Shown here: piece after piece, positions 1 to 52,172 of the stretch | Layout of the letters: every line of letters begins with the position of its first letter | Position numbering within the stretch: the stretch's first letter is position 1 | Assembly: GCA_043813255.1 (NCBI GenBank) | Contig: JBDRLG010000063.1 | Span: 1-52,172 of the forward strand | Length of the DNA: 52,172 nucleotides | Reading direction: 5' to 3' | DNA from: Candidatus Omnitrophota bacterium | GTDB lineage: Bacteria > Omnitrophota > Gorgyraeia > Gygaellales > Profunditerraquicolaceae | Translations under genes and position numbers: made by a program | The notes under the pieces: model-generated | Seen by the model: the letters and a program-made list of their open reading frames with translations, nothing else | What the model was told of the DNA's origin: nothing | Database searches by the model: none

Positions 1-17
1 AAAGGAGAAATTTAAAA

Positions 18-1559
18 ATGATTGAACAAGAATTAACTTTGGAAGAGCTTTATAATCAAAGTATCAAAGTAATACGTGAAGGGCAAATTATCAAAGGAAC
101 GATTGTTTCTATAAAAACAAAAGAAGTTTTAGTGGATGTGGGCTTTAAATCAGAGGGTATCTTGCCTATAGCTGAATTTAGCAAAGAAGATTTAGAAGTA
201 GGCAAAGAAATAGATTTTCTCATAGAATCCATTGAAAATGAAGCAGGGATAATTACTCTTTCCCGCGAAAGGGCAATGCGTATTAAAGGCTGGGACAAGA
301 TAGTTAAAAACCATAATGATGGAGATTTAATTGACGGCAGGCCTGTAAAGAAAGTAAAAGGCGGATTTTTAGTTGATGTCTCCGGAATAGAAGGTTTCCT
401 GCCAGCTTCTTTGTCCGCTTTTAAAGGAGTAGCGGATAAGGATATTCTTAACAAAATGTTTAAGTTTAAAATTGTTAAGGTGAATAATTTTAGGCACAGC
501 ATAATTCTTTCACGCCGCGAAGCAATCCATAAGGAAAAAGAATTTGCTAAAGAAAGAATGTGGATGGAATTAAAGCAGGGAGGGATTTATTCAGGAACAG
601 TAAAAGCGATAACTGATTTCGGAGCTTTTATTGATTTAGGCGGAGTAGATGGGCTGCTGCATATTACAGATATGTCGTGGTCAAAAATCAGCCATCCTTC
701 TGAAATAGTCGCTATGGGGGATAAGATTGAGATTGTGGTTCTTAATTTGGATAAAGATGCCAGTAAGGTATCTCTTGGGTTAAAGCAAAGGTTACCTGAT
801 CCTTGGCAGGATGTTGAATCTAAGTATCAGATAGGCGCTAAAGTTAAGGGTAAGGTTGTAAATATACTGCCTTATGGAGTTTTTGTTGAGCTTGAAAAAG
901 GCATTGAAGGGTTGGTGCATATTTCAGAGATATCCTGGACAAAAAGAGTCAGTAATCCCGGTGAGATGTTCGCGGTAGGTGATATGCTGGAGACTCAGGT
1001 TTTGAGTGTTGATAAAGAAACCCGCAGGATTTCATTAAGCCTTAAACAACTGGAACAGAATCCTTGGCTGGACGCGGAATCAAAATATCCTGTTGGCAGT
1101 AAGATTCAGGGAAAGGTTAGGGGTTTTACAGATTATGGAGCTTTTGTAGAGCTTGATGGAAGCCTTGAGGGGATGATTCATATTTCTGATATGTCTTGGA
1201 CAAAGAGAATAGCTCATCCGCAAGACCTTTTAAAGAAAGGCCAGAAAGTAGATGTGTCTGTTCTTTCTGTAGACGCGCAGAATAGGCGCATTTCTTTAGG
1301 GTTGAAACAGCTTCAAATCAATCCATGGACGGAAATCGCTGAAAAATACCCTTTGGATACTGTTATTGAGGCAGAAGTTGTGAATATAACGGATTTTGGG
1401 ATATTTGTAAAAATTACCGATGAATTGGAAGGGTTGGTTTATGCCAGTGAAATTGATAAAGAAAAAACAGCCCTCTTAAAGCAGGGAGATAAAGTACAGG
1501 TTAAGGTAATGAAAGTAGATGTGGAACAAGCTAAAATCGGGTTGAGTTCGAGAATATAG
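18..1559 (+). CDS. rpsA: 30S ribosomal protein S1
   Basis: Tandem S1 domains (DFGAFIDLGGVDGLLHITDMSW, YGVFVELEKGIEGLVHISEISW, YGAFVELDGSLEGMIHISDMSW). SD AAGGAG upstream. Confidence 0.98.
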   Translation: MIEQELTLEELYNQSIKVIREGQIIKGTIVSIKTKEVLVDVGFKSEGILPIAEFSKEDLEVGKEIDFLIESIENEAGIITLSRERAMRIKGWDKIVKNHNDGDLIDGRPVKKVKGGFLVDVSGIEGFLPASLSAFKGVADKDILNKMFKFKIVKVNNFRHSIILSRREAIHKEKEFAKERMWMELKQGGIYSGTVKAITDFGAFIDLGGVDGLLHITDMSWSKISHPSEIVAMGDKIEIVVLNLDKDASKVSLGLKQRLPDPWQDVESKYQIGAKVKGKVVNILPYGVFVELEKGIEGLVHISEISWTKRVSNPGEMFAVGDMLETQVLSVDKETRRISLSLKQLEQNPWLDAESKYPVGSKIQGKVRGFTDYGAFVELDGSLEGMIHISDMSWTKRIAHPQDLLKKGQKVDVSVLSVDAQNRRISLGLKQLQINPWTEIAEKYPLDTVIEAEVVNITDFGIFVKITDELEGLVYASEIDKEKTALLKQGDKVQVKVMKVDVEQAKIGLSSRI

Positions 1560-1561
1560 AA

Positions 1562-1648
1562 TAGCGTTTAGCGTATAGCGTGTAGCATATAGGAGAAACG
1601 AAACAAAAAAATTCAAACTATCCGCTATACGTTACACGCTATACCCTA
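1562..1648. repeat. Inverted pair of 7-mer tandem arrays (TAGCGTN x4 ... NACGCTA x4) forming an imperfect long hairpin
   Basis: Left arm 1562-1593: tagcgtt tagcgta tagcgtg tagcata tagg. Right arm 1618-1648: cta tccgcta tacgtta cacgcta tacccta. A-rich spacer between. Confidence 0.85.
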
Positions 1649-1657
1649 ATAAAAAAT

Positions 1658-2833
1658 ATGGAAAATATACAAAATCAGTTAGAAATTATTAAACGCGGCG
1701 CGGTTGAAATCGTCTCGGAAGAAGAGCTTAAGAAAAAGTTGGAATATAGTATTGCTAACAATAAGCCTCTTAAAATAAAAGCTGGCTTTGATCCAACTGC
1801 TCCGGATCTTCATTTGGGGCATACTGTTTTATTGAGAAAATTACGCCAGTTTCAGGATTTAGGGCATAAAGTATATTTTTTAATTGGCGATTTTACCGGC
1901 AGGATTGGAGACCCCAGCGGAAGGTCTGAAATAAGGAAACAATTAACTCCCGAGGAAGTCTCTAAAAACGCCGAGACTTATAAAAAACAAGTTTCTAAAA
2001 TTTTGGATATGAATAAATTAGAGGTAGTTTTTAATAGCAGTTGGTTTGAAAAGATGCCGATTTTGGAAATGCTTAAAATTACATCTCATGCTACAGTTGC
2101 TCAGATGACTGCAAGAGCGGATTTCAAAAAAAGGCTGCAGAAGAATGAAGATATTTCTATGCTGGAATTTATGTATCCTCTTTTACAAGGTTATGATTCC
2201 GTGCAATTAGAAGCTGATATAGAATTGGGGGGGACAGATCAGATTTTTAATCTTTTGATTGGCAGAGATATGCAAAAGGATTTTGGCCAATTTCCTCAAG
2301 TGGTTATAACTATGCCTTTGTTAGAGGGCACAGATGGCGTGCAGAAAATGAGCAAGTCTTACGGTAATTATATCGGGATAAATGAAGATGCTTCGCAGAT
2401 ATTTGGCAAGATTATGTCGGTTTCTGATGATTTAATGATCAAATATTATACGCTGTTAACCAATGAAGAACTTGGCCCGATAAGAAGTATGCATCCTAAA
2501 GAAGCAAAGTTGAAACTAGCTGAAATAATCACTTTGCATTACCATTCTAAAGAAGCCGCCCAAAACGCGCGTTTGGAATTTGAGCGGGTATTTAGCTCAA
2601 AAGAACTTCCTCAGGATATGCCGGTAGCCGTGTTGAAATCTGGCAATGCGAATGTTATAGAACTAATGATACAATCGGGTTTGGTAAAAAGTAAAAATGA
2701 AGCCCGCAGGTTGATTCAACAAGACGCGGTTGTCCTTGATGATAAAATATTGAAAGATGAAGAAATAGTTATAGAGAAAGAAGCTGTTTTGAAAGTCGGC
2801 AAAAGGCGGTTTTTGAAATTAGTTAGAGGGTAA
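1658..2833 (+). CDS. tyrS: Tyrosine--tRNA ligase
   Basis: GFDPTAPDLHLGH (HIGH), KMSKS, YPLLQGYD, GGTDQ and a C-terminal S4-like domain (SKNEARRLIQQ...VGKRRF). Confidence 0.98.
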   Translation: MENIQNQLEIIKRGAVEIVSEEELKKKLEYSIANNKPLKIKAGFDPTAPDLHLGHTVLLRKLRQFQDLGHKVYFLIGDFTGRIGDPSGRSEIRKQLTPEEVSKNAETYKKQVSKILDMNKLEVVFNSSWFEKMPILEMLKITSHATVAQMTARADFKKRLQKNEDISMLEFMYPLLQGYDSVQLEADIELGGTDQIFNLLIGRDMQKDFGQFPQVVITMPLLEGTDGVQKMSKSYGNYIGINEDASQIFGKIMSVSDDLMIKYYTLLTNEELGPIRSMHPKEAKLKLAEIITLHYHSKEAAQNARLEFERVFSSKELPQDMPVAVLKSGNANVIELMIQSGLVKSKNEARRLIQQDAVVLDDKILKDEEIVIEKEAVLKVGKRRFLKLVRG

Positions 2834-2872
2834 AAATTAATTTATCATACCCCCTCCCTAGCCCTCCACACA

Positions 2873-3004
2873 GAGACTGGGTTAAATGAAATTGTCATCG
2901 ACGAGACTATTTTGTCATCCCCGAATGTTTTAATCGGGGATCTAAAAATCATCGTCGGAGATTCCCGCTTTCGCGGGAATGACACTCCTATTTGACACAG
3001 TCTC
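2873..3004. mobile_element. 132-bp MITE with 15-bp terminal inverted repeats and CACA target-site duplication
   Basis: Left end GAGACTGGGTTAAAT versus reverse complement of right end GAGACTGTGTCAAAT (13/15). CACA at 2869-2872 and 3005-3008. Confidence 0.8.
2913..2984. repeat. REP-like doublet (TGTCAT...ATGACA ended) inside the MITE
   Basis: tgtcatccccgaatgttttaatcggggatct (2913-2943) and agattcccgctttcgcgggaatgaca (2959-2984). Each half is its own hairpin. Confidence 0.85.
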
Positions 3005-3041
3005 CACAAGGAGGAGGGAAGATTAAAAGGATAATGCAGAA

Positions 3042-4052
3042 GTGAATTCAAAAGATAGATACTCCATAGATCAGCAAAATAGGCTTGTAATTAAACGTAA
3101 AGGAAAGATTCTTCCTGTTAAAGGGCGTTTTGCTGTAGATAAAGATAACCGGCTTTTCTATTGGTTAAATGAACCTGCTGTGTTTAAAAGAGAGCATGGT
3201 TTGCCTTCAAAAATAAATTGGACAGGAAATTTTTCTCTCAGCCCAAATTACGATTTAGTATTTAATTTAAAAGAAACAACTTCTCAGAACCGGCAGGATC
3301 GTTTGGTTCTTAAGGGAAAAATCATTTCTCTAGATAAAGACAGCCTTGTGTTTGAAGTAAAGAGCATTGATAAGCGGGGATTATTATCGGCAAATTTGAT
3401 TAAATTAACCGGCAGTTGGCAGGCAGATGAGTTTAACAGGCTGGTTTTTACCGTGCGTAAAAAGATTTCTGATCATCAACTTATTTTTTCAGGCGCATGG
3501 CAGGTTAATAAAAATCAGCAGATAGAATACCGGTATGAAAAAACCGAGCTAAAAACCAAAAAGAAGTTTTATCATATATTAATATTTAAAGGGCATTGGG
3601 ATATTAATAGCTCTGATAGGCTTAGTTATATACTTTGCAGAAGCACTAAGACAGATTTTGACTTTCGTGTTCAGGCTGAAAGCGCGAATTTATACCCGCG
3701 GGATGGGGTTATTAAATACAGGCTGGGCATAGGATTGAAAAATAACAAGAAAACTAATTATAGAATTATTTCTCTTTATGGAGCCTGGAAGTTTGGGGCT
3801 AATTTAAATTTTTATTTTGATATGGATTATGGCACAAATAAAAAATACAGCATAGGTTTTAATACCAGTTTGGCTTTAAATAAAAAAGATAAGGTTGTCC
3901 TCGCGCTTAAAAAAGGGATGAGAAATCCAATCGGAATGAATTTAGTATTAACGCATTCTTTTTTGAAAAAATTAGACGGGGAGCTTTTTTTAAGGCTGGG
4001 TGGTGACGCGAAAAAACAAAGTGTTGAGGCAGGGGTGCGAATACCGTTTTGA
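3042..4052 (+). CDS. Hypothetical basic protein with repeated Gx(W/F)...L-x-(Y/F) beta units and C-terminal Phe
   Basis: 336-aa ORF with GTG start that fills the gap between two MITEs. Internal repeats visible; no recognised family. Confidence 0.8.
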   Translation: MNSKDRYSIDQQNRLVIKRKGKILPVKGRFAVDKDNRLFYWLNEPAVFKREHGLPSKINWTGNFSLSPNYDLVFNLKETTSQNRQDRLVLKGKIISLDKDSLVFEVKSIDKRGLLSANLIKLTGSWQADEFNRLVFTVRKKISDHQLIFSGAWQVNKNQQIEYRYEKTELKTKKKFYHILIFKGHWDINSSDRLSYILCRSTKTDFDFRVQAESANLYPRDGVIKYRLGIGLKNNKKTNYRIISLYGAWKFGANLNFYFDMDYGTNKKYSIGFNTSLALNKKDKVVLALKKGMRNPIGMNLVLTHSFLKKLDGELFLRLGGDAKKQSVEAGVRIPF

Positions 4053-4063
4053 CGAGTGTCATT

Positions 4064-4207
4064 CAGACTGTGCCGCAATTTTCTTTTTTTGTCATTGCGA
4101 AGGAGCGAAGCCACTGCGGCAATCTTAGTATTCGTCGGAAGAGATAAATAAGATTGCTTCGGCTTCGCCCGCAATGACACTAAGAAAAGTCTATTTGGCA
4201 TAGTCTC
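4064..4207. mobile_element. 144-bp MITE-like element, same terminal repeat family as 2873-3004
   Basis: Left end CAGACTGTGCCGCAAT; right end ATTTGGCATAGTCTC (reverse complement GAGACTATGCCAAAT). No clean target duplication. Confidence 0.6.
4090..4179. repeat. REP-like doublet of GTCATTGCG...GCAATCT / AGATTGC...GCAATGAC type
   Basis: tgtcattgcgaaggagcgaagccactgcggcaatct (4090-4125) and agattgcttcggcttcgcccgcaatgaca (4151-4179). Confidence 0.85.
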
Positions 4208-4224
4208 TCAGGGTGAGGAGTAGT

Positions 4225-5085
4225 ATGAAAGGCATAATTTTAGCTGGCGGCAGGGGAAGCAGGTTGTATCCGGTAACAAAGGCGGTTTGTAAACAACTGC
4301 TTCCGGTTTATGACAAGCCAATGGTCTATTATCCATTGTCAACCTTAATGCTTGCCGGTATCAGAGATATATTGATTATTTCTACTTCTGAGTCTCTGCC
4401 TCAGTTTAAAAATTTATTAGGCGATGGATCTTTTTTGGGTATAAATATATCTTATGCCTGTCAGTCTGAACCAAAAGGTATAGCAGAAAGTTTTATTATC
4501 GCCCAAAATTTTATCGCAAGGGATAAAGTTTGCTTGATTTTAGGAGATAATATATTTTACGGGCATAATTTTACTGAGGTTTTATCCAAATTGTCAAAAG
4601 TTAAGTCCGGCGCTAATATTTTAGGTTATTATGTCCGAGACCCTCAGAGGTATGGGGTACTTGATATTGATAATGATGGCAGGGTTCAATCTATTATTGA
4701 AAAGCCTAAAAACCCTAAAACTAATTGGGCGGTTACCGGTATTTATTTTTACGATAATGATGTTGTTGAAATCGCGAAAAACCTTAAGCCTTCCAAAAGG
4801 GGAGAATTGGAGATAACGGCGGTTAATAATTATTATTTAGAACAGGGAAAATTAAACGCGCAGTTGCTGGGCAGAGGGTATGCCTGGCTTGATATGGGGA
4901 CTTGTGAATCGTTAATAGAGGCTTCAATTTACATAAAAACAATAGAAGAACGCCAAGGCTTGAAAATAGGCTGTATTGAAGAAATTGCTTATAGAATGAA
5001 ATATATAACCGCGCCTCAGCTGGAAAAATTAGCGCGGGGACTACCTAAGAATTACGGGTTATATTTAAAAAGTTTAATGACATAA
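4225..5085 (+). CDS. rfbA: Glucose-1-phosphate thymidylyltransferase
   Basis: [55 protein letters not shown]. Start moved to ATG 4225 behind SD GAGGAG. Confidence 0.97.
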
Positions 5086-5100
5086 CTTAATTATAAAAAA

Positions 5101-5919
5101 ATGGATAAAGAGAGAGTCTTAATTTTAGGTAAAGGTTTTATCGGCAGCAGGCTGCAGGAATTTTTAGGATGCAAAATATCCGATAAGAAAATATTCACAT
5201 TTAGGGATGCCGACGAAGAAATAAAAAGATACAGCCCAAAGGCGGTTATTAACTGTATTGGTTATACCGGGCGTAATGTTGACGAATGTGAATTGGAGAA
5301 AGAAAAAACTTTGACTTCAAATAGTTTTGTCCCTTTAATGATTGCTGAAGCGGCTATCCGTAATAATTGCCGGTTAATTCATCTCAGCAGCGGCTGTATT
5401 TACCATTATGACTATTCCCAGCAGCCTATTACAGAAGATAAAATTCCGGATTTTTTTGGCCTATTTTACAGCCGTTCAAAAATTTACTCTGAAAGGGCCT
5501 TGGAAACATTATCTTCTAAATACCCTGTTTTAATTTTACGTATCAGAATACCGTTAGATAGCCGGCCGCATCCAAAAAATATATTGGATAAATTAATCAA
5601 GTATAAAAAAGTCATTGATATCCCAAATTCTTTGACGTATATACCGGATTTTATTGAAGCGATTAAGCATTTTCTAGATAGCGATTGTAGAGGTATTTAT
5701 AATGTGGTAAACAAAGGCGCTTTAAGGTATCCGGAACTTATGGAGGTTTATAAAAAATATAAGCCTGAGTTTCAGTATGAAATTATAGATTATAAGAAGT
5801 TAGGTTTGGTTCGGACTAATCTTGTTTTATCTACTGAGAAATTAGAACGCAGCGGTTTTAAAATACGACCTATTAATGAGGTTTTAGACGAATGCGTAAA
5901 AAATTACTTAAAGTACTAA
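5101..5919 (+). CDS. RmlD-superfamily reductase resembling bifunctional NRS/ER 3,5-epimerase/4-reductase
   Basis: GKGFIG, TGRNVDECE, SSGCIY, FYSRSK (YxxxK), LRIRIP, KLIKYKKVIDIPNSLT, GIYNVVNKG. Confidence 0.8.
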   Translation: MDKERVLILGKGFIGSRLQEFLGCKISDKKIFTFRDADEEIKRYSPKAVINCIGYTGRNVDECELEKEKTLTSNSFVPLMIAEAAIRNNCRLIHLSSGCIYHYDYSQQPITEDKIPDFFGLFYSRSKIYSERALETLSSKYPVLILRIRIPLDSRPHPKNILDKLIKYKKVIDIPNSLTYIPDFIEAIKHFLDSDCRGIYNVVNKGALRYPELMEVYKKYKPEFQYEIIDYKKLGLVRTNLVLSTEKLERSGFKIRPINEVLDECVKNYLKY

Positions 5920-6857
5920 TTACCGGCGGGGCGGGTTTTATTGGCAGTGCTTTTGTAAAGCTTGCTTTAAGAAATAACTGCGAAGTAATTGTTGTGGATA
6001 AAATTACTTACGCTGGAGATTTAAAGAGGCTCCAAGAGGTTAAAGGCAGGTATAAATTCTATAAAACCGATATTTGTGATAAAAAACAGGTTGAATTGGT
6101 TTTAAGTAAAGAACAGCCGCAAATAGTAATAAATTTTGCCGCGGAAACCCACGTTGACAGAAGTATACAGTCCCCGATGCCTTTTATTGATACTAATGTA
6201 AAAGGAGTAATGGTTTTATTAGACGCCTGCCTAAAATTTAGGGTACAGCGTTTTATCCAGATTTCTACGGATGAAGTTTATGGGGATATCCTTAAAGGTA
6301 AATTTAGAGAATCTTCACAATTAAAGCCGAACAGCCCATATTCGGCTTCAAAGGCGTCTGCTGAGTTATTAATTAAGTCTTATGCCCGTACTTATAATTT
6401 CCCCGCGGTAATTATCAGGCCTTCAAATAATTATGGGCCATGGCAGTACCCTGAAAAACTTATTCCTTTGGCAATATTAAAAGTAATTAAAAAGCAGAAG
6501 GTTCCGGTATACGCTAAGGGCCTTAATGTCCGGGAATGGTTATTTGTTGATGATTGCGCCAGAGGGATTTATAAGATTATGAAAGCCGGCAAAACAGGCG
6601 AGATTTATAATCTTGGCAGCAGCGCGGAAAAGAAAAATATAGAGGTAATAAAGAGTCTTTTGTTTATCCTTAAGGCTGATGAAAGTATGATTAGTTTTGT
6701 GAAAGACCGGCCCGGGCATGACTTAAGATACAGCCTTGATTCCAGCAAGGTTAATAGTATAATAAAATGGCGCCCGGAAATAGATTTCGCGCAGGGATTA
6801 AAGCGGACGGTTGACTGGTACCTTAAAAATAAGCAGTGGATGTTGGGTAAAAGGTAG
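5892..6857 (+). CDS. rfbB: dTDP-glucose 4,6-dehydratase
   Basis: [69 protein letters not shown]. Confidence 0.97.
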
Positions 6858-6916
6858 CCGCAGGCTTCAGCCTGCGTTATAAAACGCAAGCTAAAGCTTG
6901 CGGCTACCATAAATTT
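6853..6916. repeat. GTAG-type REP doublet, copy 1
   Basis: ggtagccgcaggcttcagcctgcg-ttataaaa-cgcaagctaaagcttgcggctacc. 60/64 identical to 13884-13947. Confidence 0.9.
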
Positions 6917-6934
6917 TTTGAAATCAGGAGAATA

Positions 6935-7993
6935 ATGTCTAACGTAATAGTTACAGGGTCTTGTGGATTAATCGGTTCTGAAACGGTAAGCTTTTTTTCT
7001 GAAAAAGGCTTTGATGTCATAGGAATTGATAATAATATGCGAAAGAGGTTTTTTGGCAAAGACGGAAGTATACTTTGGAATAAAAAACGCCTGGAGAAAA
7101 AATATCAAAAATACAGGCACAATGCCATAGATATCCGCAATCAAACCAAAATAAACCGTTTGTTTAAGCAATATGGCAAGGGCATAAACCTGATTGTTCA
7201 TACAGCGGCGCAGCCTTCGCATGACTGGGCGGCAAAAGATCCAATACTGGATTTTGGAGTTAACGCGTTAGGGACGATGGTTTTGCTCGAAGCGTTTAGA
7301 AAGTATTGCCCTAAGGCAGTCTTCATTTTCACATCCACAAATAAAGTTTATGGAGACTGGCCTAATTCTTTGCCCTTTATTGAATTGGATAAAAGATATG
7401 AATTGCCTAAAAGCCATCAATATTACAAGGGTATAGATGAGTCAATGAGCATTGATAATTGCCTGCATAGTTTATTTGGGGCTTCTAAAGTCAGCGCGGA
7501 CGTATTGACGCAGGAATATGGCAGGTATTTCGGGTTAAAAACAGCTGTATTTAGAGGAGGCTGCCTTACCGGGCCCGCTCATTCAGGAGCAGAATTGCAT
7601 GGATTCTTGTCATATTTGGTTAAATGCTGTATTACTAAAAGAAAATATACTATATTCGGCTATAAAGGAAAACAAGTTAGGGATAATATCCATTCTTACG
7701 ATTTGGTAAACGCTTTTTATCATTTTTTTAAAAATCCCCGCGCGGGCGAAGTCTATAATATGGGCGGCAGCAGGTTTTCTAATATCTCTGTTTTGGAAGC
7801 GATAGATATGTGCGAGAAGATTTCCGGAGAAAAAATGAGTTATGAATATTTCGATAAAAACAGGATAGGAGACCATACTTGGTGGATAAGCGATGTTTCA
7901 AAATTTAAATCCCATTATCCGGGATGGGAATATAAATACAATATAGAAGACATGGTAAGGCAGATTTATCAAACGCAGAAAGAAATAGTATAA
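6935..7993 (+). CDS. NAD-dependent epimerase/dehydratase, CDP-paratose 2-epimerase-like
   Basis: [45 protein letters not shown]. Confidence 0.88.
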
Positions 7994-8011
7994 AAATTTT
8001 AATAGCTATAA

Positions 8012-9085
8012 ATGAAATATAATTCTATACTGATTACCGGCGGAGCGGGATTTATTGGCGCTAATTTAGCAGTTTCTTTTAAACGCAAGTATCCCAAATT
8101 AGAAGTTATCGCGCTGGATAATTTAAAAAGACGGGGAAGTGAGATCAATATCAGCCGCCTAAAAGAAAATAATATCCGTTTTGTCCACGGGGATATCCGT
8201 AATCCTGAAGATTTAGTTCTAGATACAAAAATTGAATTATTAATAGATTGTTCCGCGGAGCCTTCAGTACTCGCTGGTTTTGGAGATAATCCAGCGTATA
8301 TTATTAATACTAACCTTATAGGTACTATAAATTGTTTGGAATTAGCGCGGAAAGATAAAGCGGATGTGGTTTTTTTATCGACTAGCCGTGTATACCCGTA
8401 TGAAACTATTAATAATATAAAAACTGTTGAGTTGGATACGAGGTTTGAATGGCAGGATAATCAAATTATTAGCGGTTGGTCAAATAAAGGTATAGATATT
8501 AATTTTACTACTGATGGGGCAAAAACTCTTTATAGCGCGACAAAACTTTGTTCAGAAATAATATTACGAGAATATTTAACTATGTATGGTATTAAAGGTA
8601 TAATAAACCGCTGCGGAGTAATTGCCGGCCCTGGGCAGTTTGGCAAATCCGATCAAGGAGTTTTTACTTATTGGATGCTGGCGCATTATTTTAAAAAAGA
8701 ATTAAAATATATCGGTTTTGGCGGCAAGGGTAAACAAGTACGGGATCTTTTGGATATAGAAGATTTTTTTACGTTGATTGATTTACAGGTAGAATGTTTA
8801 GAGAGAATTAACGGGAAAATTTATAATGTAGGAGGCGGCCTGGATATAAGCCTCTCTTTGCTTGAAACCACCGCTCTTTGTGAAAAGATAAGCGGAAATC
8901 ATGTTAATATAACAGAAGATAAAAACACGCGGCAAGGGGATATAAATATTTATTTAACTGATAATAACAGAGTTTTAGCTGATTTAGGCTGGGCGCCCAA
9001 AAAGGCACCGTTAGAAATTTTATCTGGAATTTTTGATTGGATTAAAAATAATGAAAAAAAATTAAGTAAGTTATTCTTAAATTAA
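8012..9085 (+). CDS. NAD-dependent epimerase/dehydratase, CDP-paratose 2-epimerase-like
   Basis: [44 protein letters not shown]. Confidence 0.88.
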   Translation: MKYNSILITGGAGFIGANLAVSFKRKYPKLEVIALDNLKRRGSEINISRLKENNIRFVHGDIRNPEDLVLDTKIELLIDCSAEPSVLAGFGDNPAYIINTNLIGTINCLELARKDKADVVFLSTSRVYPYETINNIKTVELDTRFEWQDNQIISGWSNKGIDINFTTDGAKTLYSATKLCSEIILREYLTMYGIKGIINRCGVIAGPGQFGKSDQGVFTYWMLAHYFKKELKYIGFGGKGKQVRDLLDIEDFFTLIDLQVECLERINGKIYNVGGGLDISLSLLETTALCEKISGNHVNITEDKNTRQGDINIYLTDNNRVLADLGWAPKKAPLEILSGIFDWIKNNEKKLSKLFLN

Positions 9086-9103
9086 AATAAAGGGATTTGA
9101 TTT

Positions 9104-9364
9104 ATGTTTTGGCATGTAATCGGTTCAACAGCGGCATTCTTAACGATGTTTTCTTTTATTCCGCAGATTATTAAGATTAAAAATAGCAAGTCTGCGGGTG
9201 ATATCAGCTTAATTACAATAATTCAGCTTTCTACAGGGGTATTTCTGTGGTTAGTTTACGGCATATATCTTAAAAATTTTATTATCATAACAGCTAACAG
9301 CGTTACTTTGGTTACGTTAATAATAATAGTATTTTTTTATTTTAAGTATAGAAGGCAAAACTAA
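9104..9364 (+). CDS. SemiSWEET (PQ-loop) sugar transporter
   Basis: 86 aa with three hydrophobic segments; FIPQIIK PQ motif, DISL, LWLVYG, IIITAN. Confidence 0.9.
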
Positions 9365-9381
9365 AATGGGCATATAAAAAC

Positions 9382-11703
9382 ATGAAAAAGAAAAAAGCGC
9401 TTATTACAGGGATCACCGGACAGGATGGCTCATATTTAGCAGAATTGCTTCTTTCAAAAGGATATGAAGTGCATGGTATTATAAGGCGGGCAAGCACGTT
9501 TAATACAGGGAGAATTAATCATATTTATATGGATCCGCATTCTAAAGGGGCCAAGTTATTCTTGCATTATGGCGATATTTCTGATGCCGAACAAATTAAT
9601 AATATTGTATTTAATATAAAGCCGGATGAAATTTACCATTTGGCAGCTCAGAGCCATGTACGGGTTAGTTTTGATATCCCCGAATACACGGGAAATATTA
9701 CTGCTTTAGGCACAACACGTATTTTAGAGGCAATCCGCCGCAGCGGCAGGAAAATTAAGTTTTATCAGGCTTCATCCAGTGAACTTTTTGGTTCAGCGCT
9801 TCCTCCGCAGTCAGAAACTACTCAATTCCAGCCGCAAAGCCCTTATGCCTGCGCCAAGCTTTATTCATATTGGCTTACAAAAAATTACCGCGATGGGTAT
9901 GGTATATTCGCCTCAAACGGAGTGCTTTTCAATCACGAAACAGTGGTTTCATTTATGCCAATGTTTTGTAAAAAAATAGGGGAAGAGTGTTTTGATATTA
10001 AGCCGCTTGCTGAAATTGTTCCTTTTGACGAATCCATAAAGCAATATCAGTCGCGCGAGGTCTCTGGTATTTTTGTGTGGGGAAAAGGCGGGTGGGTTGA
10101 CGTAAAATATGCTTCGGCATATCCTCATGATGTTAAGAAAAATAATAAGAACCCAAAATTTATAAATTCGCGTTCTGGAGCATTTATGGCTACATCGAGC
10201 CATGTTGGATTTATGTGCGGCAATATTGAAAAAGAAGTGGGGAATATGGCTATAGGTGATTGTTTGGAAACTATTGATTTGCCTGAAAGTAATGCGGATT
10301 CTTTTATTATGCCGCTGGTTACCGAAAAAGAAGCGGAACTTTTGGGTATGATGGTAGGCGATGGGACGTTTACTTGTGAAAAAAAAGGGATTGGCATACA
10401 TGGAAAATTCACTAATTCATCTCCTCAAATAAGAAAACGTTTTGATTATTTGTGGTCGGTAGTTACAGGAGGATATACGAAATATTATCCAACACGATCG
10501 GGGTTTAATCCGGATAAGATAGTTGGACAGCTTCGCCTTAATGGATTTAATGAATGGCTAAGAAATATAGATATTTATAATAAAGACAGGACTAAACGTG
10601 TCCCAAAAAGAATCCTTAATTCACAACTGCCTGTAATGCTTGCTTTTCTGCGAGGATATAATGCAACAGATGGCCTAAAAAGTAATCTATGTATATATGA
10701 GTTCAAAAATTTCAAGACCAATTCGGCAACCTTAGCTATGGGATTATGGTATCTTATTGAAAAAACCACAAAACAGAGTATTAATTTAACTGTTGAAACC
10801 AAAGAAGACGGCCGAATTTTTTATTCGTTGAATTTATTATCTACTGTGGATAATGTTTCAAAAGAATATACGGTAAAGGAATTGGTGTTGGAAGGGGCAT
10901 CTCAGCGGGAAATGTCCCGCTTGACGGGTATTTCAAGAACTTTTATACGAAAAATTCAATGCGGTGGCTTTGCTTGTCCGGAACATCATCTTCACAAGAA
11001 CCCTCTTGAAATAAAAAAGATTATTGAGATGCCAAATTATCAGGGATGGTTTTATGATTTAGAGACAACTTCCGGAGAATTCCATTGTGGTATTGGAAAA
11101 ATTCATGTGCATAATTCTCCAAGGCGTGGAGAAACATTTGTCAGCAGAAAGATTACTCGTGCAGTGGCTGATATTATAGTTGGTAAGCAGGATAAGCTTT
11201 ATCTGGGGAATCTTGAGGCTAAGAGGGATTGGGGTTTTGCTCCGGAATACGCACAGATGATGTGGCTGATGTTGCAGCAGGACAAGCCTGATGATTATGT
11301 CATAGGCACAGGAGAAAGCCATTCAGTAAAAGAATTTGTTGAACAATCTTTTAAATACGCGGGGATAACATTAGTTTGGGAAGGCAGAGGGGTAAAAGAA
11401 AAAGGCTTTATAAAACATTTAGACAAACAGGTAACGAAGATAAATAAAAGATTAGCAATAGGTAATGCGTTAATTGTAATAGACCCGCGATATTTCCGTC
11501 CTAACGAAGTAAATCATTTACGCGCGGATATATCAAAAGCAAAACAGTATCTTAAGTGGCAGCCGAAGATTAATTTTAATACTCTCGTTCAAATTATGGT
11601 TGATTATGATTTAAAGTCTGCAGGGATTATACCGTCAGGCAAGGGAATACAATATTGTAAAGACGCGGGGTTAGACTATACAAATCATGAGTATAGTAAA
11701 TAG
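9382..11703 (+). CDS. gmd: GDP-mannose 4,6-dehydratase, intein-containing precursor
   Basis: [44 protein letters not shown] / [18 protein letters not shown]. Removing residues 187-578 leaves a normal-sized 381-aa Gmd. Confidence 0.97.
9940..11115 (+). mobile_element. Intein with LAGLIDADG homing endonuclease (392 aa)
   Basis: Interrupts NHE|SP. Block B TSSH; LAGLIDADG blocks LLGMMVGDG and [10 protein letters not shown]; block F FYDLET; ends HVHN followed by Ser+1. Confidence 0.95.
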
Positions 11704-11716
11704 CTTCTAATTATAA

Positions 11717-13820
<2,104 letters not shown>

Positions 13821-13883
13821 GCGCACGGATAGATTTTGTAATCAGCCAGTTATTGGGCATAGGTGTAAACTTAAGCTAATTCT

Positions 13884-13947
13884 GGTAGTCGCAGGCTTTA
13901 GCCTGCGTAGTAAAACGCAAGCTAAAGCTTGCGGCTACCATAAATTT
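13884..13947. repeat. GTAG-type REP doublet, copy 2
   Basis: ggtagtcgcaggctttagcctgcg-tagtaaaa-cgcaagctaaagcttgcggctacc. Same orientation as copy 1. Confidence 0.9.
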
Positions 13948-13975
13948 CCTCCGTGTGATTTTTTACGACTAATAC

Positions 13976-14004
13976 TTGACAAGTGGAGTATTTTGAAATA
14001 TTAT
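13976..14004 (+). promoter_or_regulatory. Sigma70-type promoter
   Basis: TTGACA (13976-13981), 17-bp spacer, TATTAT (13999-14004). Confidence 0.75.
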
Positions 14005-14023
14005 ATGTTCATATATTGAACAT
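14005..14023. promoter_or_regulatory. Palindromic operator ATGTTCA-N5-TGAACAT
   Basis: Perfect 7-bp inverted repeat immediately after the -10 box and upstream of a wHTH regulator gene. Confidence 0.7.
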
Positions 14024-14041
14024 CATAAAAAAAGGAATTTT

Positions 14042-14581
14042 ATGCTTAATGAAAGAGATTTTGAGCTTGTTAATATTATTGGTTCAGAAATTGCCTCTAA
14101 CCAGCGTGATTTATCCCATCATATGAATCTTTCCTTAGGCATGACCAACATACTTATCCGGCGGCTTATCGCTAAAGGGTATATCCGCATCCGTCAGTTA
14201 AATCAAAAAAAATTTAAGTATATCCTGACCGCTAAAGGGTTTAAAGAGAAAATGCAGAAGTCAATTAAGTATACCGTAAAGACAATTAACTCAATCGGCC
14301 TGATTAAAGAACATTTTAAGATTTTGTTTAAAGAGATATACGCGAAAGGCGAACGGAAGTTTTTTATCCTTGGCGGCTCTGATTTGGCTTCTTTAGTTGA
14401 AATGGAACTGCGAGAATTTTGTTTTAAAGATTGTTCTGTCGAGCGGATTAAAGATTTGCCATGCCATGCGATAGATGGGACTATACTTATTTGCCAGGAG
14501 AATGTTTATAATAAAATTGCCGCTAAAAATAAGGTTGATTTAATTCATGAATTAGCAAAGGGGTTATTTTTAAAAAACTAA
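14042..14581 (+). CDS. MarR-type winged-helix regulator, EPS-locus associated
   Basis: NQRDLSHHMNLSLGMTNILIRRLIAKGYI...YILTAKG, plus a C-terminal alpha/beta extension (FFILGG). Confidence 0.88.
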   Translation: MLNERDFELVNIIGSEIASNQRDLSHHMNLSLGMTNILIRRLIAKGYIRIRQLNQKKFKYILTAKGFKEKMQKSIKYTVKTINSIGLIKEHFKILFKEIYAKGERKFFILGGSDLASLVEMELREFCFKDCSVERIKDLPCHAIDGTILICQENVYNKIAAKNKVDLIHELAKGLFLKN

Positions 14582-14587
14582 ATTATT

Positions 14588-15619
14588 ATGCTTAACAACA
14601 AAACTATTTTGATAACCGGCGGGACAGGGTCATTTGGCAAAAAAATGCTCCAGATTGTGATTGCGCGGTATAAGCCGAAACGGCTTATTATTTTCAGCCG
14701 CGATGAGCTGAAACAATTTGAGATGGCCCAGAAGTGGAGCCCGCATAAATATCCATTTATTCAGTATGTTTTAGGGGATGTGCGCGATAAAGACCGGTTG
14801 ATCAGCGTGTTTAAAGGTGTTGATTATATTATTCACGCGGCCGCCTTAAAACAAGTTCCGGCCGCGGAACGTAACCCTGAAGAATATATTAAAACCAATG
14901 TTTTAGGAGCTATGAATATTATTGACGCGGCAATCCATTGCAAAGTTAAGAATGTTGTGGCTTTGTCTACTGATAAGGCTTGTAATCCGATTAATCTGTA
15001 TGGTGCGACTAAGTTGTGTTCTGATAAGTTGTTTACAGCCGCTGGTTTTTCGGCGGAGGGAAATGAAACGCGCTTCGCGGTTGTACGTTATGGCAATGTT
15101 TTGGGCAGCCGCGGTTCGGTTATTCCGTTTTTTAAAGAGCGTTTAAAGACAGGCGTTTTACCTATTACAGATGAGCAGATGACGCGTTTTTGGATAATGC
15201 TTGATCAGGCGGCTTATTTTGTTTTGGAATCGTTAAAGCGGATGAAAGGCGGCGAGATATTTGTACCGCGCATTCCGTCTATGAAGATTATTGATCTTGC
15301 TAAGGCTGTTGGGCCTAAATGCAAGCTTGAGGTTGTCGGTATCCGCCCGGGAGAAAAAATTCACGAAACCCTTATTAGCGAAGATGAAGCGCGCAACGCA
15401 GTAATGTTCAAAGACTGTTTTGTAGTCCAGTCCGATGCCTGCCTGCGCACTGAATTGACTAAAGATAAAGGCCAGTTGTGCCTTGAGGGATTTAGGTATA
15501 CTTCCGGAGATAACGATGTCTGGCTTTCCGTGCAGGAGCTTAAAAAATTAGTAGAGCAGATATCTGACGACTATGCTATTGAAGATTCCCGCTGGTCAAT
15601 GGATGATTTGCCGGAGTAA
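14588..15619 (+). CDS. pseB: UDP-N-acetylglucosamine 4,6-dehydratase (inverting, PseB/FlaA1 type)
   Basis: TGGTGSFG, SRDELKQ, HAAALKQVP, ALSTDKA, NLYGATK, RYGNVLGSRGSVIP, MTRFW, GIRPGEKIHE. Confidence 0.88.
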   Translation: MLNNKTILITGGTGSFGKKMLQIVIARYKPKRLIIFSRDELKQFEMAQKWSPHKYPFIQYVLGDVRDKDRLISVFKGVDYIIHAAALKQVPAAERNPEEYIKTNVLGAMNIIDAAIHCKVKNVVALSTDKACNPINLYGATKLCSDKLFTAAGFSAEGNETRFAVVRYGNVLGSRGSVIPFFKERLKTGVLPITDEQMTRFWIMLDQAAYFVLESLKRMKGGEIFVPRIPSMKIIDLAKAVGPKCKLEVVGIRPGEKIHETLISEDEARNAVMFKDCFVVQSDACLRTELTKDKGQLCLEGFRYTSGDNDVWLSVQELKKLVEQISDDYAIEDSRWSMDDLPE

Positions 15620-15647
15620 AGATGAGAAATACGCTTGGCAGCCGCTT

Positions 15648-16613
15648 ATGAAAAAATCCCAGTTATTTGATCGCAAGGTATTAAAATTAAAATCCTTATC
15701 GTTTAGAAAGAATGATTTAGATATTTCAATAATTACGCCGCTGGATTTTAACTTAAACTTTAAGCCAATCGGCGGCCTGAATGAAATTAGCAGGCGGATA
15801 ATCAGGGCCAAAAAGAAGAAAGCTTCTGTCATATGGATGATAGGAGGGCACGTTATCAGGTCCGGGGTTCAGCGATATATCATAGATTTGATGGAGAGAG
15901 GATATATTTCCTGTTTGGCTATGAATGGAGCGGGGGTCATCCATGATTATGAATTAGCCCTTATTGGAGCGACTACTGAGAGTGTAGCTAAATATATCAA
16001 AAAAGGCCAATTTGGGTTATGGAAAGAAACGGGAGAGATTAATAACATAATAAATAGAAGTTATAAACAAGGGCTTGGTATGGGCCAGGGAGTCGGTAAA
16101 GCTATTTACGAGGGTAAATTTCCTTATAAAGAATTTAGTTTACTATCAGCTGGTTATCGTTTAAAGGTTCCGGTAACGGTACACGTCGGCATAGGTTACG
16201 ATATTATCCATGAGCATCCTAATTGCGATGGCGCGGCAACCGGAGCAGCTTCTTACCATGATTTTCTTTTGTTTGCTAAAATCGTGGAAAATCTTGAAAA
16301 AGGGGTTGTAATGAATTTTGGCAGCGCCGTGATGGCTCCTGAAGTTTTCTTGAAAGCTTTGAGTATGGCAAGAAATGCCGCTCATCAAAAAAGAAAAAAA
16401 ATTAAGCATTTTTCTTCAGTTGTCTGCGATCTTTATAATTTACCAGCTAATTTTAATAAAGAACCGGATAAACATAATCCGGCTTATTATTTCAGGCCGT
16501 GGAAAACAATGCTTATCAGGACCATTGCTGACGGAGGACGCGCTTTTTACATAAAAGGCCGCCACGTTGACATTATTCCGGCGCTTTGGGAAAAGATTAA
16601 TGAAAATTCTTGA
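15648..16613 (+). CDS. Uncharacterised protein with deoxyhypusine-synthase-like features
   Basis: GGHVI, AMNGAGVIHDYELA, GQFG, PVTVHVGIGYDIIH, NFGSAVMAPEVFLKAL. Start moved to ATG 15648. Fold call is tentative. Confidence 0.6.
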   Translation: MKKSQLFDRKVLKLKSLSFRKNDLDISIITPLDFNLNFKPIGGLNEISRRIIRAKKKKASVIWMIGGHVIRSGVQRYIIDLMERGYISCLAMNGAGVIHDYELALIGATTESVAKYIKKGQFGLWKETGEINNIINRSYKQGLGMGQGVGKAIYEGKFPYKEFSLLSAGYRLKVPVTVHVGIGYDIIHEHPNCDGAATGAASYHDFLLFAKIVENLEKGVVMNFGSAVMAPEVFLKALSMARNAAHQKRKKIKHFSSVVCDLYNLPANFNKEPDKHNPAYYFRPWKTMLIRTIADGGRAFYIKGRHVDIIPALWEKINENS

Positions 16614-17073
16614 GATTGATAGTTTGGCAGATAAAATTAAAAGCCTGAAGGCTTCCGGAAAGAAGGTCGTCCTTTGCCATGGTTGTTTTGACCTAATGCA
16701 CCCCGGCCACATTAAATATTTTCAAGCCGCTAAGAAAATGGGGGATATCCTTGTGGTAACGGTTACTCCGGATATTTATGTTGATAAAGGGCAGGGAAGG
16801 CCGGTATTTAACCAACAATTACGAGCTGAATCAATCGCCGCCCTTGAATGCGTTGATTATGTAGCGCTAAATAAATGGCCTACGGCAGAAGATACTCTTA
16901 GATTATTAATGCCCTGTATATATGTTAAGGGGCAGGAATTTGAAGGGCTTAAAGATAAAACAGGGAAACTGCAGAAAGAATTAAAAGTTATTCAGGAGAT
17001 CGGTGCTGAAATCAAGTTTACGCATGAGGTAGTATTTTCTTCAACCGATTTAATTAATAATAATCTCAAGTAA
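16600..17073 (+). CDS. Standalone sugar-phosphate nucleotidyltransferase (HldE/RfaE domain II-like)
   Basis: HGCFDLMHPGH (HxGH), KGQGRP, VDYV, YVKG, FSST. Confidence 0.9.
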   Translation: MKILEIDSLADKIKSLKASGKKVVLCHGCFDLMHPGHIKYFQAAKKMGDILVVTVTPDIYVDKGQGRPVFNQQLRAESIAALECVDYVALNKWPTAEDTLRLLMPCIYVKGQEFEGLKDKTGKLQKELKVIQEIGAEIKFTHEVVFSSTDLINNNLK

Positions 17074-17212
17074 AATCCGTAAGGATTTTGCGCAGACTCC
17101 GATTCTTATGAATTGGAGTAAACCCTGTTACACCTCGCCCTGAAGGGCTGGGATTCATTCCCAGTCTCAAGACTGGGGCTTTCTTGGTGTAATAGGGTAA
17201 ATATAATTTACC
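17072..17212. other. Multi-hairpin intergenic element
   Basis: Hairpins at 17072-17089 and 17096-17119. A 13-bp stem (17122-17134 with 17186-17198) encloses hairpins 17137-17148 and 17160-17177. A further hairpin lies at 17196-17212. Confidence 0.7.
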
Positions 17213-17225
17213 ATAAAAAATAAAA

Positions 17226-18758
17226 ATGAAAAACCTGCCCAAAAGAAAAATATTATTGTTTGATGATTTAATTAAAAAAGTCATAGCGCTGCAGGCTTCC
17301 GGAAAAGTTGTGGTTCAGAGCCACGGAATTTTTGACTTAATTCATCCCGGAGTAATCAAGCATCTTAAATCAGCTAAAGAGCAGGGAGATATACTGATAG
17401 CTACTGTTATCACAGATAAAGATGTGCGTAAGGGCCCAGGCAGGCCGATTTTCCCCGGAAATTTAAGGGCGGAGAATGTAGCGAGCCTTTCAATGATTGA
17501 TTATGTTTGCGTGGTAAGCGATGAGAGGCCTTTTGAATGCGTAAAGAGAATAAAGCCGGATATTTTTGCCAAGGGTAAATCAATAAAGGACTATGCCCAT
17601 GAAATTAACGATAAGATATTTGAAGAAAAAAAAGAGCTTTATTTTGGTAAGGTGAGGGTTCATGAAACCGACGGGTTTTCTTTAAGCTCATCGGAAATAA
17701 TCAATAATTTCCTCGATATTTATCCCGAAGAGGTTAAAAACTTTCTGAAACGCTTCTCCAAAAAATACAGTTTTAAGAAGATTAGTGAAAACATAAATAG
17801 TTTAAAGAAATTAAAGATTCTGCTTATCGGTGATGGGATAATTGATGAGTATCATTATTGCGAGGCAATGGGCAAATCGGCTAAGGCGCCCTTAGTTGTC
17901 AATAAATACATAACTCATGAAGTCTTTGCTGGAGGCGCTTTTGCCATTGCGAACCACCTGGCAGGATTATCAAGCGGCATCCACTTAGTTTCTTTATTGG
18001 GAAACGAGCCCGTAAGGGAGGATTTTATCCGCTCCAACTTAAAACCTAATGTAACTACGAAGTTTTTTTACCGCAAAGACGGCTGTACAGTTGTAAAAAA
18101 GAGGTATATCAACCAGTACCAGAATCAGAAACTTTTTGAAGTTAATTACTTGGGCGAATCCTGTATTAATGGTGATCTTGAATCGGAGATAATCGAATAC
18201 TTGAAAGGCGCGGCAAAATCTTATGATTTAATTTTGATTTCCGACTTTGGGCATGGGTTTATTACTAATAAGATAATCGCGGCAATTCAGGATTCCGGGG
18301 TAAAATTCGCGGTGAATACCCAGACAAATGCCGCTAATGCCGGATATAACATGATTACCAAATATCGTAAGCCGCTTTATGTTTGCATAGATGAACCCGA
18401 GTTAAGATGGGCAGCGCAGGAGAGATTTGCCGATATTGAATCTGTGGCTAAGAAAATCATAAAAACCATCCATGCGGCTAATCTTATTGTAACCCTAGGC
18501 AAAAAAGGTTCATACGGAATAAATAATAGGGGACAGACAAATCATACTTCGATTTTTTCTTCAAAAGTTATAGACACTGTAGGCGCGGGAGACGCGTTTT
18601 TTGCTTTTACCGCGCCCTGCATCGCCCGAAAGATGCCCTTGGAGTTAGTTTCTTTTATAGGAAATGCCGTGGGCGCCTTGGCGGTCCAGATAGTTTGCAA
18701 TAAAAGGCCGATTGAGAAATACGAGTTGTTTGAGTTCATCCACGCGCTCTTAAAATAG
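17226..18758 (+). CDS. Bifunctional nucleotidyltransferase-like domain + PfkB sugar kinase (HldE-related, reversed domain order)
   Basis: N-terminal HGIFDLIHPGV and KGPGRP. C-terminal IGDGIIDEY, SDFGHG, VTLGKKG, DTVGAGDAF. Confidence 0.9.
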   Translation: MKNLPKRKILLFDDLIKKVIALQASGKVVVQSHGIFDLIHPGVIKHLKSAKEQGDILIATVITDKDVRKGPGRPIFPGNLRAENVASLSMIDYVCVVSDERPFECVKRIKPDIFAKGKSIKDYAHEINDKIFEEKKELYFGKVRVHETDGFSLSSSEIINNFLDIYPEEVKNFLKRFSKKYSFKKISENINSLKKLKILLIGDGIIDEYHYCEAMGKSAKAPLVVNKYITHEVFAGGAFAIANHLAGLSSGIHLVSLLGNEPVREDFIRSNLKPNVTTKFFYRKDGCTVVKKRYINQYQNQKLFEVNYLGESCINGDLESEIIEYLKGAAKSYDLILISDFGHGFITNKIIAAIQDSGVKFAVNTQTNAANAGYNMITKYRKPLYVCIDEPELRWAAQERFADIESVAKKIIKTIHAANLIVTLGKKGSYGINNRGQTNHTSIFSSKVIDTVGAGDAFFAFTAPCIARKMPLELVSFIGNAVGALAVQIVCNKRPIEKYELFEFIHALLK

Positions 18759-18785
18759 TTTTTGCTGAAAAAGCCGGCAGAAACT

Positions 18786-18820
18786 TGATTACACAGATTA
18801 CAGAAATGATTACACGGATT
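18786..18820. repeat. Short GATTACAC(A/G)GATT repeats
   Basis: tgattacacagattacagaaatgattacacggatt in the intergenic gap. Confidence 0.55.
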
Positions 18821-18880
18821 TTATCCGACGAGATTTAATCCAAATTGGTGTCAGTATTAACTAAAATAATAGGACTGAAG

Positions 18881-19450
18881 ATGAAAAATAAAATAAAAAA
18901 CTATCACAAAAAATTCATTGATTTAATCAATTCAATTGAGGTTACAGATAAGTCTGGTAAAATCATGGATTTTTATCAAGGGATTGAATTGGTTTGTTTG
19001 GCCATTAGAAAACAATCCGGATTAGGAGGGAAAGTTTTCTTTATCGGAAACGGAGGGAGCGCGGCTATTGCCAGCCATATGGCGATTGATTTTTGGAAAA
19101 ACATAGGGATTGAGGCGTTTTCTTTTAGCGACAGTTCTCTTTTAACTTGTGTCAGTAATGATTTTGGCTATGACTATGTTTTTGCCAAGCCGATTGAATT
19201 TTTTGCCTGTAAAAAAGATATATTGATTAGTATTAGCAGTTCCGGAAAATCCAAAAATATACTTAAGGCAGTAGCCGCGGCTAAGGTAAAAGGAGCCAGT
19301 GTCATAACCTTATCCGGTTTTAGCAGAAATAATCCATTAAGGTTTAAAGGTACTTGTAATTTCTATGTTCCGGCAAGCGAATACGGGCTTGTAGAAGTAG
19401 GGCATCAATACATTTGTCATTATATTGCCGATATCTTAATGCAGAAATAA
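18881..19450 (+). CDS. SIS-domain phosphosugar isomerase, GmhA-like
   Basis: IGNGGSAAIASH, SNDFGY, ISSSGKSKNI, YGLVEVGH. Start at ATG 18881 behind AGGA. Confidence 0.88.
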   Translation: MKNKIKNYHKKFIDLINSIEVTDKSGKIMDFYQGIELVCLAIRKQSGLGGKVFFIGNGGSAAIASHMAIDFWKNIGIEAFSFSDSSLLTCVSNDFGYDYVFAKPIEFFACKKDILISISSSGKSKNILKAVAAAKVKGASVITLSGFSRNNPLRFKGTCNFYVPASEYGLVEVGHQYICHYIADILMQK

Positions 19451-19452
19451 AA

Positions 19453-20520
19453 ATGGATAAATTTAAAATAGACAGCCATAAGTTAATGTATCATCCTGAG
19501 CGGATCAGCGATTGGTTAAACAAAAAATTGATTTATCCAATTTATTTGGAAGTTTCTCCGGCGGGCTCTTGTAATCACCGTTGTGTTTACTGCGCTTTGG
19601 ACTTTATGGAATATCAGCCGCGGTTTATAGATACGGGTATTTTTAAGCAAAGATTAAAGGAAATGGGCAGGCTTGGAGTAAAAAGTATTATGTATGCCGG
19701 AGAAGGAGAACCTTTCCTGCATAAAGATATCGCGGATATAATTTCTACTACTAAAAAATCAGGTATTGATGCCGCGGTGACAACTAATGGAGTGCTTTTT
19801 AACCAGAATTTAGCTAAAGAAACATTAGCGCATACTTCATGGATTAAGGTAAGTATTAATGCCGCTAAGAATGAAACTTACGCCAAAATTCACCGCACAA
19901 GGCCGGAAGATATGGATAGGGTTATGGAGAATATGGCTTATGCCGCTAAATTACGCAAAAATAAAAGATACGGCTGTGTTCTTGGCATGCAGATAATTCT
20001 CTTGCCGGATAATTTCAATGAGATAGAATTATTAGCCAAGAAGGCTGAATCTATCGGAATGGATTATTTAGTTGTAAAGCCTTATTCTCAGCATCCCCTA
20101 AGCAAAACAAATAAATTCAAGGATATTAAGTACAACAGGTATCTTGATTTAGCTTCAAATCTTAAAAAATTCAATACTAAAAATTTTAATGTTGTGTTCC
20201 GAATACGCGCAATGCAAAAATGGGATGAGGCCCATCGTGATTATAAACATTGTCTGGCGCTTCCTTTTTGGGCGTATATTGATGCCGGAGGCAATGTTTG
20301 GGCATGTAGTATTTATTTATCTAAAGATAAATTTTGCCTTGGGAATATTTATAAAAATAATTTTAAACATATTTGGGTAAGCAGGAAACGCGATGCGCTT
20401 GTGTGTTGGGCGGCGCGGAATTTAAATACAGATAAATGCAGAGTAAATTGCAGGATGGATGAAATAAACAGGTATCTTTGGGAATTAAGCCATCCTTCAG
20501 GACACGTGAATTTTATTTAA
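19453..20520 (+). CDS. Radical SAM protein with SPASM/twitch-like C-terminus
   Basis: CNHRCVYC, GEGEP, TTNG; C-terminal C...GNVWAC...LGN...CRVNC. Confidence 0.9.
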   Translation: MDKFKIDSHKLMYHPERISDWLNKKLIYPIYLEVSPAGSCNHRCVYCALDFMEYQPRFIDTGIFKQRLKEMGRLGVKSIMYAGEGEPFLHKDIADIISTTKKSGIDAAVTTNGVLFNQNLAKETLAHTSWIKVSINAAKNETYAKIHRTRPEDMDRVMENMAYAAKLRKNKRYGCVLGMQIILLPDNFNEIELLAKKAESIGMDYLVVKPYSQHPLSKTNKFKDIKYNRYLDLASNLKKFNTKNFNVVFRIRAMQKWDEAHRDYKHCLALPFWAYIDAGGNVWACSIYLSKDKFCLGNIYKNNFKHIWVSRKRDALVCWAARNLNTDKCRVNCRMDEINRYLWELSHPSGHVNFI

Positions 20521-20547
20521 TATTATAGAAAATTATATTTTACTCCG

Positions 20548-21372
20548 ATGAAACTTTCAAATAATGCTTTAAGGAAAAAAACTGAACAGATTAGGCATGA
20601 AGTAATAGACAGGGCTGTTAAGAATAAAGCCGGCCATATTGCTCCGTCTCTTTCCTGCGTAGATATTCTCACTGCCCTTTATTATAATGTTATGCGTTAC
20701 CGGACTAATAATCCGCGGTGGGAAGGTAGAGATAAGCTTATTTTTTCCAAAGCGCATGGCTGCTACGCGCTTTACGCGATTCTTGCAGATAAGGGTATAA
20801 TACCTAAAAAAGAATGGGAGCGTTTTTATACTTCAGATAGTACTCTCTTGGGATGTATGGAATACCGTTTAGAATATGGTTTTGAAGCAGGTTGTGGTTC
20901 GTTAGGCCATGGATTACCAATGGCAGTAGGACAGGCGTTTGGCGCGAAATTGCAAAAAAAGGGGTATCATACCTTCTGTATTATTGGTGACGGGGAAATG
21001 CAGGAAGGGACAACTTGGGAAGCAATACAATTCGCGGTTAAGCATGAAATAAATAACCTTACGATTATTATTGACGATAACCGCCTGCAGGCCATGGATT
21101 TTATTACTAACGTCCTTGACAGAAAAATAAACGATAAAATTAAAAGATTACGAGGTTTTGGAGTTTCTCCGGTTATTTGTAATGGGCATGATGTTAATGA
21201 ACTTGTTAAAATATTAAATACAAAAAATAAGGCCCCTTTAATTTATCCACGGGTAATTATCGCGAAAACAATAAAGGGATATGGCCTTAAATGCATGGAA
21301 AACGCGCCAAAATTTCATTTTCGTATCCCGTCCCCGGAAGAAATTAAATCAGGAAAAACTTATGCCTGTTGA
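20548..21372 (+). CDS. Transketolase-like protein, N-terminal ThDP-binding subunit
   Basis: GHIAPSLS, SKAHG, GSLGHGL, GDGEMQEG...N, TIKGYG, FH. Confidence 0.92.
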   Translation: MKLSNNALRKKTEQIRHEVIDRAVKNKAGHIAPSLSCVDILTALYYNVMRYRTNNPRWEGRDKLIFSKAHGCYALYAILADKGIIPKKEWERFYTSDSTLLGCMEYRLEYGFEAGCGSLGHGLPMAVGQAFGAKLQKKGYHTFCIIGDGEMQEGTTWEAIQFAVKHEINNLTIIIDDNRLQAMDFITNVLDRKINDKIKRLRGFGVSPVICNGHDVNELVKILNTKNKAPLIYPRVIIAKTIKGYGLKCMENAPKFHFRIPSPEEIKSGKTYAC

Positions 21373-21856
21373 GTATAATTACCGCAAAGAGGTATTAAAC
21401 GCGATAGTCCCATATTTCCGTAAAGATAAACGATATTATCTTCTTGTGTGTGACATGGGTTTTGGCGTCATTGATGAATTAAAAGAAGAATTCCCCGGCA
21501 GAATTATTAATTGCGGGATTATGGAGCAGGCAACGGTGGGTATAGCGGCGGGAATGAGTATGAGCGGGTTAATACCCATAGTATATTCAATAGTAAATTT
21601 TCTTGTTTATCGTTCTCTAGAGCAAATACGCAATGATGTTGTTTTACAAAAACTCAATGTGAAATTTATTGCCACGGGAGTTAATGATTATTTTAAGTTC
21701 CTTGGGCCTTCGCATTGCTGCGGCCGCGATGATATCTCTATAATGAATTTAATTCGGCTAAAAGTGTATGATCCTTACTCGTTAAAGAAAACGGATTTTA
21801 TGTATCTTGTTAAACAATGGATTAATTCTCCTAATCCGGGATATTTAAGGGTATAG
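21362..21856 (+). CDS. Transketolase-like protein, pyrimidine-binding domain only
   Basis: DMGF, NCGIMEQ, GIAAG, EQIRND, GPSH, ending at PGYLRV. 164 aa from ATG 21362. Confidence 0.88.
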   Translation: MPVEYNYRKEVLNAIVPYFRKDKRYYLLVCDMGFGVIDELKEEFPGRIINCGIMEQATVGIAAGMSMSGLIPIVYSIVNFLVYRSLEQIRNDVVLQKLNVKFIATGVNDYFKFLGPSHCCGRDDISIMNLIRLKVYDPYSLKKTDFMYLVKQWINSPNPGYLRV

Positions 21857-21859
21857 AAA

Positions 21860-23059
21860 ATGCAAAAAAAACAAACTGTTTTTAAAAGCAAGGTATTTAT
21901 TATTTTAGCTAAACTTCCGGTATTTTTGTTGGCACTGCCTTTTGTTGTCTTAATGAGGGTTATGCGTCCTGTAATTTGGATACGGCTTATTTCGGTATCG
22001 GATAGAATTGGGCATGGAATAGGCAATATTGATGTTTATTTGGCAGAACGCAGGGCCGGTATGTATCCTTCAAAGGCAATGGATATTTTCTATTCTAATC
22101 GTCCATGGAAATGCAACCGGCAGATGATCAGGATGTGGAAAAGGTTGATCCCGTTATATAATTTTGTTTATTGGATTGCCTGGGCAAATCTAAAAATTTC
22201 CGGATGGGAACCGCATAATTATAATCCTCCCCATCGAGATCGGGATATCTATGGACTAACCAATGATACTCTCCCGCCGGTTTCTTTTACTGGCAAAGAG
22301 GATGAGCGGGGAGAGATATTATTGCGCAAAATGGGTATTCCAGCGGGCAGCCCGATTGTTTGTTTTCACGCCAGGGATAATTCTTTTCTGAATGCGCATA
22401 GTGCGATAGAAGATTGGACATATCACAATCACAGAGATGTGGATATAGATAGTTATGTTCCGGCGATCAGGGAGCTTACAGCACGCGGCTATTACGCGAT
22501 TCGTATGGGAAAAGTAGTTAAGAAACCTTTTTTATGGAAAGATCCGCATGTTATTGATTATGCTGTAAGTTCCTGGAAAAGTGATTTCGCGGATATGTAT
22601 TTGATTTCAAGATGCAATTTTTATATCGGGACTTCTTGCGGGATGGATGCGGTTGCCACATTTTTTAGGAAACAGCAGGTTGTATTAAACATGATTCCTA
22701 TGAAAATTGCTTTTACCTGGTCGCCAAATTATTTCTATATCTTTAAAAAATTGTGGTTGATACAAGACAAAAGATTCCTTACATTCCATGAGATGCTAGA
22801 TTCCGAAGTGGCAGGGTACTTGCGCGCTATACAATATAAAAAAGCCGGGATTGAAGTTGTTGATAATACTCCGGAAGAAATTTTTGATGTTGTTATTGAG
22901 AAGGAAGAAAGAATGCGCGGCTGCTGGAAGACAAATGATGAATATGAAGAGTTACAGCGAAGGTTTTGGAAACTTTTTAAACCGGATCATCTTAATCGGG
23001 TGTTTAATGCCCGTGTAGGATCAAAATTCCTGGAACAGACTAAGGAACTTTTATTGTGA
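21860..23059 (+). CDS. Putative glycosyltransferase (TIGR04372-like)
   Basis: RIGH, FHARD, HRDVDI, IRMG, FYIGTSCG, DNTPEEI resemble this family as recalled. Confidence 0.7.
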   Translation: MQKKQTVFKSKVFIILAKLPVFLLALPFVVLMRVMRPVIWIRLISVSDRIGHGIGNIDVYLAERRAGMYPSKAMDIFYSNRPWKCNRQMIRMWKRLIPLYNFVYWIAWANLKISGWEPHNYNPPHRDRDIYGLTNDTLPPVSFTGKEDERGEILLRKMGIPAGSPIVCFHARDNSFLNAHSAIEDWTYHNHRDVDIDSYVPAIRELTARGYYAIRMGKVVKKPFLWKDPHVIDYAVSSWKSDFADMYLISRCNFYIGTSCGMDAVATFFRKQQVVLNMIPMKIAFTWSPNYFYIFKKLWLIQDKRFLTFHEMLDSEVAGYLRAIQYKKAGIEVVDNTPEEIFDVVIEKEERMRGCWKTNDEYEELQRRFWKLFKPDHLNRVFNARVGSKFLEQTKELLL

Positions 23060-24822
23060 AAGCCGTTAATTTTATTACAGAACTTTTTAGAAAATACCCG
23101 AGATTATGCATAGCCAGCACATTGATCAATATGGCTATGAGCATTTTTGGGGTACTTTCTCTTTTTTGCCTGAGCCCTATTATTGACATCTTTCTTCATC
23201 CGGATATGAAAGGCTTAAGCTCTATGACTGTTAAAGTTACGGGTGTGATGCATGTTTTGGGGCTTTCGGTGTCATTGATGTCTCTTGTTTGTATGTTAAT
23301 GTTTTTTGTTATTGTTGGTTCCGCGCTTCAGGTGTTGGGGTATCGATATAGTGTTCGTATCAGGATGATTATTATACGAGATGTTATCTCCGGAGCGTTT
23401 AAGGATTTCTTTGACGCTAAGTGGATTTTTTTTAGCAGCAGTGAACAGGGTACTCTTTATAATACTTTTTATAGAGAAATGAATACCTTGGGTAATGGTT
23501 TTAGCGGATTGGGAGTTATGTTTGCCAGCGCTGTCCAACTTGTTATACTTTTAGCGGTTCCGTTTTATATATCATGGAAAGTGACACTGGCGTGTTTTCT
23601 ATTTGGCATTATGGTTTCAAGTGTGTCTATATTTTTTAGCAAGATGGCTTATAAGTTAGGGCGCAAAAGTATGGAAACCGCAAACAAGCTAACCAGTTTC
23701 ATTTTTGAGAACATAAGCTTTGCGAAGATAGTGTTGGGTTACTGTAACCAGAAAAAGGTAGTTGAGGATGTTGGGCGTATTTATGATACTCATCAGGCGT
23801 ACGGTATCCGTTTACTCGTCCTTAATTACGCGATACCTATAGGGTATCGCCCTTTGGGGGTAGTGGTGGTGGGTATTGTATTGTTGACTTCTCAATGGTT
23901 TGCCGTTCCTTTGTCAGAAGTTGCAGTCTTATTATTAGCGTTATTCCAAGTCACTATTTCTTTGGGAAATATCATAGGACAGAAGAATCTGATCAGCGGT
24001 ATTATTCCAAGCTACGAGCAGATCAAGGCTTTACGTCTGCGTGCCCGTCAAATGCGCCAGCCTTCCGGGAATGTTCTATTTACTGATTTTTTGAAAGACA
24101 TTAGAATTAAAAAGCTCTCTTTTGGCTATCCGGGGCATCCCTTAATCTTGCGCGATTTTGATTTGACTATTCCGAAAGGGAAGATGGTGGCTTTTGTTGG
24201 CGGATCAGGCGCGGGGAAATCAACACTTATTGATATTTTGTTGGGGTTTCACGATCCTGACCAAGGGGAGGTTTTGGTTGATGGAATGCCGCTGTTCAAG
24301 TATAATATTTTTTCTTATCGCAAGAAATTGGGATATGTGCCTCAGGAGAGTACTTTATTTAATATGAGTATCCGGGATAATTTGCTTTGGGGTGATCCGC
24401 AGGCAACTCAGGATGAAATTGAAAAAGCCTGCCGTTTGGCTCACGCGCAGGAGTTTATCGTACGTTTTCCTCAAGGATATGATACGGTTGTTGGCGACAG
24501 GGGAGTACGTTTATCCGGCGGACAAGTTCAGCGATTAGCTCTGGCGCGCGCGTTTTTACGCAAACCGCAGATTTTGATTCTGGATGAAGCTACGAGTTCT
24601 TTGGACAGCTATTCTGAAACTCTAATTCAAGAAGCAGTTGAAGCGATGGCGAAAAAGATAACCGTTATTGTTGTTGCGCATCGCCTGTCAACTATACGGC
24701 ACGCGGATATCATTTATGTTTTGAGCCACGGAAAGATTGTTGAGCAGGGAACATATGATAACTTAATGCGCAATGGAGTTGTTTTTTTAAGTATGGTAAG
24801 GCTTCAGGAACTTAAGCTATAA
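23056..24822 (+). CDS. ABC transporter permease/ATPase fusion (MsbA/PglK-like flippase)
   Basis: N-terminal TM helices; GGSGAGKST, YVPQE, LSGGQ, ILDEATSSLD, VAHRLST. Confidence 0.93.
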   Translation: MKAVNFITELFRKYPRLCIASTLINMAMSIFGVLSLFCLSPIIDIFLHPDMKGLSSMTVKVTGVMHVLGLSVSLMSLVCMLMFFVIVGSALQVLGYRYSVRIRMIIIRDVISGAFKDFFDAKWIFFSSSEQGTLYNTFYREMNTLGNGFSGLGVMFASAVQLVILLAVPFYISWKVTLACFLFGIMVSSVSIFFSKMAYKLGRKSMETANKLTSFIFENISFAKIVLGYCNQKKVVEDVGRIYDTHQAYGIRLLVLNYAIPIGYRPLGVVVVGIVLLTSQWFAVPLSEVAVLLLALFQVTISLGNIIGQKNLISGIIPSYEQIKALRLRARQMRQPSGNVLFTDFLKDIRIKKLSFGYPGHPLILRDFDLTIPKGKMVAFVGGSGAGKSTLIDILLGFHDPDQGEVLVDGMPLFKYNIFSYRKKLGYVPQESTLFNMSIRDNLLWGDPQATQDEIEKACRLAHAQEFIVRFPQGYDTVVGDRGVRLSGGQVQRLALARAFLRKPQILILDEATSSLDSYSETLIQEAVEAMAKKITVIVVAHRLSTIRHADIIYVLSHGKIVEQGTYDNLMRNGVVFLSMVRLQELKL

Positions 24823-24866
24823 CTTAAAGTTTTATAAATAAAGGATATTGATCTAGGAAGAAGGCG

Positions 24867-26495
24867 ATGAGAATATTATTGGTTATGCCCGATTACGGTA
24901 AAAAAGATTATTATTATATCTCAATGGGTATAATGATGGTTTCAGCTTATTTGAAAAATAAGGGGTATGAAGTGCATTGTCTTAATCAGAATCATCATTC
25001 GGAATCCCGTTTACAGGCTATGCTTGAGGAGCGGTCTTTTGATGTGGTAGCTACCGGAGGATTGTTTATTTATATTTCGCCGATACGCGCAATTATCAAT
25101 ACAGTTAGACGTATAAACCCGAAGGCAAAAGTCGTTTTGGGAGGGGCTATTGCTTCAGCGGATCCACAGTTTATCAGTGGTGAGTTAAATCCTGATTTTT
25201 TAGTGATTGGTGAAGCCGAACGTACAATGGACATTCTTCTCTCTGCGCTTCAAAACGAAAAGGATTTACGTCAGGTGACAGGGATCGCTTTTCAAGATAA
25301 AGGGGAATTTGTCCGGACTAAGCCAACACCGCTTATTGAAGATTTAGATGAAATACCTTTGTCGGACTATGAGGGTTTTGAATACGGATATTATCTGGAT
25401 CATTTCTCACCGGATACGCAATATTTATGTTCAGTCAGAGGAAACGGCTACAAAGTTCGCGGAGTTAATATTTTTTCAAGCCGTGATTGTGTTTCAAAAT
25501 GTACGTTTTGTTTTCGAATTACAGGAGGAAATTATCGGACACGGTCGTTAAAAAATTTTCTCGAGGAGGTTCAGTATTTGATAGATACTTATAATATTAA
25601 TAACATCGGATTGCTTGATGAAATGTTTATTACTAGTAGGAAACGATTGGTTGAATGGTGCAAAGCGCTTAAAGAGATTGGTTTGCCTTGGGAGTGTCAG
25701 ACTCGCGTGACATCAGTTGACAGCGAAACGTTAGCGCTGATTAAAGATTCAGGGTGTCATCTGATCAGTTTTGGATTTGAGAGCGGAAGCCTTACAGTGT
25801 TAAAGAGTATGCGTAAAGGCATAACACCGGCGCTTATTGAGAAAGCTATTCAAGGGGCATTAAAACATAAAATAACCATCCAGGGGAATTTTATTTTTGG
25901 GGATCCGGCCGAAACATTTAAGACTGCTAATGAGACTATTGCTTTTACGAGAAAATTTCCACAGCTTGCTTTAGGGTATGGATTTATTATCCCTTATCCA
26001 GGCAGCGAACTCTATAATAATCTTGTTGCGGATGGAAAATTAATTAACCGAAAATTATTTCATGAAAATCCATTACATAAAGTCTATAATATGACGACGT
26101 TATCGTCCATAGCTTTTAGGTATCTTTTAATCAAGGTTAACTCCGAAGGATACCGCCGGAGATGTATGGTTTACGGAAAGATACTAAAACTTAAAAAAAA
26201 TGGTGACGCTTATTTATTGGTTATTCGTTGTCATAGGTGCGGAGGTGAAAATCCCGATTGCCTTATTGATTTGAACCGGAGAAATCTTTTTATTGTTTGC
26301 AAACATTGTTATCAACGAACGTTTATTGATAAGGCGGATATTCGTTTTATGAACCCGCACGAGATATGGAAGAAACTATGGTTAGTATATATTATACCAT
26401 TTATGATATCGGTTGGGATTGCTTGGATTTATGCTTGGATTTATTGTTTTATTCGGAGGTCTAGGGCTTCCATTTTTCGCGATGGGCGCGGTTAG
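24867..26495 (+). CDS. Cobalamin-binding radical SAM protein
   Basis: B12-domain-like N-terminus (VVLGG, IGEAE), CVSKCTFC, GFESGS, FIFGDPAET, PYPGSELY. C-terminal CHRC/CKHC and a hydrophobic tail. Confidence 0.9.
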   Translation: MRILLVMPDYGKKDYYYISMGIMMVSAYLKNKGYEVHCLNQNHHSESRLQAMLEERSFDVVATGGLFIYISPIRAIINTVRRINPKAKVVLGGAIASADPQFISGELNPDFLVIGEAERTMDILLSALQNEKDLRQVTGIAFQDKGEFVRTKPTPLIEDLDEIPLSDYEGFEYGYYLDHFSPDTQYLCSVRGNGYKVRGVNIFSSRDCVSKCTFCFRITGGNYRTRSLKNFLEEVQYLIDTYNINNIGLLDEMFITSRKRLVEWCKALKEIGLPWECQTRVTSVDSETLALIKDSGCHLISFGFESGSLTVLKSMRKGITPALIEKAIQGALKHKITIQGNFIFGDPAETFKTANETIAFTRKFPQLALGYGFIIPYPGSELYNNLVADGKLINRKLFHENPLHKVYNMTTLSSIAFRYLLIKVNSEGYRRRCMVYGKILKLKKNGDAYLLVIRCHRCGGENPDCLIDLNRRNLFIVCKHCYQRTFIDKADIRFMNPHEIWKKLWLVYIIPFMISVGIAWIYAWIYCFIRRSRASIFRDGRG

Positions 26496-26512
26496 AGGGT
26501 ACATTATTTATT

Positions 26513-27445
26513 ATGAAGAGAAAACTCTTAATAACCGGAATAAGTGGATTATTGGGAAATAACTTGGCATACGTGTTTCGGGAAAAATACGCCATAACGG
26601 GCTGGTATAATTCTCATAAGGTAATTATGCCCGGAGTAAATTCTTATAAGGTAGATATTACCGATAAGCAATTAATTAAAGAGTTTCTATCTGAACATAA
26701 ACCTAATATAATTTTACATTGTGCTTCTTTAACGGATATTGATTATTGTGAGAAAAATAAAGAAGAGACAAAAAGAGTTAATGTAGAGGGCACACAAAAT
26801 ATCGTTTCAGCATGTAATAATCAAGATACCAAGTTAGTCTATATATCAACAGATGCCGTTTATGACGGGAAAAAAGGTAATTATACCGAAGATGGCCCTG
26901 TGTCTCCATGCAATTACTATGGCTTGACCAAATACGAGGCTGAAGGAGCCGTGGGAGGGCATAGAAACCATATTATAGCAAGGACAAATATATTCGGTTG
27001 GAATATTCAGGATAAACATAGCTTTGCCGAATGGATATTATATAATTTACAGAGAGAATGTAGTATTAATGGCTTTAACGATGCGGTATTTTCTTCAATA
27101 TATACGATGGAGTTTGCTAGGATAATGGATATGATGCTTGATAAGGATTTAATAGGCACTTTTAATCTTGCCAGTGGAACATCTTTAACAAAATATGAGT
27201 TTGCTATGCTTATTGCCGAGGCATTTTATAAAGATAAAGCCCTTATAAAACCAATAAGTATAGATGATTATCCTTTTTTTGCTAAGAGGGGAAAGAATCT
27301 ATCGCTTAACATAAAAAAACTGGCGAAGAATCTGGATATTCCTCTTCCCACAGTTGAAACGTCGGTTGAATTATTTTATAATGATTACAATAAAGGTATA
27401 TTACAAAAACTAAAAAGTGAAAATTGTTTATCAAAAAAGCCATAA
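26513..27445 (+). CDS. RmlD-like NDP-4-keto-sugar reductase
   Basis: TGISGLLG, TDIDYCE, ISTDAVYDG, YGLTK, RTNIFG. Confidence 0.9.
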   Translation: MKRKLLITGISGLLGNNLAYVFREKYAITGWYNSHKVIMPGVNSYKVDITDKQLIKEFLSEHKPNIILHCASLTDIDYCEKNKEETKRVNVEGTQNIVSACNNQDTKLVYISTDAVYDGKKGNYTEDGPVSPCNYYGLTKYEAEGAVGGHRNHIIARTNIFGWNIQDKHSFAEWILYNLQRECSINGFNDAVFSSIYTMEFARIMDMMLDKDLIGTFNLASGTSLTKYEFAMLIAEAFYKDKALIKPISIDDYPFFAKRGKNLSLNIKKLAKNLDIPLPTVETSVELFYNDYNKGILQKLKSENCLSKKP

Positions 27446-27478
27446 TAGAAAAGATCATAGTAGACCAATGGTGAAGCA

Positions 27479-28474
27479 ATGAAAGTTATCATTGTCGGAT
27501 TAGGCAGTATAGGGCGGCGCCATTTAAAAAATCTAAAGTTAATAGATCCTCAAATGGAGATTGCCGTGTTACGGCAGCACTCTAAAGATGCGGATTTAGG
27601 AGATTTAAAATCTCTGGCGAGCAAAGTTTTTTTTAACACTCAGGAAGCCATAAGATGGGAACCGAACGCTGTTTTTATAACCAATCCCGCGCCATTTCAT
27701 ATTAAGACAGCTTTAAGTTTTGCGAAAGAAAATATACATTTGTTCATTGAAAAGCCACTTTCAGTTTCGGTAAAAGAAATTGATCCTCTTTTAAAAGAAT
27801 GCCGCCAGCGTAAGCTTATTTTAATGGTTGGGTATGTTTTGCGTTTTTACAAGCCTTTAATGATCGCTAAGGCGTTTATTGAAGAAAGAAAGATTGGCTG
27901 TGTTCTGTCAATTAACTCTGTTGTTGGCCGTTATCTGCCTGATTGGCGCCCGGGCAGTGATTATAAAGTTAACGTTAGCGCCAGAAGCGAACTTGGCGGA
28001 GGCGTAATATTTGAACTAAGCCATGAATTAGATTATGTGCGTTGGTTAGTTGGAGAAATAACTGAAGTGAGCGCTATTGTGGATAAAATCAGTGATTTTG
28101 ACATTGACGTAGAAGATATCGCTGAAATTAATTTACGTTTTAAAAATGGGGCATTTGGCCATATTCATCTTGATATGCTGGATAGGGCGGTAAACCGTTC
28201 CTGCCGTATTATTGGCAGCGATGGGACTCTTGTTTGGGATTTTAACAGTGAGCGCTGTCTGCGATTTTATAATGCAAAAGAAAAAATATGGGTTGATATG
28301 TGTTTATCAAGTCCGGATTACAATCAGGCTTTTATAGATGAATTGGCCTATTTTTTTGAATGTATTCTGAAGAAGGAAGAACCGCTGGTAAACGGTAGAG
28401 AAGGGCAACGAATTGTAGAGGCAGTTATTGCTGTTAAACGGTCAGCAAGAATTAAAAAGGTTATAAAAATATGA
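27479..28474 (+). CDS. Gfo/Idh/MocA oxidoreductase (PtmF-like)
   Basis: GLGSIGRRH, FIEKP, VGYVLRF, YLPDWRP, GGGVIFELSHELD. Confidence 0.88.
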   Translation: MKVIIVGLGSIGRRHLKNLKLIDPQMEIAVLRQHSKDADLGDLKSLASKVFFNTQEAIRWEPNAVFITNPAPFHIKTALSFAKENIHLFIEKPLSVSVKEIDPLLKECRQRKLILMVGYVLRFYKPLMIAKAFIEERKIGCVLSINSVVGRYLPDWRPGSDYKVNVSARSELGGGVIFELSHELDYVRWLVGEITEVSAIVDKISDFDIDVEDIAEINLRFKNGAFGHIHLDMLDRAVNRSCRIIGSDGTLVWDFNSERCLRFYNAKEKIWVDMCLSSPDYNQAFIDELAYFFECILKKEEPLVNGREGQRIVEAVIAVKRSARIKKVIKI

Positions 28475-29181
28475 AACCCTATATTTTGGGCGCAATTTTT
28501 GCCCGTGGCGGTTCAAAAAGTATACCGCGAAAAAATATTAAAATATTTAACGGTAAGCCTCTTATTGCGTATGCTATTGAAACCGCGAAAAAAGTCAGGT
28601 TGATTGATCGGTTAATTGTTTCTACCAATGATGACGAGATTGCCACTGTGGCGCGCCGTTTTGGCGCTGATGTCCCATTTATGCGTCCGGGGCGTTTAGC
28701 AACCGATAAAGCGCCGGAAATACTTTCATGGCGGCATGCGATTCGTACCATGGAAAAGAAATTAGGCCATCAGGTGGATATTTTAGTATCGGTTCCGGCT
28801 ACCGCGCCTCTTCGGGCAGTTGAAGATGTTGAAAAATGCGTAGAAAAAATTATTAATACTGATGCGGATATTGTTGTTACCGTTAAAGAAGCGACACGCA
28901 GCCCGTATTTCAATATGGTGTTGTTTGATCAATTTGATAACGCCCGGCTTGTGGTATCTTTAGGCAAAGTAGTTTCCCGCCGTCAAGATGCGCCCAAAGC
29001 TTATGATATGGCAACAGTGGCTTATGCTGTTCGCAGAGCCTTTGTTATGAAAGCTGGATTTATTTTTGAAGGAAAAGTAAAGGCAGTAGAAATTCCCCAA
29101 GAACGCGCGCTGGATATTGATACCATTATGGATTTTGAGATTGCCGAATTTTTAATAAAAAAAAGGCGGAAAAGAAAATGA
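28471..29181 (+). CDS. CMP-nonulosonic acid synthetase (NeuA/LegF family)
   Basis: ARGGSKSIPRKN, GKPLI, VSTND, ATAPLR, RRQDAP, DIDT..DF. Confidence 0.92.
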   Translation: MKPYILGAIFARGGSKSIPRKNIKIFNGKPLIAYAIETAKKVRLIDRLIVSTNDDEIATVARRFGADVPFMRPGRLATDKAPEILSWRHAIRTMEKKLGHQVDILVSVPATAPLRAVEDVEKCVEKIINTDADIVVTVKEATRSPYFNMVLFDQFDNARLVVSLGKVVSRRQDAPKAYDMATVAYAVRRAFVMKAGFIFEGKVKAVEIPQERALDIDTIMDFEIAEFLIKKRRKRK

Positions 29182-29981
29182 AATCTTTAAAAAAACTTAT
29201 GAATTTGGACAAACGAACCGCGTTAATTACCGGAGGAGCAGGCCACATCGGTTTTATTATGGCTAAAACCTTGGCGGAATTAAAAGCCAATATTGTTTTA
29301 TTAGATATTAGTGAAACGGAATGCAGGAAGAAAACTAAACAGATTGCGCGAAGATATGGCGTTAAGGCTTTGCCGCTTGTTGTAGATTTAATGGATGACG
29401 ATTCAGTTAGGAGCGTCGCGCAAACTATTAAGAGTAATTTGGGAAGACTGGATATTTTGATTAATTGCGCTGCCCTTGTGGGAACTTCAAAACTAAAAGG
29501 ATGGGCTGTACCTTTTGAACAGCAGGATATCAATACATGGCGGATGGCCATGGAAGTTAATTTGACATCTGTTTTTAACCTTGTGCAATCTTGCAAAGAT
29601 CTGTTAGCCCATAGTGGGCATGGAGCGGTTATTAACATAAGTTCAATTTATGGAATGGCGGGGCCTGATATGAAATTATACGAAGGGTTGGATATGGGGA
29701 ATCCCGCGGCCTATAGCGTTAGTAAAGGCGGATTGCTTCAGTTTACGCGTTGGTTGGCCACTGTATTGGCTCCGGATATTCGGGTTAACGCGATTAGCGT
29801 TGGCGGCGTTTTTAGAAATCACAAAGATATTTTTTTAAAACGTTATCAAGAACGTACGCCTCTTAAACGTATGGCTAGAGAAGAGGATTTAAAAGGGGCT
29901 GTAGCCTATTTGGCGAGTGATCTTTCAGGGTATGTCACGGGACACAATCTGGTTGTTGACGGAGGATGGACGGCATGGTAA
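29178..29981 (+). CDS. Short-chain dehydrogenase (PtmA-like)
   Basis: TGGAGHIG, NISSIYG, YSVSKGG, RVNAISVGG, TGHNLVVDGGWTAW. Confidence 0.9.
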   Translation: MKSLKKLMNLDKRTALITGGAGHIGFIMAKTLAELKANIVLLDISETECRKKTKQIARRYGVKALPLVVDLMDDDSVRSVAQTIKSNLGRLDILINCAALVGTSKLKGWAVPFEQQDINTWRMAMEVNLTSVFNLVQSCKDLLAHSGHGAVINISSIYGMAGPDMKLYEGLDMGNPAAYSVSKGGLLQFTRWLATVLAPDIRVNAISVGGVFRNHKDIFLKRYQERTPLKRMAREEDLKGAVAYLASDLSGYVTGHNLVVDGGWTAW

Positions 29982-31018
29982 AGGGTATTTGGAAAAAAAT
30001 TATCGATCCGCAATATACGTTTATTATCGCAGAAGCGGGTGTTAATCATAATGGCAATATTAGTTTAGCCAAACAGCTTATCAACAGAGCTGTTGATGCT
30101 GGCGCGGATGCCGTTAAATTTCAAACGTTTAAAGCCGAATGTGTTGTTTCTGATAAAGCGCCAAAAGCCGACTATCAAAAGCAGGCAACGGGCGTTAAGC
30201 AGTCACAATTAGATATGGTACGCCGGTTAGAGCTTAGCCAAAACGCTTATCGTCAATTGTATGCTTATTGTCAAAAGAAAAACATCGCTTTTCTTTCTAC
30301 CCCTTTTGATGAAGCAAGCGTGGATTTTCTTGATGGAATAGGAATGGAAGTTTTTAAGATTCCTTCAGGTGAAATAACAAATTTCCCTTTTATAGAGTAT
30401 ATTGCTGGTAAAGGCAAGCCAATTATTATGTCAACAGGTATGGCTACGCTTGATGAAATCAAAAAAGCAGTGCAAGTTATAAAGAAAGCAAAAAATTATA
30501 ATTACGCATTGCTTCATTGTGTCAGTAGTTATCCAACTGATTATGCCGAGGTTAATCTAAAAGCTATTATAACCATGAGAGATGTTTTTAAAGTGCCGAT
30601 TGGATTTTCTGACCATACGCTTGGGATTGATATTAGCCCTGCGGCCGTAGCAATGGGAGCGAGGATTATAGAAAAACATTTTACCATCAAAAAAAAATAT
30701 GAAGGCCCTGATCATAGTTTTTCGCTGGAACCGCGGCAACTTAAGGGATTCATTAAGGGAATCCGCCATATTTCGGTTGCTTTGGGGACAGGAGAAAAAA
30801 AACCGTCAAAAAGCGAATTGCCTATTGCCGCTATCGCCCGTAGGAGCTTGGTTGCTGCTTGCGATATTAAGAAAGGGACAATAATTTCTGATGGCTTTAT
30901 TGCTATTAAAAGGCCAGGGACAGGCATACCGCCTGTTATGAAACAGCGCCTTATCGGTAGAACCGCTAAAGTTAATATATTAAAAGACTCTATTATTTCT
31001 TTTAAGATGCTTAAGTAA
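29975..31018 (+). CDS. neuB: Nonulosonic acid synthase (NeuB/LegI family)
   Basis: IAEAGVNHNG, KFQT, STPFD, KIPSGE, STGM, LHCVSSYP, GFSDHT, IEKHFT, GPDH and a C-terminal SAF domain. Start at 29975 behind GGAGG. Confidence 0.93.
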   Translation: MVKGIWKKIIDPQYTFIIAEAGVNHNGNISLAKQLINRAVDAGADAVKFQTFKAECVVSDKAPKADYQKQATGVKQSQLDMVRRLELSQNAYRQLYAYCQKKNIAFLSTPFDEASVDFLDGIGMEVFKIPSGEITNFPFIEYIAGKGKPIIMSTGMATLDEIKKAVQVIKKAKNYNYALLHCVSSYPTDYAEVNLKAIITMRDVFKVPIGFSDHTLGIDISPAAVAMGARIIEKHFTIKKKYEGPDHSFSLEPRQLKGFIKGIRHISVALGTGEKKPSKSELPIAAIARRSLVAACDIKKGTIISDGFIAIKRPGTGIPPVMKQRLIGRTAKVNILKDSIISFKMLK

Positions 31019-31025
31019 TATAGTT

Positions 31026-31733
31026 ATGAAATTTTTTAAACGGTTTAATAAGATTGATAGTAATTATATTTATACAGATAAACATATTCATTCTAATTGG
31101 GTTGATGGAGAGGCGGGTATTTCTCAGATTATTGCCGTGGCAGAGCGGATAAAAGGCCTTAAACAGATAGCTTTTACTGAGCACGTAAGGCGGGAATCGC
31201 GGTTTGTTAATAAGTATTTGCGTGAGATTAAAAAATTTAAAAAAGGCTCATCTATAGAAGTCCTAAGCGGCCTTGAGGCGAGGATTGCTAATTTTCAGGG
31301 AGATATTGATGTTGCTGCGGATATGCTGCAGAATGCCAATATTCGTATTGCCAGCGTGCATCGATTCTCTCTGGGGCGTGTTTTGCATGACCCTAAGGAG
31401 TTTACGAAAGAACTATGCGCAGAGATTGAATTAGAGTTGTCTATTGCCGCCATAAAGGGAGAAGTTTGTAATGTCCTGGGGCATGCCGGCGGCATGTCTT
31501 TACAAATTTATAAAGAATTTCCTATAGGATTTTTTGAAGAAATTATTAGTGAGTGTGTGCGGCATAATATCGTATTTGAGTTAAATTACAGGTATCATCG
31601 CAGTATTTTTAATTGTTTAAAACCATTGCTTAAAAAATATAACCCTTATGTTTCTATCGGCTCTGATGCGCACACAACGCAGGAGCTTGGGAGCTGGGTT
31701 GGTATATTAACAGGAGAATTAGCGCGTGCGTAA
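31026..31733 (+). CDS. PHP-domain phosphoesterase
   Basis: DKHIHSNWVDG, FTEH, GLE, ASVH, LGH, ELN, GSDAH. Confidence 0.88.
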   Translation: MKFFKRFNKIDSNYIYTDKHIHSNWVDGEAGISQIIAVAERIKGLKQIAFTEHVRRESRFVNKYLREIKKFKKGSSIEVLSGLEARIANFQGDIDVAADMLQNANIRIASVHRFSLGRVLHDPKEFTKELCAEIELELSIAAIKGEVCNVLGHAGGMSLQIYKEFPIGFFEEIISECVRHNIVFELNYRYHRSIFNCLKPLLKKYNPYVSIGSDAHTTQELGSWVGILTGELARA

Positions 31734-32706
31734 AATAACAATAGGCGTAACTGGTACAGGTTCACTTATAGGGCAGGCGATTATTAAATCTATTAAGAAT
31801 TCCATATTTAAGGATGAAGTACGCCTTGCAGGGTTTGATTATATAGATGGAACAATAGGTTCCTGTTGGGTTGATACTAACTTTCTTCTGCCGGATTTTT
31901 TAAAAAAAGAGATTTCGGAAGTGCAATGGCTCGCCGCTTTAATAGATATAATAATAAGAGAAGATATATCAATTCTTTTAATTGGCATTGATTTTGAACT
32001 GTCTCTTTTCGCGAAATTTAAGGATAAAATTGAATCACAAACAAATTGTAAAGTTATTGTTAGCGATTCGCGGGTTGTTGAAATCGCGGATGATAAGTAT
32101 TTAACATGCCAATTTTTAAAAGAACATAACTACACATATCCCAAAACTTATTTACCGGAAGATACAGATATAAAAAATATAAAGTTCCCGTGCGTTTTAA
32201 AACCGCGGCATGGAGCTGGAAGTAAAAATGTGCGTATTATTAATAGCAAAAAAGAATTGAATAATTTACTGCCGTCTGCTCATGATTGTATTGTTCAGGA
32301 ATTTATCGGCAGCGTGAGCCAGGAATATACCTGTGGCGTAATCTTTTTTGACAATATGGTTAAAGAAATGATTGTGTTAAGGCGTGAGTTAAAAAACGGC
32401 GTTACAGTGGCCGCGCATTACCGCGTAGATACCCACAAGGTAATTTCGCAATATGTTAGCAATATTGCTATGGCGCTAAAACCATATGGCGCATGTAATT
32501 TTCAATTACAACTTGACCCTGAAGGCACGCCGAAATTATTTGAAATTAACAGCCGGCATTCAGGGACAACTTATATGCGGGCTATCTTTGGCTTTAAAGA
32601 GGTTGAGTATATACTTTCTTATTTATTAGGGCGGGCAGTAAAAAAATTTGTGTTATCAGAAGGGACGATAAAACGGTTTTATGAAGAAACATTCATCTAT
32701 GCATAA
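31726..32706 (+). CDS. ATP-grasp protein
   Basis: DDKY, FPCVLKPRHGAGS, IVQEFI, EYT, FEINSR. Confidence 0.88.
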   Translation: MRKITIGVTGTGSLIGQAIIKSIKNSIFKDEVRLAGFDYIDGTIGSCWVDTNFLLPDFLKKEISEVQWLAALIDIIIREDISILLIGIDFELSLFAKFKDKIESQTNCKVIVSDSRVVEIADDKYLTCQFLKEHNYTYPKTYLPEDTDIKNIKFPCVLKPRHGAGSKNVRIINSKKELNNLLPSAHDCIVQEFIGSVSQEYTCGVIFFDNMVKEMIVLRRELKNGVTVAAHYRVDTHKVISQYVSNIAMALKPYGACNFQLQLDPEGTPKLFEINSRHSGTTYMRAIFGFKEVEYILSYLLGRAVKKFVLSEGTIKRFYEETFIYA

Positions 32707-33562
32707 AAAAGAGAGTATATTGATAACAGGCGCTGGAGGATTTATCGGAAGCCATCTTTTAGATTATCTAAAGAATAATTACACGGTGTTTTGTGTTGAC
32801 TCAAAACCGGTTCGTTGTGTTGGCTGCCGTTCCATAACCTTTGACTTGCGGAATAGGAAGCGTGTCTGTTCCTATTTTAGAAGATTTAAGAAGAAAAATA
32901 CCATTCGTGTTATTGTCCATTTAGCCTCGCGGGTAATCTCGGTGAAAAACGCGCGCGATATGGATATTTTTTATGACAATATCAAAATTACCGAAGGCGT
33001 TGTGGAGATAGCTAAGATCTTAAAGCCAGAGAAAATAATACATTTTTCATCCATTGCCGTTTATCCCAATAAGACCGGAAGATATAGCGAGGCATCGCTG
33101 ACGCATCCGGCGCAAAATAGCGATTGTCTTTACGGGTTGTCTAAGCTTTGTAGTGAGAACATTTTTGATTTTTTGTTACGGGATGAAAAAATTAAGATTA
33201 CCCATTTGAGGGCCGCGCAGGTTTATGGCAAAGGGATGCGCAACGACAGGATTATTCCTATTATGCTCAAAGAATTAGAAAAAAGAAAAGCTATAACGGT
33301 TTTTGGTAACGGAGAACGGACTATAAGTTTTATTGAAGTCAAAAAATTAATATTACTTATTCATTTTTTTATCGTTCATGATGCCATCGGGGTAATTAAT
33401 GTTGGAAACGAACATCTGTCGCTTTTAACGTTAGCACGGAGATTAATAAAACAATACGGAAATAAACAATCGAAAATCATTAAAAAACCGCAAGGCTCAC
33501 GAGAAAAATTTTATTTAGTCATAAAGAAGCTCAATCGGTTATTAGCGGATTTTAAAAAGTAG
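32699..33562 (+). CDS. NAD-dependent epimerase/dehydratase
   Basis: TGAGGFIG, VHLA, FSSIAVY, YGLSK, VYG. Start at ATG 32699. Confidence 0.88.
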   Translation: MHKKESILITGAGGFIGSHLLDYLKNNYTVFCVDSKPVRCVGCRSITFDLRNRKRVCSYFRRFKKKNTIRVIVHLASRVISVKNARDMDIFYDNIKITEGVVEIAKILKPEKIIHFSSIAVYPNKTGRYSEASLTHPAQNSDCLYGLSKLCSENIFDFLLRDEKIKITHLRAAQVYGKGMRNDRIIPIMLKELEKRKAITVFGNGERTISFIEVKKLILLIHFFIVHDAIGVINVGNEHLSLLTLARRLIKQYGNKQSKIIKKPQGSREKFYLVIKKLNRLLADFKK

Positions 33563-33583
33563 TTTATCGGCATGGAGTAAGAA

Positions 33584-34477
33584 ATGAAACCTGTTCGAAT
33601 TATCGCGCGCATGGATATTAAAGGCCCGAATCTTGTCAAAGGCATTCAGTTTGATGGATACCGAGCATTGGGAAAAGCAGAAGATTACGCTTATCTATAT
33701 TATTCGGAAGGAAGCGATGAGTTTATTTTCTATGACACCGTTGCGAGTTTATATCAACGAAATAATTTGTTGGAATTCGTCAGTGCTGTTTCACGGCATA
33801 TCTGTGTTCCTCTAACCGTCGCCGGCGGGCTTCGCACCGTAGATGATATTAAAAAAATATTACGCGCGGGCGCCGATAAAGTCGCCATTAATACTGCCGC
33901 GATTGCTAATCCCGGATTATTATCTGATGCCGCGAAGGCTTTTGGTTCTCAGTGTATCGTTGTTAGTATTGAAGCAAAGCAAAGTAAAAACGGGAGCTAT
34001 GAAGCGTGGGTGGATTATGGACGGCAGCCTACGGGAGTGGATGTTTTTGAATGGGCAAGACGTGCTGTTGAATTAGGGGCGGGAGAGATTTTGCTTACGT
34101 CAATAGACAATGAAGGTACGGGAAAAGGTTTTGATATTGAACTTATTGCGCGTATTTCGGAAAGTGTTCCTGTTCCGGTTATCGCTTCGGGCGGAGCAGG
34201 TATAAAAGAAGATGTATTAAAAGTAGTGCGTCAAGGGAAAGCGGATGCCGTTGCGATCGCATCAGTTTTTCATTATCACTATGCTAAACCTCTTTCGCGC
34301 CGATTTTCCGCGGAGGACACAGGGGGTTTGCGAATGGGGCAACAGCTTGATGAGGGCAATATTGAATTTTTAAATGTGCGTTATGGCGGCCTTGGCGAAA
34401 AAAGATTTATGCCATCTTCAATTTTTGAGATAAAGGAATATCTTAATTTAAACGGTATAAACTGCCGTAGCCGATAA
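33584..34477 (+). CDS. HisF-like cyclase subunit of a glycan amidotransferase system (WbuZ type)
   Basis: RIIARMD, VKG, VAGGLRT, GADKVAINT, GAGEILLTSID, PVIASGG. Adjacent to HisH-like and amidotransferase genes. Confidence 0.9.
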   Translation: MKPVRIIARMDIKGPNLVKGIQFDGYRALGKAEDYAYLYYSEGSDEFIFYDTVASLYQRNNLLEFVSAVSRHICVPLTVAGGLRTVDDIKKILRAGADKVAINTAAIANPGLLSDAAKAFGSQCIVVSIEAKQSKNGSYEAWVDYGRQPTGVDVFEWARRAVELGAGEILLTSIDNEGTGKGFDIELIARISESVPVPVIASGGAGIKEDVLKVVRQGKADAVAIASVFHYHYAKPLSRRFSAEDTGGLRMGQQLDEGNIEFLNVRYGGLGEKRFMPSSIFEIKEYLNLNGINCRSR

Positions 34478-34501
34478 GATTCAAGAAGGATTTAGGAGAT
34501 A

Positions 34502-35152
34502 ATGGTTCATCAAAATATTTTAATCGTTGATTATCAATGTGGGAATTTATTTAGTATACAACGCGCTTTGAAGGAAATTGGCGTTTCTTCATTCATTAGC
34601 AGTAGTGCTAATGAAATTCGCGGCGCGGATAAGATAATACTGCCGGGTGTTGGCGCCTTTGGTGATGGTATGGAGAAACTTACATCATTTGGATTAAAAG
34701 ATGCGGTGCTTGCGAGTATCGCCGCCGGACGATACATACTTGGAATATGCTTAGGAATGCAGCTATTGTTTGATGAATCTTTTGAATTCGGCCACTATCA
34801 AGGCCTGCAATTAATCCCAGGCAGCGTGACACGGTTGCGCGAGGAGGGCAGCGCCATAGATGAGAAAGCCGTAAAAGTGCCCCATATCGGTTGGAATGCT
34901 ATTCGTTTTACTCATGAAAAGTATTCCTCACATAAACTTTTTCAAGGAGTGCCTGATGAGACATACATGTATTTTTTACATTCTTTTGGAGTGCGGGCGC
35001 GCCAACAAGAGCATTGCGTAGCAATGACAGAATACGGCGATAATAAGTTTTGTGCTATTGCCTTGCATGAAAATATTATCGGCGTGCAATTTCATCCTGA
35101 AATTAGCGGCCTTTCTGGCCTGCAATTATTAAAAAACTTTGTTAGTGTTTAA
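34502..35152 (+). CDS. HisH-like glutaminase subunit (WbuY type)
   Basis: GNLFS, LPGVGAF, GICLGMQ, PHIGWN, QFHPE (Cys-His-Glu triad). Confidence 0.92.
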   Translation: MVHQNILIVDYQCGNLFSIQRALKEIGVSSFISSSANEIRGADKIILPGVGAFGDGMEKLTSFGLKDAVLASIAAGRYILGICLGMQLLFDESFEFGHYQGLQLIPGSVTRLREEGSAIDEKAVKVPHIGWNAIRFTHEKYSSHKLFQGVPDETYMYFLHSFGVRARQQEHCVAMTEYGDNKFCAIALHENIIGVQFHPEISGLSGLQLLKNFVSV

Positions 35153-35166
35153 TAGAAAAAGGAGAA

Positions 35167-36411
35167 ATGATGATAACCCTGGATAAACAATTACCGAAAT
35201 TACCAAAAAAAATTCAATTTTGTAAAAATTGTGTCGTTTCCAATCAGCGTCCACGCACAGAGTTCAATGAAGAAGGAATTTGCAGTGCTTGTCAGTGGGC
35301 TTATGAAAAGGATCATATTATTGATTGGGAAAAGAGGGAACGGGAACTTCTGGAACTTTGTGATAAATATCGCAGCAGCGATGGGAGTTTTGATGTTGTT
35401 GTTCCCGGCAGCGGCGGAAAGGATAGCGCGTTTGTGGCGCATCAATTAAAACATCGTTATGGCATGCATCCTTTATGCGTGACATGGTCTCCGTTTGAAT
35501 ACACGGATATCGGCTGGCAAAACCTGCAGAATTTTATCCGTTCTGGTTTTTCAAATGTTCTAGGGCAGCCTGACCAGGAAATTCACCGTAAACTGACAAA
35601 ACTTTGCCTGGAACTTGTGGGTGATCCCTGGCAGCCATTTACATTCGGGCAAAAAATGTGGGCATTCCACATTGCCCGTGGGTTTAAAATACCGTTAATT
35701 ATGTATGGTGAAAATGGAGAATTGGAATACGGCGGATCAATAAAATATAAACATTTGCCAAAAGAAGGCCCTGAAGAATACAAAGAACTTTATTTTAAGG
35801 GATCAGATGTTGATGCGATTGTTGATATAGGGATTCAACGCGGCATGTTTGATGTTAAAAAAATTCAACCGCAAACATTTCAACTTTATAAATCGCCGCC
35901 GGTTGAGGATATTATTAAAAGTGGCATTGAAATGCATTGGTATTCGTATTATCATAAATGGACACCGCAGGAAAACTATTATTATGCCGTAGAAAATACC
36001 GGTTTTCAATGCAATCCGGCAGGCAGATCCGAAGGAACATATACAAAATATGTCAGCCTTGATGATAAACTGGATGGTTTTCATTGGTATTTAAGTTATA
36101 TGAAATTCGGGATGGGGCGCGCGTCGCGTGATGTTCAGACGGACATACGCCGCCATCATATCACGCGAGATGAAGGCGTGGCGCTGATCAAAAGATACGA
36201 TGGGGAATTTCCTAAGAATCATTTTCAGTGGTTTCTGCAGTACATGGATATTACTGAAGATTTCTTTTGGGAAGCGTGTGATTTTTACCGTGATATGTCT
36301 AATGTTTGGAAAAAAGAAGACGGAAAATGGGCATTAAAATATATCGCGTCTGAAAACGATGTTTTAGAGAAAAAAACAGCAAATCAAAACGTAAGTGAAC
36401 ATAAATTATAA
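35167..36411 (+). CDS. N-acetyl sugar amidotransferase (WbuX/PseA type)
   Basis: CKNC...CSAC, PP-loop SGGKDS, YGEN, SLDD, KFGMGRA, ITRDEG. Confidence 0.92.
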   Translation: MMITLDKQLPKLPKKIQFCKNCVVSNQRPRTEFNEEGICSACQWAYEKDHIIDWEKRERELLELCDKYRSSDGSFDVVVPGSGGKDSAFVAHQLKHRYGMHPLCVTWSPFEYTDIGWQNLQNFIRSGFSNVLGQPDQEIHRKLTKLCLELVGDPWQPFTFGQKMWAFHIARGFKIPLIMYGENGELEYGGSIKYKHLPKEGPEEYKELYFKGSDVDAIVDIGIQRGMFDVKKIQPQTFQLYKSPPVEDIIKSGIEMHWYSYYHKWTPQENYYYAVENTGFQCNPAGRSEGTYTKYVSLDDKLDGFHWYLSYMKFGMGRASRDVQTDIRRHHITRDEGVALIKRYDGEFPKNHFQWFLQYMDITEDFFWEACDFYRDMSNVWKKEDGKWALKYIASENDVLEKKTANQNVSEHKL

Positions 36412-36447
36412 ATTGGTTTCTATGACTTAAAACCAAGGGGTCATTGA

Positions 36448-37965
36448 TTGGAGTTAACTACTGTGGATAATATATGGATATTTATATTAAATGAAAAAGG
36501 TTTTGCCCCCATAAAAAAGGATAATTTTTTATCTTATGAAGATCTTGGGGTAGCGAAGCTTCTCCCAAATTTTATAGTAAAAAGACTAAAATGTTTTGGT
36601 TTTAGTAATTGCAGTTTTATCGATACACTTGATGAAATTAAAGATTGCGACTGCGGGTTTATTGCAGTCGTTAACATGTCTAATCCATTTATCGACGGAG
36701 AATTATTCTCTAAGATGATGTCTTTGCTTGAAAAATACACTGATTACGATATGTGTAAATGCGAAGGGGCTATTCCGGGCACAGAGCCTGATTTTGTCAT
36801 GCGCACAGGCGCATGGAAAGACAGAGAAAAAAGGCACTTAAAATGTTTGGAAGTACGCCATGATACACAGTCTCGGTATAATTCTCAGGTTAATCTGCGT
36901 AAATTTAAAAGAATCAAGATTTTTAAGGATTTGGTGCAGCATATTGATGGACTTGAACGATTGACAATCGATGAACTAATGTCGCTTTTTAGTTCGGATG
37001 AAGTGTTTCGAAGGATTATATCCTATTGCGAAGATGTTTCTCTTGTGAATTTGTCACGATGCCCGCATTGTGGCGCGGAAATCGAACCGCTTAGGGCAAC
37101 CGTTTCTCAACCGATGATTGGTTTTATTCCCGATATTAAACCATATCATTATCAATGTGTTCATTGTAGTCTTATCGTGGTTTCACCTACCGTAAAAGAG
37201 GAAGAAACATCCATACTCTACGATTTGTATTATAGAGAAGGGCAGGGTCAGAATTATTTTTTAGGAGAACAATCTCGTTATCAGTGTTATGACGCGGCAA
37301 TGAAATTAATAAAGCCGTTGATTTCTGAAAAAACAAAATGCCTTGATCTTGGTTCTGGATCAGGCACGTTTATTTACTATACCCGCGAACATTATCCGTC
37401 ATGGGATGTTACCGCATCGGATTTACCGGATGTATTGAAGTACTTTAAATACCCAAAAGAGATCAAAACAAAGCCTCTTAATTTTTTAAAAGATAACATA
37501 GGTTATGGAGAGCAGGATCTGATTACAACATGGGAGGTTATAGAGCATATTCCGTTTTCTTCTTTTAATAAACTTTTGAAGAACATATACGACGCGCTGA
37601 GATCCGGAGGTGTTTTTGTTTTTTCTACGCCTGATTTTGATTCTCCTTTTTGTCAAGCGTGGGATTTCTATAACCTGTGCCCGCCACATCATCTTTTAGT
37701 ATTTTCAAAGAGTTGGATGTACTCATTTTTTAATGACCACCCCAACTTTGAACTTATTGGGATAACGAGCACTACGGAAGCATTATTACGTTATAAATCA
37801 TGGTTTAAATATTTCGCTTCAACTTCTAAGAATTTTGAAAGCCGGGCACAAGCTAAGCTTTTTCTTGAGATATTAAACGATGATTGTATGCGCGAGTCTT
37901 TTAAGGATCTTTTAGCGCGGAAAAATTGGGGTATGGAGATGATTGTCGCGGTGAAAAAAAAATAA
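36448..37965 (+). CDS. Class I SAM-dependent methyltransferase with Zn ribbon and N-terminal extension
   Basis: CPHC and CVHC, LDLGSGSG, WEVIEH, GGVFVFSTP, PPHHL. TTG start. Confidence 0.8.
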   Translation: MELTTVDNIWIFILNEKGFAPIKKDNFLSYEDLGVAKLLPNFIVKRLKCFGFSNCSFIDTLDEIKDCDCGFIAVVNMSNPFIDGELFSKMMSLLEKYTDYDMCKCEGAIPGTEPDFVMRTGAWKDREKRHLKCLEVRHDTQSRYNSQVNLRKFKRIKIFKDLVQHIDGLERLTIDELMSLFSSDEVFRRIISYCEDVSLVNLSRCPHCGAEIEPLRATVSQPMIGFIPDIKPYHYQCVHCSLIVVSPTVKEEETSILYDLYYREGQGQNYFLGEQSRYQCYDAAMKLIKPLISEKTKCLDLGSGSGTFIYYTREHYPSWDVTASDLPDVLKYFKYPKEIKTKPLNFLKDNIGYGEQDLITTWEVIEHIPFSSFNKLLKNIYDALRSGGVFVFSTPDFDSPFCQAWDFYNLCPPHHLLVFSKSWMYSFFNDHPNFELIGITSTTEALLRYKSWFKYFASTSKNFESRAQAKLFLEILNDDCMRESFKDLLARKNWGMEMIVAVKKK

Positions 37966-37981
37966 ATCAGTAATTTTAACT

Positions 37982-39172
37982 ATGAAAAAAATAAAAATAT
38001 GTATTGTAACAGGATCTCGGGCCGATTATAGCCATCTTCGTTGGCTTATGAAGCATATTCAGGATGATGCCTGTTTTAAATTACAGATTATCGCAACAGG
38101 ATCGCATTTATCTGATGAATTTGGCCTCACAGATAAAGTTATTACGCGTGATGGGTTTTCGGTGTCTGAAAAACTGAATATCTTGAAATATGCGAATACG
38201 GAAATAGGGATGGCAAAGTCAATTGGAAAAGGGTGTGAGTTGTTTGTTGATGCTTTCCGTAGGCTGGTTCCTGATTGGGTTGTTATTTTCGCTGACCGTT
38301 TTGAGATGTTATCCGCGGCTATTGCCGCGTATACATCTAGAATTCCCATCGCGCATATTCATGGGGGTGAAACAAGCCAGGGAGCTATGGATGAGGCATT
38401 CCGTCATAGCATAACCAAAATGTCAAGTATCCACTTTGCCGCGGCTGAGGCCTACCGTAAAAGAATTATTCAGCTGGGAGAAAATCCCAGCAGGGTATTT
38501 AATTACGGTTCTCCGAGCCTAGAGGCTATTTATCAACAAGAATTACTGACTAAAAAAGAACTTAGTAGGGTTTTAGGTTTTGATATATCTGGAACAACCG
38601 CTATTTTTACATATCACCCTGTTACATTAGAAAAAGATCATTCACAGCGTAAATTAGATCAAGCCTTGAAGGCTATAAGCAGTTTTAACTTTAAGGTTAT
38701 TTTTACAAAAGCAAACGCGGATGCATATGGGAATATTATTAATAAAAAGCTATATGAATTTTGTAAAATAGATACTAGTAAATATAAACTTTTTGATTCA
38801 CTCGGGCCTTTGCAATATTTTAGCTGTTTGAAATATTGTGACCTTATGATCGGCAATTCATCAAGCGGGCTTGTTGAAGCGCCGTCATTTCATCTGCCTG
38901 TCGTGAATATTGGTGACCGGCAAAAAGGAAGAATGCGGTCTGGTAATATTATTGATGTTGATTCAAATTATACTGCTATTAGGCGGGGAATTAAGAAGGC
39001 TCTTTCGGCAGGTTTTCGCAGGGCCTTGCAAATTGTTAAAAACCCTCATCAGCGGTTTAAAGATGGAAGGGCGAGTTATCGCATTAAAGAAAAAATCAAG
39101 AAATTAAAATTTAATGAAGAATTTTTGAAAAAAGAATTTTATGATATTGATTTTATTAATACAAACCAATAA
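37982..39172 (+). CDS. neuC: Hydrolysing NDP-HexNAc 2-epimerase (NeuC/LegG family)
   Basis: TGSRADY, TGSHL, DRFE, HIHGGE, DEAFRH, TYHP, GNSSSG, GDRQKGR. Confidence 0.93.
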   Translation: MKKIKICIVTGSRADYSHLRWLMKHIQDDACFKLQIIATGSHLSDEFGLTDKVITRDGFSVSEKLNILKYANTEIGMAKSIGKGCELFVDAFRRLVPDWVVIFADRFEMLSAAIAAYTSRIPIAHIHGGETSQGAMDEAFRHSITKMSSIHFAAAEAYRKRIIQLGENPSRVFNYGSPSLEAIYQQELLTKKELSRVLGFDISGTTAIFTYHPVTLEKDHSQRKLDQALKAISSFNFKVIFTKANADAYGNIINKKLYEFCKIDTSKYKLFDSLGPLQYFSCLKYCDLMIGNSSSGLVEAPSFHLPVVNIGDRQKGRMRSGNIIDVDSNYTAIRRGIKKALSAGFRRALQIVKNPHQRFKDGRASYRIKEKIKKLKFNEEFLKKEFYDIDFINTNQ

Positions 39173-39221
39173 AAAAGTTAATAATGAATGGGAATTAAAA
39201 ACACGGGATTTTTTAAAGAAA

Positions 39222-40289
39222 ATGAAAAATATTAAAAAGATATTTATCAGTCCTCGTTCTTCTCTTAGGCGCGCTATTGAAATTATTCAAAAAGGGGGCG
39301 CGGGAATCGCTCTTATCGTTGATACTCAAGAGAGACTGATCGGAACGGTCACGGACGGAGATATCCGCAGGGCTATTTTACACAAAATTAAATTGAACGA
39401 AAAAATAGGCCGGATTCTTAAGGATAAGCCGTTTAATTATCCTAATTCAGTGGCTGTATCGGTGGACACCCACAGGGAAGATATTTTACGGCTTATGAAA
39501 GAAAAGCTTCTTCGTCATATTCCCCTTCTTGACAAACACAACAAGGTAGTAGATTTGGTGCTATTGTCGGAATTTGTCGAAGAGGAAATACCTCTTCCTT
39601 TAAGTGCTGTGGTTATGGCTGGAGGGCGGGGACAAAGACTACATCCGCTCACTAACGATATTCCTAAGCCTATGCTGCCACTTGATAACCGGCCGATCAT
39701 GGAATGTATCGTTGAGCAGCTGCGAAAGTCAGGCATCACAAAAGTGAATATTTCTACCAATTATAAGTCAGAGATAATTGTTAATCATTTCGGTAATGGC
39801 GATAAATTTGGGGTTGAGATTGATTATATTAATGAGGATCAGCCTTTAGGGACTGCTGGAGCTTTAGGATTGATGGCGCCTCCGGATAAACCGGTATTGG
39901 TTATTAACGGTGATATTTTAACGCAGCTTAATTTTTGCGCCATGTTTGATTTTCATCGCTCTTATAAAGCCATGATGACGGTTGGGGTAAAGAAGTATGA
40001 GATGAGTATTCCTTATGGTGTCATAGAAACAGAAGATGTTATGATTACCGGTTTGGTTGAGAAACCTTTACAGGAATTTATCGTTAACGCAGGTATCTAT
40101 TTGATTGAACCTTCCGTATGCCAATATATTCCTAAGGGGAGCTATTTTAATATGACGGATTTGGTTAATGCTCTTATTAAAGCGAAGCATAGGGTTATCA
40201 GTTTCCCTATTCAGGAGTATTGGCTGGATGTCGGCCACCACGCGAGTTACAATCAGGCGAAGATAGACGTTCAAAATGGTAAGGTGTAG
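39222..40289 (+). CDS. CBS-domain nucleotidyltransferase (PtmE-like)
   Basis: TDGDIRR CBS pair, MAGGRGQRLHPLT, PKPML, PLGTAG, NGD, EKP, WLDVG. Start at ATG 39222. Confidence 0.9.
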   Translation: MKNIKKIFISPRSSLRRAIEIIQKGGAGIALIVDTQERLIGTVTDGDIRRAILHKIKLNEKIGRILKDKPFNYPNSVAVSVDTHREDILRLMKEKLLRHIPLLDKHNKVVDLVLLSEFVEEEIPLPLSAVVMAGGRGQRLHPLTNDIPKPMLPLDNRPIMECIVEQLRKSGITKVNISTNYKSEIIVNHFGNGDKFGVEIDYINEDQPLGTAGALGLMAPPDKPVLVINGDILTQLNFCAMFDFHRSYKAMMTVGVKKYEMSIPYGVIETEDVMITGLVEKPLQEFIVNAGIYLIEPSVCQYIPKGSYFNMTDLVNALIKAKHRVISFPIQEYWLDVGHHASYNQAKIDVQNGKV

Positions 40290-40344
40290 ACGCATAGCAA
40301 GGCTTTAGCCGTAACGCGGCTGTTGTATTTAAAGGATAGTAGAA

Positions 40345-41319
40345 ATGTTTCATAATATTTTTAGTTTAGATCTTATTCTAGATAGAATTATTTTTCTTGA
40401 TGGTCCAACAAGAGCCGGCAAGTTTTTATTGGGAAAGATAGTTTCAAATTTCATGGGGGTTGAATTTTTTCAGTATTCAGCAGCAGTAGAGCATCTACCA
40501 GTGTTTGCCAGATTATCTATAATGAGCGAGAAAGATGCAATTTCTTATTTTAGGCTGCAAATAAACATGGGTGTTTATGAACGTGCAATAGGGCGAAATC
40601 TTAATACAAGAATAAATGATAGTTCTTGCATTAAGAATTCATCCGAAAAAGGCCTGTATTTCGAACGGGCGCATTCGCAAGATGGGCCAAGTGTTTTAGA
40701 TAAATTGCGGATTGAACAACGAATCCCCTCTTTTATTATACATCAGGGAATGGCCGATATAGATTTTTATCTAAAAGCATGCCCAATGTTGAATATGATA
40801 AATATGAGACGGCATCCGGTAGACCTTGCTTATTCTTGGATTAAGAAGGGGTTTGGTATTCGATATGGGAAAGATCCTTTAGTCTTTGAGCCGCTTTTTT
40901 TAAATAAATTTAATAATCCCGTTCCATGGTTCGCATTAGATTTTGACGATGATTTTACAAAAATGTCCGCGGAAGATAAGTGCATTAAGTCAATTTTTTC
41001 TATTTACAAAGCGGATAAAGCAGCATATATGAGGCTAAACGCAGCAGATAAAAAACAGATACTCTATCTTTGCTATGAAAATTTTTTCTCGAGACCGGCA
41101 TCAGTTATAAATACAATTTCAAAATTTATAAAGAGAGAACCGCGTGAAAATATGGATGAAATCCTATTACGAGAGAAGTGTAACGCGCCGATAAAAATAG
41201 AACTAAGGAAGGAAAAGTTTAAAAAACTTAGTTTAAACGCTTCTCCGCAAGTGTTAGATGAGTTAATTGAGATAGCAAAAGAATATGAGAGTGAATGGCA
41301 TCAAGCTTCTTTTTTATAG
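40345..41319 (+). CDS. Putative sulfotransferase
   Basis: 5'-PSB-like IFLDGPTRAGK, 3'-PB-like RRHPVDLAYSW, and YE..FSRP. Lies directly upstream of PAPS synthesis genes. Confidence 0.72.
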   Translation: MFHNIFSLDLILDRIIFLDGPTRAGKFLLGKIVSNFMGVEFFQYSAAVEHLPVFARLSIMSEKDAISYFRLQINMGVYERAIGRNLNTRINDSSCIKNSSEKGLYFERAHSQDGPSVLDKLRIEQRIPSFIIHQGMADIDFYLKACPMLNMINMRRHPVDLAYSWIKKGFGIRYGKDPLVFEPLFLNKFNNPVPWFALDFDDDFTKMSAEDKCIKSIFSIYKADKAAYMRLNAADKKQILYLCYENFFSRPASVINTISKFIKREPRENMDEILLREKCNAPIKIELRKEKFKKLSLNASPQVLDELIEIAKEYESEWHQASFL

Positions 41320-41340
41320 TTAACTATTACAGGAGATAAA

Positions 41341-43503
41341 ATGAAAGTTCTTTGCACTCTAGGCCCTTCAACTTTAAATGAGATATACCTCAGGCGTTTT
41401 TCCGAGATAAAGGTCGATTTATTACGGATTAATCTTTCTCATACTGAATTAGATTCTCTTGAAGATACCATTCTTTTTATCAGGAAACATACCTCTATCC
41501 CGATATGTTTGGATTCTGAAGGAGCTCAGATTCGAACCGGGCGCTTCATGGAAAATGATGTATATCTTGAAGAAAACAAGGTGGTTCAGCTTAATAAAAA
41601 GATGAACGGCGGAACATCAGATGACTTTTCTTTATATCCAGATTACGTCCTTGATAAATTTGAGCTTGGAGATCTTCTAAGTATAGATTTTAATTCTGCT
41701 GTAATTCAGGTTATAAAACGTGATATCGATGGAAATATGATGGCTAGGGTTTTATCTCCTGGAAAAATAGGCAATAATAAAGCAGTAACGCTCGATAGGG
41801 ATATTGGCCTTTTACCGCTAACCGATAAAGATAAAAAGGCTTTGGCCATAGGGCGAAGGCTTAATATTAATAATGTAGCGCTTTCGTTTGCCGGCTCCAC
41901 CGATGATGTTGAGGAAATAAGGAAGCATTGTATTCCCGGTACTTTTGTAATTTCAAAAATTGAATCAAAAAAAGCACTTAATAATTTAGAGCATATTATT
42001 AATTCCTCGAATGCTATATTGATTGATCGTGGAGATTTATCAAGAGAGGTTGGCGTAGAAAATATACCTTATTGGCAAAAACATATTTTGTATACTTCAA
42101 AAAGGCTAAACAGAGAAGTTTATGTAGCAACAAATTTACTTGAATCAATGGTGACTTCGCCGGTGCCGACGAGAGCCGAGGTGAATGATATTTATAATAC
42201 CATGGTTGACGGCAGTGATGGCCTTGTTCTTGCCGCGGAAACTGCTATTGGCAAGTTCCCATTGCAATGTGTTTCAATGATTCAAAGGATGATTCATTCC
42301 TTTGAGGAAAGAAAAACTTCAATCCCGTCTTTGGATTCATCCGTTGTTTCTTTGGCCTTTTGTCCGCCTCATGGCGGAAAACTGGTTTATAATATTATTA
42401 ATCCGGAAAAGGCCGGCAATATCCATAAATTGCCGTCTCTTATTTTATCGGAAGAAGATATTTTGGATTGTGAACAGATAGCAATTGGGACTTATTCTCC
42501 GATAACAGGGCCAATGACGCAGGAAGAACTGAGTTCTGTTTTGAATGATTTGGTATTGCCGGGTGGGCTAGCCTGGACATTGCCAATCATTCTGCAGGTT
42601 TTTAAAAAAGATATTACGAATTTAGGGGATCCGGATAAGGTGTTATTAAGAGATCGGGATGGAAATGCCAAGGCGATTCTAAATGTTAGTCAAATATACA
42701 AATTAAACATGCCGGAGCTTGTCTATAAGTGGTTTGGAACGAATGATTTAAATCATCCGGGAGTTGATAGAGTTATGCAAAAAGGGGATTGGGCAATTAG
42801 CGGTGAGGTATTATTGCTGAATTATCCGAAAACAACCTTGTATGCCGAATATATGCTTACTCCGCAGAAAATACGTTATATATTAGATAAGAAAGGGTGG
42901 ACTAGCGTTGTAGGTTTTCATACGAGGAATGTCCCGCATAAGGTTCACGAATATATTCAATTGAAGGCTTTGGAAAGGACTCTGTCTGACGGTTTGCTTA
43001 TAACCCCGGTCTCCGGGCCCAAGAAACAGGGGGATTTCAAAATAGGCCCGATAATTAAAAGCTATCAGTGGATGATTGATAATGATATTTTCCCGAAAAA
43101 TAAGGCCATGGTATCGTGTTTTAATACTTATTCCAGATATTCAGGCCAGAGAGAAGCTGTGTTCACTGCGCTTTGTAGGAAGAATATGGGGTGTAATTAT
43201 TTCATAATCGGCAGGGATCATACCGGAGTAGGAAACCACTATAGTTCGGTTGATGTAAAAAAAATTTTTAACAGGGTAGGTAATATCGGGATAACACCGG
43301 TATTCTTTGACGAAATATCATTTAATCATGAGGAGAATTTGTATCAGGAAGGCACTTACAGGAATAATAAAAGTATAAGCGGAGCCCAAGCCAGAGAATC
43401 TCTTAAGTTATTTAAAAAGCTGCCTGAGTGGTTTATGCGGGAAGAAATACAGGATATTATTTTTGATCATCTTCGTAAAGATGTTTCGGGAGTATTTTAT
43501 TAA
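41341..43503 (+). CDS. Pyruvate kinase::sulfate adenylyltransferase (Sat-type) fusion
   Basis: Residues 1 to ~325: CTLGPS, RINLSH, IRTG, SKIES, RGDL, LESM, PTRAE, ETAIGKFP. From ~342: PHGGKL, HTRNVPHKVH, RYSGQREA, RKNMGC, IGRDHTGVG. Confidence 0.92.
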   Translation: MKVLCTLGPSTLNEIYLRRFSEIKVDLLRINLSHTELDSLEDTILFIRKHTSIPICLDSEGAQIRTGRFMENDVYLEENKVVQLNKKMNGGTSDDFSLYPDYVLDKFELGDLLSIDFNSAVIQVIKRDIDGNMMARVLSPGKIGNNKAVTLDRDIGLLPLTDKDKKALAIGRRLNINNVALSFAGSTDDVEEIRKHCIPGTFVISKIESKKALNNLEHIINSSNAILIDRGDLSREVGVENIPYWQKHILYTSKRLNREVYVATNLLESMVTSPVPTRAEVNDIYNTMVDGSDGLVLAAETAIGKFPLQCVSMIQRMIHSFEERKTSIPSLDSSVVSLAFCPPHGGKLVYNIINPEKAGNIHKLPSLILSEEDILDCEQIAIGTYSPITGPMTQEELSSVLNDLVLPGGLAWTLPIILQVFKKDITNLGDPDKVLLRDRDGNAKAILNVSQIYKLNMPELVYKWFGTNDLNHPGVDRVMQKGDWAISGEVLLLNYPKTTLYAEYMLTPQKIRYILDKKGWTSVVGFHTRNVPHKVHEYIQLKALERTLSDGLLITPVSGPKKQGDFKIGPIIKSYQWMIDNDIFPKNKAMVSCFNTYSRYSGQREAVFTALCRKNMGCNYFIIGRDHTGVGNHYSSVDVKKIFNRVGNIGITPVFFDEISFNHEENLYQEGTYRNNKSISGAQARESLKLFKKLPEWFMREEIQDIIFDHLRKDVSGVFY

Positions 43504-44039
43504 TGAGAAGGGGTTTAGTATTTTGGTTTACCGGGCTTTCCGGTTCCGGCAAGACAACTGTTGCCCTGAAAGTGAAAAACAGGCTTGAATCTAATAGTTT
43601 AGCCTGTTTGATTGTAGATGGAGATTTAGTCCGCGCGAAACACGTAAAACCTCTTGGTTTTTGCAGAAAGGATATACAGCTTAATAATATTATTATAGCA
43701 GGCCATTGTTTATTAAATAGAGACAATTATGATATAATTCTTGTGCCGGTGATATCTCCGCTTGAGGAGGTCAGGGCATTTGTTAGGAAAAGGCTTACCC
43801 CGAATTTTTATTTGGTTTATTTTTCAGCGGATTTAAAGTCTGTGATCAGGCGGGATGTAAAGAAACTATATCAGAAAGCTCAAGATGGGTTGATTACGAA
43901 TATGATTGGATTTTCATCCGGCTCCCCGTATGAAGCCCCGTTGTCTCATGATTTGATTATAGACAGTTCTGATGGAAGAGAAAGTGTGGATGAATCTGTA
44001 GAAAAATTATATTCTTTTATTGTATCCAAAATATCATGA
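43503..44039 (+). CDS. cysC: Adenylyl-sulfate (APS) kinase
   Basis: WFTGLSGSGKTT, DGD, LGF, ISP, RDVKKLY, PYEAP. Confidence 0.92.
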   Translation: MRRGLVFWFTGLSGSGKTTVALKVKNRLESNSLACLIVDGDLVRAKHVKPLGFCRKDIQLNNIIIAGHCLLNRDNYDIILVPVISPLEEVRAFVRKRLTPNFYLVYFSADLKSVIRRDVKKLYQKAQDGLITNMIGFSSGSPYEAPLSHDLIIDSSDGRESVDESVEKLYSFIVSKIS

Positions 44040-45208
44040 TGAATAAGTTAAAAAATAAAACAATTCCTTTATCGGAGCCTTTTCTGTGCGGGAACGAATG
44101 GAAATATGTAAAAGAATGTTTTGATACCGGATGGGTTTCTTCGTCAGGAAAGTATGTTGAAACATTTGAGAAGATTACTTCCCGTTATGTAGGGCGAAAG
44201 TATGGAGTGGCGTGCGCGAGTTGCACGGCTGCTCTGCACATATCCCTTATTCTCGCAGGTATTGGCCCGGAGGATGAAGTTATTATGCCAGTGTTAACCT
44301 TTGTTGCTCCGGCGAACGCGGTCCGTTATACAGGAGCTTATCCGGTATTTATGGATGTCTGTTTAGGTACATGGCAATTGGATATAGAAAAGGTGGCTGT
44401 ATTTCTAAAAAAGGAATGCCGTTGGGGTAAAGACGGGCTGGTGAATAAGCATACCCGCAGAAAAGTCAAAGCAATCTTGCCGGTACATGTGATGGGCCAT
44501 CCGGTAGATATGGATTCGCTTATGGATATAGCAAGAGAATACGGATTGGCGGTTATTGAGGACGCGGCGGAGAGTTTGGGCGCGGAATACAGAGGTAAAA
44601 AAGTTGGCCGGCATGGGATTTTTGCCTGTTTGAGTTTTAATGGTAATAAGGTTATTACCTGCGGCGGCGGCGGAATGATTGTTGCGGATGATAAAGAACT
44701 TGCTGAACGGGCGCGGTATCTTACTACCCAAGCCAAAGATGACCCAATCGAAAATATTCATGGCGCGGTTGGGTACAATTACCGTTTGACGAATATTCAA
44801 GCCGCAATGGGAGTAGCGCAGATGGAGCAGATTGAGCGGTATATTTTAAAAAAGAGAAAAATAGCATTGTTGTATCGCAAGGGATTGGAAGGTATTCCGG
44901 GGATTATTCATCAGGCTGAGAATCACGGAGTAATGCCTTCTTATTGGTTGTATACGGTGCTTATTGATAATAAATTATACGGCAGAGATAGCCGCGCGTT
45001 GATGTCGGCGTTAAAATCTAACGGTATAGAAGCACGCCCTTTTTGGCATCCGCTTTACAGCCAGAAGATATTTACGGATTGTTATGCTTATGAAATTATT
45101 GCCGCGGATCGTATTTATGCGGACGGTTTGAGCCTGCCTTCGTCGGTTAATTTATCTTTACAGGATCAAAAGCGCGTTATTGCGCTGATCCGTTCAGCCC
45201 AGAGGTAG
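44036..45208 (+). CDS. DegT-family sugar aminotransferase (LegC type)
   Basis: IPLSEP, GWVSSSG, TFVAPANA, EDAAESLG, SFNGNKVITCGGGG, GYNYRLTN. Confidence 0.92.
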   Translation: MMNKLKNKTIPLSEPFLCGNEWKYVKECFDTGWVSSSGKYVETFEKITSRYVGRKYGVACASCTAALHISLILAGIGPEDEVIMPVLTFVAPANAVRYTGAYPVFMDVCLGTWQLDIEKVAVFLKKECRWGKDGLVNKHTRRKVKAILPVHVMGHPVDMDSLMDIAREYGLAVIEDAAESLGAEYRGKKVGRHGIFACLSFNGNKVITCGGGGMIVADDKELAERARYLTTQAKDDPIENIHGAVGYNYRLTNIQAAMGVAQMEQIERYILKKRKIALLYRKGLEGIPGIIHQAENHGVMPSYWLYTVLIDNKLYGRDSRALMSALKSNGIEARPFWHPLYSQKIFTDCYAYEIIAADRIYADGLSLPSSVNLSLQDQKRVIALIRSAQR

Positions 45209-45210
45209 TT

Positions 45211-47313
45211 ATGCTGTGTATTATTGAGAAATTAACCGTGCCGTCACTCTTTATGAATGTTTTCCCGCGATTGAGAGATTTGCGTAAAGAAAGAGCAAGG
45301 GGTAGTTTTTCGGCGTATTACATTGACGCCGCGCCTTGGGCAATCTATTGGGCTAATTTTATTGGCCGGTGTTTAAGAGTTGAATTTAAGCGTTTGGATT
45401 TTCGGTTGATTGATATTTTCGCGGATAATGGTGATTTGGCGTATTTAAAGATTACTTACGCGGATCTTTTTCATATCCTTTCCAGGATTAATCGTTCAGC
45501 CGAATTTCAATTAATTAGCCGAAAGGCCAGCTCTCAAGAAAAACGAATTGTTTTTTTTCTTGCTAAACAGACAATAATTTCTTTTTATCATGACGGAGAT
45601 ATTCTTCGTCGCCTTTTATACTTGGTTTATCTTGCACAATGTAAGGCAAAACAGGATAAAATGCTTTCGCGGCCAGTATGCCTTTTTGTTAAGAAACGTT
45701 TGTGGATGGAAGAAGTGAAAGATTATATCCGTGGTTGGGGCGTCCAGTTGGAGCCTATGCGGATGCGGACTGTTTGGGGATGGAAAAAACTGATTACCGT
45801 TTTTTTCGGTGAAGTAAGGCTTCGTTCGTTGTTGTATCTTTATCGTTGTTATGGTATTAGAACTTTTTTTGCCACCCAATCTTGTTTTGCTGAAGCGAAG
45901 CGTACTGAAGATGCCTTTGTTTTTCCTTACTCCGGTAAAATAAGCCGGTTGATGGTTGAATATAATGGGCATTTAAATATTGATAATCCGCAGATGCATT
46001 CCGACCTTTTTTTTGCTCAGCAATCCGGTTTTCGCAGGGAAGATATTCTTGTCGTGTTTAATTATCCGGGGGACCCATTTGATCAGGCTAAGGCGGATGT
46101 ATTAAAGGCTTTTGGGATGAGCGCAGTTGCGCTTAATCCGAAAGCGACGACGTTTTCTCCCCGAGGCATTTTTCATTATAGCCCTTCGTTTAATTGCCGT
46201 GGGCTTGCCGATATCTCAAACAACCCCGTTAGAATAGATGAAAGTGATTGGTTAAATCTTCAGATGGAGAATTATCGTTCTCAGGCGGCGTACTGGCGCG
46301 CGTTTTTTAAGAGGTTTCATGTTAGTGTTTATTTTTCCTGGTATAAAAATGAAGCTTTGCATGCGGTTATCGCGGATGTCATTCATGAATTAGGCGGCGT
46401 GTCAGCGCTTTATCAGCGGTCGTTTGAAAGCGAGCCTTCTGCCGAAACCGCGGTTAATGTAGATCTCTTTTTTGGTTTTTCAAATGAGGCGGCACAGATT
46501 GAAAAGGCTTCAGGATCCGTGATTCCTTATTATGTTATAACCGGTTATAATGGCGATCACCGTTTTAAGTTTGTTGAGAATAAATCTTTTGAGGTGCGCA
46601 AACAATTATTGAAGAATGGAGCAAAGTATGTTATTGCATTTTTTGATGAGAATTCTAGGCCGGATACCCGCTCGCATACCGGTCATCAGTTTATGCGCGT
46701 GAATTATGAATTTCTTCTTCGACGGGCATTGGAAGATCGTTCATTGGGACTGGTATTTAAACCAAAGGTGCCTAAAACTCTCCGTCAGCGCCTAGGCCAG
46801 GTTGCGGAGTTATTGAAGGAGTTAGAATCTCAAGGCCGGTGTTTTGTGTTTGAAACTGGCGCGGTACAAGGGTCATATCCTCCTGCTGTGGCCGCGAAAG
46901 CGGCCGATGTCGCGGTTCATGGGCATTTGCACGCGGCGACAGCCGGTATTGAATCAGCTTTAGCTGGAGTCCCGACGGTATTTTTGGATAGAGAAGGATG
47001 GCCTTCGTGTTCGCTTTACGCGCACGGTACGGAAGGAAAAATTATTTTTCGCTCATGGGAAAGCCTTTGGCCGAATTTAAGCGGACACCTGAAGCATCCT
47101 GGTAGCGTTCACGGATTCGCGGATTGGTCAGGCCTGTTGGATATACTCGACCCTTTTCGCGACGGCCGCGCGTCCGAACGTATTGGTAATTATTTGTCTT
47201 GGGTTATGGATGGGTTGCGCGCGGGGCATCCCCGTAATCAGGTACTTGATGATGTGGCTCAGCGCTACGCACGGATGTGGGGAAAAGATAAGGTTATCGC
47301 GATCAATGTTTGA
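45211..47313 (+). CDS. Uncharacterised glycan-biosynthesis protein, possible GT-B-like C-terminus
   Basis: 700-aa ORF in the operon. IAFFDE, VFKPK, TAGIESALAGVP, DPFRDGRA resemble GT-B tails. Confidence 0.6.
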   Translation: MLCIIEKLTVPSLFMNVFPRLRDLRKERARGSFSAYYIDAAPWAIYWANFIGRCLRVEFKRLDFRLIDIFADNGDLAYLKITYADLFHILSRINRSAEFQLISRKASSQEKRIVFFLAKQTIISFYHDGDILRRLLYLVYLAQCKAKQDKMLSRPVCLFVKKRLWMEEVKDYIRGWGVQLEPMRMRTVWGWKKLITVFFGEVRLRSLLYLYRCYGIRTFFATQSCFAEAKRTEDAFVFPYSGKISRLMVEYNGHLNIDNPQMHSDLFFAQQSGFRREDILVVFNYPGDPFDQAKADVLKAFGMSAVALNPKATTFSPRGIFHYSPSFNCRGLADISNNPVRIDESDWLNLQMENYRSQAAYWRAFFKRFHVSVYFSWYKNEALHAVIADVIHELGGVSALYQRSFESEPSAETAVNVDLFFGFSNEAAQIEKASGSVIPYYVITGYNGDHRFKFVENKSFEVRKQLLKNGAKYVIAFFDENSRPDTRSHTGHQFMRVNYEFLLRRALEDRSLGLVFKPKVPKTLRQRLGQVAELLKELESQGRCFVFETGAVQGSYPPAVAAKAADVAVHGHLHAATAGIESALAGVPTVFLDREGWPSCSLYAHGTEGKIIFRSWESLWPNLSGHLKHPGSVHGFADWSGLLDILDPFRDGRASERIGNYLSWVMDGLRAGHPRNQVLDDVAQRYARMWGKDKVIAINV

Positions 47314-47354
47314 TTTATTCTATTAATAACAAAGGAAAGGGTTTATTCTCTTAG

Positions 47355-48929
47355 ATGCAAAAGAATATAAATTTGAATGAAGAACAATATCAATCTCTCT
47401 GTGAGGCTTGTGACAGTATACTGACAGCACAGGATTCAACGATCGAACGAATTGCTATTTCATGGCTGCATGTAATTCGTGAACACCCTGTCTTTATGGC
47501 ACATTATATTGATCTTTTTCAACCTAACAATGGCATTATAGCGAATGTTCGTAAATGGTGGCGGGTTTTCCGCCGCCGGGCGGGTTGGGTTAGGCAGTTG
47601 TTGATGTCTATCCAGGTAGGTACCCGTCCATGGTTTGGTCCGGATAATCTCCATGGTAATATCGATGTTTTGTTTATTTCTCATTTGTTGAATCCTTCCC
47701 ATGCAGGCAGAGATGATGATTTTTATTTTGGCAGCCTGCCAAATAAAATAACTGCCCAAGGGTATTCCGCAGTAATCGCTTTGATTAATCATTCCGGACA
47801 GCCTGCCGCGCGTTTCGCGGATAAGTGGGACAGCAGAGTTGTGCAGAGAGTAGTTTTATCCGACGCGCTTAGTTTTTTAGAAGAAGTATCTCTTTATTGG
47901 CGCCTTAAGATGGAATCTTTTAGGTTAAGGAAACTTGCTAAAAAAGAGGGGCAGGGGTTAAAACGGCGTGTTTTTATTCGGGCTTCCGAAGAAACTTTAT
48001 CGGGTAAATCTCTTTCAACTTTACGAATGGCCACGCAGATAGCTTCATTGGCAGTAAAGGTACAGCCGAAAGTAATCGTAGTCATGCATGAGGGGCATGC
48101 GTGGGAACGGGTGTCATTGGCTGCTGTCCGCAGTGCTGTTCCCGAAGTGCGCTGTATTGGCTACCAGCATGCCGCGTTATTTCGCCTTCAGCATGCAATT
48201 AGGAGAAATCTTTCTCGCGAATACAATCCTGACCATATATTCACGGCGGGAACTATTTCTAAAACACAGTTGGACCGCGCGCCAAGACTGAATGGAATTC
48301 CAGTATCTGTGCTGGGGTCCAATCGTAACCTTAAAAATCAGGCGATTAATCAATCCGGGCTTATTTATCCGCGGGCAGCGCGGGCTGATTATCCAGCCTG
48401 TTTGGTAATCCCTGAAGGGTATTTAACCGAATATAAAATTTTGTTTACTTTTGCTTTAGTTTGCGCGGGAATAGCGCCTCAAATTAATTTTATTTTTCGG
48501 GTTCATCCGATTTTGTCATTTGATTCCATTAAAAAACAGGATAAAAAATTTCAAGATCTGCCGAAAAATATAAGACTTTCCAACGTGTCGCTTGAAGATG
48601 ATTTTGCCCGCTGCCGATGGGCTTTATATAGAGGTAGTACCGCGGCTGTGCAGGCAACTCTTTTTGGACTGCGCCCTATCTATTTGGAACTTCCGGGCGA
48701 GTTAACAATAGACCCTCTTTATGAATTGAAGGATTGGCGTTCGGTAATTAAAACGCCTGAGGAATTTCTTCAGGTTATAAAAATATATCCGTATGATAAA
48801 CATAAAGATTTGCAAGAGGCATATCAAAAAGCTCATGACTATTGCGCGCGATTCTACTGCTCTCTAAATGATGCCGCGTTTGTAAAAGAGCTTGCCATGT
48901 TCGCAAGAAAAAAGGGAGAGCATTCATGA
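47355..48929 (+). CDS. Uncharacterised glycan-biosynthesis protein, possible glycosyltransferase
   Basis: EGHAWER, GYQHA, PDHIF, FRVHP, STAAVQA. The HP and ST motifs are as in GT-B nonulosonate transferase-like proteins. Confidence 0.6.
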   Translation: MQKNINLNEEQYQSLCEACDSILTAQDSTIERIAISWLHVIREHPVFMAHYIDLFQPNNGIIANVRKWWRVFRRRAGWVRQLLMSIQVGTRPWFGPDNLHGNIDVLFISHLLNPSHAGRDDDFYFGSLPNKITAQGYSAVIALINHSGQPAARFADKWDSRVVQRVVLSDALSFLEEVSLYWRLKMESFRLRKLAKKEGQGLKRRVFIRASEETLSGKSLSTLRMATQIASLAVKVQPKVIVVMHEGHAWERVSLAAVRSAVPEVRCIGYQHAALFRLQHAIRRNLSREYNPDHIFTAGTISKTQLDRAPRLNGIPVSVLGSNRNLKNQAINQSGLIYPRAARADYPACLVIPEGYLTEYKILFTFALVCAGIAPQINFIFRVHPILSFDSIKKQDKKFQDLPKNIRLSNVSLEDDFARCRWALYRGSTAAVQATLFGLRPIYLELPGELTIDPLYELKDWRSVIKTPEEFLQVIKIYPYDKHKDLQEAYQKAHDYCARFYCSLNDAAFVKELAMFARKKGEHS

Positions 48930-49738
48930 AGGTTATTCTTCTTACGCGTCGGTCAGCGTTCCAAATTTATTGCGCTAACCGGTTATGGAAAAAAGGCCTT
49001 CTTCAGTTGGTGATTTTTGAAAATGGGAACTCATATGCCGGTAACCGCGCTTTTTCCGGAATATCGGATTTTTTCAAAAAGCTGACAAAAGGGTTTGCTT
49101 TGTTATTAAGCAATCCAATCAACATAGTGAATTACGCGGATAAGTATTTGAACCATAAGAAATATTATGGCCATCAAGAGTTTCATAATCAACGATTGTT
49201 AAAAAATAACTATATGGATACAGAAAATGGAATGCCTATAGTAAACGTTTCGGATATAAATTCAGATGAAGTTAATAAAATTATTCAGGAATATAAGCCG
49301 GATCTTGTTTTTGTCTTTGGAACCAGATTAATAAAACCGCATATATTTAAAAACAGGCCTATACCGTTTGTTAATATGCATTGGGGGTGGAGCCCTGATT
49401 ATCGCGCGGAAGGCATTGTGACAGCATTGGCATATGGAGGGCCGGATGCTTTAGGAGTAACGGTCCACCTTTTGAACGCTGGTATTGATAGTGGCGATAT
49501 CCTTTATCAATTAAGGCCGGTTTTAGATGTAAATGACAACTTTTATTCTATCGGTTTAAAGCTTGCTTTACTCGGCATTAAGTTGTTCGCCAAGTGCGCT
49601 GAATCGTTAGGTGAAAACGGATACCTGTCCGGTACCCCGCAGGACCTTTCCGTGAGCGCTTTTTACGGTTCAAAATATATGCGAAAACACGCGGAACTAT
49701 ATAGGATGGCATGGAAGAATTTGCAAAATGCCGTATAG
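48926..49738 (+). CDS. Formyltransferase-family protein
   Basis: PDL, NMHWGWSPDYR, GVTVH, GIDSGDIL. Confidence 0.85.
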   Translation: MKVILLTRRSAFQIYCANRLWKKGLLQLVIFENGNSYAGNRAFSGISDFFKKLTKGFALLLSNPINIVNYADKYLNHKKYYGHQEFHNQRLLKNNYMDTENGMPIVNVSDINSDEVNKIIQEYKPDLVFVFGTRLIKPHIFKNRPIPFVNMHWGWSPDYRAEGIVTALAYGGPDALGVTVHLLNAGIDSGDILYQLRPVLDVNDNFYSIGLKLALLGIKLFAKCAESLGENGYLSGTPQDLSVSAFYGSKYMRKHAELYRMAWKNLQNAV

Positions 49739-49780
49739 CTTATATCAGGGCAACCAGCCCAGCAATGGTCTACTAACATA

Positions 49781-50746
49781 ATGATTAAAGAACACATTAT
49801 GAAAATTTTGGGTTTGCCATTACGCTCCGGCAGAGTGTTTCAGGCAATGTGCAAAGATTCCATATTTATTTTTAATTATCATGAAGTTAACGCGAATCCG
49901 TCGTTATTTACCCGGAAATACAGATTAAATGTTCCGCCTGAATTATTTTCACAGCAGTTAAAATGGATAAAACAATATTTCAATGTAATAAGCCCTGTGC
50001 AGTTAATTGAAAATAAATTTGATTTGCCGGCCGCATTGATAACCTTTGATGACGGATTTGCAAGTACGTTTGAAATAGCCGCTCCTATATTGCGTTCTAA
50101 TAATATTCCGGCGGTGGTATTTATGAATATGGCTCCGGTTGAAGGAAAAATCTTTTGGCCCGGCCTGACAACATATTTATGCTATTACGATAAAGCATTC
50201 CCTGAGTATATGCTTAAACGGCATAATAAATCAGGCCATACTCTTTTTTTATACTGCCGGCAGGAAGAAGTAGATGAATATGTCTCGCGCAATAATGCCC
50301 GAAAAATATATGATGATGCCCGTGCCTATTACGGGACTTTTGCTAATCTTAACCATTTACGCGCGTCTTCGGATTACGGGCTGTTTTTAGGCAATCATTT
50401 ATACAATCATTATAACGCGGCCATACTTACGCCGGAAGATTTAAAGGATTCATATATAACTAATGAAAATAAACTTCGCAAATATTCTAATAATATTAAT
50501 TGTTTTAGTTACCCTTTTGGGCAGCCGCAAACGTGCTATAATGCTCAAACTGACCGCGTAATTTTTTCGATGGGGGCAAAGCGTGTTTTCACTGCTTACG
50601 CTTCGCAAAACAGAGACCCGCATTCTAAACGGCTGCATCGCTTGTCAATGCATGATAATTTAAAAGATGAGCAATCGTTTAAAAACCATGTCGTGATGCC
50701 ATCATTGCTCCATAAATTTTTTCGAAAAAAATATACATATATTTAA
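49781..50746 (+). CDS. Polysaccharide deacetylase (NodB family)
   Basis: YHEV, ITFDDG, GNHLYNH, FSYPFG. Confidence 0.88.
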   Translation: MIKEHIMKILGLPLRSGRVFQAMCKDSIFIFNYHEVNANPSLFTRKYRLNVPPELFSQQLKWIKQYFNVISPVQLIENKFDLPAALITFDDGFASTFEIAAPILRSNNIPAVVFMNMAPVEGKIFWPGLTTYLCYYDKAFPEYMLKRHNKSGHTLFLYCRQEEVDEYVSRNNARKIYDDARAYYGTFANLNHLRASSDYGLFLGNHLYNHYNAAILTPEDLKDSYITNENKLRKYSNNINCFSYPFGQPQTCYNAQTDRVIFSMGAKRVFTAYASQNRDPHSKRLHRLSMHDNLKDEQSFKNHVVMPSLLHKFFRKKYTYI

Positions 50747-50873
50747 TCATTACTGTTCTTCGCAATAATACGCTATTGACATTTCAAAAACATTTTACCG
50801 GAGATAACAATTATCATAATTTAGACACAAGTAATATTTAATAGTTAATAAGTGTTTTTACTGATGGTAAACC

Positions 50874-52172
50874 CGTTGACTCATAATAAAACCTAACCAT
50901 ACGGGTAGAGTTAGATCATTTATTTTTAAGGGCGAAAATTTTCTTAAGTTTAGCATCAATAGCCTTTCGTAAATGAAAGGGATTTAAAGTTTCAAATTGT
51001 TCTTTGAGAGCGTATTTCACAGAAGTTTCAACATAAGGCGATTCCAATATTCTTTGATAAGGCGTCTTAGGTTTATCATAACGCTTAATAGTTTTTGCCG
51101 CAACTTGTTTTTTTTCAAGAAGCTTTACCGAAGGCATAAAGAAGTTATGATACAGCCTCCATTCATTGCGGAATAAGTCATTAAGCAGCGGCACAACTTT
51201 CGGATTATCAAATCTGGAGTAGCCAAGCCATTGCCTAACTTGAGTCCAATTTTTCTGTTCTATGTGAGCATTATCATTTTTATGATATGGCCTGGAACGG
51301 GTAAATTGCACAGGTTTAGGCCTTTGAGCAAAATGGCGTAGGAAATGCCAGTTTAAAAATTCGTTTCCATTGTCACAGTCAAAACCAAGTAATGGAAAAG
51401 GAAGCATATTTTCAACATCTTTGGTTTGTTCTAAAACACCTGTTTCGCCTTTGCCAAAGACAGCGCGCTGTTCGCTCCAAGTGGTGGCGATATCCGTATA
51501 GTCGATAATATATATGAAATCACCCTCTAAAGAGCCGCCGCAAAGAGCAACGGTATCAGCTTCAAGGAAGCCTGGTTTGGTTTCGTTCCATTGGTCAGTT
51601 TTAACTAAAATATGTTCTTTAAGCAGAGTACCCGGCTTAGTAGTACATCTGCCTTTGGTTTTATACTTTGCCTTAAATGGTTTTAATATACGGTCAATAG
51701 TTGGAGCGGATATTTTAAGTAGCAGTTTAATAACAGGCAAAGATAAATGGCCGTATTCTTTGTGATAAAACTTAAGCCATGCAGGTAGTATTGCCTTAAG
51801 GCGTTTGGAGCAAGGCAGGTTAGCCGCAAGATATATCCTGCGTAATGCTTTCAAGACTTCAGGACAGTTATATTTTGACAGCCTGCCGCGTTTTTTAGGT
51901 TTAGGTTTGGTAAAGCGTTTAAAAGTATAAATTAAGAAAATCGCGTATTTGCGGTTATATCCGGTAGCAGCGCAGAATTCATTAAGAATAATTGATTTTT
52001 TCTTCTTTGAAGATTTTTTGTATCGGATAACAATAGACTCAAGATATTCCATGCGGGCTTTCGGGCTCATAGATACACCTCCTAATGGAAGTATACCTTT
52101 GGTTAGATGATTTATGAGTCAACGATACCCGTATAAAAAACTTTCGGTTAGATTTAATGTGAGTCAATTCGT
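50874..52172 (-). mobile_element. Insertion sequence with DDE transposase; exact ends uncertain
   Basis: Transposase flanked by inverted copies of GGTTAG-N-TGAGTCAA: 50874-50898 on minus, 52101-52124 and 52146-52168 on plus. Confidence 0.8.
50916..52070 (-). CDS. DDE (rve-type) transposase/integrase
   Basis: ILNEFCAATGYNRKYAI, PGFLEADTV, DCDNGNEF, FTRSRPYHKNDNAHIEQKN, TPYQR. SD AGGAGG upstream. Confidence 0.92.
   Translation of the reverse strand: MSPKARMEYLESIVIRYKKSSKKKKSIILNEFCAATGYNRKYAIFLIYTFKRFTKPKPKKRGRLSKYNCPEVLKALRRIYLAANLPCSKRLKAILPAWLKFYHKEYGHLSLPVIKLLLKISAPTIDRILKPFKAKYKTKGRCTTKPGTLLKEHILVKTDQWNETKPGFLEADTVALCGGSLEGDFIYIIDYTDIATTWSEQRAVFGKGETGVLEQTKDVENMLPFPLLGFDCDNGNEFLNWHFLRHFAQRPKPVQFTRSRPYHKNDNAHIEQKNWTQVRQWLGYSRFDNPKVVPLLNDLFRNEWRLYHNFFMPSVKLLEKKQVAAKTIKRYDKPKTPYQRILESPYVETSVKYALKEQFETLNPFHLRKAIDAKLKKIFALKNK

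Follow-up and report, generated by a model that had tools for sequence, protein, structure and literature searches.

The gene for GDP-mannose 4,6-dehydratase (Gmd) in a Candidatus Omnitrophota bacterium is interrupted by an insert that we read, with a probability of roughly 0.8, as an active and mobile class 1 intein which uses a threonine at position 1 (Thr1) for the N-O acyl shift. The insert has the anatomy and fold of an intein, it is conserved and under purifying selection, it carries signals of mobility, and it shares Thr1 with its family. Thr1 is the conserved state of a natural clade of more than 100 inteins rather than a one-off change. We infer that the intein splices and that Thr1 is its nucleophile.

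Host gene and insertion point

All coordinates refer to the window, i.e., the whole stretch of 52,172 nucleotides (contig JBDRLG010000063.1) that was analysed. The gmd parts and the neighbouring gene are as follows.

9382..9939, forward strand: gmd N-extein, residues 1-186, ending in ...GVLFNHE (PF16363 and the first TIGR01472 stretch, residues 4-200)
11116..11703, forward strand: gmd C-extein, from SPRRGETF... to the stop codon (second TIGR01472 stretch at 11080-11619)
11756..12703, forward strand: fcl-like gene (GDP-L-fucose synthase), starting 52 nt downstream of gmd (best family NF047922 with 306.8 bits, under its cut-off of 500 bits)

Gmd and the insert form one reading frame of 773 aa (9382..11703, forward strand). 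The insert covers 9940-11115 (1176 nt; 392 aa; residues 187-578) and is preceded by E186 and followed by S579. DNA and profile scores agree with the original prediction that Gmd is interrupted exactly between these two residues by an insert starting with ACA and ending in HVHN. The N-junction reads AAT CAC GAA / ACA GTG GTT, with codon GAA at 9937-9939 and ACA at 9940-9942, and the C-junction (11104-11124) reads CAT GTG CAT AAT / TCT CCA AGG. Without the insert, Gmd has 381 aa and FNHE is joined in frame to SPRRGETF, such that the host motif is whole again.

The exteins score 525.4 bits in two stretches against the equivalog model TIGR01472 (cut-off 415) and 455.7 bits against PF16363. The Tyr-x-x-x-Lys motif of SDR enzymes is present (Y155, K159), as is E134; these residues are invariant in alignment A1, and the same holds for N184, H185, E186, S579, P580 and R582 around the insertion point. 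Since the intein splits the conserved active-site segment NHE/SPRRG, the unspliced Gmd precursor is probably inactive.

Intein anatomy, fold and class

The features of the insert are listed below (all forward strand).

9940..11115, forward: intein of 392 aa, a splicing domain split by a predicted LAGLIDADG endonuclease and an HTH-like segment (boundaries, Foldseek, profile match)
9940..9942, forward: Thr1 codon ACA, proposed N-terminal nucleophile (two contigs with 0 differences; Thr in 114/143 same-site inteins)
10126..10128, forward: His63 (CAT), clade-specific, where Ser1 inteins have their motif-NX histidine (alignment counts)
10192..10203, forward: block B (N3), T85-S-S-H88 (Thr clade: T 98%, H 99%; basal Cys/Ser group: both 100%)
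10336..10368, forward: LAGLIDADG motif 1 (G136, D141 and G142 100% in the Thr clade; aligns with the same motif of 2cw7 and 7qss)
10636..10677, forward: LAGLIDADG motif 2 (D244 97% and G245 99% in the Thr clade; aligns with LAFLEGYFIGDG of 2cw7)
10861..10965, forward: HTH-like segment, residues 308-342 (HTH_28 with a weak E of 0.056)
11044..11085, forward: block F (C2), GWFYD373LETTSGEFH382 (D373, codon 11056-11058, in 111/114 and H382 in 104/114 Thr1 inteins)
11086..11118, forward: block G (C1), CGIGKIHVH391N392, followed by Ser+1 (TCT, 11116-11118; N392 100%)

The terminal HN is found in 131/143 same-site inteins and Ser+1 in 143/143, while C383 is not invariant (90/114 Thr1 inteins, with Ala in 20/114). 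The two LAGLIDADG motifs each hold a catalytic acidic residue (D141, D244), by which the sequence is identified as that of a predicted LAGLIDADG homing endonuclease. The HTH-like segment is shared by the Thr clade and the archaeal Cys1 relatives L016/L017 and is a gap in 79-88% of the basal Cys/Ser group.

The AF2 model of the interrupted Gmd has a pLDDT of 88.2. The exteins of the model resemble Gmd structures, with a TM on target of about 0.9, and Foldseek matches the insert to HEN inteins, namely TliVMA 7qsu (E 4e-17), PI-PkoII 2cw7 and PI-PfuI 1dq3, i.e., the insert is modelled with a HINT-type splicing fold. A 10-row profile of the intein also finds PI-PkoII 2cw7 as its best hit among PDB chains (E 1e-4). 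In the PDB-chain searches with the single sequence and with the 10-row profile, the endonuclease and the C-terminal blocks were aligned and the N-terminal half including H63 was not. Pfam intein/Hint models give no match to the splicing domain at E <= 0.1, a PF14890 search was likewise without it, and PF14528 matches the endonuclease with 21 bits, i.e., under its cut-off of 22.5. With the Pfam intein/Hint models silent, it is the fold and the positions of the motifs that support a homology between the N-terminal half and known inteins.

With regard to intein class, the insert combines what characterises class 1: it is in frame, has a HINT-type fold, a potential nucleophile at residue 1, TxxH, Asp at F:4, His-Asn and Ser+1. 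Block B TSSH and the block F Asp within FYDL thus occur as originally described (T85-S-S-H88, D373), and the earlier observation that neither the WCT signature of class 3 nor the Ala1 of class 2 is present is borne out as well. Class 3 inteins (prototype MP-Be DnaB), as characterised in the relevant passages of Tori 2010 (PMC2807308), resemble the Gmd intein in a residue 1 other than Cys/Ser and in Ser or Thr at +1, but they need Trp(B:12)-Cys(F:4)-Thr(G:5). The window's intein has Gly, Asp and Val there (G90/D373/V390), such that class 3 membership was rejected; family-wide, the 114 Thr1 inteins hold G/A/V/C, D (111/114) and V (104/114) at these places. Class 2 (KlbA type, with Ala1 and no WCT) was rejected in view of Thr1 and because residue 1 varies only among T, C and S in the family. 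The splicing domain has no invariant Cys, so that, together with the missing WCT, no alternative nucleophile is apparent.

Thr (ACA) fits the chemical definition of class 1 as Ser1, Thr1 or Cys1 (Tori 2016, PMC5222942) and lies outside the observed Cys/Ser repertoire. That is, Tori 2010 (PMC2807308), where it treats position 1, regards Thr1 as chemically feasible yet never seen in nature, with Cys and Ser as the only residues observed, and the 2023 review names only Cys or Ser.

Residue 1 across same-site inteins

In the 143 same-site inteins parsed (of 269 proteins, a sample biased toward relatives of the query), residue 1 is Thr in 114, Cys in 19 and Ser in 10 cases; non-nucleophilic residues are found in none. 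Parsed metagenome loci (61 of 79) hold T 56, S 3 and C 1, plus one locus (L056) that was mis-split by the junction pattern and whose protein (P0028) has Thr at residue 1. For viral loci (17 parsed of 20), we find T 16 and C 1. Thr1 is encoded by ACG (25), ACA (18), ACT (10) and ACC (3) in the metagenome loci and by ACG or ACA in 8/8 named bacterial MAG loci. Selection therefore acts on the amino acid Thr, since all four Thr codons are in use.

In the tree, Thr1 occurs in 112/117 leaves of the Thr clade, whose node has a FastTree support of 0.476. The few in-clade Ser forms with DNA seen use codon AGT and not TCA. Given this conservation and the use of four Thr codons, the originally suggested Ser-to-Thr variant (TCA to ACA) is not supported. 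The alternative suggestion of a rare natural Thr1 intein holds with respect to natural occurrence; it is rare in relation to the literature but not within its same-site family (114/143 Thr). Residues that co-vary with the Thr1 clade are A58, S59, P62, H63, F371, Y372 and H382. As a side observation, the codon series TGY to AGY to ACY (Cys to Ser to Thr) consists of single-step changes.

The accuracy of base 9940 was assessed with contig pieces aligned to the window. Two Logan contigs cover the N-junction with 0 differences and read ACA, i.e., 9879-10091 (X1 record 4) and 9801-10095 (X2 record 9); they stem from two runs of two studies, are contigs of low depth (3.2 and 2) rather than raw reads, and the window itself may stem from the sample of X1. 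No alternative letter at 9940-9942, and hence no TCA, is seen among the pieces, nor is the intein-free joint 9939 to 11116 within their patchy, contig-only cover. Two further joints (9692>11259, 9791>11287) were rejected as an intein-free allele: the pieces show many differences and were read as gmd of other organisms. No RNA run is among the sequencing runs found to contain the sequence.

His63 and motif NX

In motif NX, an invariable Lys/Arg precedes a conserved His that lies near residue 1 in structures and about 22-23 residues ahead of the block B His (Pasch 2023, PMC10189870). At the place of H63, His is found in 110/114 Thr1, 4/19 Cys1 and 4/10 Ser1 inteins (98% in the Thr clade). H63 is 25 residues ahead of the block B His, compared to 23 in Psp Pol-1 and 22 in Mvu-M7 Pol-3, and it is preceded by Pro and not by the Lys/Arg of motif NX; the Ser1 sister P0142 has Arg-His at the NX columns. 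His at the NX place covaries with Thr1, which recalls the NX histidine of Ser1 oxyester inteins, but this covariation represents essentially one evolutionary event. By analogy, H63 possibly helps to activate Thr1.

Selection and mobility

The dN/dS of the intein is about 0.10-0.12 (0.081/0.724; 0.109/0.924) and similar to that of the extein (0.131/1.715), with dS near saturation for most pairs compared. Catalytic splice residues are conserved to 98-100% in the alignment. Inteins that are 95-97% identical sit in exteins of only 59-63% identity (P0076/P0078, P0078/P0079), intein and extein identity correlate with r = 0.43 across 5778 pairs, and a same-site intein is found in 6/401 genomes sampled from the phylum. 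We read the near-identical inteins in diverged exteins together with the sporadic distribution as a sign of recent homing. For homing to persist, splicing is needed because the essential site of the invaded gene must be rescued. On the sequence level, these data point indirectly to an intein in which both splicing and homing are active.

Proposed mechanism and alternative explanations

By analogy with Ser1 inteins, the Thr1 hydroxyl would attack the carbonyl of Glu-1 in an N-O acyl shift that may be aided by T85 and H88 of block B, D373 of block F and possibly H63. Ser+1 would then take the N-extein from Thr1 by transesterification, and N392 would cyclise with the aid of H391 and free the intein. 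A final O-N shift would yield ...FNHE-SPRRG..., i.e., the 381-aa Gmd, while the LAGLIDADG domain would carry the intein by homing into intein-free gmd alleles.

The competing explanation that survives best, although we consider it improbable, is that the intein splices with Thr1 as a bystander, the attack on the N-terminal bond coming directly from Ser+1 (class-2-like) or from an internal residue such as C383 (class-3-like). Thr is a secondary alcohol and thus a poorer nucleophile, C383 is common in block G, and the literature's position 1, as treated in Tori 2010 and the 2023 review, is confined to Cys and Ser. A bystander should, however, give way to Ala, Gly or Pro over time, as in class 2/3, whereas every same-site intein parsed has T, S or C at residue 1. 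The Ala found for C383 in 20/114 Thr1 inteins rejects an obligate role as nucleophile, and the WCT places are occupied by other residues as given above. Furthermore, +1 is always Ser. Class 2 KlbA inteins, in contrast, use Cys+1.

Slightly less probable still is that the insert is a domesticated or decaying intein that no longer splices, in which case gmd is dead or its product copes with 392 additional residues. Changes such as Cys1 to Ser often inactivate inteins, according to the part of Pasch 2023 (PMC10189870) concerned with such substitutions, and the assembly holds a second Gmd-like gene free of an intein (G000:C42). Yet the latter is a truncated gene fragment of diverged sequence from a contig of 4.5 kb; it was rejected as an intein-free allele since the DNA around the site is too diverged, i.e., it is a different gene. 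Strong purifying selection on both intein and extein, the conservation of every catalytic splice residue, the location of the insert within a segment with residues invariant in A1 and the recent spread of near-identical inteins argue against loss of splicing, too.

That GDP-fucose synthesis is switched post-translationally by an active Thr1 intein whose slow or conditional N-O shift was co-opted for this role is very unlikely in our view. The gating of this pathway by splicing was part of the original prediction and holds in a weak sense, given the insertion into the active-site segment and the adjoining fcl-like gene; the intein also evolves as slowly as its host gene, and abstracts document conditional splicing for other inteins. 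Signs that splicing is regulated or conditional were not seen in our analyses, and the sporadic distribution (6/401) and the homing signatures rather fit a selfish element. Finally, Thr1 could be an error of sequencing or assembly, or a Ser-to-Thr mutation private to this genome, with TCA and ACA a single base apart. This is refuted for practical purposes since ACA is read in two contigs from two runs and Thr recurs in relatives with all four codons (8/8 named bacterial MAG loci, 56/61 parsed metagenome loci).

Relation to known inteins and implications

Closest to the active Thr1 intein proposed here are the Ser1/Ser+1 (Thr+1) oxyester inteins of class 1, e.g., Tko Pol-2 (PI-PkoII, 2cw7), Psp-GBD Pol-1, Mvu-M7 Pol-3 and PolB16 OarG (Pasch 2023, PMC10189870). 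They share hydroxyl residues as known or proposed nucleophiles at both junctions, TxxH, the block F Asp, His-Asn and an extra His 22-25 residues before the block B His, and their large forms carry a LAGLIDADG endonuclease as does the Gmd intein. In contrast, the Gmd intein has Thr1 instead of Ser1, Pro instead of Lys/Arg before the extra His, and a sugar-nucleotide dehydratase instead of a DNA polymerase as host. A Thr1 in class 1 is also known from the engineered S1T Tli Pol-2 intein, which is reported to splice in a work cited in Tori 2010 (PMC2807308, from its remarks on this intein). That Thr1 is a laboratory substitution, whereas a whole clade has the Thr1 of the Gmd intein naturally and under selection.

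Cys1 or Ser1 inteins at the Gmd site (L016 from Nanoarchaeota, L017 from Woesearchaeota, L023/L024 in the window's own family) are inserted at the same NHE/SPRRG point and have a homologous endonuclease core. Their first residue is Cys (TGC/TGT) or Ser (AGT), and they are 29-40% identical to the window's intein. H63 is missing from most of them, and in several the penultimate His is replaced (endings SN, AN or GN).

A further-reaching and tentative reading, which we hold to be somewhat less likely to be true than false, is that Thr1 together with H63, S59, F371/Y372 and H382 sets apart a 'threonine oxyester' subclass within class 1 that is positively maintained. It would have arisen from Cys1 via Ser1 ancestors at the Gmd site, and homing would then have carried it through Omnitrophota, Patescibacteria and giant-virus contigs, with an active site tuned to prefer the beta-branched alcohol and not merely to tolerate it. 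If true, the subclass would supply new natural inteins that are independent of cysteine, and it would be a test case for secondary-alcohol activation.

What is known of the chemistry of protein splicing comes from inteins with Cys1 or Ser1. A large, conserved and mobile Thr1 family suggests that a secondary alcohol is used in nature, and it provides dozens of natural sequences in which to ask what enables Thr1, with H63, S59, F371, Y372 and H382 as candidates. Its members are also new candidate cysteine-independent inteins, given that Cys383 is not conserved; there is interest in such inteins as tools for use without reducing agents, as noted in the tool-related part of Pasch 2023 (PMC10189870) and in further abstracts. 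Because the standard Pfam intein models miss the splicing domain, such elements are probably undercounted when inteins are surveyed in ultra-small bacteria and giant viruses. With Gmd, the known intein hosts also include a sugar-nucleotide enzyme.

The gmd gene and its insert

The gene studied is one open reading frame (ORF), both ends of which encode GDP-mannose 4,6-dehydratase (Gmd). That is, TIGR01472 (525.4 bits, cut-off 415) and PF16363 (455.7 bits) each match it in two stretches, and the insert splits the conserved Gmd segment GVLFNHE/SPRRGETF. The respective features of the window are:

8012-9085: SDR epimerase/dehydratase gene
9104-9364, forward strand: SemiSWEET transporter gene (86 aa; NF037968 80.1 bits, cut-off 80)
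9382-11703, forward strand: gmd ORF with insert (773 aa)
9940-11115, forward strand: intein insert (1176 nt)

The insert opens with ACA (Thr) and closes with CAT AAT (His-Asn), followed by TCT (Ser). The coordinates and residue numbers of the original prediction all hold, i.e., E186 and S579 of the precursor, a spliced product of 381 aa, block B TSSH and block F FYDL. Upstream of gmd, the SemiSWEET gene sits between gmd and the other SDR gene; 52 nt downstream follows an fcl-like gene, for which NF047922 is the top family yet below its cut-off (306.8 bits).

Identity of the insert

Pfam is nearly silent on the insert: only LAGLIDADG_3 appears, below threshold (21 vs. 22.5 bits), and no intein or Hint model matches at E ≤ 0.1. 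Over the whole genome, PF14890 found two other inteins and missed the Gmd intein. The structural evidence is based on a prediction of the whole precursor from a 64-row alignment. The mean pLDDT is 88.2, with low confidence only at the junctions (183-186 and 579-583). The exteins of the model, i.e., the Gmd flanks, match solved Gmd structures with a TM on target of about 0.9, and the insert matches the endonuclease-bearing inteins TliVMA (7qsu, E 4e-17), PI-PkoII (2cw7, 1.8e-14) and PI-PfuI (1dq3). A 10-row intein profile also matches PI-PkoII (E 1e-4), aligning both LAGLIDADG motifs, block F and block G. Despite the silent Pfam intein models, the predicted fold is clearly that of an intein with a homing endonuclease. 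Counting from Thr1, the splicing places (T85-x-x-H88, D373, H391-N392, then Ser+1) and the endonuclease places (D141, D244) are each 97-100% conserved in the Thr clade, i.e., the main same-site clade starting with Thr.

Residue 1 at the same Gmd site

A word-indexed protein search with the intein region gave 385 proteins at E ≤ 1e-3, of which the best 120 are all Gmd interrupted at this very position (83-43% identical). Querying cluster representatives exhaustively with only the intein gave 354. Counts of residue 1 are provided in the following table.

Residue 1 of same-site inteins (parsed/examined). The 126 unparsed proteins are fragments or other hosts; viral contigs include some labelled giant-virus MAGs.
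Proteins including the window (143/269): Thr 114, Cys 19, Ser 10
Metagenome loci (61/79): Thr 56 (plus one mis-split, L056, whose protein P0028 reads Thr), Cys 1, Ser 3
Viral-contig loci (17/20): Thr 16, Cys 1, Ser 0

No parsed same-site intein in these three sets has a non-nucleophile at position 1. Ser+1 is found in 143/143 parsed proteins and terminal His-Asn in 131/143. In the metagenome loci, Thr1 is encoded by ACG (25), ACA (18), ACT (10) and ACC (3), Ser by AGT and Cys by TGC. Among named genome loci, Thr is found in 5/5 Omnitrophota and 3/3 Patescibacteria-group MAGs (ACG six times, ACA twice), while Cys comes first in the inteins of two MAGs of DPANN archaea (40% and 36% identical).

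This tabulation, with Thr predominant, rules against a private Ser-to-Thr variant, which had been one of the readings offered: Thr1 is the family state. Base 9940 itself is covered by two contigs, each from a different run and study, that show no difference over the N-junction; both are of low depth and are contigs rather than reads, and one of the runs may come from the window's own sample. At the level of sequence, Thr1 is confirmed as natural and conserved in this family.

Selection and transfer

Intein dN/dS, taken from the three pairs with the least saturation, is about 0.10-0.12, similar to the extein. Over 108 full-length Thr1 proteins, mean identity is 54.0% for the intein and 54.5% for the extein, with only loose coupling between them (r = 0.43 over 5778 pairs). 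There are inteins that share 95-97% identity while their exteins share only 59-63%, a pattern we read as the mark of a recent move into gmd genes that had already diverged. Presence is sporadic: 6/401 sampled genomes of the phylum match, 4 of them with the close Thr1 type.

An element that repeatedly invades a conserved active-site segment persists only if it splices. If the insert were dead, gene and insert would both decay, and no such decay is seen. The window's Gmd intein is real and, judged from these patterns, very probably functional. That splicing would also 'gate' GDP-fucose synthesis, as had been proposed, is unproven beyond the interruption of the active-site segment in the precursor.

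Splicing mechanism

Class 2 is rejected by the strict Thr/Ser/Cys rule at position 1. Class 3 is rejected since the places of its Trp/Cys/Thr triplet hold Gly/Ala/Val/Cys, Asp (111/114) and Val (104/114). An internal Cys nucleophile was also considered; no Cys of the splicing domain is invariant, and C383 is Ala in 20/114. With these out, the best reading is the ordinary class-1 route, in which the oxyester would form on Thr1.

According to Tori et al. (2010, PMC2807308), Thr1 had never been seen in nature; an engineered S1T form of the Tli Pol-2 intein, cited there, is reported to splice. Tori et al. (2016, PMC5222942) define class 1 by Ser1, Thr1 or Cys1, while a 2023 Frontiers review gives the first residue as cysteine or serine. 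Among the papers listed in the literature search (subscription journals, InBase and bioRxiv supplements lay outside its scope), none was found to describe either a natural Thr1 intein or an intein in Gmd, and an earlier description may exist elsewhere; one published listing has an intein in UDP-glucose/GDP-mannose dehydrogenase, not the dehydratase. Relative to print, this would be class-1 chemistry with a nucleophile allowed on paper yet reported as unobserved.

The Thr clade differs from its Cys/Ser relatives by A58, S59, P62, H63, P72, F371, Y372 and H382, as well as by an HTH-like segment (308-342). H63 is present in 110/114 Thr1 inteins vs. 4/19 Cys1 and 4/10 Ser1 inteins. According to Pasch et al. 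(2023, PMC10189870), the histidine of motif NX is restricted to Ser1/Ser+1(Thr+1) inteins, is required for splicing in three of them and adjoins Ser1 in structures; it precedes the block B histidine by 23 residues in Psp Pol-1 (H73/H96) and 22 in Mvu-M7 Pol-3 (H64/H86). H63 lies 25 residues ahead of H88 and closes the long strand 237-248 of the predicted model. Given this spacing and its place at the strand end, we propose H63 as a candidate NX equivalent by analogy. However, H63 is preceded by Pro and the NX histidine by Lys/Arg. The covariation of H63 with Thr1 is that of one clade, so it counts as one event.

Lineages at the Gmd site

In a FastTree tree of the 143 inteins (midpoint root), one clade of 117 leaves holds 112 Thr, 3 Ser and 2 Cys forms; the 26 leaves outside are 17 Cys, 7 Ser and 2 Thr. 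Its sister is the Ser1 intein P0142. Since support of the uniting node is weak (0.476), a residue-1 polarity from Cys via Ser to Thr is suggestive only.

The remaining 2 of the 6 matching genomes, both of the window's own family, carry another lineage at the identical site (loci L023, G294:C78, and L024, G312:C33). It is only 29% identical, with Ser1 (AGT), the start SLPKNSPV and the end KIHN|SPRRG. Competition for the Gmd site involves at least three intein lineages (Thr1, Cys1, Ser1).

Outside the main Thr clade, proteins P0239 and P0217 form a separate Thr1 pair (TNT.ETPV) that is without H63 and has Thr, not Asp, at the block F column 373; they may represent an independent Thr1 origin in which the active site is solved differently. 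On large viral contigs (L120-L124, two labelled GVMAG), the Thr1 Gmd inteins measure 446-450 aa vs. about 390 and end in RIHN. Two Gmd-intein proteins are unusually long, namely P0077 (1112 aa) and P0024 (1076 aa). P0077 also has a precomputed PF14890 intein domain, with its NHE junction at residue 563, which would fit a fusion or a further intein ahead of the one with Thr1.

Other genes and inteins in the assembly

The following features lie on other contigs of the window's own assembly (G000):

C42:3849-4478, reverse strand: second Gmd-like gene (locus L002, 1486-2204)
C11:2857-3939, forward strand: canonical intein (locus L025, ORF 1099-3084; PF14890 55.1 bits)
C76:8754-9935, reverse strand: GyrB-like protein with canonical Cys1 intein (locus L026, ORF 394-3243)
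C76:21558-22049, forward strand: 313-aa open frame (loci L028/L029)

The second Gmd-like gene has NHESPRR uninterrupted, without intein, and runs off the end of its contig, leaving a 195-aa fragment that scores 220.9 bits on TIGR01472. Where the window's Gmd has SSSELFG, this gene has CTSNMFG, with Asn in place of E134, an invariant residue of our Gmd alignment. The gene may be a paralogue of different activity, or the contig could stem from another organism.

The C11 intein (EAYMN|CLSIDSLV to GIVVHN|TGVQ) combines Cys1, His-Asn and Thr+1 with a LAGLIDADG domain; by reading of the sequence, its host looks like the beta subunit of a thiamine-diphosphate 2-oxoacid:ferredoxin oxidoreductase. The GyrB-like intein has the junctions DSAGG|CFSGDTQV and GVFVHN|SAKQGRDRR, so the same organism also has ordinary Cys1 inteins. 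The 313-aa frame shows two LAGLIDADG_3 matches above cut-off (31.6 and 24.3 bits) and may encode a homing endonuclease that stands alone, or a further intein.

Follow-up and report, generated by a model that had tools for sequence, protein, structure and literature searches.

What does a pyruvate kinase (PK) do on the same polypeptide as an ATP sulfurylase (Sat)? The question is raised by one gene in the window (the whole stretch of 52,172 nucleotides that was analysed), where the initial annotation had described an uninterrupted 720-aa ORF joining the two enzymes. The ORF stood up to inspection. It occupies 41341..43503 (+), a Shine-Dalgarno-like AGGAG (41331..41335, +; read from the sequence) lies 5 nt 5' of its ATG, and the suggested Pfam profile scan, together with an AlphaFold2 model, gave a PK A/B barrel, a linker, PUA_2 and ATP-sulfurylase. 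The PK half (residues 1–325; 41341..42315, +) comprises the A and B domains without the C domain; its Pfam match covers residues 2–311 (E 1.2e-59) and profile positions 5–328 of 328. The Sat half (residues 342–708; 42364..43464, +) consists of PUA_2 (residues 342–494, E 3.5e-38) and the catalytic ATP-sulfurylase domain (residues 503–708, E 1.8e-57). Residue 342, where PUA_2 begins, is exactly nt 42364, the position near which Sat had been said to start.

The inter-domain linker (residues 326–338; 42316..42354, +) is predicted to be flexible and is the sole stretch with pLDDT <50 in the AlphaFold2 model (mean pLDDT 87.5, pTM 0.76). The reading frame at the junction (~42300–42370) had been singled out for checking, and the assembled DNA from 42290 to 42380 reads through with neither a stop nor a frame break. 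PK_C (PF02887) was found by Pfam neither in the fusion protein nor elsewhere in the genome. The Sat half occupies the place of this allosteric domain in the fusion chain.

Both neighbours named in the initial annotation were recovered. The gene 5' of the fusion (40345..41319, +) encodes a sulfotransferase of 324 aa, the presumed PAPS consumer. Its Sulfotransfer_1 match is weak (E 6.4e-7), yet over the Pfam cut-off (29.5 bits versus 22). In its product, a PTRAGK loop and a stretch reading RRHPVDLAYS lie where we would place the 5'-PSB and 3'-PB PAPS-binding motifs. The gene 3' of the fusion is cysC (43503..44039, +), an APS kinase of 178 aa (Pfam APS_kinase, E 5.6e-34); the last base of the fusion's TAA doubles as the first of the cysC ATG (TAATG). 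The P-loop GLSGSGKTT and the DGD motif (VDGD) are present in this CysC, which scored 117.8 bits with PF01583 (cut-off 21.1) and 127.8 with TIGR00455, slightly below the cut-off of 138.7. A DegT/DnrJ/EryC1-type sugar aminotransferase (44036..45208, +; Pfam 1.2e-102) overlaps the 3' end of cysC by 4 bases. The cassette is located within a glycan biosynthesis cluster. Promoter and terminator scans of 36000–50000 were not above shuffled sequence (45 versus a shuffled mean of 41.3, and 11 versus 12.4, respectively). A complex prediction for the fusion with CysC, made from separate alignments and without controls, scored 0.00 (mark 0.32), which speaks neither for nor against binding.

All 120 clusters listed, the window protein included, showed this set of three Pfam domains, in proteins of 705–761 aa. 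These clusters come from several phyla. At the level of domain architecture, the fusion is thus far beyond chance. Its recurrence in 119 other clusters listed, and on complete replicons from rhizobia in culture, shows that it is no artefact. The fusion is present in two cultured rhizobia, and carriers of the family in culture are Ensifer adhaerens, Sinorhizobium chiapasense and Mesorhizobium amorphae. On the Ensifer plasmid, where ORFs were called anew and domain-scanned, the same PK-PUA-Sat gene is followed by an APS kinase. Recurrence in other genomes had been named as a check on the fusion: it does recur with sulfation neighbours, not as a one-off but as a large multi-phylum family.

The fusion is one arrangement among several. 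A sulfation-linked PK paralogue is spread over many phyla of bacteria and is also found in archaea (Thermoplasmata), either alone or as PK-Sat, PK-CysC or PK-Sat-CysC. The 149 representatives included PK-CysC fusions (n=2) and PK-Sat-CysC fusions (n=3); triple fusions on one chain are L013, P0195, P0208 and P0220. In the tree, fused and stand-alone forms made up one clade of 31 rows (SH-aLRT 100) with the window protein inside. The branch parting this clade from 50 ordinary PKs had a length of 1.59 (SH-aLRT 100). What is conserved is the sulfation-linked PK paralogue, of which the fused protein is just one version.

Gene neighbours were tallied by Pfam within ±3 genes, as all-against-all BLAST clustering is too strict for divergent glycan genes. 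Fused loci (64 genes) contained Sulfotransfer_1 (7), APS_kinase (5) and Sulfotransfer_3 (4). Stand-alone loci (102 genes) contained Sulfotransfer_3 (14), APS_kinase (7) and Sulfotransfer_1 (6). For ordinary-PK loci (143 genes), there was no sulfotransferase or APS_kinase among the 25 families listed. Counted by locus, the CysC profile matched in 5 of 11 fused, 8 of 19 stand-alone and 0 of 49 ordinary-PK loci. A CysC-like gene lay directly 3' of the stand-alone PK-like gene in six cases (L021, L025, L026, L027, L028 and L035). This PK type accompanies CysC, the ADP producer, even without a Sat nearby. Such a tie to CysC and sulfotransferases in many lineages is the pattern predicted if the PK recycles ADP for CysC. 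With the window counted in, there are 12 fused loci, and only six of them had a CysC-like gene within the stretch fetched, which is a point against ADP recycling.

The rest of the host genome (93.75% complete; a fragmented assembly of 174 contigs) was searched for other parts of sulfate metabolism. Apart from the cassette, it gave no second Sat, no other APS kinase over the cut-off and no other PF00685 match; PF13469 had no match. A search for the PAPS reductase family came up empty in this genome and was positive in 14 of 14 control genomes. The cassette, therefore, looks dedicated to sulfation: it holds the sole Sat, CysC and recognisable sulfotransferase, and PAPS reductase was not found. 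Because its Sat is the only one in the genome, the Sat half has to be catalytic here if the cassette is to work. A separate housekeeping PK is present in the same genome (on C34), and the fused PK is hence an extra, specialised copy.

For these observations, the best reading is recycling of CysC-made ADP by the PK half at the expense of PEP, to which we give somewhat more belief than doubt. The three genes would form a self-contained cassette for PAPS supply and sulfation inside the glycan cluster. The Sat half would make APS from ATP and sulfate, CysC would convert APS to PAPS and release ADP, and the specialised PK half without C domain would use PEP to turn this ADP back into ATP locally. 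Summed up, the cassette would carry out sulfate + ATP + PEP → PAPS + PPi + pyruvate. PEP would thereby become the phosphoryl donor of the kinase step. Removal of ADP would prevent the dead-end CysC-ADP-APS complex and would pull the unfavourable Sat step through CysC. According to the available text of PMC9885120, ADP piled up in vitro and PAPS was nearly absent without PK/PEP regeneration, a loss that its authors blame on an APS kinase-ADP-APS dead-end complex.

Four things are observed: how the domains are arranged, that the catalytic residues are intact, that the genomic association is conserved and that the cassette is dedicated to sulfation. PK activity, ADP as the acceptor and physical coupling with CysC are what we infer. 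As a housekeeping PK already exists, the gain from a second, local PK is likewise presumptive. The initial annotation had proposed a glycan-sulfation unit that recycles the ADP of CysC. Its dedication and its PK–CysC association find comparative support; the changes at the rim of the PK active site and a histidine in Sat, both described below, do not follow from it. The label "self-fuelling" was overstated, since PEP is the fuel and the ATP of Sat is still consumed.

The residues of the PK half were compared with those of solved PKs. R29, N31, S33, D58, R65, K147, K206, E208, D232, T264 and E300 align with them, and Foldseek superposed the fusion on solved PKs at 2.3–3 Å over about 340 columns. 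Across 120 close family members, the catalytic residues did not vary, except for S33 (kept in 119) and K147 (kept in 117). In the wider set, they were intact in 126 of the 131 representatives with all nine sites covered; four of the five exceptions were Thr to Ser. A decayed scaffold was thus ruled out for the PK half. The scores were lower than those of an ordinary PK: the PK half reached 251.7 bits with TIGR01064 (cut-off 306.4), compared to 453 for the genome's own C-less PK, and no pyruvate-kinase model of NCBIfam gave it a score over the cut-off.

Moreover, the subfamily has a signature of six residues (E60, A62, Q63, D229, N265 and A298), all carried by the window protein. They were seen in 11–12 of 12 fused and 15–18 of 18 stand-alone forms, and in none or at most 1 of 50 ordinary PKs. 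As the stand-alone forms share them, contacts with the Sat half were ruled out as their cause. The six positions adjoin catalytic residues at the rim of the active site. Going by their location, the changes could signal a different cation requirement, acceptor or chemistry. The TIGR01064 score and the fixed rim changes are points against ADP recycling.

The same features are the ground for the strongest alternative, in which the PK half is catalytic but its job has changed: it would use PEP with another acceptor or cation regime, for example, a nucleotide of the PAPS/PAP cycle, and the cassette would therefore run a reaction scheme not yet described. The rim positions fixed in the subfamily, the long branch and the low NCBIfam scores all fit this, as does the fixed histidine in the sulfate pocket of the fused Sat. 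In addition, the genome search gave no CysQ-type PAP phosphatase (PF00459) that would deal with PAP, although this absence is weak evidence at 93.75% completeness. However, every residue with which ordinary PKs hold PEP, the metal and the nucleotide phosphates is kept, ADP is the simplest acceptor beside CysC, and the analyses point to no alternative substrate. We regard a changed job as rather unlikely, if worth keeping in mind.

In the Sat half, the motif reads F-H527-T-R-N-V-P-H533-K-V-H536, with RN and HxxH kept. The GRDH loop spans residues 624–627 (G624, R625, D626 and H627); of the 120 family members, all have R625 and H627, and 116 have D626. His527 was present in 120 of 120 and replaces the Gln of the QXRNXXHXXH motif. 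In the available text of PMC3779200, this Gln (Gln199 of the A. vinosum enzyme) is a ligand of the sulfate oxygens of APS. All nine stand-alone Sats examined keep Gln, three in relatives and six in genomes with a stand-alone PK-like gene. The latter six come from five such genomes (6/6 with Gln), and it was thus ruled out that the His variant tracks any PK-like gene in the genome. The Sat half passes Pfam's own cut-offs (PF14306 and PF01747) and scored below those of TIGR00339 (293.3 versus 322.95) and NF003166 (324.4 versus 387).

The window protein has intact Sat catalytic residues, as do the 119 relatives closest to it. Across representatives, the Sat half was degenerate in 21 of 75, meaning that at least two of the seven core catalytic residues were lost; the window protein is not among them. 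In these representatives, the PK half stays intact. Hence, hand-over of ATP to an active Sat in cis is not the general reason for the fusion. The degenerate Sat halves and the His for Gln, which the model does not predict, are further points against ADP recycling.

A Sat half lost as an enzyme with its PK intact is what would be expected of a domain kept for binding, and this leads to the second alternative. Here, neither half would feed the other, and the link between them would be regulatory. The Sat-type domain would stand in for the missing C domain of PK, serving in oligomerisation or in the sensing of a ligand (APS, PAPS or sulfate); or else Sat would be gated by PEP bound to the PK half, which would couple sulfation to carbon status. 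The position of the Sat half in place of the missing PK_C agrees with this, and one relative (P0136) is a PK-CBS protein, CBS being a typical ligand-sensing module. The sole Sat of this genome with its intact catalytic residues speaks against such a role, which we consider improbable, and regulation and ADP recycling can both hold. Finally, it is highly improbable that the cassette serves ordinary assimilatory sulfate reduction with the PK fusion being incidental or an assembly artefact: Sat and CysC also open a PAPS-dependent assimilation route and the assembly is fragmented, but no PAPS reductase was found, the cassette sits in a glycan cluster beside a sulfotransferase, and the fusion recurs as described above.

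The initial annotation knew of no characterised example, and none came to light in the full-text literature either: no description of a natural fusion or of a sulfation-linked PK was found, with subscription journals, supplementary files and InterPro-type databases outside the scope of the search. A query for "QTRN" with ATP sulfurylase found nothing in the same literature. The available portions of 10.64898/2026.04.11.717937 and PMC8100219 do not mention the fusion or a sulfation-linked PK. Database names for proteins of the family are "pyruvate kinase" in some cases and "sulfate adenylyltransferase" in others, and glycolytic PKs may therefore be miscounted in metabolic reconstructions. Taken by its genomic context, the family is widespread but unstudied and probably uses PEP toward the sulfate donor PAPS. 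As the three cultured rhizobia named above carry members, it is directly testable.

Sulfate activation is thermodynamically uphill, and the textbook solutions are PPi hydrolysis, the pull of APS kinase and the CysN GTPase. If ADP recycling is true, PEP joins the energy sources for sulfation, and glycan sulfation is tied to central carbon flux. In a bolder version, which we find speculative and unlikely, the PK paralogue, Sat and CysC would be a PEP-driven PAPS synthase and a third natural way to pay for sulfate activation, next to PPi hydrolysis combined with the pull of APS kinase and to GTP hydrolysis by CysN. The PK rim changes and the His of the fused Sat would then reflect direct coupling of the active sites, by nucleotide hand-over without release or by an acceptor of the PAPS/PAP cycle other than free ADP.

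Compared to known systems, the PK half shares the A/B barrel fold and the catalytic residues with ordinary PKs (PykF/PykA; TIGR01064; 1pky, 7oo1 and 5wrp). It differs in lacking the C-terminal allosteric domain, in an identity of about 30–35%, in its separate clade and six signature substitutions, and in a sulfation instead of a housekeeping gene neighbourhood. The Sat half shares PUA_2, the catalytic domain, RN, HxxH and GRDH with stand-alone Sats (Methanothermococcus thermolithotrophicus 8a8d and Thermus thermophilus 1v47). The former is its nearest solved relative (E 4.3e-70; TM 0.92 on target, about 34% identity), and the difference is the His for the motif Gln. In the bifunctional Sat/APS kinase (2gks; NF004040), a Sat-type ATP sulfurylase is also fused to a partner that aids APS formation. 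The Sat half matches 2gks with E 6.7e-51, whereas the window fusion scored 226 bits with NF004040 (cut-off 669). Here, the partner is a PK barrel at the N terminus, and APS kinase is encoded by a gene of its own, cysC, with the one-base overlap. CysDN/NodPQ also spends a second energy-rich substrate to drive sulfate activation; the likeness is by analogy only, as fold and mechanism (GTP hydrolysis by CysN) are unrelated.

The closest match in proposed chemistry is the engineered PAPS cascade of PMC9885120, in which, by its available text, PK and PEP clear the ADP of APS kinase and restore ATP, and this regeneration is required for PAPS build-up. If the proposed reading is true, the fusion would be a natural one-chain module with which biocatalysis could produce PAPS, a task for which PK/PEP is now added by hand. 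The cascade is, as described there, an in-vitro mix of unrelated commercial and human enzymes, whereas the PK described here is a dedicated paralogue that natural genomes carry either fused or as a neighbouring gene.

The fusion ORF (41341..43503, + strand) is an unbroken reading frame of 720 aa, with an AGGAG 5 nt upstream of its start codon and a clean read-through in the linker DNA. Pfam placed a pyruvate kinase (PK) barrel at residues 2–311 (E 1.2e-59, profile positions 5–328 of 328), PUA_2 at residues 342–494 (3.5e-38) and ATP-sulfurylase at residues 503–708 (1.8e-57); it found no PK_C domain in the protein. The upstream ORF (40345..41319, +) has a Sulfotransfer_1 match that is weak yet above the cut-off, and the downstream ORF (43503..44039, +) is an APS kinase by Pfam. 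The TAA of the fusion and the ATG of the APS kinase gene have one base in common (TAATG). Hence, the ORF calls and Pfam bear out the initial annotation on the uninterrupted PK/Sat ORF, on the Sat start near 42364 (residue 342 is nt 42364), and on the flanking sulfotransferase-like gene and the cysC overlapping by one base. The domains it had named for a search (PK, PUA_2 and ATP-sulfurylase) were all present.

The PK-Sat fusion, which the same annotation had proposed to look for in other genomes, recurs as a family. A word-indexed protein search gave 2324 proteins with E ≤ 0.001 among 8000 candidates scored, and all 120 clusters listed (query included) had PF00224, PF14306 and PF01747, with lengths of 705–761 aa and identities of 47–51%. 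The source names among these listed clusters include Bacteroidota, Verrucomicrobiota, Anaerolineae, Caldilineaceae and Rhodopirellula. In contigs from one genome per species, 11 of the 80 loci kept were full-length fusions, among them loci of Methylococcaceae, Rhodospirillales, Nitrospina, Pirellulales, Cytophagia, Microthrixaceae and the cultured Mesorhizobium amorphae. Sinorhizobium chiapasense and Ensifer adhaerens have the fusion on megaplasmids, with 46% identity across 99% of the query; in Ensifer, a 736-aa PK-PUA-Sat gene is directly followed by an APS kinase, with a Wzy-type gene nearby. A Microthrixaceae locus (L016, 7971–10152) has the fusion spread over two overlapping frames, of 542 aa and 326 aa, that divide the Sat half between them; this suggests either a true frameshift or one that arose in assembly.

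The fusion was absent from all 60 relatives searched in the family and order to which the window belongs, and its occurrence in this lineage is therefore sporadic. Sporadic occurrence is common for genes of glycan clusters. The 60 relatives had short PKs without a C domain at 29–35% identity, and three had stand-alone Sats. One same-family relative (L088, G002:C99) has a stand-alone Sat with FQTRN at 1481–2632, followed by a PK-like gene at 2652–3455 that seemingly lacks the B domain: about 64 N-terminal residues precede a match to window PK residues 161–324 (42% identity), and the gene runs on into a further region up to the contig end. A comparable B-domain gap was seen in the protein representative P0241 (257 aa).

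The window's genome has a second PK of 344 aa on another contig (C34, L001:1480–2514, +), also without a C domain, which is its housekeeping PK. It scored 453 bits against TIGR01064, compared with 251.7 for the fused PK half. Since this far better-scoring PK is present, the fused PK is an extra, divergent copy. No PK_C was found in the whole genome assembly. Relatives of the same family and order have similar PK open frames, mostly of 332–367 aa, which suggests that the absence of a C domain from PK is characteristic of the lineage. The C34 gene is flanked by a response-regulator/histidine-kinase gene and a HAMP-HD gene.

The same genome scan found 19 loci that matched the PK half alone, at 41–53% identity, a range similar to the 39–50% of the full fusions. 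These stand-alone PK-like genes encode 323–401 aa, and their hosts are Acidobacteriota, Actinomycetes, Thermoplasmata archaea, Desulfobacterales, Gammaproteobacteria and Pelagibacteraceae. We placed 81 PK barrels on a tree by a quick maximum-likelihood search (a careful search was not completed). A branch 1.59 long (SH-aLRT 100) separates all 12 fused forms (11 loci and the window's), all 18 stand-alone forms included and L037, a degenerate actinomycete sequence, from the other 50 PKs, the C34 PK among them. Most of these ordinary PKs come from Bacteroidota, a bias of the peptide pattern with which the scan was made. Within the clade, fused and stand-alone forms are intermixed: four changes of the fused label are needed on the tree, and well-supported branches force at least three of them. 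Judged from these sequences, the conserved unit is the PK paralogue, whether fused or stand-alone.

A residue signature was tabulated for the 12 fused, 18 stand-alone and 50 ordinary PKs (window numbering). Three positions were invariant in the paralogue: E60, D229 and N265 were found in 12/12 fused and 18/18 stand-alone forms, where ordinary PKs had Q 44, K 4, E 1 and S 1 at position 60, A in 50/50 at position 229 and Q in 50/50 at position 265. The other three were nearly so: A62 (11/12 fused, 17/18 stand-alone; ordinary P 49/50), Q63 (12/12 and 15/18; ordinary K 45, E 4, R 1) and A298 (11/12 and 17/18; ordinary S 50/50). Contacts with the Sat half are ruled out as the role of these residues, since the stand-alone forms have them too. 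L037 (uncultured Actinomycetes, match 8001–8966) forms a long branch within the clade; with the catalytic-residue substitutions K206R, E208D, D232H and S33A, it is probably inactive.

A full HMMER scan of the PK half against 1.84 billion representatives gave 13608 matches with E ≤ 0.001. Architectures were assigned for the best 149 of these, with the window's own domains as probes: 88 were PK-Sat (many cut by contig ends), 3 PK-Sat-CysC, 2 PK-CysC and 55 PK only as far as these probes go, and one protein had two PK matches. Ten odd representatives were scanned with Pfam; none had PK_C, and several had tails of 160–305 aa without a Pfam match. One protein, P0136, is a PK-CBS protein. Another, P0261 (1151 aa), has a type I phosphodiesterase/nucleotide pyrophosphatase domain (residues 5–382) before PK, PUA_2 and ATP-sulfurylase; if this domain hydrolyses PPi or a nucleotide by-product, it would be another 'pull' module attached to Sat.

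We tallied Pfam families for three genes on either side of the PK gene. The 12 fused loci (64 genes) had 7 Sulfotransfer_1, 4 Sulfotransfer_3 and 5 APS_kinase matches, and the 19 stand-alone loci (102 genes) had 6, 14 and 7; the two sulfotransferase counts are not additive, as one gene may match both models. At the 24 ordinary-PK loci (143 genes), all three families were absent among the 25 families listed (of 88), and those listed are housekeeping ones (e.g. RNase III, ketoacyl synthase and DinB). A CysC profile had matches in the sequence fetched for 5 of 11 fused, 8 of 19 stand-alone and 0 of 49 ordinary-PK loci; as the profile was made from CysCs of the same loci, the positives are partly by construction, and the ordinary-PK zero is the informative figure. 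At six loci, a CysC-like gene lies directly 3' of a stand-alone PK-like gene with no Sat in the fetched stretch. In an alignment, the CysC-like genes adjoining these PKs fell into two sequence types. The first resembles the window CysC (WFTGLSGSGK, with NN..IA and ISP). The second has WLMGPTSSGKTT and ALTA, occurs in L014, L025, L026 and L027, and matched the window CysC much more weakly (1e-14 to 1e-17).

The window is nearly all co-directional and encodes a large glycan cluster with NeuB, a cytidylyltransferase, a WbuX/HisH/HisF-type amidotransferase set, a UDP-GlcNAc 2-epimerase, a CBS-nucleotidyltransferase and a DegT aminotransferase. Of the 48 distinct ORFs with ≥150 aa in window 1–52172 (49 rows were listed, two being readings of one frame), 44 are on the + strand, an unusually long co-directional block, and the GC skew was positive in all 2-kb windows. 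A nonulosonic-acid-type block (26513–36411, +) begins with an RmlD-like reductase, a GFO/IDH/MocA oxidoreductase, a cytidylyltransferase, an SDR and NeuB, continues with a PHP-domain protein, an ATP-grasp protein and an epimerase, and ends with HisF-like, HisH-like and WbuX-type N-acetyl sugar amidotransferase genes. The sulfate may be destined for a modified nonulosonic acid or amino sugar. Two large ORFs that follow immediately after the cassette and the DegT gene (45211–47313, 700 aa; 47355–48929, 524 aa; both +) have no Pfam or NCBIfam match; candidate roles for them in the cluster are glycan polymerase, transferase or membrane protein.

In the assembly (2.12 Mb, 174 contigs, 93.75% complete), the cassette holds the sole Sat, the sole APS kinase above the cut-off and the sole Sulfotransfer_1 match. 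No Sulfotransfer_3 match, CysQ-type Inositol_P protein, SulP transporter or PAPS reductase family member was found in this 93.75% complete assembly; the identical search for PAPS reductases was positive in 14 of 14 control genomes. The window Sat and CysC are most simply read as serving sulfation and not sulfur assimilation, bearing in mind that absences from an incomplete genome are not proof.

The catalytic residues of the PK half are highly conserved: R29, N31, D58, R65, K206, E208, D232, T264 and E300 were found in all 120 close relatives, S33 in 119 and K147 in 117. The RN, HxxH and GRDH residues of Sat were also conserved among these 120. Among diverse representatives with full coverage, the nine PK sites were intact in 126 of 131, and four of the five exceptions were Thr to Ser. 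A careful alignment of the Sat half covered 75 representatives with ≥300 residues after the PK half: 45 have all seven core residues, 2 differ at a single site, 21 differ at two or more, and 7 have gaps at these sites. As the PK sites are kept and the Sat sites changed in part of the set, PK catalysis seems to be under selection everywhere, and the Sat half to be a pseudo-enzyme in a sizeable minority. The window protein belongs to the class with intact sites in both halves. In representatives such as P0134, P0142 and P0148, the Sat half lacks the RN, HxxH and GRDH residues and the PK half is intact; such pseudo-Sat fusions may be retained for binding or assembly.

One Sat pocket residue differs from characterised enzymes. 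In the solved ATP sulfurylases 8a8d and 1v47 the motif has Gln as its first residue (FQTRN), and PMC3779200 describes Gln199 of A. vinosum, in a 'highly conserved QXRNXXHXXH motif', as hydrogen-bonding APS sulfate oxygens. In contrast to the A. vinosum enzyme, all 120 fused proteins of the listed clusters have His at this site. His was also found in 10 of 10 matched fused genome loci (nine by a strict pattern, L006 by a looser one; L010 matched neither). Stand-alone Sats had Gln in 3 of 3 cases in the window's relatives and in 6 of 6 in five genomes carrying a stand-alone PK-like gene. The fused representative P0133 has Gln at the His site, but its GRDH loop is changed. The His could act as a hydrogen-bond donor to sulfate.

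The reading with the best support is that, inside the sulfation cassette, PEP drives the recycling of ADP for CysC. The Sat half would form APS, CysC would form PAPS and ADP, and the PK paralogue would convert ADP and PEP to ATP. Our data show the architecture, the conserved residues, the genomic association and the pathway context; that the PK half is active, that ADP is its acceptor and that the coupling is local are the steps that we infer. ADP recycling fits the intact PK site, the CysC link even without a Sat nearby, the PK-CysC and triple fusions, and the stall of PAPS synthesis in vitro. According to PMC9885120, this stall occurs without PK/PEP, owing to an APS kinase–ADP–APS dead-end complex. 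In view of the fixed substitutions at the rim, the family scores below threshold and the His variant, a modified activity is a real alternative, and the pseudo-Sat class makes it conceivable that the Sat-type domain has a regulatory role. The 'self-fuelling' PAPS module of the initial annotation is not accurate, since PEP is consumed and the ATP turned into APS by Sat is not recovered. PEP-driven sulfation is directly testable in cultured rhizobia.

An AlphaFold2 model of the fusion built from a 30-row alignment had a mean pLDDT of 87.5 and a pTM of 0.76; the linker (residues 326–338) was the sole segment with pLDDT <50. Foldseek paired the Sat half with the ATP sulfurylase of M. thermolithotrophicus (TM 0.92 on the target) and the PK half with solved PKs (2.3–3 Å over about 340 columns), and it returned no solved entry spanning both halves. 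No paper on a PK-Sat fusion or a sulfation-linked PK was found in the full-text literature, a search that excluded subscription journals, supplements and architecture databases. Public annotation calls the fusion proteins 'pyruvate kinase' or 'sulfate adenylyltransferase'. We rate as new here an unrecognised, widespread PK component in an otherwise known sulfate-activation/PAPS system.
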